A program made the position numbers and the translations under genes. A stretch of DNA of 53,327 nucleotides, from positions 62,001 to 115,327 of the forward strand of contig CAUYUJ010000327.1 in the NCBI GenBank assembly GCA_963575745.1. The letters run 5' to 3'. Below, piece after piece: positions 1 to 53,327 of the stretch (its first letter is position 1; every line of letters starts with the position of its first letter). The notes beneath the pieces were generated by a model. That model was not told the origin of the DNA. It made no database searches and saw nothing but the letters and a program-made list of their open reading frames with translations. Origin of the DNA: Prorocentrum cordatum (taxonomy: Eukaryota).

Positions 1-747
1 GATCTTGAAGTCCGGACGAAACTTCCGGTTGTTCAAGGAGTTCGGCATGCGCGCGCGACGACGCGCCCGCGCGCACTTCGCCCTACCTGTTGCGGGAGAT
101 TCTTGCGGCAGGACGCGCGCAAGGGCGTTCAAACGATGTCGAAACGCGCGCGCGAACGGCCACATTGGAACCACTGCGTGAGGATCTGAAACGATTGCCT
201 TCAGAATTTGCATGAGTGCGAGCGCTTACGTTTTTTGAGCATTCCTGTTGCGAAGCAATGTGCTTTTGTTTCGTGACGTTCGATTCTGGGATCCCAGCGA
301 ATCTGTTAGTTTTTGAAAATTTCGGCTTGCGCGCGCGACGACCCGCGCGCGCACTTCGTCGCAGACTTGCAAGGGTTGTTCGAAAACTTCGGAGTTTTGA
401 TCAACGGGCGCGCGCGCATGCTTGACAGGGATGGCGGGGAAGGGTCGATGCCGGCCGGGCTGGGATGGCACGAAGTCGCAAGTAAAATTGTCAAGGGAGC
501 ATAATCGTGCGCGAATTGCGTATCTCGCAGGGGAATCGCAAACTCTGGCTTCGGGCTGGGGGGTAGAATCTATTCCCCAGTCAGTGCATGGAAGTGGTCC
601 TCGCGGAAGTTGAAGGATTTGGCGAAAGTGCCCCGCCGATGTTGGTCGCGCGCTGGGTTCCCGGGCCTCCCGGTTCCCGGGTTCCCGGTTCCGGTTTCCG
701 GGCCGATTTCGGAGGGCGGCGAGAATCCCGGGCTCCCGGGTTACTAG

Positions 748-1000
748 TCGATCTGATTATCGATCGGTCTCACCATCGAGCTCATTACCCACGTCTATCG
801 ATCTCACCATCAGGCTCACAATCGATCTCACGATCGATCTCACGAGTGATCTCACTAGACGTCGCATGAGCGATCTCGCGACCGATCCCACGATCGGTCT
901 CATTGAATCGATTTAGCTCTCGGTCTCACGATCGTCCTTGCAATCGTCCTCGCTTTCGATTCCACTATCGATCTCATTATCGATCTTACAATCGACCTCG
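748..1000. repeat. GATC-dense short tandem repeat (tcgatctcac-type)
   Basis: Degenerate ~12-bp units 'atcgatctcac'; a second array of the same type lies at ~11880-12125. Confidence 0.7.
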
Positions 1001-1851
1001 AGACCCATAGTGCTAATTTTCAATTCATCCACTGATTGGGTTTTCTCAGGTGCAATTATTCCGTTGGAAAAAAAGAGAATTCACCTTGCCGAACTCGAAG
1101 TTGCAATGTCCACTGCTCGCGCGAACGCCCAACCCACCCGCTGGCGACGGCGATTGCGATGAGCGTTTGGCGTCGGCCCGCGCATCCCTGCGGCCGCGCT
1201 AGCCCGCGCGTGCTCGCGCGCGCAGCGACCAGTGAGCGCGGCGCAACTGACGCTGCCTCGGTGGCGCCGACTGCAGGGTGCGTCTCAGAGGGCACGTCAG
1301 TGCGAGACGGCGACTGGGGCGGGCGCGGCATCCCGGCGAGACCGACAACGGTTGACGCCGTGTAGGGAGTAGCGACGATGGCGGCGATGACGACGGCGAG
1401 GCCAATGGCGGCGCCGACGCCCATCGCGCCCGCCGGAAACGATCACGACGCCCCCGCGTCGGGGATGAAGGTTTCGGCAGGAGTTCGACGCGCGCGCGGC
1501 CGACGCGAGCTAACGGCCCGCGTGGCGCCATTTGACGCGGATCTCGCCCCCTCCCCCAGCGCGCTCGCCAGGGCGCTCGGATGTGTTCGACGCGCGGCGC
1601 GAAAGGCCCGTTTGGAAGAATTACGCGGCGACGTCGAGCAAAGCTCGTTTCCTCGAGGATTCACCATAGCGCACATTTTCCCGATAACTGATGTAGCGAA
1701 GCCATGCGTTTTAAAATGTGTTCGGGGTGCTCGGCGTTGAAATCTGCGCGAAGCCCATAGGTTCACCGGGGGGTTCTGGCGCGCGCGCGACCGCGCGCGC
1801 GTGTATTCCGTTTCTGTATATATATATATACATATATACATATATACATAC

Positions 1852-1888
<37 letters not shown>

Positions 1889-4869
1889 CAGACCCCTCCT
1901 GCACCGAATCCTTGCGACAGCGCGCGCGCCAGGGCGCTCGCGCGACTTCGCGCGCGCGAGAGGCCCGCGTGGTAGTATGTCATGAAGATGTTGGACCACC
2001 TTTGGTTTCCTCCAGAATCTGCAAGATCGCGAGCGCCGTTCGTTAGAGGGGAACTGATGTAGCAAGATTGTTTGCAAGTGGTTTACGTGGCTCTCGATGT
2101 TGCCATCTTTACGGGGTCTCAGAGAGTGCGTGGCGCGCGCGCGCGCGTGCACGTCGCCCCGTGTTTTGCGTTGGATTTTGGGCAACTACCGATTTCCGAT
2201 GAATGAGTGCGCGCGCAGAATATCTTCCGACGAGGGCGGGGCGGGGGGTGCGTCGCGAATTCCAGTCGGTCAGGTGCGAATTGAGCTCATAGTTAGGATG
2301 GCCGATGGCGCAGGATCGCGCGCAAATTGCGATGCGAAGGCGCGGCCCGTTAGCCGCGGGAGGCGACGGGGGGGGTGGGGGATCCCGATGCTGTTTCAGA
2401 AAAGGAGTGTTCATTTCTATTCAAAGTAGCTTGCGAACTCCACTGCTCGCGCAATCACCCTACCCGCCCGCCCGCAATATGGCTTGCACGAGCCATGCGG
2501 CGGCGATTGCGATGACTGCTCGGCGCTGGCTGGCGCGTCGCCGCAGCCGCGCTAGCGCGCATGCTCGCGCGCGCATCAGCCAGCTAGCGCGGCGCGACCG
2601 CCCGTCGCGGCCGCGGCGGCGCTGGCCGCGGCGCATCTCCCAGGGGGCTTCCCAGTGCGAGTCGGCGACTTGGGCGAGCGTTGCATCGTGGACACGTCGA
2701 CAACGGCATAAGCGACGCCGGTAGCGGCGATGGGGCAACGATGATGACAACGACGACGGCGCGGCCAGTGACGGCGCCGATGCTGCCCACGATGGCGGCG
2801 CCCTCGCGTCGGCGATGGAGGTCCTGGCAGGAGTTTGACGCGCGCGGGCGGCCGACGCGCGGAAGTGGCCCGCAAGGTGTTTTGGACGCGGATGCCCCCC
2901 CCCCCTGCGAGCAGGCCAGCGAGGGGCTCGCGTAGCCGAATTTAGCGAAAATGTTGAAGCCGTTGGGGTTCTTACGAATTCGCAAAACCACGAGCGCTGG
3001 CTTTGTTTCTTCAAAATTGCCGTTGCAAGACCATGTGTTTTCATATGTATCCGGCGCCCGAGAATTTATCTTACTTTCGAAACGTGGCATGCGCGGGCGA
3101 CGGCGCGCGCGCGCACTTCGTCCTATTTGTCGTGGAGGATTCGTGCGACAGCACGCGCGCAAGGGCGCTCGAATGATTTCGACACTGGCACGCGCGCGCG
3201 AAAGGCACGTCTGGCCGCACGTGATAAACCGGTTGAACAGCAACGCATGGTTTTTTCGCCAACTCGCAGGAGCGCGGGCGCCGGCTTTTTGTTAGGAATG
3301 CGCTTTTCGGAACCATTTGTCTGCATGCGTTTTTTGGGCGCTCGCTTTTTTGCGGTCTTCACGAAACTCGTAGTTTTTGAAGATTTCGGCGCGCGGAGCG
3401 GGGGGGGCGATGCGGGCCTTGCTGGGGCAGTGAAGATGGGCGAGTGCGCAGAGTCATACGCGAAGAGCAACGAAGAAAGGACGCCGTCAAGTCCGGGGGG
3501 GCGGGCGCGGGGGGGGGGGGACGGGGGGGGAGATCCTGCGATTCTTTGACAAAATTTGTCCGCAGTGAGTTGTCACCTCCACTGCTCGCGCAACCGTTCT
3601 ACCCGCCCGCCTGGGCGCAATTTGGCTTGCAAAACACATGCGGCTGCGATTGCGATGAGTCCTTGGCGTTGGCTGGTGCATCTCTGCGGGGCGCCAGCCC
3701 GCGCGTGCTCGCGCGCGCAGCGGCCCGGTAGTTCGGCGCGACCGACGCGGCCGCGGTGGCGCTGACTGCGGGCACTTCAGTGCGAGTCGGCGACTTGGGC
3801 GGGCGCGGTGCCACTGCAACGTCGACAGCGATAGTCGCGATGACGGCAGTGGCGACGCGGGCGGCGGCGATGATATCGACGGCGGCAAGGCCATTGACAG
3901 TGCCGATGCTGATCGCGCCAACGACGACGACGGCGCCCTCGCGTCGGCGACGAAGGCCCTGGCAGGAGTTCGACGCGCGCGCGGCCGATGCGCGAGATTG
4001 GCCCGCACGGTGTTATTTGACGCGGATCGCGCCCCCCCCCCCCCTCAGCACGCGCGCGAGGGCGCTCGAATGATTGCGACATGCTGCGCGAGAGGCCCGC
4101 TTGACCGAATGCATTGCAAATTTTGGAAAACGCCTGGCTTCCTCAAGGATTCACACGAGCGCAGCGCAGGCATTCTCGGGAACTGACGTCGCAAAGCCAT
4201 GTGTGTTCACGCGTGTTTTGGGACATTCGATTGTGAAATCCGCACGACACCGAAGGTTTCAAAATGGATTCCCACATGCGCACGCGACGACGCGCGCGCG
4301 CATTTCGCCGCATTGGCTGCGGGGGGGGTCCAACAACGCGTCCGCGAGGGCTGTCGAGTGATTTCGGCGCGCGCGTGCGAGAGGCGCGTTTCGTTGCATG
4401 TTATGACACTGTTGAACATCTTGCGATTTCTTCAGCGTCCGCAAGAGCCCGAGCGCAAGTTTGTTTGTTTGTAGAAAACCTTGACACTCGATGTTGGCAT
4501 CCATGCAAAACCCAGGGTTGTCGGGGGATTTCGGCATGCGTGCGCGACGACGCGCGCGCGCGTTTCGTTTCATTTGTTTTGCAAGGTTGTTTCGTAATGT
4601 GAAAATGATGAATCTCGACAAGGACGAAGGCGTGCGCATTGTTTTGATTGCGCAGGGCGAGGGGAGATGCCAGCGTAGCGGGGCAATGCGATTTCATAGT
4701 CCGCGACGCGGAGTGATGCCGGCGCGCGCGCGCGAGATGCACGTTTGATAGCACTTGATGAAATGATGAAGACCAAATCTTTCTGGAAAAATATTCAGAG
4801 CGCGAGCGCAGGCTTTGTTTGAACACTCATCTTGCGAAACCATGCGTTTTCATGCGTGTACGCAAGTTG

Positions 4870-5800
4870 TTGTTCGGGGGCCCTGGCCCTTCGGAAAGTG
4901 GCGACCCTCGCGGGCATGGCGCCCGTTCTGGAGGGGCCGATGTCCATTGCCGCCTCTGTAGGCCAGTCGGGTGTCGAGCGTCCCCTGTGGAGGAGCAGGG
5001 GCCCTCTGCAGGCTTCGTGGGCCAGTGGCGGTTTGGGCGCCTGGGCCTTCTGCAAAGTGGCGACCCTCGCGAGGGCGGTGCCCCTCAGGCTGGAAGGGCC
5101 GAAACCCTCTGCCGCCATTGTAGGTCAGTTGCGGTTCGGGCGCCCTGGCCCGCGGAAAGCGGCGGCCCTCGCGAGGGCGCTGCCCCTTTGGAAGGGGCTG
5201 AAGCCCTTTGCCGCCTCTGTAGGCCAGTTGTGGTTCGGGCGCCTCGGCCTTCGGAAAGTGGCGATCCCCGCTAGGGGCGATGCAACCTCGCGCCGCCCCT
5301 GCGGGCCAGTTGTGGCCCGGGCGCTCTGGCCCCTGGAGGGCGGCGCGCGGCGCGTCGGCCGCCCTCCGGAATGGCGCGGCCCTCGCTGGGATGGTGCTCC
5401 TCTCGGGCAGCCGGAGCCTTGGATTCTGCCGCCCCCGTGGGCCAGCTGTGCTTCGGGCGTCTTGGCCTTCGGAAAGCATCGGCCCTCGCGAGGGCGGCGC
5501 CTCTCGCGAGGGGCCGGGGCCCTCTGCCGCCTCCGTGGGCCGGTTGTGCTTCGGGCGCCGTGGCCCTTCGGAACATGGCGACCCTCGCGAAGGCGCTGCC
5601 CCGCCTGGGGGAGCGGGGGTCCTCTGCCGCCGCCGCGGGCCAGTCGCTGTTCGGGCGCCTTGGCCCTTCGAAAAGTGGCGCCCCTCGCGAGCGCAGTGCC
5701 CCTTCTGGTTGCGCGGGGGCCCTCCTGGCCGGCTCCGTGGCCCAGCTTTGGTTCGGGCGCCCTGGCCCTCCGAGAAGTGGCGACCCTCGCGAGGACGCTC
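4870..5800. repeat. ~100-bp GC-rich minisatellite
   Basis: Motif 'aaagtggcgaccctcgc' and its flanks recur about every 100 bp (e.g. near 5054, 5156, 5254, 5472, 5574, 5672, 5774). Confidence 0.75.
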
Positions 5801-7932
5801 GCGCGCTCAAACTTGGGGTCGACGCTGGGTTGGGCGTATGTTTTCGGGGAGCTCGGTTTTAAAATCCAAACGAAAGCTACGGCTTTTGCGGGATTCTGGC
5901 ATGCGCCCGCGACGACGCGCGCGCGCGTGAACTTCTCATTTGTTGCAAAGCATTCCCAAAAACTTCTAATTTGTGATAAACGAGTGCGCGCGCATAATCT
6001 TGGATCTGTCGCACCAGATGCGGGGGGAGGGGGGGGGGCGATGCCGGCCTGCCTGGGATGGTGCGAATCATATTTTGGATGGACGATGGGGCAGAATCAC
6101 ATGTAAATTACAATACGCGAAGGGGGGGGCTAATTCTGGGGATGGGGGGTATATCCTACCCCCCGCCCACCCGCAACGTTGTTTGCACGACCCATGCGGC
6201 GGCGATTGCGATGACTGCTCGGCTCTGGCTGGCGCATCGCCGCTGCCGCGCTAGCGCGCACGCCCGCGCGCGCAGCGGCCAGGTAGTTTGGCGCGACCGA
6301 CGCGTCCGCGGTGGCGCTGACCGCTGGGCACTTCCCAGCGGGTACTTCAGCGCGCGCCGGCGACTTGGGCGGGCGCGGTATCATGGCAACGTCGACGACG
6401 GTAAACGCGATGATGGTGGTAGCGATGCTGGCGACGGTGATGACAGCGACGACGGTGAAGCCAGTGACGACACCGATGCTGATCACGTCGACGGCGATGA
6501 CGGCGTCCTCGCGTCGTTGGTGGATATTTTGGAAGGAGCTCGACATGCGCGCCCGGCCGACGCGCGAGGGTGGCCCGCATGGTGTTGTTTGACATGGATC
6601 GCGCCCCCCTTCCCGCCCCCCTACACACAGACACACACACACACACACAAAACGCGCGCACGGGCATTCGAAATGTCTCGACATGCGGCGCGGGAGGTCC
6701 GCCGGGCCGAGTTTGCGAAATTCCGAAGGAGCGCGACCGCAGGCATTTTTGAGAAGTGGTGATGTAAAACCATGTGTTTTAGATGTGGTTTCGGAACATT
6801 CGACATTGACATTGAAACCCATACGGAACCCAAGGTTGTCGAAGGATTTATGCATGCGCGCGCGACGACGCGCGCGTGCGCACGTCGTCCCACATGTTGC
6901 AATATATTATTGCGACAACGCGCCCACAGGGGCTTTCGAGTGATTTCGACATGCGCGCTCGAGAGGCCCGTCCGGTAGAATGTTATGGTATTGCTGAAAT
7001 ACTTGTGGCTTCTTCGTTTGCAAAAGCCCGAGCGCAAGCTTGTTTGGAAAACCCGTGTTGCGACACTTTGTTGTTGCGGAAATTCGTGGCCCTCGATGTT
7101 GACACCCTTACGAAACCTACGATTCTCAAAGGATTCCCGCACGCTCTCGCGACTACGCGCGCGTGTGCACTTCGTTCCATGTGTTTTACAATGTTCTAAA
7201 TAGAATGCTGAGTCTTGATAAACGAGCCGCGCGCATAGTATTGTTCACACGGGGTGAGGGGGTTACCAGATTTGCTGGGAGAAGACGGTTTTATATTTAG
7301 GACGGACGATGGGGCGCAATCGCCTGCACATTGCAATACGCAAAAAGGGGGACCGTAAATTTCGGGGGGGGGGGGAGATCCGAATATTTTTTTCTAGAAA
7401 GGACAATATATGCAGTGAGTGCAGTCTTTGTGGTGCCACCCACGCGTTGCAATCTACGTCGTGCCATCCAGGACGGCGACGAGGCGGCGACGGGGCGGCG
7501 ACGGCGGCCACATGGCCGCCGGACCGACGAAGGGCGGCGACGAGGCGGCGACGCGGCGGCAACGGGGGCCACACAGCCGCCAGACCGAAGACACTGCCCA
7601 GACGACGGGAGGCGGCGGGGCGACGGGGAGGCGGCGGCCGCCACAGACTCCAGCAAAGAGAAGGACGTGAGATGAGATCGGGCCTGGAATCACGCGAACC
7701 GAACTTCGGACATCCGCAGGTGGAGAAGCACAGAGAGACAGAGAGAAGGGGTGGAAGGCGAGAGAGGGGCCCAAGGGGGCTCCATGACAAGTCGAGCGAG
7801 CGAGCGCTCGCCACCTCAAGCGGAAGGCGCACCAGCTCGGTGTCACACGCTTTTGGCCCGAAAGGCTTGCGATTTGTTTATGGTTCGCGTGTCGTGGACT
7901 TGAGTCATCTGGATTTCCAGGGGCTTGGAGCC

Positions 7933-7953
7933 ATGAGTGTCTCCACAGGGGCG
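7933..7953 (+). CDS. Possible first micro-exon of the carrier gene (MSVSTGA)
   Basis: gccATG context and GCG|GTGCC donor at 7954; a CAG acceptor lies directly before ATG 8083. The join is in frame, and the unspliced frame stops at 8067. Confidence 0.35.
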
Positions 7954-8082
7954 GTGCCAAAATTCCCAGGGATCACGCATGCGTTCTGTCCACTCATCCG
8001 CCATAGCTTTGCTCGAGACGCACAGAATGGGGCTGGCGACGCCTTAGCACCAATCTTATTTTTTTGATTTGTACAACTCCAG

Positions 8083-8392
8083 ATGGAAACGTGGAAGGCA
8101 TGCAAGCCTTTCGTTACAGGCAGCATTGCAGGGTGCATGGCGAGTACAGTCATCCAGCCGGTGGACATGGTGAAAGTCAGAATCCAGGTGGGCGCCGCAG
8201 ACGGGGGCAGCACGAGCCCACTTGAGATCGCAAGGGGCATGATCAAAAAGGAGGGACCGATGTCGTTCTACAGGGGGCTCAGCGCTGGCTACTTGCGGCA
8301 GGTTCTCTACACGGGCTCGCGACTCGGCTTGTACGATACGTTCACTGGCATGGCGAGCGTGCCGGGGGAGCCTCTCCCGTTCTGGAAGTCAA
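8083..8392 (+). CDS. DTC: Mitochondrial dicarboxylate/tricarboxylate (2-oxoglutarate/malate-type) carrier, exon with carrier repeat 1
   Basis: KPFVTGSIAGCMASTVIQPVDMVKVRIQ has the SLC25 signature Px[DE]xx[KR]x[RK]; FYRGLSAGYLRQVLYTGSRLGLYD is typical of DTC/OGC carriers. The 3' boundary is ambiguous within ~8391-8397. Confidence 0.92.
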
Positions 8393-8704
8393 CCATTCCG
8401 TGCTGACTTTTGGGGGCACCTTTGTGAAGGCGGCCCCTGGCAGCTGCGGGAGGCAGACCTTGGACCCGAAGCGTCTTGACGGGAGCGCACCACTGCACGT
8501 GCTGAGCCTCGGCACAGCGCAAACCAGGCACCCGAAGTGCAGGTGCTGTTTGGAACGCTCCTGCCCAGCAGAGTCCGCTCCGAGGCCAGGACTCATGCAA
8601 GAAGTCTGCTACACGGGGAGCCAAGCTCCCAGGACCCTAAACGGCTGTGGAATTGGATACACACACGCATATCTATATATATATATATATATATAGATAT
8701 ATAT

Positions 8705-10420
8705 CCTGGGAGGGCATGGGAGGACCGGGGTTTCCCAGACCGCTCCCCGAGCACCCCAGAGCGGCCCTGGAGCTCCCAGACTGCCCCAGAGAGCTCCCAG
8801 AAGCCCTCGGGGACTTCGACGAGCACCTTCAAGACAGCCCAGATAGCCCCAACGTGGCCCAAGATGGGTTCGAGACCGCAATTACACAGCCCAAGAGGCC
8901 TCCAAGAGGCCTCAAGAGAGCTCCGAGAAGCATCACGAGAGAGCCCGAAGAGGCCCTGATCATTGATTTTCATTTGTTTTTTAACATGTTTTTCGGTTGC
9001 TCGCGTTCTTGACCTTCCGACGCTCCAGGACGGTCGATGACGCCCCAAGACCGCCCCAAGACCGCCGAAGAGGCCCCCAAAAGAGCCCCGAGACGGCACC
9101 AGGGAGTTTGAAATGATTTCCCAGGAGGAGCCCCACATGGCCCAAGAGAGCCCCAGGACAGGCCCAAGCTGAGCCACAGAGCGCGAGCGGGAGGCGCAAA
9201 GACGCTCCGCCCAACACGGCAAATACACAGCCCAAGAGGCCTCCAAGAGGCTCTCAAGAGAGCTCCGAGAAGTATCCCGAGAGAGCCCGAAGAGGCCCTG
9301 ATCGTTGATTTTCATATGTTTTTAACTGTGTGTTCGGTTTCTCACGTTTTCGACCTTCCCACGCTCCAAGACGGCCGACGACGCCCCCAGGACCTCCCCA
9401 GGACTCCCCACGGCCCAAGAGGCTTCCAAGGGGCCGCATGAGAGCTCCGAGAGGCGTCCCGAGAGAGCCCGAAGAGGCCCTAATCATTGATTTCCATTTG
9501 TTTTTTTTGTACGTTTTCGCTTTCTCGCGTTCTCGACCTTCCAACGCTCCAAGACGGCCGAAGACGCCCCGAAGATCGCCCCAAGACTGCCGGAGAGGCC
9601 CTAGAAAGAGCCCCAAGACGGCCCCATGGAGTTCGAAAATTGCCCAGGAGGAGCCCCGCATGGCCCAAGAGAGCCCCAGGACAGGCCCAAGCTGAGCCAC
9701 AGAGCGCGAGCGGGAGGCGCAAAGGCGCTCCAAGACGGCCCAGATGGGCCCAACACTGCAAATACAGGCTTCCAAGAGGCCGCAAGAGAGCTCCGAGAGG
9801 CGTCCCGAGAGAGCCCGAAGAGGCCCACATCCCTGACGGTCGTTTTTGTTTCTATGTTTTCGCTGTCTCGCGTTCTCGACCGTTCAACGCTCCAAGACGG
9901 CCGAAGACACCCCGAAGATCGCCCCAAGACCGCCGAAGAGGCCCCAGAAAGAGCCCCAAGACGGCGCAGGACAGCGTGAAGACTGCCCAAGAGCAGCCCA
10001 AGACTGCCGAAAAAAGCCCCAGGACAGGCCCAAGCTGGGCCACAGAGCGGCAGCGGGAGGCCCCAAGGCGCTCCAGGACGGCCGAGATGGTTCCAACGTG
10101 GCCCAAGAGGAGCTCCAGACGGCAAAAACGTAGCTCCAAAAGGCTTCCAAGATGGCCCAAGAGAGCTCCGAGAGACGTCCCGAGAGAACCCAAAGAGGCC
10201 CACATCATTGATGTGCATTGGTTTGTTCGATGTGTTACGCTTTCTCGCGTTCTGGAGCTTCCAATGCTCGAAGACGGCCGCAGACGCTTTCAGGACCGCC
10301 CCAAGACCACCGAAGAGGCACCCAAAAGAGCCCCAAGGCGGCCCAAGAGAGCCCCAGGACAGGCCCAAGCTGGGCCACAGTGCGGGAGCGGGAGGCCCCA
10401 GAGCGCTCCGAGACGGCCTA
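8705..10420 (+). repeat. Purine-rich 'ccaaga/gagagcccc' interspersed repeat cluster nested in the carrier intron
   Basis: Several diverged copies of 'gagagctccgagaggcgtcccgagagagcccgaagaggccc'; related sequence is inverted at ~11140-11640 and ~49640-49880. Confidence 0.7.
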
Positions 10421-10921
10421 GATGTCCCGGGCCTCCCCCCTTCGTCCCTCCTTCCCTCCCGCCCCCTCCCCTTGCCTTCATTTCCTCCTCTCTCCTCTTC
10501 CTTCCCTCACCCCTCAGCTTTCGTGGTCCTCCCTCCTCTCCTGGGACGGCTCCGCCAGAGCGCCAGACAAGCCCCGCCAGAGCGAGCGGGGCATCGCTAT
10601 ACCCTATCAGTTCACAAGTTGCTTTCTCCCTCCACCTCCTCAAAGGCGGCCCCGGCAAAGCGAGAGCGTTCTGACTACGCGTTTCTTTGCGTCGATGGCA
10701 TGGGTCCGAGAACACTGGAAATCGTCGCTGTGACCGCACTGGGGCTTACAGCGGCACTCGTGCCTCACCTGCGACTAGAATCTAAGCGCGCGCGTAGCGC
10801 GCGCGTGCTTCTAGTGTGTATATGTACACACCCACAAGACTGCATTGGCACTTCGCGCCATGCACCTTGGTCCTTGAAGTTTGGCATGCAGGTGGAACGG
10901 ACGGAAGGTCAAACAGACAGT

Positions 10922-10956
<35 letters not shown>

Positions 10957-11768
10957 ATAACTCCTTGTTGCGTTTTCGGGCATCGCCGTTATAATAATGT
11001 TACTCGTTTTCCTTCCTCCATGTTGATGTTTCCTCATTCTCGCGCTACCCTGCGAATTCTTCCCCATCCTCCTCAGCTCTTTTTGCGGAGGCTCCTCCTT
11101 GGAAGGCCTCTGGGGGCATAACGGAAGTTGTTCATGCTTTCTTAAGGCCTTCTGGAGGCCTCCTGGGCATCTTCTGGAGCCCTCTGGGGGCTTCCTCGGG
11201 CCACCCTGCCTCCAACCGCGGTCTCCCTGAACGACCGGGTCACGATTTGAAATGCTTCGGAGGGTGTCTTGGGGCCATCTTGGGCGTCATGGGGCTCTTT
11301 CAGGCCATCTTGAAACCCTGTTGTGCCGTCTTGGGGTTCGCTTGGACTGCCTGGAAGCCCTTTCGGATGGTTTTGGGGCGACTTTCGAGCCTCCCAGGCG
11401 GTACAGGGCATTCCACAAATCATGCAACAACTTTGTGAAATCACTGTTTTTCTGCGTTTTGGAAGCCTCTTGGAGGTCTTCTTTGGGTCGTCTTCTGGCG
11501 CTTGGTGGGTGTCTGAGGTCTCTAGGGGCCCTCGGGGGGCGTTCGGCCGCCCTCCTGACCGATTTGGCCCATTGCCTAGGCCCACCAAAGGCTTCCAGGA
11601 GCTTTGAAACGCTTGGGGGACCTCCTGCAGGGGATCCCAGGGGTTCCCCCGGGCGACGGATCCGGGGAGTCTAGAGGGTCCAGGGGGCCCTGGGTTCGAT
11701 GGGTCCGATTTCGGTGGGGTCCATATATATATAATATATATATATATAGATATGTACAAATACATCCG

Positions 11769-11802
<34 letters not shown>

Positions 11803-12129
11803 TATATACATCTATATTTAGACCTGTACGACCACCCTTCGGGTGATAAGGAGGTTCGGGGGGGGAGAGGAACCAACGTCTCACTCGATCGGTCTCACTA
11901 TCGATCACACTATCGATCTCATTATCGGTCTATCGATCTCGCTATCGGTCTCACTCGATCGATCTCCTTCGATCGATCTCACAATCGATCTCAATCGATC
12001 TACTTCATTCGATCGATCTCACAATCGATCTGGCCATTGATCTCACAATCGCTCTCACTAACGATCGTACTCGCATTAGGTCCCACTATCGATCTCACCA
12101 TGGATATCACAATCGATCTCACAATGAAT

Positions 12130-12636
12130 GTCACCATCATCATCAACATCATCGTCATCAACGTCATCAACACCATCATCATCATCATGATCATCAGCAT
12201 CATCATCATTGGGACACCATCATCATCTCCTCATCACCATCATCATCAACATCATCATCATCAGCAGCATCGTCATCATCGGGACACCATCATCGTCACC
12301 ATCATCATCACCAACATCAACATCATCATCGGGACACCAGCATCATCATCGGAACACCACGATCACCACCACCATCTCATCATCATCATGAACAACATCA
12401 TCAACATCATCATCGCGACACTGTCATCATCCGCAACATCACCATCAACATCATCATCATCATAATCGGGACACCATCATCATCACCAGTATCATCATCA
12501 TCACCATCGGGACACCATCATAATCATCAGCATCAGCATCATCCCTATCCGGACGCCACCATCAAAATTATCGGCATCACGTCATCATCATCCTCATCAT
12601 CACCATCATCATGATCAGGACACCGTTATCGTCATC

Positions 12637-12668
<32 letters not shown>

Positions 12669-12919
12669 CAACAGCATCATCATCAACCTCATCACCATCG
12701 GGACACCATCATCATCATCATCTTCATCATCACCATAATGTCATAATCTCATCATCTCATCATCATCAACATCATCAGAATCATCAATGTCATCACCATC
12801 GGGACACCATCATCATCGCCACCATGGCCATCAGCATCATCATCATCACCATCATCATCCCCATCGGGACACCATCATCGTCACCATCATCATCATCAAC
12901 ATCGTCATCACCGGGACAC

Positions 12920-12950
<31 letters not shown>

Positions 12951-13315
12951 GGAACACCACCATCCTCATCATCATCTCATCATTTTCATGAACAACATCA
13001 TCAACATCATCACCATCGGGACACCATCACCATCATCAGCAACATCTTCATCAACATCAACATCATCGTCGGGACACCAACATCATCGTCACCATCATCA
13101 TAATCACCACCATCATCATCACCGGGGCACCATCATCACAATCATCCGCATCATCATCACCGGGCCACCATCACCAAATTCATCATCATCACCTCATCAT
13201 CATCCTCGCCATCAACACCATCATCATCATCGGGACACCATCATCGTCGTCATCACCATCATCACCATCATCACCGCCGGAACACCATCATCATCCTCAT
13301 CACCATCATTATCAT
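12130..13315. repeat. Degenerate (ATC)n microsatellite with periodic 'cgggacacc' interruptions
   Basis: Directly visible. Confidence 0.9.
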
Positions 13316-13556
13316 ATATATATATATAGAGAGAGCGAGAGAGAGAGAGAGAGACACAGGGAGATAGATAGTTCGGGATCTTTAGAGGCCCTGGGAGCCC
13401 CGATACTATCCCTCTCCACCGTTTCACCGAGATCCAGGAAGGTTGGCCCCCCACGAAGTGGATGTTCACAAACCCAAGCCTCGGATCCCAGATAGCATGA
13501 AGCAGCGCTAGGTAGCAGTGGCAATCTTTGCACGGGCCCCCAAAAAGTCTGCATGG

Positions 13557-13674
13557 CGATCTGTGCGCTGAGCGCGGGCGGCATCGCAGCGGTGGTGGGG
13601 AATCCCGCGGACCTGTCTCTCATCCGCATGCAGTCTGACGCTCTATTACCTGAGGCAGAGCGACGCGGCTACAG
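13557..13674 (+). CDS. DTC: Mitochondrial carrier, middle exon (repeat 2)
   Basis: Manual translation ICALSAGGIAAVVGNPADLSLIRMQSDALLPEAERRGY(R) contains the DTC/OGC motif PADLxLIRMQxD. It ends AG|GC (GC donor at 13675). Too short for the ORF track. Confidence 0.9.
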
Positions 13675-14124
13675 GCACAGCATTCGTTTTGTGTTATGTT
13701 AGTTTGCTTATTCGGCGCACCTTGTTGTTAGCGTCAGGCTTCCATTTGGGCCCAGCTGAGGCCCCATATTCTCTCAGAAGCCGACCGAAGCCTGGCAAAC
13801 CCGTGGCTGCTAAAACGGAGCTCACAGAAATTGTTTTTTCTTCCAAGAATCAGCCCGTTTACTATTTAGTGCCTTGAGCTTGATTCCGGGAATTTGTTTT
13901 TTCATCCGGGAAGACCGTTTTAGCAGCCACGCATTTGCCAGCCCTCGCCCAGCTTCCAATTCTCGAGAGACAAGCCCAGGATGGGAAGCCAAGTGTGGAA
14001 AAATGATGCTGTCGAGGGCTCGGGCGATGGCCTCTGAGACAGGAGGGGTCTGGCTTCTAGGTCCCGGCCCTCGCTTCCAAAAGGGCACACACACACACAC
14101 GTATGTAGCGCTGCATTTAGTAGA

Positions 14125-14318
14125 TCGGGGGCGGTAGAGAGAGGGGTGATGACTAGAAGGGGGGGATACGATTGCGTGGGCCATGATATTTCCTCAGATT
14201 TCATGGCGCCTCTTTGTATTTCATTGCAACCCTGGCCCCCCCCTGGGCCGCGCACATACTGCCGGCCATGATTTGCGCCCCCCCCGCCCCCGGACGCCCC
14301 CCTCTTGGCCGCCCCCGA
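14125..14318. mobile_element. 194-bp MITE in the last carrier intron
   Basis: TIRs tcgggggcggtagagagaggggtg / cgcccccctcttggccgcccccga; related copies at ~25902-26095 and ~35977-36170. Flanked by a 22-bp direct repeat. Confidence 0.8.
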
Positions 14319-14379
14319 ATGTAGCGCTGCATTCAGTAGACAGTCACGCTTCTCACAAACATACTCACGAAGACACCAG

Positions 14380-14839
14380 GCACGTGTTCCACGCGCTGCG
14401 CGTGATCGTGGCGGAGGAGTCGTCGGCGGGCCTCTTCAAGGGAGCCGCCGCTACGGCGACGCGCGCCATGGCCCTCAATTTCGGCATGCTGTCCTTCAGC
14501 TCGAAGGCGAAGGAGCACATCGCAAGCCTGGGATACGCGCCCGGGGGGGGCGCACAGATCTTCGGGGCTGCGGCTGTCGGCGGCTTCTTTGGTGCATTCT
14601 TCTCGCTGCCGTTCGACTTCGTGAAGACGCAGATACAGAAGATGAAGGCAGACCCGGTCACCCAGCAGATGCCCTACAAGGGCCCCGTGGACTGTGTAGT
14701 CAAGACAATGGCTGCTGGTGGGCCGCTTCGGTTTTACGCCGGCTTCCCCACGTATTTCATGCGAACCGCCCCCCTCTCGATGATCACGCTGGTCGCGCAG
14801 GACTTCGTGAGGAATATGTGGGCCAAGGTTGGTCTGTGA
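14380..14839 (+). CDS. DTC: Mitochondrial carrier, last exon (end of repeat 2, repeat 3)
   Basis: CAG acceptor 14377-14379; HVFHALRVIVAEE...RAMALNFGML...LPFDFVKTQIQKMKADP...PYKGPVDC...FYAGFPTYFMRTAP; stop at 14837-14839. The three exons total 888 nt (295 aa + stop). Confidence 0.93.
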
Positions 14840-15540
14840 AGCAGCTGCTCGCGCGCCAGAGAGGCCATGCACAGCAATGGCTGGCCAGTCCAGAACAAAT
14901 CTAGCTCTGGCCGTGCTCTGCTACTTCGCATAGGCTTGCACTGCTCCCGCATTCAGTATTTCAGCAGCTCGGATGCTCTGCTTACGGGCAGTACCTGAAA
15001 CTGCAAGCACAATGTGCGTGGAGCGCATTCCTCTGTGTTCGCACCTCAGGGTGCTTGAACTGTTGCCGCGCCCGATCTCAAGGTGCCTGATTTGCTTGTG
15101 TCCGCACGCGGCCTTCGTGTGAGCTCGCCAACCGGAATGCGTGGAGCGCATCTCTCTATGTTCGCATCTCGAGTGATTGAGCTGCTTGCGGCGCGTGGCA
15201 CCAGAGATAAAAATCGATGCACACCCACATCGCCTCACACTGGCTTACACCGCACTTCATCGTGTGGCGTTGCATCCATTGTGATGCAGAATGGCTATCT
15301 CGAAAACCACCCCTGCGGTGCAATGAGGGGGCCTCGGGCCACTTCGTGACATGTCCTCTGCCGACCCTGGTCGACCAGAACAGTTTTGAGTTGGCATTGG
15401 GTGGTGCGATGGGTTTTGAGTGACAGTTTTGGTGCAGCTCACTCTTCGCACACAATTGCGCGACCATCCCCTCTATTCTGAAAGTTCCCCATTCGCCGCA
15501 GGGAACCACTGGACTTGCAAACTAACCTCCACTTAAACGC

Positions 15541-15562
15541 ACTGAAGGCATTCTGGCTCGTG
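15541..15562 (+). other. Relict dinoflagellate spliced leader (DinoSL)
   Basis: actgaaggcattctggctcgtg matches DCCGTAGCCATTTTGGCTCAAG at 16/22 positions without gaps and ends 57 nt before the ATG. Confidence 0.65.
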
Positions 15563-15618
15563 ATTGCAACTGTGCATCTTCTTGCGCGCGCACGCGACCC
15601 TCAGCCTGTACGACCATC

Positions 15619-16773
15619 ATGTTGGTGCACAAGGCGATGGGTTCTGCGGTGGCTCGTCGATGCGGCCGCGCAGTCGCAAGAGGTCGTTTCTTCTTCTGCA
15701 GCGAGAGCGGGACCAGCGTTGCGGAGCACTCTCGTGATGATGAGACGAAGCGATTGCGACTCATGGTGGCAGTCGGTGGAAATGCTTTGATTCGCCGCGG
15801 CGAGCGATTGACCATCGAAAACCAGCTCAAGGCCGCTCGAGGTGATGCTGCGCCAGCGATCAAGGGCCTCATGGAGAAGCATGAGGTTGTGCTGACACAT
15901 GGGAACGGTCCGCAAGTGGGCGAACTGGCGCTCGAGCGGTCGGCTGCGACTTTCGACGTGCTCGGTGCCGAGTCGCAGGGGCAGATCGGATACATCTTCA
16001 GCCAGGCCTTCGCGAGCATCAACGTGATAGCCGTGCCCTTGTTGACTCAGGTCATCGTCGATCCTGCGGACCCGGCCTTCTCAAATCCTACGAAGTTTGT
16101 CGGACCGGTTTACGGCGCTAAGGAAGCCGAGGCGTTACGACAGGCATTGGGATGGACCGTGAAGCCGGATGGGGAATATTATCGCCGCGTAGTGCCGTCG
16201 CCGCCCCCGCTGAAGATCCTGCAGATCGATGCTGTGAAGACACTGCTGAAGACGCAGACGCCAAATGGGCCATTGCCAATCGTGTGTGGTGGTGGGGGCG
16301 TTCCCGTGACGCGCATGGGCAGTGCGTTTGCAAACATACCCTCGGGTGCTTTTGAGGGTTTGGAGGCAGTCATCGACAAAGACCATTGCGCTGCCTTGGC
16401 GTCCCTTTCGCTCGACGCCGACGCCCTGATCATCATGACCGATGGCGGCGGCATCTGGGAGAATTTCGGGAAGCCACATGCGCGTGAGATGAAGATGGCA
16501 TCAGCCTCGTACCTCAGAAGCGTGCAAGCAGGTGCCAAATTTCCTGGCTCAATGGGCCCGAAGATCGAGGCTGCCTTGTCGTTTGTGGAGCAGTCGCCCA
16601 AGTCAGACGCATGGGCTGCCATCGGCGACCTGAAAGACGCTCAGGAAATATACGGGAACACAGAAGGCACCATGATCAAGAAGGACGTTCCAGGCGACGT
16701 TATCTGGCATGAGCCGAACAGGAAGCGGGAGGCCAGGGGGCAGAAGGTGAGCCGTGTTCCCAGGCACCCGTGA
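15619..16773 (+). CDS. arcC: Carbamate kinase, intronless, with N-terminal mitochondrial-type presequence
   Basis: Motifs AVGGNAL, THGNGPQVG, GAESQGQIGY, DPADPAFSNPTKFVGP, YRRVVPSP, CGGGGVPV, EAVIDKD, GSMGPKIEAA. The N-terminal extension is Arg-rich and lacks acidic residues up to RGRFFFCS. Confidence 0.95.
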   Translation: MLVHKAMGSAVARRCGRAVARGRFFFCSESGTSVAEHSRDDETKRLRLMVAVGGNALIRRGERLTIENQLKAARGDAAPAIKGLMEKHEVVLTHGNGPQVGELALERSAATFDVLGAESQGQIGYIFSQAFASINVIAVPLLTQVIVDPADPAFSNPTKFVGPVYGAKEAEALRQALGWTVKPDGEYYRRVVPSPPPLKILQIDAVKTLLKTQTPNGPLPIVCGGGGVPVTRMGSAFANIPSGAFEGLEAVIDKDHCAALASLSLDADALIIMTDGGGIWENFGKPHAREMKMASASYLRSVQAGAKFPGSMGPKIEAALSFVEQSPKSDAWAAIGDLKDAQEIYGNTEGTMIKKDVPGDVIWHEPNRKREARGQKVSRVPRHP

Positions 16774-18914
16774 GCGAATTTTGATATGTTGATGCGAGTA
16801 GAAGGTGGTTGGTAAGTAGGGCCTGAAGGGTTGGCCAGAGGAGATCTCGCCAACGACGAACGAACACAACAACACACACACATTCAAACGTGCAGATACT
16901 GCTAACATAAGGAAACACATTTTTTCAGTGCGAATTATCTCTGACTGACCGTCTGCGCCATCCTATGTGACTACACCTTTAAACGTCCTCTGGCAGGCGA
17001 TGTCTGATTCAGGCATTGGTTCCGTGCTGGTGGAGCCATTTGCTTCATGCGCGCACGTGCGCATCCTCTTGCGCAAAGTGAACACTACACAAACCGCTCG
17101 CACGGCGCGTAATCGTTATTTCAATGAACCCACCATCTTTGTAATGTTGCCTGGCGTGTGCGGCTGGTGTGGAGCATCGGTTTCAAGTTACCACCTGACT
17201 AGAGCACCTGCTTCAAATACGGGTTCGATGTCATTGTACAGCCCTAGACTGGAGTTCGTCATGCAAATCTCCAAAATCGGTGGGTGTGCGGAAGCACGGC
17301 TTCGACGCGCAGTTCGTCGTATATTCAGGTCCGTCTACCGCCCTCGTGGGGTTCTTCTCGGGGCCATTTTGGGTTTCTGGGTGGCTCTCTGAGGGCCTCT
17401 CGTGCCCATCGTGACACTCCTTCGAGAGCCGTGGGGCCGTTCTGGAGAGTCTTGCGGCCATCCGAGAGAGGAGAGGAGCAGACGGCAGCAGAGAGGGGGA
17501 ACTGCCACTTGCTCCTCTCCCAGAAGGTTCCAGGTCGGCCCACCCCTTCTTCAAGAAGGGGATGGTTGGGTGCCTACTCCTTCAAGAAGGCGGGGCTGGG
17601 CCGACCTCTTCAATAGGCACCGAGACCCCTCCCTTCCTCAAGAAAGGGGGGGTCTTTGGTGCTTACTGATGCCCGCTGAGGTGGTCGGGCCGACTTGGAA
17701 CGTCTTGGGCCCGACCCCCGACGGCCCGGCGCTTTCGAAGCGTTGGCCCCCTTGCCTCTCGACCTCTCCCCGGGGATCGCCCTTGCCGTCGTGGAGGCAC
17801 GCCTGTCGGTGCCCACGGCGAGACGCTCGCCACTGGTGGCGAGGGCGTGGGCCGTCTCCGCGAGCCCTGAGACGGGGGGGGGGAGTGCAACAGGGCGGCA
17901 GCCAGAGCGCCGCAGATTTTTGTCCTGCAGTGCCAGGGGGTGCCTTGACCCTAGGAGGAGGAGGAGGAGGAGGAGGAGGAGGAGGAGGAGGAAGAGGAGG
18001 AGGAGGAGGAGGGCCTGCGTGCAGGACGTCGCAGGATCTTGCAAAAGCCTGACTGGCCCGGGTGTGCACCGAGCCGGGCCAGTGCGTCCACGACGTCTGG
18101 CTGCAGTGCGGAGGCCACCCCTTCACTCGCTCCTCGATCATGTCTGGGGGCTGCCCCGTTCCGTCCCGAGTCGTTTTTCGCGGCGGCCTCGGGGCCCAGG
18201 AAACCCCAGATGTGTCCTCCTCCTCCCCCTCCTCCTCCTCCTCCTCCTCCTCCTCCTCCTCCTGCTCCTCCTCCTCCCCCTCCTCCTCCTCCCCTCCCCC
18301 TCCTCCTCCTCCTCCTCCTCCTCCTCCTCCTCCTCCTCCTCCTCCTCCTCCTCCTCCTACTCCCCCTCTGTCCTCCACCTCCTCAAGAAACAGGTGATAT
18401 GTTGGTAGGGTTCCGGGCTGCGCAGAGACGGCCCCCCCCCAGGTGGTCCCAGCGGGCCTCAGCAGGCCCCCCAGGGGAGCCCCGGCGGGCCGCAGCCCGC
18501 CCCCCGAGCAGTCCAGCACGGCCTCAGCACCGCAGCTCTGGGGCGCGGAGTGCCCAAGGGTAAGGGGAGCCTCGGGAGGCGGCGGGCGCCAGGGTGTGGA
18601 GGCGGCCCCGAACTGCTCGGGGGGCTTGTGGCGGCCCGCTGGGGACTGCTCCGGGGGGCCTGCTGAGAGGCCCGCCGGGACTACCTGGAGGGGATTGTCT
18701 GCGCGCAGCCCGAAGCCTCACCAGGAGACATGCTCTGTTCGCGACGCCGGCTCCGCGAGTGTGTGCACGGCCCTCTGCGCGCAGCGGCGCACGCTCGCGG
18801 GGGCGGCCTCGCGCCCAGAGATGCAGAGCGACGCTCACGGAGTGCAGTGATCGAGCCCTGGTCGGGCGTCATGACGCTTGTCGGGGGGGGCCACGAGGGG
18901 GGTGATGAATTAGG

Positions 18915-19128
18915 GTTGGTACGATAGGAATGGGTACAGAAAGAGTGGGCACAAAGACCGACAGCAGTTCCTGTTCATTCTGAGCAGGACTCGGTGTCGG
19001 TGTCGCCGCGGACGTTGCCCATTTGAGGCAGAAGGCCGCTTGCCCAAAAGAGGCGGTGTCGGCTTGGGACAGCATTGGCTGTTGGGCATCGTGCCCAGCT
19101 TTGTCCGTACACATTCTGGGCGTCCAAG
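18915..19128. mobile_element. MITE related to the element at 35605-35803
   Basis: Colinear similarity (atgggtac..gaa.gagtgggcac...acagcag.tcctgt.cat...ggcttggga.a.catt.g.tgttgggcat.gtgccca) with decayed terminal inverted repeats. Confidence 0.6.
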
Positions 19129-20053
19129 GGTCAACCATGGCCAGGGCCATGATATCTCGCCAGCTTTCACGCCCCCCCCCCTCCTCCTCCTCCCCCTCCT
19201 CCTCCTCCTCCTCCTCCTCCTCCTCCTCCTCCTCCTCCTCTTCTTCCAACGCGTCCCATGCCCCCTCCCCCCCCTCCCCCGTCGTCCCCGCACATGCCTC
19301 GGGCCACGATTTGCGAGCACTCCTCGTGGGCGCTCTCGAGCCTGGGCGCCCCGGACACATTCCCGAAGGACACAGCGATACAGTGGGGGCGCCGGTCAAG
19401 GCATGAGCCCGTGAGGCTTCAGACCCTGGGGGGGGGGCCCCGATCTCCTGAGGGCGGCAATGATATCCATGGCCACTCCGCGACTGGAGTTCCACCAACT
19501 TCCTGACCCTGGATTCCTTCCCTGACATCCGGATCCGACGTTGCGAAACACATTCAACATCGCAAGAATCACAACCGAAGCCCTGGACCCCATTTTTCTG
19601 CTGCATTTGTCGAGCCGGATCGATCCGTGAGGGTCCCGGGGCCCGAAATACGGGGCGAAGTAGAGGAGACGTATGAAAGCGAGGAAGGGGAGCACGATAC
19701 CCCGCCATTTCGACGGCTCGCATTTGGCATCCAGGGCTCAGGAGGAACATTTTCCAGCATATATATATATATATATATATATGTATCCTGGGCCACGTTG
19801 GAGCTAGGTTGGGAGAGTATCGGGGCGTCTAGAGCAGGAGTCTGAACCCCTCAAGATTCGTACAGGGCGAGGAGGACAGCCGAGCATCCCACACGCCTCG
19901 GCACCCATGATTTTTATGCAAGGGGCCGCCTTGAAGGAGACGTGGGTGTCGTTCGTATGGCCCTGCAGGCTGCACGTGAAACGCGCTTACAGGTAGCGGC
20001 CCATTTCAGGAGGACACGGCGTAGGTGCACTGCATTGAGTCCGCGGCGTTGGG

Positions 20054-20088
20054 ATCATCATCAGCAGCAGCACCATGATAATCATCAG

Positions 20089-20139
<51 letters not shown>

Positions 20140-20358
20140 TACCATCACAATCATTACATTCATCACCAGCATTGTCATCGTCATCGTCATCATCAGCATC
20201 ATCAGCATCACCATCATCATCATCATCATCACCTCTCTTCATCACCATCGTCATCCTCATTGTCGTCGCCATCATCATCATCATTTTCTTTGTCGCCATC
20301 GTCATCATCAACATCATTGTCGTTACCATCACAATCATTACACTCATCCTCATCAGCG

Positions 20359-20389
<31 letters not shown>

Positions 20390-22285
20390 TATGATCATCT
20401 TCATCATAATCGTCATCGTCATCGTCAGCATCGTCGTCGTCGTCGTCGTCGCGATCATCATCACAGTCATCATCATCAGCAGCATCGTCATTCTACTCGT
20501 TACCGTCATTGTCACCATCATCATCATTCATCACCAGCATCATCAGCATCACCAGCATCATCATCATCTTCATCCTCATCCTCATCGTCATCATCATCGT
20601 CGTCGTCTCCATCATCATCATCATCATCATCTGCAGCATTATCACCATTACAATCACAATCATTGCACTCATCATCATCTTCATCGTGAGCATCATCATA
20701 TACATAATTTGCATCATTGTCATCGTCATCATCATCGTCGTCGTTGTCGTCGCCATCATCATCAGCATCATCACCATCATCACCATCATTATTATGGACA
20801 GCATCATCATTATCATCACCATCATTGCACTTCTTATCATCGTCGTCATCATCATCATAATCATCAGCATCGCCCTTGCAATCATCATCAGCATCAGCAT
20901 CATCATCGTATTCGCCATCGTCATCGTCCTCATCATCATCCTCGTCGCCGACATCGTCATCATCGACATCATCACCATCATCGTCAGCATAATCATCATT
21001 TTAATGTCCATCATCATCTCCACTATCGGTTGCGTCATGATCATCAGCATCGTCGTCGTCGCCATCATCATCATCATCATCATCATCATCAGCATCATCA
21101 TTACCATCACAATCATAACATTCATCACCATCATCGTCGTCATCAGCTTCACCGTCATCATCATAATCGTCATCATCACCATCACCATCGCTGTTGTCGC
21201 CATCATCATGATCATCATTATCATTGCCGTCGTCACTACCATCCTCATCATCATCATCATCATCGGCATCATCAGTACCACCACAATCCTTTCACTAATC
21301 ACCGTCACCATCATCATCGTCACCCTCATCGCCATCATCATCGTCGCCGTCGTCATCATCGTCATCGTCTTCGTCATCATCAGCATCGTTAGCATCATCG
21401 TCATTTTTATCATCAGCATCAGCATCAGCATCATCATATCATCGTCGTTATCATCATCGTCATCATCATCATCATCGTCATCATCATTATCGTCGTCGTC
21501 GCCATATTCGTCAGCAGCAGCAGCATCATTAAAATCACAGTGATCATACTAATCCCCATCATCGTCATCATCATCATCACCATCAATATCATCAGCATCA
21601 TCGTCATGATCACCATTGTCGTTGTCGCCATCATCATCAGCATCAGCACAATCATCTGCATCATCTTTATCACCATCGCAATCATCACACTCATCACACT
21701 CATCATCACCATCAGCAGCGTCATGGTCGTCATCATCATCATCATGATGATCGTCATCGTCATCGTCATCATCGTCGTCGTCGTCGCCATCATCTTTTTC
21801 ATCATCATCATCATCAGCATCATCATCATCATTATCATCATCATCATCATCATCGCTGTCCTCGCCATTACCATCATTATCATTGTCGTCGTCATTATCA
21901 TCCTCATCATCATCGGCATCATCAGTACCACCACAATCCTTTCACTAATCACCGTCATCATCATCATCATCATCATCGTAACCCTCATCGCCATCATCAT
22001 CGTCGCCGTCGTCATCATCGTCATCGTCTTCGTCATCATCAGCATCGTTAGCATCATCGTCATGTTCATGATCATCATCAGCATCATCATCGTCGTCATC
22101 GTCATCATCACCATCAATATCATCAGCATCATCGTCATGATCATCATCGTCGTTGTCGCCATCATCGTCAGCAGCATCATCATTACAATCACAGTCATCA
22201 CACGTATCCCCATCATCGTCATCATCATCCTCGCCATCAATATCTTCAGCATCATCGTCATGAACATCATCATCGTCGTCGTCGC

Positions 22286-22321
<36 letters not shown>

Positions 22322-22863
22322 AATCTGCATCATCAGCACCATCATGACCATCACAATAATCACATTCATCAACATCATCATCAGCATCATGATCGTCATC
22401 ATCATCATCGTGATCGTCTTCGTCATCGTCATCATCGTCGTCGTTGTCGCCATCATCTTTTTCATCATCATCAGCTCCATCATCATCGCCGCCGTCGCCA
22501 TTATCATCATCAGCTTCATCATCATCATCATCATCAGCATGGCCATCTCAATCATCGCACTCATTACCCCGTCATCGTCGTCATCAGCATTATCATAAGC
22601 ATCATCATTGTCATCAACATCATCATCGTCATCATCATCGTCATCGGCGTCGTCGCCGTCACCATCATCATCATAAGCAGCGTACACCTCAGCATGCTCA
22701 CCCCCCTCAGCATCACTACCAACATCATCACCATCAGCACCAGCATCACCCTCAGCATCACCATCAGCACCAACATCATCCTCAGCATCATCATCATCAT
22801 CATCAGCAGTAGCATCATCATTATCATCATCATCATCATCATCATCATCATTCTCAGCATCAT
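20054..22863. repeat. ~2.8-kb degenerate (ATC/GTC)n microsatellite
   Basis: Directly visible; it contains higher-order duplicated blocks (e.g. 'atcagtaccaccacaatcctttcactaatcaccgtca' near 21271 and 21921). Confidence 0.92.
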
Positions 22864-23003
22864 TAAACTCCTCTTTCTGCTGCTCCCCCCTCCTGCTGCT
22901 GCTCCCCGCCCGCTCCTACAACCAGCCATGCGGTTTCCAGACCGCTGGCCAGAGGCCGCGAGGCGTCTCCGCGCACGAGGGCGCGCGGCGGCGGCGGTGT
23001 GCC

Positions 23004-24290
23004 ATGGCCTCGCCGAGAACGGCCGAGGAGATCGACCAGCTGCTCGACGAGGCTGGCACCATCATAGGGAACATCGAGCGTGATGCGGCAAGAAAGGTGG
23101 GGCGCTCGCCTTCGAGGGCCGAAGGAGAAATTGCCATCGCTTCCTCGGCGGAGGCGAGGCGGCGGAGGGCCGCGGGAGCTGGCCGCCCCCCCCCCCCCAG
23201 GCGGAAGGCCAGCGGCGGAAGCCGGCGGAAGCAAACATCGGCCTGCCACGAGTCAAGCAGTGGCGAAGCGTCCTGGCCCGCCTAGAACCCTACCGAACAA
23301 TGTTCTAAGAGCCTCGTGTGGCTTCCAGGACATGTTTTTAGAACATTTCTGGCGGAGTCTGTCTTGTTTGAACACCTCAGGCTTATGGTCTAAGGACATT
23401 GTTTTTGTTCTTAGAACATTTCTGGGTTCTAAGAGCATTTCGTGGTAGGACTATAGGAATGCCGGGACGGTCGGTCCCTGCCCAAACGAGATGGCAAAGC
23501 TTTTGGTTCAGGGTTCCCGGAACCCGCCAGGTGAAGGCGCAGGCGCACGAGGCGGACATGTTGCGGTGCATCGAGCAGCTGCGGGACTCCATGAGCGCGG
23601 CGATGGGGCCCTCCGAGCGCGGCCTGCTCTGCCAGCTCTTCGGGGGGGACTGCACGCGCATCGCCAGGATACGAGAGACGCTGGCGGCGGCGAAGTTCTC
23701 CACGGAGGCCAACCGCGCGGACCCGCGGACCGTGTCGTGCACGGAGCACTGCAGCATTGTCGAGGGCGTGCTCCGGGACCTGGGCCACGCGGCGGCCCTC
23801 AGCAAGGCCCAGGCCGCCATCGCGAAGCAGATGCTCGCGGAGCGGCAGGCACGCCTGGCCAAGGCGTGGGCCGCGGCGGACTCGGCGGCCGAGGCGGAGG
23901 CGCAGCGCGCGGGAGAGCAGCAGCGGCGCGAGGCGGCGCTCGTGGCAGGGGCCGTGCGAGGGGCGGCGCTCGGATCGCTGCCCGTAGCGGCCGCTCGGCC
24001 GCCGCCCAGGGGGGCCGCCGAGGCCGCCGCCGAGGAGCCCTCGGCTGCGGCGGCCGCCGAGGCGCCCGCCGAGGTGCCCTCGGCCGCGGCGGCGGCCGAG
24101 GCGCAGGTCGTCGACGAGCCGCCGCCCGCGGCGGCCGCCGACGAACCGCAGGCCGCGGCGGCGGCCGAGGCGCAAGCCGCCGAGGATCCGCCGGCCGCCG
24201 CGGCCGCGGAGGCGCAGGCCGCCCAGGAGCCGCCAGCCGCGGAGCCGCCGGCGCCAGAGCCGACTGCCGGGCCGGTCGTGGAGGCGTGGA
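23004..24290 (+). CDS. Hypothetical spliced Ala/Glu-rich protein (exons 23004-23096 and 23531-~24290)
   Basis: gccATGg start, AAG|GT donor at 23097 and CAG acceptor at 23530 join in frame (…RDAARK/VKAQAHEADM…). Third positions are strongly G/C. Coiled-coil-like region, then AAAAEA repeats; the 3' end is uncertain (the frame stays open to 24382). Confidence 0.5.
23251..23487 (+). repeat. ~235-bp interspersed repeat with tgttctaagaac-type palindromes, copy 1
   Basis: Starts tcaagcagtggcgaagcgtcctggc and ends atgccgggacggtcggt(c/t)cctgc; second copy at ~24336-24572. Confidence 0.8.
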
Positions 24291-24335
24291 GGCAGAGCCG
24301 CCTGTACGATCTGCTGTACGGTTCCCAGCCACAGG

Positions 24336-24572
24336 AATCAAGCAGTGGCGAAGCGTCCTGGCGTGCCTGCAGTCCTACCTAGCACTGTTCTAAGAACCTT
24401 TTGTGGTTTCGACGAAGTGTTCTTAGAACATTTCTGGCTGGGACTGTCTTGTTTTAACACATCGGATTAATGTTCTAAGAGCATTGTTTCTGTTATCCGA
24501 AAATTTGGGGGTTCATCGAACATTTCGTGGTAGGGCTATAGAAATGCCGGGACGGTCGGTTCCTGCTCAAAG
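24336..24572 (+). repeat. ~235-bp interspersed repeat, copy 2
   Basis: Colinear with 23251-23487. Confidence 0.8.
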
Positions 24573-24652
24573 GAATATTCGATTAGACTTCTTAAGAGCG
24601 GCCTTTCGCCGACTACTCCGAGTTTCGACTAGACTAGGATACTCGACTCGAC

Positions 24653-24796
24653 TACTCCGAGTTTCTTAATAAGCGTCGGGGGGGGCGTCACCCCCGCCGA
24701 CAGCCCCACATCGACCCCCGTCGCGGCGCGACGACGAGGCGAGGTTGACCCCCGTCGGGGGCGTACCCCCCCACGCTTATTAAGAAACCCAGTGTA
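24653..24796. mobile_element. Small TA-bounded MITE
   Basis: TIRs tactccgagtttcttaataagcgt / acgcttattaagaaacccagtgta. Confidence 0.7.
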
Positions 24797-25220
24797 TAAT
24801 TATGAGCGGCCTTTCGCCGGATTGACCTCTGGTGCGGGCCCAGTGGGGTCCTCCGATCGCAGAACGCGAAGCGGTAGCAGCGGCTTGCACGCCCAGGTTT
24901 GACCACCCCGCATCCCCCGTTAAGCCGCGTACCAGATGTCACTCTTGCCTAGTAGCGTCACTCTTGCGTGTAGCCAGAAGACGGTCTGGAGTTCTGGCTT
25001 GGGGCGTCGGCCGGCGGTTCTGGCCCACCACGGTTCGGCGCGACACGCTATCCACGTCGCGGTCCCCAGGCGCCCATATCCCGAGTTGTCCTTGGACGCG
25101 CTCTCCGCTAGCAGGGCATAACAGCGACAAGTCTTTCATGCTACCAGGGGCTCCCTCCTAATTAAGCTCTCGACTGGCAATCAAAATCGTCCTTCCCCTC
25201 CTCGTCCTTCCGCTTCCCGC

Positions 25221-25755
<535 letters not shown>

Positions 25756-26095
25756 CTTGTGTTCCAACTGTCTTATTGTGTCTGAAGCCCGACGGGGCCG
25801 GGCGGCCACTCGAACGCGTTGGCGTCCGCTCCCGCACGGGGACGAAACACATATCCGTGGCTTCGCGGCCCCGGTCCCCCTGGGACGCGAACCCGCGGAG
25901 ACCGGGGGCGGCAAAGAGGGGGGTGATGACTAGGGATGGGGGGGGATTTCATGGCGTGGGCCGTGATTTTTCAGATCTCATGGCGCCTCCTCTTATTCAC
26001 TACGTCCCTTGCCCCCCCCCCTTGGGCCGCGCTCATGCCGCCGGCCATGATTTGCACCCCCCCCTCTTGGACACCCCCCTCTTGGCCGCCCCCGA
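25756..26095 (+). repeat. 340-bp direct repeat, copy 1 (ends in a MITE)
   Basis: Highly similar to 35831-36170, from cttgtgttccaactgtc to ggccgcccccga. Confidence 0.85.
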
Positions 26096-27088
26096 GGATA
26101 CGCGGCGTGGTGTCGCGGATGCCCTGCGCGGAGTGTGGCCGTTCGACCGCGCATCCGCGGGATGGTTCCTCGGAATCCAGGCTGCGAGGACGCGGATACT
26201 GATACTTTCGCCGTTCGCGACTCGCTGCTCACAAACAGCTTTCCGGCACCCCCTCCAGATCCGACGTTGCCCAAAAATGCAGCATTGCACACAACTTCGC
26301 CACCAGAGCCCTATACCCCAACCTTTTCGCGTCATGCTCCGAGCCGGATCGACCTGTGAGGGTCCCAGCGTCCGAAATCGGGCGAAAATGCCCAGTGCGA
26401 AGAAATTGCACCGCCCAGATCTCAGGGTCGCGACTCGCTGCAGACAAAAATTATCCCGGCAAAGCAACCTAACAGCCATGTGTAGGAGCCGGCCGGGGCA
26501 GCCGGCCGCCCTCCCCTCCTGCTCGTCCTCCTCCTCCTCCTCCTGCTCGTCCTCGTGCTCCTCCTGCTCGTCCTCTTTCTCCTGCTCCTCCTCCTCCTCC
26601 TCCTCCTCCTCCTCATCATCATTTTTCTCCTGCTCCTCCTCCTCCTCCTCCTCCTCCTCCTCCTCTTCCTCCTGCTCGTCCTCGTTCTCGTCCTCCTCGT
26701 CTTGCTCGTCCTCCTCCTCCTGGTGCTCTCTCCTCCTCCTCCTCCTCCTCCTCCTCCTCCTCCTCCTCCTCCTCCTGGTGGTCCTCGTTCTCCTTCTCCT
26801 GGTGCTCTCCCCCCCCTCCTCCTCCTCGTCCTCCTCCTCCTCCTCCTCGTCCTCCTCCTCCTCTTCCTCCTCCTCCTCCTCCTCCTCCTCCTCCTCCTCC
26901 TCCTCCAGCTGCTGTCGCGGCACAAATCCCACTCTTCTTCGCAGCTTCTGGAACCGCCAGGGCACTCCCTTCAGAGGCAGCGATGTGCTCTCCGCCCATG
27001 CGGGGCCCGCGCTCTCCGTGAGAGGGAGCGGACCGTACCCGACGCCGCCGCAGGCTCCTCGCCGTGTGCGGCGGCGACAGCGTGGACA

Positions 27089-27984
27089 ATGACGACGACA
27101 TCGGGTGCGGCCCCTTCCAGATTTTTGCGTGCTGTGACGTACAACCCAATGCATCTGTGTGGAATGCGAGGGGAAGAGGTCTCATCGGAGTTCGGGAACG
27201 TGGGGGCGGTCCTATTGCAGGGAACAGGTCGGAGAAAGCTGGCGGACGAACCTCATCGTGTGTTCCGCCACTCTCGTCATTATGAATTATCGTTTGGTTT
27301 CTCGAGGTCTTCGAACAAATCATGTGGAACGAGTATCATGCTGCACAGTAAGGTCTTCCCGCAGCGCTGCATTAGACGTATTTTCTGCCCGCCCGTGGAT
27401 TTGGAGGGGAGGTGTGGCGCCGTGCGCCTGAAGTCTGGATCCCTTGATGTGTTGTTCGTGACTCTGTATTTTCCAGTATACTCGAGCATGCGGGCGGGCC
27501 GTGATGAGCAGAAACGGAAGGTACACAAGATGCTGGCCTGGCTACGAAATTTGTTATTATCCACGGGGGGACGGTGCACTCCCATTGTTGGCATGGACCT
27601 GAACGACGGGTTGGGCAGAGCTCGTGAGTTCATCTTCGAGGGCGAGGCTATTCCTGTTGAGGAGGAGGTGGGGGTGAATGCTTGTATCGGTGAATTCGAC
27701 GCGGACCTTGAGGGCGTCGCGGGCAGTGCTCTGCGTCAGACCATGGGGGATACACACATGTGCGCAATCAACACATTTTACCCGCTGGGACCTACATTCC
27801 ACGGGGTGGGCGACTCTTCGTCTCGGATCGACTTCCTGGTGATCCCTCAGCAGCTGCGCCTACACGTGGAGAAATGCACGATTCTGCACGGAGCTGGTCG
27901 ACGACTTCAACCGATTTCGACGCTGGACGATCGAGAGCACAGACCCATTTATCTGCAAGTGAAGTATGACTTTCAGGCTCAGTT
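27089..27984 (+). CDS. APE/EEP-family endonuclease domain of the retrotransposon polyprotein
   Basis: Ordered EEP motifs VTYNP, LLQGT, SCGTSIML, TLYFP, VGMDLND, MCAINTF, PTF, SRIDFL, EHRPI. Frameshifts into the RT frame near 27985. Confidence 0.85.
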
Positions 27985-30327
27985 GTGGACAGAACGCCGC
28001 CATGGGATTTCGATAGGATTATGCGCTCTGTCTCTCAGGGCACCGCGTGCACGGATGCGATCGAGGCCATACACTCGGCAGTCACGTCGATCCCCGAGGA
28101 CGAATGGATCAGCCTGTGTGCCCGAGCTACACCTGATGAAGTATGGAACTCGATCATGAGCGTGATGACTACGACGGCGATGGACACTTTCTCAAAGAAA
28201 TCCGACCTGGAGGCAGAAAAATCAGTATTGGAAAGGGAGCGCTCAGAATTGTTGCAAGCACGGAAGAAGTTCAAGGGCATACACATTGGGAGTCTGGGCA
28301 GTTCTGGTATTCTTAGTACGTATGAGGTGGCCCGTCTGGAGCAACGTTTGGAACTGGAACTTCAGCTGGCACGAACGACTTTTCGGATTCGTCGCCTCTC
28401 GAAGCTGATCAATAAAGAACGAGAGGCATCACTGACCTTGGAGCTGAACAACGCATGGAAGTCGCACGACCACTACAACGTCCAGAGGCTTATCAGACGA
28501 CTATCTAGGCGTGGGGCAGGTCCTCGGCACAGGAAGTATTTTGCATTGAAGTCGGAAAATAGTGAAGCTCATGAGATCTCCGCTTTTCTGTGCCGACCTG
28601 CGGTCGAGGGTGGCCTCGGTGCTGCGACATGCGACTTGCAAAAGGAATTGTTGGATCGTTTTGAAAGACCTCACTCCGACGGTTGGGATGTCTCCGAGGA
28701 GGTTCGCTACAACGCCATGCAGATGGAGAACATAGCGGACGCTCGTACCGATTTGATGGGCATCGTGCGGCAGCTGAGGCGTGCTCCAAAAAGACGGGCA
28801 ACTCCGTTTTGGTCTTTACCTTCGGAGCTCTGGCTTCTGCTCCTGGATCCCGCTTGCTGGGAGCAATTTCGTGGTGGTGGAGTGGGGGCGGATCTTCTTC
28901 CTGCGACTTCGACGGCTTTTACGGAGCGCTTTTTAGATGTCTTAGCTTGCTTTCGGCGGACAGCGTCCACTCCTTTGATCTTTGATGTATCCTCCTGCTG
29001 TGGTTTGGACAAGCATAACGGAAAGTTGGGAGCTGAGAGTCAACGCTGGATTCATTTATTCTGCCCGCTGGGCAAGGCGTGGAATTCGCACTTATGGGTC
29101 AGAGCACGTCGGCATCGGGATGCACTACCATATGTATGTCATGGGTTTGCAAAAAAGCGCAGACGGGAAGATGCGATTTTAACGCAGTGCTGCACGTCCT
29201 GGCGTTTGCAGAGGCAGGGCTACTCGCACGTGATCGTCAACGAGGATGCCACCAACGCGTTCTCCAGCGTATCGCGAGACATCATGCTGGACACACTGCC
29301 CCTGTTGTATCTTGAAGAGGACGTCAGGTTTCAACATCAGCGCATCATTCAGAGTGCGTGCCAGATTATCACATCGGGCGAAACCATCAGCTTGCGCCCC
29401 AGCACGGGCGACTTCATGGGCCATCCAAATGCTGCACGGGGCTTTCCATACTACTACCAGAAGGGGTTGGAGCCGTTCTTTGAAATTCGACAGCGGACGA
29501 CCTCCTGTTCGATGGCGTTGGTCACCGAGCCGAACGGGGTCTCCACGGACGTGGGCTTGTCATTGTTCGCGGACGATATCACGAAGCATGTTATCCCTGG
29601 GCCAGGTCCACCTCCGCAGCGTATGGGAGGCGAAGCTCAGCATCTGCTGGCGCTCGCGCGTGTCAGCAGCGATCACTTACAGCGGGCCTTGGCCCAGATC
29701 GGAGTCGCCCTCAACCCTGACAAAAGAGTCTCCCTCGTAAAGATCGTCGGTCCTGGATCTCTCGGGCAACGTCGTCTGATCTTCAGCGGGGCCGTGAAAA
29801 CCAAAGGCAAGGTGGGGAGGTTCATGAGAGTCTTGGGCGGGTGGCTGACCACGAGTGGATCCCTCCAGGTTGAAAAAGTGAAACGCATTCAAGCGGGACG
29901 GGCGGGGCTCGGTAAGATCTCCATGTTTTTGAGGCACCCTGCAGTCTTGAGCGTGAAGCGCATGGCGGTGATCGCGTTCGTTCAGTCGGCCCTGCTCTCG
30001 GGGATGGAGGCACTTATTCCAGATAAGAGTTTTTGTGCTGCAGCTGATCAGGTTTTACAGCAGGCGACGAGGAGGGGAATGGGCATCTTGGGCCTCGAGG
30101 AACATGGCGAGCAGGAGCTGCGCCGCTGGTCGGCGGATCGCATGTGCGGTCATTGGCGAATCCTTCCGTGCGAGCAGGAACTTCGTGTCCGTCGGTTGCG
30201 TTGGCATCAGAGTTGGAGTCGGTACCCTGAGGCACACCGACAAGCGAGGGCAAGTGTTTTTGGGCGCTTGGGCGACGAGGAGGTGATCACGTCTTCCTGG
30301 ACTCGGACGGAAAATGCGAATCCCTGA
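27985..30327 (+). CDS. Non-LTR reverse transcriptase domain
   Basis: HGFAKKRRREDAI, VNEDATNAFSSV, GDFMGHPNA, catalytic LFADDI (~29566-29577), GVALNPDK, MRVLGGWL. The TGA at 30325-30327 is in frame with the downstream zinc-finger region. Confidence 0.9.
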   Translation: MDRTPPWDFDRIMRSVSQGTACTDAIEAIHSAVTSIPEDEWISLCARATPDEVWNSIMSVMTTTAMDTFSKKSDLEAEKSVLERERSELLQARKKFKGIHIGSLGSSGILSTYEVARLEQRLELELQLARTTFRIRRLSKLINKEREASLTLELNNAWKSHDHYNVQRLIRRLSRRGAGPRHRKYFALKSENSEAHEISAFLCRPAVEGGLGAATCDLQKELLDRFERPHSDGWDVSEEVRYNAMQMENIADARTDLMGIVRQLRRAPKRRATPFWSLPSELWLLLLDPACWEQFRGGGVGADLLPATSTAFTERFLDVLACFRRTASTPLIFDVSSCCGLDKHNGKLGAESQRWIHLFCPLGKAWNSHLWVRARRHRDALPYVCHGFAKKRRREDAILTQCCTSWRLQRQGYSHVIVNEDATNAFSSVSRDIMLDTLPLLYLEEDVRFQHQRIIQSACQIITSGETISLRPSTGDFMGHPNAARGFPYYYQKGLEPFFEIRQRTTSCSMALVTEPNGVSTDVGLSLFADDITKHVIPGPGPPPQRMGGEAQHLLALARVSSDHLQRALAQIGVALNPDKRVSLVKIVGPGSLGQRRLIFSGAVKTKGKVGRFMRVLGGWLTTSGSLQVEKVKRIQAGRAGLGKISMFLRHPAVLSVKRMAVIAFVQSALLSGMEALIPDKSFCAAADQVLQQATRRGMGILGLEEHGEQELRRWSADRMCGHWRILPCEQELRVRRLRWHQSWSRYPEAHRQARASVFGRLGDEEVITSSWTRTENANP

Positions 30328-31791
30328 GCCCTTCAGGTTCTGGACGATCTACGTATCGGTTTCGACGGCTCCGAGGAGCTCCAGGATTTGCTGCCGTCTG
30401 GGTACCCTCTCTTGAAGCTCCTGTTCGATCAAGAGTTTGACAAGTGGGCCGACATCGATTTCTCGATCCTGAGGGCGAAAGCTTTCTCGAGGGCGGTCCC
30501 TCCTCCTGGATTCGGCTCGCCGTTCCCCCTGGAGTTCGAGGGCGTGGAGGTGGAGTGGTCAGGGCCCTTTCAGTGCAATCTTTCGTCGGCGGTGGGCGGG
30601 GTCTGCGGGGAGCGTTTCGAGTCATTGAAGAAACTGCTGCTTCATGCTGGTCGGGTGCATGCTGTGAGGAATGAGGCTAGCTTGCTTACTGTCACCAACC
30701 AATGCTTTCGTTGTCTGCAAGCGCTAGCCTCTCGGGAGAACGCGGCACGCCACGTGATGCGGTCTTATCAACGCAACAGGTGTGCTCTGGGTCGAAGCTC
30801 GTATACGCAGCGCGAAGTCATCCAGCCCCCGTTGCTCACCTGCCCCGTATGCAGTTACTTGGCTCGAGATCTTCATTCGCTTCAACTTCACATACGTTCC
30901 CACTGTTCGCTGCCTGCCCCGACGTTGTCTCGCCGTCGGCTTCAGCATGTCTGCCGCTATGAACCTGGACGAGTTGCTGCGGGGGCACAAGGAAAAGGCG
31001 CAGTCTCCTCCCGACGGCGAGGGTCAGGCAAGGAAAAAAGGGCGAGTTGGTACGATGGCCGACGACGCCGACGACGAGCCGGCAAAAGTGGAGGGGGCCT
31101 TGAAGGCCAAGGACCTGCAGCAAGCGGTCAGCATCCTCTTGAAGATGGCGTGCATGCACGCCCAGATGTTGCGGGACTTGGCGGCGTCGGAGTGGATCTC
31201 AGTCGTGGCCCCAGTCGAGTGCCCGCCCATCGTTGCGTCCAGGGCTGCAGGGAAAAAGTACGCCGAAGTGACCGCCATCCAGGAGCTGAAAACGAAAGTG
31301 GGCCCTCCACATTTGCACATCGCACAAGCCGCGTTCAAATCATTGAGCGAGGACGACAAGGTTCGCACGCTGCTGGAGCCGCATCAAGTTTTGAAGGCTT
31401 TCTACGAGCAGTTCATTTCGAAAGCAGCGACGGACGAGTTGGGATTGGTCATTCGCCACTTCCGAGTGCGGAAATGCTACAACGAGAAGTTCGTGCGCCT
31501 GCAGTTCAGCATCGCGGAGGGTTTCCAGATCGGGATGGGCGAGAACCAGCCTGCCGTGACGAAGCTGTCCCTGGAGCAGGCCACGATCAAGGCGCTGGTG
31601 CACCTCGACGGTCGTCTCAAGCTCGGAACGGCACCGGTGGGCCACCTGGAACTGATGGCCCAGAAGTTGCTGGATCGCTCGAAGCCCAAGGATCAGCGCG
31701 GGAAAGCTCGCGGGAGTCTCGCTTGATGGCACTACGGGAACGGATTCGTATCAGAGAGCTGGCGGCGTGCTCATCGGGGGCACCTTCATAA
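30328..31791 (+). CDS. C-terminal continuation of the RT ORF after the in-frame TGA, with three C2H2-type zinc fingers
   Basis: Same frame as 27985. C-x9-C-x12-H-x4-H, CFRC-x12-H and CPVC-x12-H-x3-H motifs end at ~30903; the frame stays open to 31791 but the tail may not be functional. Confidence 0.75.
   Translation, partial: ALQVLDDLRIGFDGSEELQDLLPSGYPLLKLLFDQEFDKWADIDFSILRAKAFSRAVPPPGFGSPFPLEFEGVEVEWSGPFQCNLSSAVGGVCGERFESLKKLLLHAGRVHAVRNEASLLTVTNQCFRCLQALASRENAARHVMRSYQRNRCALGRSSYTQREVIQPPLLTCPVCSYLARDLHSLQLHIRSHCSLPAPTLSRRRLQHVCRYEPGRVAAGAQGKGAVSSRRRGSGKEKRASWYDGRRRRRRAGKSGGGLEGQGPAASGQHPLEDGVHARPDVAGLGGVGVDLSRGPSRVPAHRCVQGCREKVRRSDRHPGAENESGPSTFAHRTSRVQIIERGRQGSHAAGAASSFEGFLRAVHFESSDGRVGIGHSPLPSAEMLQREVRAPAVQHRGGFPDRDGREPACRDEAVPGAGHDQGAGAPRRSSQARNGTGGPPGTDGPEVAGSLEAQGSARESSRESRLMALRERIRIRELAACSSGAPS
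30947..31726 (+). CDS. 259-aa ORF of unknown function downstream of and overlapping the RT ORF (+1 frame)
   Basis: Uninterrupted ORF with G/C-ending codons and globular composition: a basic N-terminal patch (RKKGR), then helical segments with GPPHLH and GTAPVGHLE motifs. Confidence 0.8.
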   Translation: MSAAMNLDELLRGHKEKAQSPPDGEGQARKKGRVGTMADDADDEPAKVEGALKAKDLQQAVSILLKMACMHAQMLRDLAASEWISVVAPVECPPIVASRAAGKKYAEVTAIQELKTKVGPPHLHIAQAAFKSLSEDDKVRTLLEPHQVLKAFYEQFISKAATDELGLVIRHFRVRKCYNEKFVRLQFSIAEGFQIGMGENQPAVTKLSLEQATIKALVHLDGRLKLGTAPVGHLELMAQKLLDRSKPKDQRGKARGSLA

Positions 31792-33274
31792 TTGTGGGCA
31801 GGGCTGGTCAGAACGCGCCACCCGCGGGGTGTGCTCAGAGTCGCCACTGGCCCTTCGTCCTGTCCAGGGGGCTTGGGCTGGAGTGCGCTCGCTCTCGCCC
31901 ACCTTATGCGGCAGGGCGGGGGTCAGGTTTTGCTGCCTCGAAGGCCCGCGCCGCTCGTCGCGTATTCCATACTACTTCTGAGTTCACGGTGTGACTTGGT
32001 CTGACGGGTGGACTACTCTATGGGCGTCTACATACCTGACCAATTTTGATTTCGTGAACTCGTTCAATGTGAACACGTTCATAGTCCAAATCTTCTTCTT
32101 CGACGGGGTCGTCGCCACCCCCTGAGCCCGATGAGCCTCGCCTCGCCGTACTTCGAGGCACCGTGCCGCCACCGTCCTCCTTCTGGTCTTCTCTCCGTGC
32201 AGTTTCCGTTCAGAGGATCGGTGGCTTTTTTGATTTTGTGGGCCCACTCCCCCCTCCGTTGCTGTGCTGCTTGCCCGCTCTCCCTCTGCTTTGTCCTCGC
32301 CCCCTCCTTCGTTCTTGCTCGTCCTCTCTGTCGCCTCTCTTGCCCCGTCGTTCCTCTCGCGTCCGTCGTGTGCCTGCTGGGGAGTGGGCCCGAATTCGGG
32401 AGGGCTCGGGCGCTCCAGGGGCCATCCTGGGGCCCGCCGTCCTGGAGGTACGGCTCCTGCGGAGCCCGAGAGGTCGCTCGCCTCCCGCTCGCATGGGTTT
32501 CACTGTTTGCGATCGGTCTCGCACTCGTTCGAATGCTGGGCTGCACGGTGCGCTTTACCCTGACCTCGAGTGTTATCTCGTTCGTTCGACTGTCAGAGGT
32601 TCTTTGTTGTAGATTATTGAATCAGCAGCAGCAGGCATGAGACTTCAGACATGCAGCGCAAGGCCGAGTCTTTTTCTTCTTCTTCTTCCTCCTCCTCCTC
32701 CTCCTCCTGGTAGTCCTCCCCCTCCCCTCCTCCTCCTCCTCCTCCTCTTCCTGGTCGCCCTCGTTCTCGTCCTCGTCGTCTTGCTCGTCCTCCTCCTCCT
32801 GGTGTTCTCTCCTCCTCCTCCTCCTCCTCCTCCTGCTCCTCCTCCTCCTCCTCCTCCCTCCTCCTCCTCCTCCTCCTCCTGGTGGTCCTCGTTCTCCTCC
32901 TCCTGGTGCTCTCCCCCCCCTCCTCTCCTCTCCTCCTCCTCTCCTCCTCCTCCTCCTCCTCCTCCTCCTCCCCTCCTCCTCTCCTCCTCTTCCTCCTCCT
33001 CATCCTCCTCCTCCTCCTCCTCCTCTCCTCCTCCTCCTCCTCCTCCTCCTCCTCCTCCTCCTGGTAGTCCTCCCCCTCACCTCCTCCTCCTCCTCCTCCT
33101 CTCCTCCCTGGTCGTCCTCCTCCTCCTGGTCGTCCTCCTCCTCCTGCTCGTCCTCCTCCTCCTCCTGCTCGTCCTTCTTCTCCTGCTCCTCCTGCTCCTC
33201 GTCCTGCTCCTGCTCGTCCTCGTCCTCCTGGTCTTGCTCGTCCTCCTCCTCGTCGTGCTCTTGCCCCTGCTGAA

Positions 33275-33690
33275 AGTGTGGCCCAGGAATGGGAGTTCTG
33301 GGAAGTCGAAGAGCACGAAGTTGCCTACAGTTGGCTACGGGCATTCAAAATGTGGCCCGGGAATGGAGTTCTGGGAACTCGAAGAGCACGAAGTGGCCTA
33401 CAGTTGGCTCCGGGCATTCAAAATGTGGCCCGGGAATGGAGTTCTGGGAACTCGAAGAGCACGAAGTGGCCTACAGTTGGCTCCGGGCATTCAAAATGTG
33501 GCCCGGGAATGGAGTTCTGGGAACTCGAAGACCACGAAGTGGCCTACAGTTGGCTCCGGGCATTCAAAATGTGGCCCGGGAATGGAGTTCTGGGAAGTCG
33601 AAGAGCACGAAGTGGCCTACAGTTGGCTCCGGGCATTCAAAATGTGGCCCGGGAATGGAGTTCTGGGAAGTCGAAGAGCACGAAGTGTGT
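33275..33690. repeat. 73-bp tandem repeat (~5.6 units) inside Helitron-like copy 1
   Basis: aatgtggcccgggaatggagttctgggaactcgaagagcacgaagtggcctacagttggctccgggcattcaa at 33349, 33422, 33495, 33568 and (partial) 33641. Confidence 0.95.
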
Positions 33691-34647
33691 GACTGTTGGC
33701 TTAAAATGAGTTCTGCGGCACCCTGTCCGGCACCCGCCCAGACCCCCCTGTGGAGTGATCTGTGAGCTCTTTTGAGTCAATTAGAAACCTATCAGTCTTC
33801 GCTGTTAGGTAAATTATCCCGGCAAAGCAACCTAACAGCCATGTGTAGGAGCATCTCTGGGTCGAACAGCATCTCGACGAAAAGGCAGGAAGGCTCTCTT
33901 CCCCCCCCCCCCCCCTCTCTCCTCCTCCTCGTCGTCCTCCTACTCCTGCCTCCTCGTCGTCCCTCCTCCTCCGCCTCCTCCTCCTCCTCCTCCTCCTCCT
34001 CCTCCTCCTGTGGTCTCGTTGCTCTCTCCTCCTGGTGCTCTCCCCCCCCGCCTTCCTCCTCGTCCTTTTCCTCCTCCTCCTCCTCGTCCTCCTCCTCCTC
34101 CTCCTCCTCCTCGTCCTCCTCCTCCTCTTCCTCCTCCTCCTCCTCCTCCTCCTCCTCCTCCTGGTAGTCCTCCCCCTCCCCTCCTCCTCCTCCTCCTCCT
34201 CCTCTTCCTGGTCGTCCTCGTTCTCGTCCTCCTCGTCTTGCTCGTCCTCCTCCTCCTGGTGTTCTCTCCTCCTCCTCCTCCTCCTCCTCCTCCTCCTCCT
34301 CCTCCTGGTGGTCCTCGTTCTCCTCCTCCTGGTGCTCTCCCCCCCCCTCCTCCTCCTCCTCCTCGTCCTCCTCCTCCTCTTCCTCCTCCTCCTCCTCCTC
34401 CTCCTCCTCCTCCTCCTCCTCCTCCTCCTCCTCCTGGTAGTCCTCCCCCTCCCCTCCTCCTCCTCCTCCTCCTCCTCTTCCTGGTCGTCCTCCTCCTCCT
34501 GGTCGTCCTCCTCCTCCTGCTCGTCCTCATCCTCCTCCTGCTCGTCCTTCTTCTCCTGCTCCTCCTGCTCCTCGTCCTGCTCCTGCTCGTCCTCGTCCTC
34601 CTGGTCTTGCTCGTCCTCCTCCTCGTCGTGCTCTTGCCCCTGCTGAA

Positions 34648-34990
34648 AATGCGGCCCAGGAATGGGAGTTCTGGGAAGTCGAAGAGCACGAAGTTGCCTA
34701 CAGTTGGCTACGGGCATTCAAAATGTGGCCCGGGAATGGAGTTCTGGGAACTCGAAGAGCACGAAGTGGCCTACAGTTGGCTACGGGCATTCAAAATGTG
34801 GCCCGGGAATGGAGTTCTGGGAACTCGAAGAGCACGAAGTGGCCTACAGTTGGCTCCGGGCATTCAAAATGTGGCCCGGGAATGGAGTTCTGGGAAATAG
34901 AAAGGCACGAAGTGGCCTACAGTTGGCTCCGGGCATTCATAATGTGGCCCGGGAATGGAGTTCTGGGAGGTCGAAGAGCACGAAGTGTGT
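34648..34990. repeat. 73-bp tandem repeat (~4.6 units) inside Helitron-like copy 2
   Basis: Same unit as 33275-33690. Confidence 0.95.
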
Positions 34991-35604
34991 GACTGTTGGC
35001 TTCAAACGACTTCTGCGGCACCCTGTCCGGCACCCGCCCAGACCCCCCTGTGGAGTCATTTGCTGCTCTCTTTTGAGACCACTAGAAACCTATCAGTCTT
35101 CGCTGTTAGGTAAAAATGCACTGCCACCTTCCCGGAACGCCTCGCGGGCTGGCGTCCTCGGACGAGGCTAGGACGAGGAGAAATTCGTTCCAGACTGGCC
35201 CGGAGCGCTCTCAGAGCGCTCTGAAACGCTCTGAGAAAGCCCGACCCTTTCCCGGGACCGGTTTTTCATCCTGAGTCGTTTCTTGCCGGTCCTGGGGCCC
35301 GGCGAGGGCCCCCAGGGGCCCGAAAAGAGCGAAAGACTTGCCGTCCCGAGTTTGCAGCGGCGCGAGCATGTCTGGGCCCAGAGCCGCCAGACCTCGGAGA
35401 TGCTCGGTTCAGCTCCACCCGATGTTCCCCGCGGCCGGGCCTCGCCCTCGCCGAAGGCCTCGCCGGCGGGCGTCCGTGCACATAGCATGCATCCCGCGGC
35501 GCAGGCTCGCCCGCCGCGGAGCCGGGCCCCGCTGCGGCGGAGGCAGGCCACGCCGCGGAGCCAGGTCCCCAGAGCTCCGACGACGTACCCTCTTTGCTCG
35601 GAGC

Positions 35605-35803
35605 GACCGGCATGGGTACGGGAAGAATGGGCACCATGCCCAACAGCAGCTCCTGTGCATTTGGAACAGGGCTCGCTGTCCACGCCGCCGCGGCCTGTGT
35701 CTATCTGAGACAGAGGGCCGCCTGCCCAACAGCGGCCGCTGTTGGCTTGGGATAACATTCGTTGTTGGGCATTGTGCCCATTCTTTCCGTGCCCATTTCG
35801 GTC
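35605..35803. mobile_element. MITE with ~40-bp TIRs
   Basis: gaccggcatgggtacgggaagaatgggcaccatgcccaacagc / gttgttgggcattgtgcccattctttccgtgcccatttcggtc. Confidence 0.75.
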
Positions 35804-35830
35804 CAAATGTTCCTCCTCTGTGGCCGCCCT

Positions 35831-36170
35831 CTTGTGTTCCAACTGTCTTAGTGTGTCTGAAGACCGACGGGGCCTGGCGGCCACTCGAACGCGTTGGCGT
35901 CCGCTCCCGCACGGGGACGAAACACATATCCGTGGCCTCGCGGCCCCGGTCCCCCTTGGGACGCGAACCCGCGGAGACCGGGGGCGGCAAAGAGGGGGGT
36001 GATGACTAGGGAGGGGGGGGATTTCATGGCGTGGGCCGTGATTTTTCAGATCTCACGGCGCCTCTTCTTATTTCACTACGTCCTTGGCCCCCTCCCTTGG
36101 GCCGCGCTCATGCCGCCGGCCATGGTTTGCACCCCCCCCTCTTGGACACCCCCCTCTTGGCCGCCCCCGA
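35831..36170 (+). repeat. 340-bp direct repeat, copy 2
   Basis: Highly similar to 25756-26095. Confidence 0.85.
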
Positions 36171-37117
36171 TTTGGGCCTGCATACGGTCGAGCATCTGAT
36201 CAATGGAGCTCCTCAACCAACTTGCTGGAAGGCTGGCCCAGCTTCCGAGGCACGTTTGTCCCTCCAGCTCTCCTCAGCCATGCGCAGAGGGGGGTAGGGG
36301 AGAGGATGGGAGGCTTCTTCTAAGCACCCCTGCTTCTTAGGAGGCGAGGAGCAGCCTCCTTCGAAGAAGCCTTCCCCCTTCCCTCCACCCCCTTGCACGC
36401 GCCGCCAATCGCCGACGACATGATTTTTCTTTCAGCTGGTACTGTTGATTCTTCGACGTGGGCCCTCAGGGGCTGCTTTGTGGGTCCCCTGATAGTCATA
36501 TCTGGGGTTTGCAACTCTTTCGCACCTGGCATTTTCGCCCGGTGGCGGACCCCAAGACCCGCACAGATCGATCCGGCTCGGAAAATGACGCAGAAAGATG
36601 GGGTCGAGGGTTCCGGTCGAGTTTTTTCGCGATGTTTACTTATCCGCAGCGTCAGATCGCAGGGTCGGGCCCTGGGATTACAGTGGGGACCCATGCCAAG
36701 AAACACCCTGCTTGCCTCCAGGGTGCCCTGGGTGTCTTGGGTTCCGATGGCTTCGCCATGGAAAGCGTGACGTTCCCACACCAAAAATCCGTGGACGCCC
36801 TGGAGTCTCAGGGCTGGGTTTCTTGTGGAAGGTTTCTTGTGGACTGGCCTCCACTGTATTCCCCCCCAGTGATCACCACCTTCTGGGTCGCCAGCGACGA
36901 CATCGCCCCAAGTCCCCTCAGGGACGCCGACGGCAGCATGCCACGCGCGATGAAGCCGAATCGACGCCGCGGATGGATCGGGCGGCGCGTGATGGGGGGC
37001 GGCAGAGGGTGGGCTCGGCGAGGGGAGCCAGCAAACCTTGTGCGCATTTTCCGGGCCCAGGAGGGCCCCAAAGGGGTGCACGCGAAAGTGCACGTGTCTT
37101 CGCCCCCCCCGTTGATC

Positions 37118-37349
37118 TAGGCCTCCTAGATGGTGTCGGAGTAGATGGGGTCGGAGGATCGCGCCGCATCGTCGATGCGTCGCCGATGCGGCTCGATGCG
37201 GAGCCCGATGTTCTCCGCGCAGGCGTCGCCGATGCACCGCCGACGTCGCCGATACATCGCTGATGCATCGTCGATGTATCGCCGATGCATCGGCGATGCG
37301 GCGCGATGCTCCGACCCCATCTACTCCGACCCCATCTAGGAGGCCTCTA
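37118..37349. mobile_element. Fold-back MITE with ~65-bp TIRs and a 7-bp target duplication
   Basis: aggcctcctagatggtgtcggagtagatggggtcggag... / ...ctccgaccccatctactccgaccccatctaggaggcct; gttgatc at 37111-37117 and 37350-37356. Confidence 0.8.
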
Positions 37350-37709
37350 GTTGATCGCCTCCCCCCCGGAGCCACGCCCAAACAGAGAAGGAGCAACAAG
37401 CACTGATGTCAGTGCTCGGGGCCCACGCAATATTGGGGGTCGGCGCCAGCGGGTGTCGGCCAGTTCTCCTCTCGATCCCGTCTGGCATGCTTGAGCTCGA
37501 GAGCCGCGTGGAGCAGATCGCCCCCTGGAAGCGAGTGATTGCCAAGGTCTCAGTCCGGAGGGTGTTCTGTGTTTGGCGCCCAGGGCCGAGCGCTGAGCCT
37601 GTTGGCGTTGGAAGGTCGCCGTCGAACGTTGCCACCCCTCGTTTCTGGTGCTCGGCTTGGCGGCGCCGAAGAGAACGCAAATCAGGAAAGAGAGGGAACA
37701 ATCACTGAC

Positions 37710-37872
37710 AGGCCTAAGCCGGGCCTGTCCCTCTGCAGGAGGAATATTCAAAAATAGTTAAAATAGTCAGGGGACGATTGTTCTATCAGTGTTCGATCAT
37801 TTTGGTGCGTTTGTTTAGTATTTTTAAGATTCTTTCGTCCAAGATTCGCCTGTAGGGGGACACGGACGACCT
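37710..37872. mobile_element. MITE of the 'aggtcgggcctgtccctct' family, copy 1
   Basis: Left cgggcctgtccctctgcagg, right cctgtagggggacacggacgacct; related to 45588-45764 and 47746-48733. Confidence 0.65.
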
Positions 37873-39335
37873 GATGATGGGCTTAATTTAGCACGCCCCG
37901 AACGCTAGGTCCTGTAGTGTTTAGCGGGCTGCTCACTCCTGCATGCAGGGACAAAGCCGAGACTGGCACAGCACCCCATGATTTTGTCCACGCTCCTGCT
38001 TGGAGCCGGCTTGGAGCCGGCAAGGGGTCTGACATGTGGCCAAGCAGTGGTTCTGGCGAGCAGGAGGGGAGGCGAGGTCCGAGGTTCTGGGCCCGGCGAG
38101 CTTGTCTGCCTTCTTCGACATCCGGGGGCCGTTTACGGGCACCGGGACGTTCAGAAACGGATTTGGGGTGAGAGATTGCGCCAGATGGACCCCAGCACGA
38201 GGGGTCCGCGGACCGATTTTGAACGGGTTTGGCCTCATCCATGACGACGTGGGCCAGATGGACCCCAGGAGGGACCAGGAGGGGTCCGCGGACCGCTTTT
38301 GAACGGGGCCCCACCGGGTTCAGGCCCCGCGGCCGCCCTCCAGACTCCACTCCACGCCACCGCTCCAGCAAGCCAAGGCGACGAGCGAACGACCCTTGTG
38401 CCAGCCTCTTGCCGCATGTCGAGGGCGCGCCGGGTCCAGGGCACTGTCGCCAAGTACCATCGACCAGACGTAAGAGTGGCCTTTCGCCAGAGTGACCTTT
38501 TGGTGCGGGCTCAGATGGGTCCCCAGGTGGCCAAAAACGAGGCAGCAGCAGCTGCTTGCGCGCCCAGGTTTGGTCCCCCCGCGGCCCCCAAAAAGCCACG
38601 CACCAAAGGTCACTCTTACCCAGGGCCATTCTTGCGTATAACCGATATCAGCTTGCACCGACGAACTAAATATATTACAGGGCCCCAGGAAGTCCCGACC
38701 CTTTTCCCCAGCGCCGGCTTTCCGTCTCGAGTCGTTCTCTGACGGTCCTGGGGCCCCGTCCAAGACCCTAGAGGACAAAAGCGGCGATCAAACCTCCGCA
38801 CTGTTCTTTCCAAGAGGCAGGATGTGTGGGGCTCCCCGTATTGCCGCAGCCTTGGGCGCCCCGTATGCCGCGGTCCCCGCGGCGCGAGCGCACGAGTTCC
38901 TTTCCCTCCTGCCGCGACTGCTCCTCTCTTCCCCCTCCTTCCCTGTTTGCACCCGGGCACTGGGCAATGCCGTTGCCCGGCTTGCCCGAGCGCGCGCGCG
39001 GACTGCCTCTGCCGCGCTGCGGCGTAAAACGCATGTTCGGGGCTCCCCCCCTCCTTCTCACCACCCACCGAACCACCCCAACCCAACCCGAAGGCTCAAA
39101 TGTACCTTCGATCTCCCATTGGGTGGGGGGGGTCCGGGGAGCATCGAAAAAATACGCGTGGAACCCGTACCCCCCCCCCAACCCGAAACTTGGGTCTTGG
39201 GGTCAGGTTGGGGTGGTCTGGTAGATAGTCACCTTCTGCCAACCCAGGCCTGGGCGCCACTGAGCGTCCGGCGGGGGCTCGCGACGGGGCCCTGGCCGCC
39301 TTGGGACAGGGTAATCACCAGCGCGTCCCCGGCAG

Positions 39336-39464
39336 GTCTCGTCGTGGAGCCCGCGGGCGGCCCGAAGGGTCCTGCGGGCGACCAGTACGACGAGTCGCAG
39401 AGCAAGCCCATCTCCGACGGGGAGATCAGCGCGCTGGAGCTGGTGCGGAACGCGGACCTGTCGG
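39336..39464 (+). CDS. Isolated candidate exon (LVVEPAGGPKGPAGDQYDESQSKPISDGEISALELVRNADLS)
   Basis: CAG acceptor and G|GC donor; nearly all codons end in G/C. No family recognised. Confidence 0.35.
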
Positions 39465-39934
39465 GCGCGATGCCCATGTACGGGGCCCTCTGAGGGTGCT
39501 CCTGCGAAGTTTCACTTTTCCACGCCGGGCCACCGCCAAGAGTGAAGGCTCAACATGTACGGTTGCTGGCGCCCGCCAGACGACTGATAGACAGTCACGC
39601 TTGCGTCCGCGCGTTAAGGCCTGCGCCATGAAAGAGAGTCGATCGTTTTCATTATCATTCGCATCCTGCTGCGTCTCCTCATGTTTCTCCTTCACATCCT
39701 CCTGCTCGTCTTCCTCCCCTTGCTCTTCATCGTCCTCCTGCTCGTGCTGCTCCTCTTCCGTATCATACTGAAGCTGCTTGTGTGTCTTTGCGGTTGCAAT
39801 CATGTTGCCTATTTCTGCTGCTTCTGCCAATTTTGAGGCCCGAATTCTGTTGGAATTGAGGAGCTTATAGGAACGAAGTATGCCAGTGCTAATGTTTGAA
39901 GATTCCAAGACGGGCCGATTGTAATCACCCAGAT

Positions 39935-40180
39935 CCTCCTCATCATCATCGCCATCATCAACATAATCCTTGTCCTCGTCGTCGCTTTCATCATCAGCAT
40001 CATCGTCGTCGTCATCGTCGTCAGCAGCTTCGTCATCAGCATTATCAGCATCATCAGCAGCATCATCATCGTCGTCGCTGTCGTCGTCGACATCATCAGC
40101 AGTATCAGCATCACCATGATCATCAACCTCATTATCACCATCACCAACACCATCATATTCATCATCACCATCACCATCAC

Positions 40181-40256
<76 letters not shown>

Positions 40257-40366
40257 GTGATCTGCATCATCAGCAGCAGCACCAGCATAGCATCGTGATC
40301 CTCATCATCATCAGCAGCATCATTATCATAATCAGCCTCATCATCATCATCATCAGCAGCATCAGT

Positions 40367-40453
<87 letters not shown>

Positions 40454-40460
40454 GTTATCA
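39935..40460. repeat. (ATC)n microsatellite
   Basis: Directly visible. Confidence 0.92.
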
Positions 40461-40979
40461 ATGCCATTATTCGCTGCTGCTTCTCCGTTTCATTGTCCTC
40501 CTGATGCTCCTCCTCCTCAGCGACCTACATCGGCAGGCCAGCAAGGCCTCCACTGCGACACCGAGAACATTCGATGTTGGCGCAGCAGATATTTCACGCA
40601 TGATAACAAGAGCACGATAACTCGTTGCCCTCTTTGCTATGCTTGAGTACTCTTCCTGTAGAAGGGGCATGCCCGACTTGACGGTCGGGGGAGGGGGGGA
40701 AGGCTTCTGAGAAGCAGGCTGCTTCTTGGAAGGCGCTGGCACTCCATCTCGCCAGGCAGCCCAGCGAAGTCGAGTATCGATGGCCCATGGGGAATATTCC
40801 CTTTGATCTCTCAATAGCAAGATGTCCTACCGTCGTAGCTGCCTCCATACGCACGTTTTGAAACACAACACGTTCCATTCTCAAAACGTCCGTGTCAATG
40901 CGTGACCTGTTGGCTCAGCGTATTGACCCGTTTTTTGGCGAACGTGCGGCTTCATACCCACGCTGTCAGTCTGCATGTT

Positions 40980-41750
40980 GAGCTCCGTGTCAATGCGTGA
41001 CGTGTTGCGTGTTGCGCATCGGGGCAGCCAAGCCTATCGTGTGTGCGTCTGTTGTACGGTACAGTTGGGGCGCTGAAGAAGGAACCCTTTGCGTTGGGGA
41101 GGGGCTCGGTGCTCTTTGATTGTTTCACAGTTTGCCTTAGGCTTTCCCTAGGCTTTCGAGGGTGAATCGAAGCTGAACTTGTGCGAAAAGGGGCCTCGTT
41201 CCTTATGTAGGGCTCCTCAGGTCAACGCCCCGACTGTACGCTGCCGCCGGCCCACATGGGGATGGGAAGGTGCTGGCCACGTATCAATACGTGACGTGTT
41301 GAGCTCCGTATCAATACGTGACGTGTTGAGCTCCGTATCAATACGTGACGTGCTGCGTGTTGCGCATCGGGGCAGCCAAGCCTATCGTGTGTGCGTCTGC
41401 TGTACGGTACAGTTGGGGCGCTGAAGAAGGAACCCTTTGCGCTGGGGAGGAGCTCGGTGTTCTTTGATTGTTTCACAGTTTGCCTTAGGCTTTCCCTAGG
41501 CTTTCGAGGGTGAATCGAAGCTGAACTTGTGCGAAAAGGGGCCTCGTTCCTTATGTAGGGTTCCTCGGGTCAACGCCCCGACTGTACTCTGCCGCCGGCC
41601 CACATGGGGATGGGAAGGTGCTGGCCACGTATCAATACGTGACGTGTTGAGCTCCGTATCAATGCGTGACGTGCTGCGTGTTGCGCATCGGGGCAGCCAA
41701 GCCTATCGTGTGTGCGTCTGCTGTACGGTACTCTGCTGCCGGCCCACATT
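40980..41750. repeat. ~348-bp tandem duplication (~2.3 units) with 27-bp sub-repeats
   Basis: Near-identical segments start at 41179 and 41527; sub-repeat cgtatcaatacgtgacgtgttgagctc. Confidence 0.9.
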
Positions 41751-41929
41751 GAGGAGGGAAAAAAACACACAGACACAATTAATCGTCGATTCCCCAGAAA
41801 ATATTGGAAAATATGGGAAGTGGGGGGGAAGACAAAAACCCAGAAAATATAGGAAAATATGGGGAATTATTTTATTTGTGTGTATTTAATTGTGTGTTTG
41901 TGGGCCCCTTCATACATGGGGATGGGCAG

Positions 41930-42036
41930 GTGCTGGCCACGACGCCGGAGGCGGCGAGGGTGCACGTCTTCTCGGTCTCGCGGGCCGAGGTGCCGAGGCT
42001 CTTCGGCCTCGACACGTTCACCGACGGGGAGACCAA
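41930..42036 (+). CDS. Isolated candidate exon (VLATTPEAARVHVFSVSRAEVPRLFGLDTFTDGETK)
   Basis: CAG acceptor and possible GT donor at 42037; G/C-ending codons throughout. No family recognised. Confidence 0.35.
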
Positions 42037-43170
42037 GTGCCCCAGGACCGCCGGGGCGGCGTCCTCGGCCGCCCGTGGGCAGGAGCGGGGAGGGCAGGTA
42101 GAACGACGCGAAGATCGGGACAAAATCGGATCGGGATGACTCGAAATCTCTGAGAATCGGCGGGTTTGGAGGATGTATTGGGCGCCGCGGCCGCTCCAGA
42201 GCGTTCCGGAACGCTCTGAGAGCGCTCCGGAACGCTCTGGAGCGATGTATCCCGATCCTAGCCCTGTTTTAGTAGGGCGCCGGGAGGAGGGCTTCGAAGA
42301 AGGAAGCAGGAGAGACCGCACAGGCACTGTGCTGTTCCAGCCTGCTTCAGCCTCAAGTAACTTCGGGCACCAGGGAAGTACCGAAGCTGGAGGGTTTTCA
42401 CGCGTCGGGCCCTGGGAGGCGAGACTCGCTCGGCACTGTTTCGATACCTTTCTGGGTGCTCGAAACAATTTCTGGGATGTGGTCCTTAAGTACGACGGGG
42501 GCAACACGAAAATTAGCCTGGCGAAGGACCCAACCATATGCAGTTGTGAATACCGCGATTGTGGATCTCATCTTCGCTCGCGCTCCCTATGGGGCCACGA
42601 ACCGTGTGAGGGGGCGTGCCGAAATGCGTGGCGGGGTCCCCAATGCGAACAAAGACGATCGCTCTGAGTGCGCGAGACTGAGACCGGGTGAGCCTGAGCG
42701 CGAGTAAATCTGATTGTGAATGTGTCTGCGTGCGAATCAGTCTACGTGCATCAATGTCGACGCCCATGTCGGCACGCCCCTCACGAGGATCGCGCCCGCT
42801 TCCTTCCCCTTTTTTTTCTGCCTCTTTGCCCGTGCACGCCGATGTCCATGGCTGCGGGCGCGGCGCCGCACTGAGTCCCCGCGACGCACGCTGGTCGCCC
42901 CGAAGGGGTCCCGGCGACGCGCGCGGGTCGTCCGCTGCGCGGAGCAGAGAGAGTGCTAGCTGGCTGGGTGATATCGGGCAAGACTGTGGCCGCTGGGCAG
43001 AGCGACGACGGGGGCGAGCGAGGCTCTGGGCAGAGCGCAGCGCGGAATTCCCGCGACGCGCGCTGGTCGCCCCGAGAGGGTCCCAGCGACGCGCGCGGAT
43101 CGCCCGCGGCGCGAGGCCAAACAGTCATACCGTCGAGAGACGGCGAGTCTCGGGCGGGCCGCTCCTCAGG

Positions 43171-43760
43171 TCAAGCCTCGCGGATAAACTCGGTGAAGCC
43201 CATCTCCCTGGCGAGGGCCGTCGCCTCCCTTCTGCACCGCTTCGTGCGCGCCGCAAACTGCTCCAGCTGCTTCCGCAAGCCCTCCGGCGGCCCTGCCAGG
43301 AAGAACTCGATGCGCGGCGCCCGCATGAGCAGGAGGTCCTCGTGGCGCGTGGCGCGCGAGAGCAGGACGTAGAGCTCTAGCCACCAGTCGTCGTCCTCCT
43401 TCCTGCCGTTCCCCACCTCCTGGCGGCCGCAGTCCAGGATCACGCCTGGGCGATGTCGGCCGAGGGAGCAGCGCGCCGGGCAGCCGACGGCCCAGGGCGA
43501 GAGTCCACAGACCGAGAGGAGGTCTGGCTGCGGACTGCTCGCGCCCAGCAGGTCTGGCCGTAAACTGCCCCAGAGCGCTGTTCCCTCGCCCCGTCGCCTT
43601 CGCGCATGGCGCGCCCCTGGCACGCCACCGTGGTGATGAACCTGCCGTGCGAGAAGGGGGAGCCCGTTCGGGTGACCTTGGAGGTGCGAAAGGTGAACGG
43701 CTCCGACGTGCGACGCTCGATGAACACAAGCTTGCCCGTGAGACCGTCGTGGCGACGACG
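43171..43760 (-). pseudogene. C-terminal fragment of a Pif1/RecD-like SF1B helicase (Helitron RepHel-type), two exons (~43760-43598 and 43445-43171)
   Basis: Removing a 152-nt GC-AG intron (43597-43446) gives VTRTGSPFSHGRFITTVACQGRAMREGVILDCGR...WWLELYVLLSRATRHEDLLL. This matches the Pif1 motif V/VI pattern R.xFP....IT...QG.....V.xD...lYVaLSRa. The 5' part is missing. Confidence 0.75.
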
Positions 43761-44267
43761 GGCCTCCGAAGGCCAGGAAGCTTCGAGCCTGGATCCTCGA
43801 GGTTCGCGCTTCAAACCTCGACGTGAACCTTCGAAAATGCCGAAGCACCCCCGTTAGCCTTTCACGACGAGGACGCCTTCGGGTACGACTACGAGTACGA
43901 CGACGAGGAGGAGGAGGACGACGACGGGTACGACGAAGAGTACGACGACGAGTACGACGACGAGGAGGAGGAGGAGGAGGAGGAGGAGGAGGAGGACGAC
44001 GACAGTAACGACGACGAGTCGTCCTCCTCGTTCTCGTCCTCGTCCTCGTCCTCCACGTCCTCCTCGTCCTCCTCGTCCTCCTTCTCTTCCTCCTCTTCCT
44101 CCTCCTCCTCCTCCTCCTCCTCCCTCCCTCCCTCCTCCTCCTCCTCCTCCTCCTCCTCCTCCTCATCTCATCCTCATCCTCATGCCTCAATCGTCATCCT
44201 CATCCTCCTCTTCGTCCTCACCTTACATCCTGGTCCTGTCGAGGGGTTGTGCCCAGAATGGGGGTGG

Positions 44268-45265
44268 GGCGGCGGCGCCATGCGCGGTTCCGCCACTGTG
44301 GCCGTAGTGGAGCTCCCTATGGGGCCACGAAACGTGTGAGGGGTGTGCCGAAATGGGTGCGGCGCCGCCATGCCAACGCAGCCACTGGGGCCTTCGGTGG
44401 AGCTCCCTATGGGGCCACGAAACGTGTGAGGGGTGTGCCAAATTGGGGCGGCGGCGCCATGCGAGTTCCGCCACTGGGACCTTAGGTGGAGCTCCATATG
44501 GGGCCACGAAACGTGTGAGGGGTGTGCCAAAATGGGGCGGCGGCGCCATGCGAGTTCCGCCACTGGGACCTTAGGTGGAGCTCCCCATGGGGCCACGAAG
44601 CGTGTGAGGGGTGTGCCACAATGGGGCGGCGGCGCCATGCGAGTTTCCCAACTGGAACCTTAGGTGGAGCTCCCTATGGGGCCACGAAACGTGTGAGGGG
44701 TTTGCCAAAATGGGGCGGCGGCGCCATGCGAGTTCCGCCACTGGGACCTTAGGTGGAGCTCCCTATGGGGCCACGACGCGTGTGAGGGGTGTGCCAAAAT
44801 GGGGCGGCGGCGCCATGCGAGTTCCGCCACTGGGACCTTAGGTGGAGCTCCCTACGGGGCCACGAAACGTGTGAGGGGTGTGCCAAAATGGGGCGGCGGC
44901 GCCATGCGAGTTCCGCCACGGGGACCTTCGGTGGAGCTCCCTATGGGGCCACGACGCGCGTGAGGGGTGTGCCAAAATGAAGCGGCGGCGCCATGCGAGT
45001 TCCGCCACGGGGAACCTTCGGTGGAGCCTCCCTATGGGGCCACGGAAACGTGTGGAGGGTTTGCCGGTTTGCCAAAATGGGCGGCGGCCCATGCCGAAAT
45101 CCGCCAACTTGTGACCTATGGGTGGAGCTCCTATGGGCCAACGAAACGTGTGAGGGGTGTGCCAAAAATGGGGCGGGCGGCGCCAACAAATGCGAGATTT
45201 CCGCCGACTGGGACGTTAGGAGGTGGAAGCTCCCTATGGGGCCACGAAACGTGTGAGGGGTGTGC
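44268..45265. repeat. 89-bp tandem repeat (~11 units)
   Basis: ggcggcggcgccatgcgagttccgccactgggaccttaggtggagctccctatggggccacgaaacgtgtgaggggtgtgccaaaatg repeats with period 89; a partial solo unit lies at ~42582-42626. Confidence 0.95.
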
Positions 45266-45587
45266 CGGAACAGAGACATGCGGAGAGCAAAAGCCAAGAT
45301 GGGGGAGGAGGGAGGAGGGGGAGGAGGAAGGAAGGAGACGCGGGGCACCGTCTCTTCAAAACGAGGACCCAACACCACAGGATGGTTGGGAAAAACATTA
45401 AGTTTCGAACGTCCGCGCGGATCTCTCGGATCCGCGCTGGGCCCCCTTTCCCTGGCGCGCGGAGCGCACAGGGCCGGCGCTGGAGGCGCCGCCAGAGGGG
45501 TCCAGCGCCGATCCGAGAGATCCGCGCGGACCTCCCGAAGGGGAGAGCAGGGGGCGGCGGGTGGGGCGAGGGAGCAGTGGGCAAGCT

Positions 45588-45764
45588 AGGTTTAAGTCGG
45601 GCCTGTCCCTCTAAAAGAGGACTACTGAAAATAGCCCGAAAAATAGTCTGGGGCGTTTTTTTGTAAATAGAAAATATGTTCTAACGCTGTTTGAGTTTTT
45701 GTCGATTGCTCTTCATTTTTTAATCCCAAATCTCTCTGCAGGAGGACATGCCCGACCTAAAGCT
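45588..45764. mobile_element. MITE of the 'aggtcgggcctgtccctct' family, copy 2
   Basis: TIRs aggtttaagtcgggcctgtcc / ggacatgcccgacctaaagct. Confidence 0.7.
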
Positions 45765-45814
45765 GGGTGCGCTCGCGCTATCCATCATTTCCCGTGGCGC
45801 TGTTTTTTTGTTGT

Positions 45815-45822
45815 TCTCTCTG

Positions 45823-45871
<49 letters not shown>

Positions 45872-45921
45872 ATTATGTCTCTCTCTCTCTCTCTGTCTCT
45901 CTCTTTCTCTCTTTCTCTCTT

Positions 45922-45973
<52 letters not shown>

Positions 45974-46150
45974 CCGACGAGCGCTGTGCAGCGGATCTGC
46001 CATTCCCTACAACAAAAAAAAACGTCGCGTCGTGCGCACGCGGAGCACGGGAGCCGCGTGCCCTGCAGGGGGGGAGGCGGCGGACGAGCGAGGGGGCGCA
46101 GGGGGCGAGGGGGCGGAGCAGCGGGGCGGCGGGAAGGGGCGAGGGCCTCC

Positions 46151-46184
<34 letters not shown>

Positions 46185-47045
46185 TCTCCTCTTCCTCCTC
46201 CTCCTCCTCCTCCTCCTCCTTCTCCCTCCCCCTCCCCCTCCTCCTCTTTCTCCTCCTCCTCCTTCACCTCCTCCTCCTCCTCCTCCTCCTTCCTCCTCCT
46301 CCCCTTCTCCTTCCCTCCTCCCGCCCCCTCCTCCTCCTCCTCTCGCCTTCTCATCCAACTCCTTCTCCTTCCTCCTGCTCCTGCTCTTCTCTCCTCCTCC
46401 TCCTCCTCCTCCTCCTCCTCCTGCTTCACTTATCCTCCCCTCCGTCTTCCTCCTCCTCACTACTCCTTCTCCTCCTCCTCCTCCCTCCCCCACCCCCTCT
46501 CTCCGCCACTCCTCCTCCTCCTGCTCCTGCTCCTCCTCTCCTCATCCTCCTCCTCCTCCGCCTTCTCCTCCAACTCCTTCTAGTCCTCTCCTCCTCCTCC
46601 GCCCTGCTCCTGCTCTCTCCTCCTCCTCGCCAACTCCTCCTCCCTCCTCCTCCTACCTCCTACTCCTTCCTCCTCCTGCTCCTCCTCCTCCTCCTCCTCC
46701 TCCTCCTCCTCCTCTTCGCCAACTCCTCCGGCACCTCCTCCTCCTCCTCCTCCTTCTTCTCGCTCTTCTCCTCCCTTCTCTCAGCTCCTCCCCTCCGCCC
46801 TCCCATCCTCCTCCGCGACTCCCTCCTCCTCCACCTCCTCCTCGCTCCTCTTCCTTTTTTCCTCATCCTCCTCCTCCCCTCCTCCCTCCTCCTCCTCCGC
46901 AACTCTCCTGCTCCTCCGCCAACATCTCATCCTCTCCTTCTCCTCCTCCTCTTTCTCATCCTCCTCCTCCGCCAACTCCTCCGCCAACTCCCCCTCCTCC
47001 CCCTCCTCCTCCTCCTCCTCCTCCTCCTCCTCCTTCTCCTCCGCA
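45815..47045. repeat. (CT)n followed by a degenerate (CCT)n tract
   Basis: Directly visible. Confidence 0.9.
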
Positions 47046-47745
47046 CCCGCGGAGGTGCGATCTGCTTTGGCCGCACGCGCCGGATGGCTCGGGCCTCGTT
47101 GGCCCAGCGATCCTCGCAGGACAGCATGCTGCGCCGCTGCGCATACCCAGAGAAGAAGGTCGGCCGGCGAGCCCGGGGGGGGAAGTGAGAGGGGGCAGGC
47201 CTTCTCAGAGGGCGGCGGGGCCTCCAAGGAGCCCTCGCGCCTTCTTGAGAAGCTCTGCGGGCTTTCTCCGAGGCCGCAGGCGGCTTCTCAGAAGGCGCGA
47301 GGGCTGCTGAGAAGCCCCGCCGCCCTCTGAGAAGGCAGGCCCCCTCTCACCCCCCCTGGGCTCTCCGAGAGAAGCCGCAAGCATAATGCTTCGGAGCTCC
47401 CCGCGGAACTCTCGGATCGGCGCGTGGGCCCACATCGCCCGCACGTGCAGCTTGCGCACGGGAGCTCCAATCCTCGCAGCTCAAATCCAGACAGCACGGG
47501 GTCCCGAGAGCCCCTGGGCTCCCGTGGAGCGCGGCCCCGCGAGCTGGCGGGCGCGAGACGCTTCACCGGCGGACCGCGCCGTCGCGGGCCGCTGCGCTGG
47601 CGGCGCCGCTTTGCTGGCGCACCGCTTCGCGGACGGGCGGCTTCGCCGGCTGGCCGCGCCGCCGGCGGAGCGCGGTCCGCCGGCAGGCCCGCATCAGTTG
47701 GAACCTAACGGGCGGGTCGGGCGGGCGAACCCTACCAATCGAGCG

Positions 47746-48733
47746 AGGTCGGGCCTGTCCCTCTACAGGAGGAATATCCAAAAATAGTCAAACAAAAATA
47801 GTATGGGGACGATGTTTTGAGTATTGCTTGATGTTTGAGTATTTCCCTACCTAGGCTCTGCCTAGAAGGGTTCTTACTGTGTTTGCTTAAAGGGGCGGGC
47901 AGTGGAACCCGCCCCGGGCGGTTCCCCCAGGATCCGCCCCGCGGTTCCCCCAGTTACGTCCCCTTAGCTTAGCGTTGCTTATCTCATCTTAGCTTAGCCT
48001 AGCTTAGCTTAGCCTAGCCTAGCCTAAGATAGCTTCGCTTAGCTTAGTCTAGCCTAGCTTAGCTTACTTTAGCTTACCTTAGCTTTGCACAGCTTAGCTT
48101 AGCGCAGCGCAGCATTAGCATAGCAAAGCATAGCATATCGTAGCACAGCATAGCATAGCATAGCATGCGCAGCATAGCATAGCGCAGCATAGCATAGCAT
48201 AGCATAGCGCAGCATAACACGGCATAGCATCGCATAGCATAGTTTAGCGTAGCATAGCACAGCGCAGCACAGCACAGCATAACATAGCATATCATAACAT
48301 AGTAGAGCATAGCATAGCATAGCGCAGTATAGCATAGCATAGCGTAGCATAGCATAGCATGGCGCAGCATAGCACAGCATAAGATAGCATAGCATAGCGC
48401 AGCATAGCATAGCGCAGCATAGCATAGCATTGCCTAGCCTAGCCTGGCCCAGCCCAGCATAGCATTGCGCAGCATAGCATAGCATAGCATAGCATAGCAT
48501 AGCATAGCATAGCGCAGCACAGCATCCACTATTGCTGTATCTATGTACTTATATGTGTGTGTGCGCACGTATGCTCCATGCATGGTGTCCGTCTGTGGGC
48601 CATCTTGAGCCCTACTAATGTTGCTTTCCTAGAGGCTCCAACTCCTAGGTAGGGTCGCACTGGGATAATGTTTGATTATCTGTTACTTGTCGTCCAAGAT
48701 CCGCGTGTAGAGGGACACGCCCGACCTAAACCT
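47746..48733. mobile_element. MITE of the 'aggtcgggcctgtccctct' family, copy 3, expanded by a (TAGCT/TAGCA)n satellite
   Basis: TIRs aggtcgggcctgtccctctaca / tgtagagggacacgcccgacct; pentanucleotide satellite at ~47963-48523. Confidence 0.75.
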
Positions 48734-50189
48734 AACGGGCGGGTCGTGCGGGCGAACCCTACGAATCGAGACGGGCGGGCGAACCATAACCCCGTGCCCC
48801 GGATAATAAAGCATCCCCCCTTAACATCTGAGAGTCGGTAATCCCAGGTCGAGACAGAGCTGGTCGGGAGAGAGGGGCGGCGAGACCGAGATTCAGCATC
48901 GCCGGGGGAACTACGAATTCTAGACGCTTCGCGTATCCCCACCACATGCGATGGTCACCGCGGTCGTCCCCACCCGACGGGTCGCTCGGCTGATCCTCTG
49001 GTCGCGTTGAGCTGCTGTTGCCTGCCCAAAGGGCGATCTAGGCGCCGACTCGCCGCCGGTCGCCACGGTGGTTTTGCCGTCGGGACGTCTACGCTGGCTT
49101 GAGCGGTCAATTTGGGTTTTGACCCTCGCACGTGCATACGTCACTGCGGCCAATTATCTTCGTTCGCGCCCCGTTCGTTGTTGACTCGCTTCTTGACCTT
49201 TGCCTTGGAGCCGCGACCAAAATAAAACGTATCCCCACCAGCGGCCCCACCGGCGGTAGGTTCAGATTCCGGGCTCGGCCGCTGTGCTCTTAGGCTAGCG
49301 CGTTGCTAAATTGACAGGCCCGTGGCCCGGACCTCTCAGCTCGGCGACTGCGAATCCGCGTCTTCCCCCACCCAAAAAAAAGTATCCCCACCAGCCCATT
49401 CAGAAACGATGTCCAGGCGAGTTGAGCAAAGAGGGGGACGGCCGAACAGTGTGAAGGAGAGAGGGGGGGCGAAAGAGAAAATTGGATGGATGGATGAGGG
49501 AGTGGGGAGAAGGAGGATGCAGAGGATGAGGAGGAGGAGGAGGCGGAGGGGGGGGGAGGAGGATGAGAAGGGATAGGAGGAGGAGGAAGAGAAGGAGGAG
49601 GAGGAGGAGGAGAAGGAGGAGGAGAGCAAGCAAAAGGGCCAGAGGTCTCTTGGATGTTTCTCGGAGCCTCTTGGGGTATCTCTTGGGCGTCTTGGGACGT
49701 CTTGGGGATCTCTTGGCGGTCGTGGGGGGCTCTTCGGCGTCTTGGGTGCCTCGGGGGGGCCTCGTTGGGCCGCTTGGGATCCTTTGGGGGGCCTCCAGGG
49801 GGCCTCTTGGGGGCATCTTGGGGCCATCTTGGGACCTCTTGGGGCCTCCTGGGGCCTCCTGGGCGCTTCTTGGGACCTCTTGAGGAGATCGATCAAACAA
49901 GACGGGAGCTTTAATTAGGGCCCCCCTACCCTCAGGAGGCCAACATGGGGCCAAAACCCTAGTAAAACCAATGATTGTGGCTTTCTCGTCGAGGCCGTCT
50001 TGGACGCTCCGACACTTCGCGGAACCCCCTGTCCATGTCCAGGGGAGGGGGTAGGGGGAGGGGTAAACTCTTCCCCGAAGGGGAAGAAGGAGGGGTGGAA
50101 GAGGAATCTCTCTAAACAACCTTGCCCCAGAGGGCTGATGGGATTGAGATTGCGGTTTTGTGATGTTGCGTAGCGTACGATACGTAATT

Positions 50190-50285
50190 CATCCTACTAC
50201 TAAGATTTGTTATTTCTACAGTACACGACGACGGCGGCTACGATCATTGCTATGACTACTACTACTACTACTACTACCACTACTA

Positions 50286-50339
<54 letters not shown>

Positions 50340-50444
50340 GTACTATTACTACCTCTACTACTACTTCTACTACTACTACTAATACTAATAATAATTCTAA
50401 GACTACTACTACCACTACTACTACTCCTACTACTACTACTACTG

Positions 50445-50478
<34 letters not shown>

Positions 50479-50693
50479 GACTACTACTACTACTACTACT
50501 GAACTACTACGACTACTACTACTACTTATTGCTGCTACTACTGCTTACTACTACTGCTACTACTACTACTACTACTACTACTACTAACGACTACTACTAC
50601 TACTAATACCTACATACCTACACTACTACTACGACTACTACTACCACTACTACTATTACTACTACTAACTACTAAAAAGAAAAAAAAAACCCC

Positions 50694-50742
<49 letters not shown>

Positions 50743-50791
50743 ACTACTACTACTACTAACTACTACTACTACTACTACTACTACGATTACG

Positions 50792-50838
<47 letters not shown>

Positions 50839-50844
50839 CGCTGG

Positions 50845-50880
<36 letters not shown>

Positions 50881-51099
50881 TACTACTACTTCTACTACTA
50901 CTACCACTACTACTACTACTGCTGCTACTACTACTACTACGACGACGACGACGACTACTACTACTACTGCTACTGCTATTGCTACTGCTACTGCTAATGC
51001 TACTGCTTTACATCTAATAGTAGTAGCAGTAGTAGTAGTAGTGATCGTAGTAGTCGTCGTAGTAGTAGTAGTAGTGGTAGTAGTAGTAGTAGTAATCCC

Positions 51100-51136
<37 letters not shown>

Positions 51137-51184
51137 GACTACTACTACTACTACTACTGTTACTACTACTACTACTACTACTGT

Positions 51185-51218
<34 letters not shown>

Positions 51219-51255
51219 GCAACAACAACTACTACTACTACTACTACTATTGCTA

Positions 51256-51305
<50 letters not shown>

Positions 51306-51382
51306 TCTACTACTAACTACTAACTACTATTACTACTACTACTACGACCACGATTACTGTTACTACTATTACCACTACTACG

Positions 51383-51414
<32 letters not shown>

Positions 51415-51448
51415 CACTACCACTACCAGTGCTACTCCTACGACGACG

Positions 51449-51479
<31 letters not shown>

Positions 51480-51517
51480 TTAGCGCTACTGCTACGACTG
51501 CGTCTACTACTTCTACG

Positions 51518-51552
<35 letters not shown>

Positions 51553-51612
51553 CACTACTACTACTACACCGACTACTCCTACCTCTACGGCTACTGCTAC
51601 TAATAGTACTAT

Positions 51613-51647
<35 letters not shown>

Positions 51648-51675
51648 GTGCTACTGCTACTACTACTACTACTTT

Positions 51676-51719
<44 letters not shown>

Positions 51720-51998
51720 TTTCTACTACTACTACTACTACTAATACTACTACTAACACTAGTACTACTACGACTACTACTACTGCTATTACTATTATTA
51801 CTACTACTACTTCTACTTCCACCACTACTACTACTACTAATACTATGACTACTACTACTGCGATTACTACGACGACGACTACGACTACTACGACTACTAC
51901 GACTACTACGACTACTACGACTACTACTACTCTTATTTTAACTACTACTACTACGACTACTACTACCACTACTACTACAACCACTACTACGGCCACTC

Positions 51999-52029
<31 letters not shown>

Positions 52030-52229
52030 CACTAATACTACTATTACTATTACGATTAATACTACTACAACTGCTACTACTATTACTATTACTACTACGT
52101 CTACGACGACGACTATTACTGATAATACCTCTACTACTGCTACTACTATTTCTGCTATTCCTAGGACTACTACTATTACGACTACTACTACATCTACTAC
52201 AACTACTACTACTACTACTACTACTATTT

Positions 52230-52277
<48 letters not shown>

Positions 52278-52278
52278 T

Positions 52279-52317
<39 letters not shown>

Positions 52318-52592
52318 TTACTACTACTACTACTACTACTACTACCACTACCACTACCACTACTACTACTACTACTACTACTTCTACTACTACTACTACT
52401 ACGATTACGACTACTACTACTACTACTACTACTATTTAGTATGACTACTACCTCTACGTCTACTACTCACACGGCGACTACGATTGCTACGAGTACTACC
52501 TTCCAGTACTACTACTACTACTACTACTAATACTGCTGCTACTACTACCACTACTACTACTACGACGACTACTACTACTACTACTTTACTAG

Positions 52593-52628
<36 letters not shown>

Positions 52629-52758
52629 CACTACTACGACTACTTCTACTACTGCGACAACTGCTGCTATTGCTACTGCTACTACCACGGCTACCACTAT
52701 TGCGGCTATTGCGACGACAACTATTGTTAGAACTACTACTACCACTACTACTTCCTCG

Positions 52759-52805
<47 letters not shown>

Positions 52806-53066
52806 GACTAATACTACTACTTTTACGACTACGACCTCGACTACAACTACTACGGCGACGACTACTATTACTACGACCACTACTACGACTGCTACTTCTA
52901 CGACTATTACTGCCACTACTACTACTACTACCACTTTTACTACTACTTGCACCACCACTACGAAAACGATTAATGAGACTACGACCTGCTACTCCGACTA
53001 TTCATGTTGCTACGACTACGACAACTACTATTGATCATACTTGTGATCGTACTATACTATTACTAT

Positions 53067-53099
<33 letters not shown>

Positions 53100-53106
53100 G
53101 ACTACG

Positions 53107-53150
<44 letters not shown>

Positions 53151-53256
53151 CACTCCTACACTTATTATTAGAACTACTAGTATGAGAACTACTACTACTA
53201 CTACTACTACTGTTGCTACTACTACTACTATTACTACTACTACGACTACTACGACG

Positions 53257-53290
<34 letters not shown>

Positions 53291-53291
53291 A

Positions 53292-53327
<36 letters not shown>
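50190..53327. repeat. >3-kb degenerate (TAC)n microsatellite with a short inverted (TAG)n patch at ~51015-51095
   Basis: Directly visible. Confidence 0.95.

What the first reader, a model, noticed from the sequence alone, without database searches (positions are those of the whole stretch)
8393..13556. 5.2-kb transposon-shaped intron with no canonical splice sites in an intact carrier gene
Seen: the exons flanking this insert are free of stops and frameshifts. Removing exactly 5164 nt yields PLPFWKS(T/A)ICALSAGG, gap-free against the plant DTC segment as I recall it (PLPLYQKALCGLTAGA). No register of that length has GT/GC/GA...AG ends; the only AG-ending register starts with GG (8384-13547) and replaces WKS with FCM. 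The ends are inverted repeats (ccgtgctgacttttgggggc / gcccccaaaaagtctgcatgg) flanked by ccatt and cgatc, which differ only at synonymous positions of Thr-Ile, like an aged 5-bp target duplication. The insert looks old (decayed TIRs, many nested repeats), yet the gene is not decayed. Known: introners occur in dinoflagellates, and IR-bounded non-canonical introns are described in Amoebophrya and euglenids. Inference: a structure-guided, non-canonical intron coexisting with a normal GC-AG intron in the same gene. Alternatives: a canonical-like splice adding residues (GC 8402/AG 13547 inserts 6 aa) or a dead paralog.
Basis: partly seen in the sequence, partly recalled or inferred. Interest (0 to 1): 0.85.

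Follow-up and report, generated by a model that had tools for sequence, protein, structure and literature searches.

The report
Hairpin-ended non-canonical intron in dinoflagellate
A 5.2-kb transposon-like insert with inverted-repeat ends sits inside a working dinoflagellate mitochondrial carrier gene and is removed exactly from the mRNA, although its borders look nothing like normal splice sites.

Summary
The gene is a complete three-repeat mitochondrial carrier of a dinoflagellate. It has exons at 8083-8394, 13559-13674 and 14380-14839. Transcript contigs from 4 of 4 runs laid, from 4 studies, match the window with 0 mismatches. All four join 8394 to 13559, skipping exactly 5164 nt. Only three registers give that mRNA: AT..CG, TT..GA and TC..AT. 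None is GT/GC/GA..AG. The second intron (13675-14379) fits GC..AG. A helix of 31 predicted pairs (-43.9 kcal/mol) starts 1-3 nt inside the 5' border and ends 2-4 nt before the 3' border. The interior is satellites and microsatellites, and the three long interior ORFs tested have no Pfam domain. Best reading (0.75): an old terminal-inverted-repeat (TIR) transposon that became a helix-guided, non-canonical intron. This type is described in parasitic Amoebophrya, here in a free-living-type, high-GC dinoflagellate and several times longer. Main rival (0.15): the mRNA comes from an identical insert-free copy elsewhere. I could not test this because no genome or DNA reads were available. The mechanism of removal is inferred, not shown.

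The parts
8012..8394 (+). Exon 1. The mRNA contigs begin at 8012-8060, the ATG is at 8083, and the last exon base is 8394 (or 8395/8396).
   Evidence: The translation is 100% identical to P0116.
8395..13558 (+). Non-canonical intron of 5164 nt. Ends are AT..CG; the registers shifted by +1 (TT..GA) and +2 (TC..AT) give the same mRNA.
   Evidence: The joint appears in 4 of 4 runs, one contig each, with 0 mismatches. Register table.
8398..8434 (+). 5' arm of the terminal inverted repeat. The core is 8398-8417 (CCGTGCTGACTTTTGGGGGC); weaker pairing extends to 8434.
13521..13556 (+). 3' arm of the terminal inverted repeat. The core is 13536-13556 (GCCCCCAAAAAGTCTGCATGG).
8393..8397 (+). Left copy of the possible 5-nt target duplication (CCATT). 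AT at 8395-8396 is the exact microhomology.
   Evidence: It matches the right copy at 3 of 5 positions.
13557..13561 (+). Right copy of the possible 5-nt target duplication (CGATC). AT at 13559-13560 is the exact microhomology.
   Evidence: The relative transcript L001 reads ACG ATC at this site.
8827..10409 (.). About five copies of a tandem unit of roughly 343 nt inside the intron.
   Evidence: period 343, 84% matches over 9420-10097. families D5-D9 and D11.
11879..13315 (.). 12-14-nt tandem repeats (11879-12138) followed by a degenerate (TCA)n array of about 1.2 kb (12131-13315).
13559..13674 (+). Exon 2.
13675..14379 (+). Intron 2, 705 nt. The register is GC..AG, followed by G, with a 7-nt repeat CAGGCAC across both borders.
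   Evidence: One search shows a joint 13671|14377 that may slide by 7, which includes the GC..AG register.
14380..15207 (+). Exon 3. The CDS runs to the stop at 14837-14839. The 3' UTR runs to about 15103-15207, where the contigs end.

Best explanation
An old, non-autonomous transposon with terminal inverted repeats inserted into the coding exon of a mitochondrial 2-oxoglutarate/dicarboxylate-type carrier gene. The site lies in the short loop between carrier repeats 1 and 2. The insert now behaves as an intron.

In the pre-mRNA, the two ends of the insert pair over about 31 base pairs. This leaves the two exon ends only 5 unpaired nucleotides apart at the foot of the helix. The RNA is cut and rejoined there, within a shared AT, so the reading frame is restored exactly. 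No GT/GC/GA..AG dinucleotides are involved.

Shown: precise removal from the mRNA, non-canonical borders, the terminal helix and its position, and an intact, selected and expressed gene.

Inferred: that the helix, rather than a border consensus, defines the cut sites; that removal happens at the RNA level from this very locus; and the transposon origin.

The enzyme is unknown. I lean slightly (about 55:45) towards a spliceosome that tolerates any border when the ends are held together, as proposed for Amoebophrya, over an endonuclease-ligase route. The ordinary dinoflagellate spliceosome is presumably what removes the GC-AG intron 2 of the same transcript.
For: RNA evidence.
- 4 of 4 runs laid (4 studies) each hold one contig of 1233-1318 nt. 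X8 is on record as polyA RNA-seq. X1, X9 and X13 are of organism A, and their RNA status is a guess by the tool.
- Each contig has 0 other letters and 0 gaps, and each joins 8394|13559 and 13671|14377.
- In X1, X9 and X13 no contig lies inside the intron. Depth in the 8283-8543 bin is 43% of exon depth, as expected if cover stops at 8394.
- The joined CDS equals P0116 exactly.

Protein evidence.
- All 15 listed members (of 19) of the 90% cluster read WKSTICAL with no insertion.
- So do all 11 more distant dinoflagellate homologues aligned.
- dN/dS is 0.095 against L001.

Helix evidence.
- The helix has 31 pairs and -43.9 kcal/mol, reached by 18 of 3000 random pairs and 0 of 3000 shuffles.
- It starts exactly at 8398:13556, next to the joint.
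- The sense-strand RNA helix (-43.9) is stronger than the antisense one (-36.0) because 4 of its pairs are G-U.

Age and content of the insert.
- The non-matching letters of the putative 5-nt duplication are either intronic or synonymous.
- Two mismatches in 10 nt, against 0 in about 1300 nt of exon and UTR, fit an old insertion in a live gene better than a young insertion in a dead copy.
- There is no Pfam hit in the three long ORFs of the insert.

Precedent. Amoebophrya introner elements have 8-20-nt inverted repeats, 3-5-nt direct repeats and non-canonical borders (PMC7789003; passages and section 11 read).
Against: - No DNA reads and no genome could be searched. An identical insert-free copy is therefore not excluded.
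- The X9 contig carries 26 nt upstream of 8028 that are absent from the window. This could mark a second locus, or an upstream exon beyond the window.
- All RNA evidence is assembled contigs, which drop rare forms. Unspliced or alternatively spliced RNA may exist unseen.
- There is only one example. The TIR motif occurs nowhere else in the 53-kb window, so family membership is unknown.
- The direct repeat is exact for only 2 nt.
- The G-U argument is biased, because the folding program chose those pairs.
- None of the three registers has a first/last nucleotide pair known to support spliceosomal catalysis (established knowledge, recalled), so the enzyme is open.
Confidence: 0.75

Rival explanations
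1. Dead copy. The window holds a carrier gene copy killed by a transposon, and the perfect mRNA comes from an identical, uninterrupted paralogue or allele elsewhere in a duplicate-rich dinoflagellate genome.
For: Dinoflagellate genomes hold many duplicated genes (PMC10666404, passages read). No genome or DNA run could be checked. The X9 contig has a different 26-nt 5' end upstream of 8028 that is not in the window. An empty site reading ACC-AT-CTG is trivially what an uninterrupted copy would show.
Against: It needs a copy identical over 1233-1318 nt, UTRs included (0 mismatches in 4 of 4 runs). So the insertion must be very young. Yet the inverted repeats differ at 2 positions plus 1 indel, and the only perfect target duplication would be 2 nt (AT), which fits no transposon superfamily I can recall. 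A 5-nt duplication would need 2 mutations in 10 nt against 0 in about 1300 nt. No 95-99% similar full-length paralogue transcript was laid, only 45-nt pieces of other carriers (table 8). There is no second copy in the window.
Confidence: 0.15
2. DNA-level excision. The element is cut out precisely from the DNA in some or all vegetative nuclei, in the manner of a ciliate internal eliminated sequence, and the mRNA is made from the repaired gene.
For: The insert has inverted-repeat ends, and one copy of a 2-nt repeat is kept at the joint. This geometry would also fit transposase-type precise excision.
Against: No such process is known in dinoflagellates (recalled; not searched in the papers). The assembly holds the filled form. 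The helix is stronger as sense RNA than as antisense, through G-U pairs. Intron 2 shows that the contigs are spliced RNA anyway.
Confidence: 0.03
3. Library artefact. Reverse transcriptase jumped across the foot of the hairpin at the AT microhomology, so the true mRNA keeps the insert.
For: A short direct repeat next to a strong hairpin is the classic setting for template switching (established knowledge, recalled). The helix and the AT repeat are there.
Against: The joined form is the only form assembled in 4 of 4 runs from 4 studies, at the same depth as the rest of the transcript (18.5 to 137.8). No contig of the organism covers the intron. An mRNA that kept the insert would stop after 107 codons, in a gene that is under purifying selection.
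Confidence: 0.02
4. Canonical-like splice. The intron uses GC at 8402 and AG at 13547, giving a carrier with a 6-residue insertion.
For: GC donors are common in dinoflagellates (PMC11453091, passages read).
Against: No contig in any of the 4 runs shows that joint. None of the 15 cluster members or the 11 homologues aligned has an insertion there. Contigs can hide a rare isoform, so a minor form is not excluded.
Confidence: 0.02

Closest known systems
Amoebophrya non-canonical introns / introner elements (Farhat et al. 2021, PMC7789003; passages and section 11 read)
   Same: The borders are RNA-validated and are not GT-AG. Inverted repeats of 8-20 nt at the two intron ends form a hairpin that brings the exon ends together. 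A short direct repeat overlaps the borders. There is no internal transposase. These introns coexist with canonical ones, and the host is a dinoflagellate.
   Different: The host here is not a syndinian parasite. Its carrier is closest to Polarella and to other free-living or photosynthetic dinoflagellate transcripts, while Amoebophrya A120 is only 63% identical. The insert is 5164 nt, whereas that study analysed introns of 40-1000 nt. The exact direct repeat is only 2 nt. Family copies were not found or testable. The IR motif differs from the TTA.. and TAT.. motifs reported there.
Introner-like elements of Symbiodinium and Polarella (Roy et al., preprint 10.1101/2020.10.14.339549, passages read), and 'introner elements' counted in free-living dinoflagellate genomes (PMC10666404, main-text passages and supplement passages read)
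   Same: These are introns derived from TIR transposons, with target duplications, in free-living or core dinoflagellates. Inverted plus direct repeats are reported in 2.4% of introns of one high-GC species. Intron 2 of this gene fits this class, with AGGC inside a 7-nt border repeat.
   Different: All those introns use GT/GC/GA..AG taken from the duplication or from the element ends. The gene-model pipelines were set to accept only such sites. Intron 1 here has none.
Euglenid nonconventional introns (as reviewed in PMC11282704, passages read)
   Same: Non-canonical borders, terminal pairing that brings the ends together, TSD-like repeats at the junctions, lengths up to several kb, and coexistence with conventional introns in one gene.
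   Different: An unrelated lineage. The CAG/CTG pairing at +4..+6 / -8..-6 is absent in all three registers. Excision as a circle is untested here.
Mitochondrial carrier family, 2-oxoglutarate/dicarboxylate-tricarboxylate type (the host gene)
   Same: Three Mito_carr repeats in 295 aa. Relatives are named SLC25A11 oxoglutarate transporter or DTC by their sources.
   Different: Nothing unusual in the protein. Substrate was not tested.

Membership tests
Amoebophrya-type introner element (non-canonical, IR/DR-bounded intron) | The intron is validated by RNA and its borders are not GT-AG (nor GC/GA-AG). | tested here: met
   4 of 4 runs; registers AT..CG, TT..GA, TC..AT.
Amoebophrya-type introner element (non-canonical, IR/DR-bounded intron) | An inverted repeat of 8-20 nt between the 5' and 3' ends of the same intron, able to form a hairpin. 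| tested here: met
   A 20/21-nt core at 8398-8417 / 13536-13556, with 31 predicted pairs and -43.9 kcal/mol.
Amoebophrya-type introner element (non-canonical, IR/DR-bounded intron) | A direct repeat of 3-5 nt overlapping the exon/intron borders. | tested here: inconclusive
   The exact repeat is only AT (2 nt; 'both = 2'). The 5-mers CCATT and CGATC match at 3 of 5 positions, about 10% by chance (own arithmetic).
Amoebophrya-type introner element (non-canonical, IR/DR-bounded intron) | Repeated in the genome as a family with shared IR motifs. | not testable with these tools
   No genome is held. The motif occurs only at the two ends in the window. The 2 matches in viral contigs are at chance level by my estimate.
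Amoebophrya-type introner element (non-canonical, IR/DR-bounded intron) | No transposase inside (non-autonomous). | tested here: met
   No Pfam hit in the 3 long interior ORFs tested. The interior is tandem and simple repeats.
Core-dinoflagellate introner-like elements (Roy et al.) | GH..AG splice sites recruited from the target duplication or the element ends. | tested here: not met
   Intron 1 has no such register. Intron 2 does (GC..AG).
Euglenid nonconventional introns | Pairing of CAG at +4..+6 with CTG at -8..-6. | tested here: not met
   The ends printed read, in the three registers, CCG/GCA, CGT/CAT and GTG/ATG.
Euglenid nonconventional introns | Excised as a full-length circular RNA. 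| not testable with these tools
   This needs raw reads or RNase R data.
U12-type AT-AC introns | AT..AC ends with the ATATCC donor consensus (consensus recalled). | tested here: not met
   The register that starts with AT ends with CG, and the donor reads ATTCCG.
tRNA-type bulge-helix-bulge introns | The cut sites lie in two 3-nt bulges separated by a 4-bp helix (recalled). | tested here: not met
   The cofold shows the cuts in unpaired nucleotides at the foot of a long intron-intron helix, with no adjacent exon-intron helix.
Mitochondrial carrier family (host gene) | Three tandem Mito_carr repeats in about 300 aa. | tested here: met
   P0116 is the joined CDS. It has 3 matched stretches, E = 3.8e-49.

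The most novel reading that the evidence does not exclude
Free-living (core) dinoflagellates, and not only parasitic Amoebophrya, possess a hairpin-guided way of removing introns that ignores GT/GC/GA..AG. It can excise multi-kilobase TIR transposons from coding exons. Such introns would be invisible in current dinoflagellate gene models, because the pipelines accept only GT/GC/GA-AG. The pathway would then date to before the split of Syndiniales and core dinoflagellates, and would help explain how these genomes tolerate massive transposon load inside genes.
Probability: 0.45. Interest if true: 0.8.

Novelty: new member of a known kind. Interest (0 to 1): 0.62.

Why it matters
If removal happens at the RNA level from this locus, it is direct evidence that non-GY-AG introns bounded by inverted repeats exist outside Amoebophrya, in a free-living-type dinoflagellate, and at a size of 5.2 kb.

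I searched the held library five times. For core dinoflagellates I found only GT/GC/GA-AG introns described. The genome papers I read set their mappers and gene predictors to those sites only. Such introns would therefore be missed or mis-modelled. No source-named (NCBI-type) protein was among the 15 listed members (of 19) of this gene's 90% cluster, so I saw no genome-annotation model of it.

It would give a concrete, well-expressed, single-gene test case for asking how border-independent splicing works: lariat or circle, spliceosome or not. One gene carrying both intron types is a convenient internal control.

Tried and rejected
- Whole-genome search for further TIR copies and for an empty site: no genome is held.
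- Earlier notes of this scan, by place, words and sequence: nothing.
- Metagenome scan with P0116: of 119 relatives, 80 loci were kept. Nearly all are contigs of about 1-1.6 kb that carry the uninterrupted ORF. The best is 92% identical and none is identical. No locus showed a split match that would mark genomic DNA with an intron, so the scan says nothing on empty or filled sites.
- TIR motif in viral contigs: 2 matches, which I estimate to be chance, not followed.
- The 26-nt loose 5' end of the X9 contig: not in the window.
- Looking for further non-canonical introns in other genes of the window. The only other clear gene is a single ORF (AA_kinase). The large ORF 27970-30324 has no relatives in the protein search, so no transcript-derived junctions could be read.
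- Rfam on 7500-15300: no family.
- Pfam on three long ORFs inside the insert: none.
- Rejected readings: U12 AT-AC, euglenid CAG/CTG motif, and bulge-helix-bulge (see membership test).
- Two-step removal through GC 8402 / AG 13547, followed by removal of the remaining 18 nt. Rejected as too short for a second splice, and no such intermediate was seen in contigs.
- Parts of the intron without RNA cover in X8, apart from two 18-24-nt low-depth pieces, tell nothing by themselves.
- Searches failed on a one-base frame slip of mine and were corrected.
Full report
**What is there.**
Window 8012-15207 (+ strand) holds one gene for a mitochondrial carrier. The three open frames each hit Pfam Mito_carr. 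A protein search with exon 1 gave 115 hits among 297 candidates. The named top hits are dinoflagellate. The best named one is Polarella glacialis at 79%; Amoebophrya A120 is at 63%. Some hits are named oxoglutarate transporter or DTC by their sources. The organism is therefore a dinoflagellate. The window has about 59% G+C in most 2-kb bins.

**The expected protein has no room for an insertion.**
- In an alignment with 11 dinoflagellate homologues, every one runs straight from ...PFWK-x-x-x-CAL... with no extra residues at the place of the insert.
- The 90% cluster of the best hit has 19 members, of which 15 were listed.
- All 15 read WKSTICAL.
- Three of them (P0116, P0122, P0129), all from transcript-like contigs, are 100% identical to the window's exons.

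**RNA evidence.**
One search for sequencing runs with exon 3 and the 3' UTR listed 22 runs. Twenty hold the stretch, and they come from 6 studies. I laid four runs from four studies on 7500-15300. X8 is on record as polyA RNA-seq of a marine metatranscriptome. X1, X9 and X13 are of 'organism A', and the tool only guesses that they are RNA.

- Each of the 4 runs has exactly one long contig (1233-1318 nt) on the gene.
- Each contig has 0 other letters and 0 gaps, at depths of 18.5, 137.8, 62.6 and 20.9.
- All four show the same two joints.
  - 8394|13559 skips 5164 nt, with ends AT..CG, and may slide by 2.
  - 13671|14377 skips 705 nt and may slide by 7.
- The second joint includes the GC..AG register 13675-14379, followed by G.
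- No contig of X1, X9 or X13 lies inside the 5.2-kb insert.

In a script, the exons joined at these places give 295 codons plus a stop, identical to P0116. P0116 has three Mito_carr repeats.

**The borders.**
Only three registers reproduce the mRNA: 8395-13558 (AT..CG), 8396-13559 (TT..GA) and 8397-13560 (TC..AT). None of the 14 registers of that length tabulated (shifts -6 to +7) has GT, GC or GA with AG. It is therefore 2-4 nt too far left. A rare isoform cannot be excluded from contigs.

**The ends pair.**
- The arms are 8398-8417 and 13536-13556, differing at two positions and one indel.
- A degenerate motif from them occurs only at these two places in the window, against 0.04 expected.
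- As RNA, the first and last 45 nt form 31 pairs (27 Watson-Crick, 4 G-U) at -43.9 kcal/mol.
- That energy is reached by 18 of 3000 random pairs of windows 5164 nt apart. This repeat-rich window gives some strong chance pairs.
- It is reached by 0 of 3000 shuffles.
- A two-strand fold with 40 nt of exon on either side puts the first pair exactly at 8398:13556. In every register, 5 nucleotides in all lie unpaired between the helix and the two cuts.
- The antisense version is weaker (-36.0), because the G-U pairs become A-C. This is a weak hint that pairing matters in the sense RNA, and it is biased by the way the pairs were found.
- The ends of intron 2 pair no better than chance: -13.6 kcal/mol, reached by 2230 of 3000 random pairs.

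**The possible target duplication.**
CCATT (8393-8397) and CGATC (13557-13561) flank the arms. They match at only 3 of 5 positions, which by my own arithmetic has about a 10% chance. Only AT is exact. The nearest relative transcript (L001, 92% protein identity) reads ACG ATC at this site, like the right-hand copy. If a 5-nt duplication was made, the letters that have since changed are one synonymous exon base and one intron base. This fits an old insertion but does not prove one.

**The interior.**
- About five copies of a 343-nt tandem unit lie at 8827-10409.
- (AT)n tracts are present.
- 12-14-nt repeats lie at 11879-12138.
- A degenerate (TCA)n of about 1.2 kb lies at 12131-13315.
- Three long ORFs inside have no Pfam domain, and Rfam finds nothing.
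- The only similarity of the interior to the rest of the window is the 12-nt repeat at 763-1000, with 3 hits outside the intron.
- There is no second copy of the carrier gene in the window.

**Selection.**
Against L001 the CDS differs at 106 of 885 sites: 24, 8 and 74 by codon position. This gives dS 0.48, dN 0.046 and dN/dS 0.095. The gene lineage is under purifying selection. The window copy equals the expressed mRNA.

**Most likely explanation (0.75).**
A non-autonomous TIR transposon inserted in the exon long ago and survives as an intron, because its paired ends let the cell cut it out exactly. The precise removal, the non-canonical borders and the geometry are shown. Guidance by the helix, the RNA level of the event at this very locus, and the machinery are inferred.

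**Main rival (0.15).**
An identical, uninterrupted copy elsewhere makes the mRNA, and this copy is dead.
- In its favour: no genome is held, no DNA run was laid, and the X9 contig has a 26-nt 5' end that is not in the window.
- Against it: the insertion would have to be younger than a duplication that left 0 differences in about 1.3 kb. Yet the arms are imperfect, and a perfect duplication would be only 2 nt. No near-identical paralogue transcript was laid.

**Minor rivals.**
- DNA-level excision is not excluded, but has no support.

**Comparison with what is known.**
- Amoebophrya A25 and A120 have more than 60% non-canonical introns. Of these, 11-30% carry 8-20-nt inverted repeats and 3-5-nt direct repeats at the borders, and were proposed to form hairpins that join the exon ends (PMC7789003; passages and section 11 read). 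The present intron fits that description, except for the short exact direct repeat, the unknown copy number and its length. That study analysed introns of 40-1000 nt.
- In Symbiodinium and Polarella, transposon-made introns all use GH..AG sites taken from the duplication or the element (preprint 10.1101/2020.10.14.339549, passages read).
- A genome paper on a high-GC free-living species counted inverted-plus-direct-repeat 'introner elements' in 2.4% of annotated introns. Its mappers and predictors were set for GT/GC/GA-AG only (PMC10666404; main-text passages, supplement passages).
- Other genome papers and a review use 'non-canonical' for GC/GA donors only.
- Euglenid nonconventional introns work in a similar way. 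Their CAG/CTG motif is absent here, and the lineage is unrelated (review PMC11282704, passages read).
- Five full-text searches found no report of inverted-repeat-bounded, non-GY-AG introns in a free-living dinoflagellate. The library lacks most subscription journals, including the final Current Biology version of the Roy et al. paper.

**Verdict.**
It is a new member of a known kind (Amoebophrya-type hairpin-ended non-canonical intron), in a new host group and at a new size. One untested loophole remains, the insert-free copy. The mechanism is unknown.

Noticed in passing
window 13672-13678 and 14377-14383: Intron 2 (GC..AG) has the same 7 nt, CAGGCAC, across both borders ('both = 7'). This contains AGGC, the kind of target duplication from which Polarella introner-like elements draw both splice sites. 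Both introns of this gene may therefore be transposon-made.
   Followed up: partly
window 13777-13818 / 13915-13956, and 14125-14146 / 14297-14318: Two nested inverted-repeat pairs inside intron 2: 42 nt at 83% complementary, 96 nt apart, and 22 nt at 82%, 150 nt apart. They look like small MITE-type insertions.
   Followed up: no
window 8028 (5' UTR of the carrier gene): The X9 contig carries 26 nt upstream of 8028 that occur nowhere in the window. The X1 contig follows the window up to 8012. This could be an alternative upstream exon beyond the window, a second locus, or a contig-end chimera. It is not the dinoflagellate spliced leader as quoted in PMC12584245.
   Followed up: partly
window 15526-16770 (+): A single 415-codon open frame with an amino-acid kinase domain (PF00696, E = 4.5e-14; carbamate-kinase-like by my reading). 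It lies 0.7 kb downstream on the same strand as the carrier gene.
   Followed up: no
window 27970-31788 (+): An open frame of 1272 codons broken by a single in-frame TGA at 30325-30327. There is no Pfam domain apart from a sub-threshold C2H2 finger, and the first 785 residues have no relatives in the protein search.
   Followed up: partly
window 33274-33762 and 34647-35168; 41152-41421 and 41500-41886: Pairs of nearly identical open frames, about 1.37 kb and 0.35 kb apart. They point to tandem repeats with long units.
   Followed up: no
window 20001-22000 and 50001-52000: Low-GC bins (0.44 and 0.39) with strongly negative GC skew (-0.52, -0.53), like the (TCA)n part of the intron (bin 12001-14000: 0.48, -0.37). 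The frames at 19846-20394 are His/Ser-rich in the same way. Similar degenerate trinucleotide arrays seem to recur in the window.
   Followed up: no
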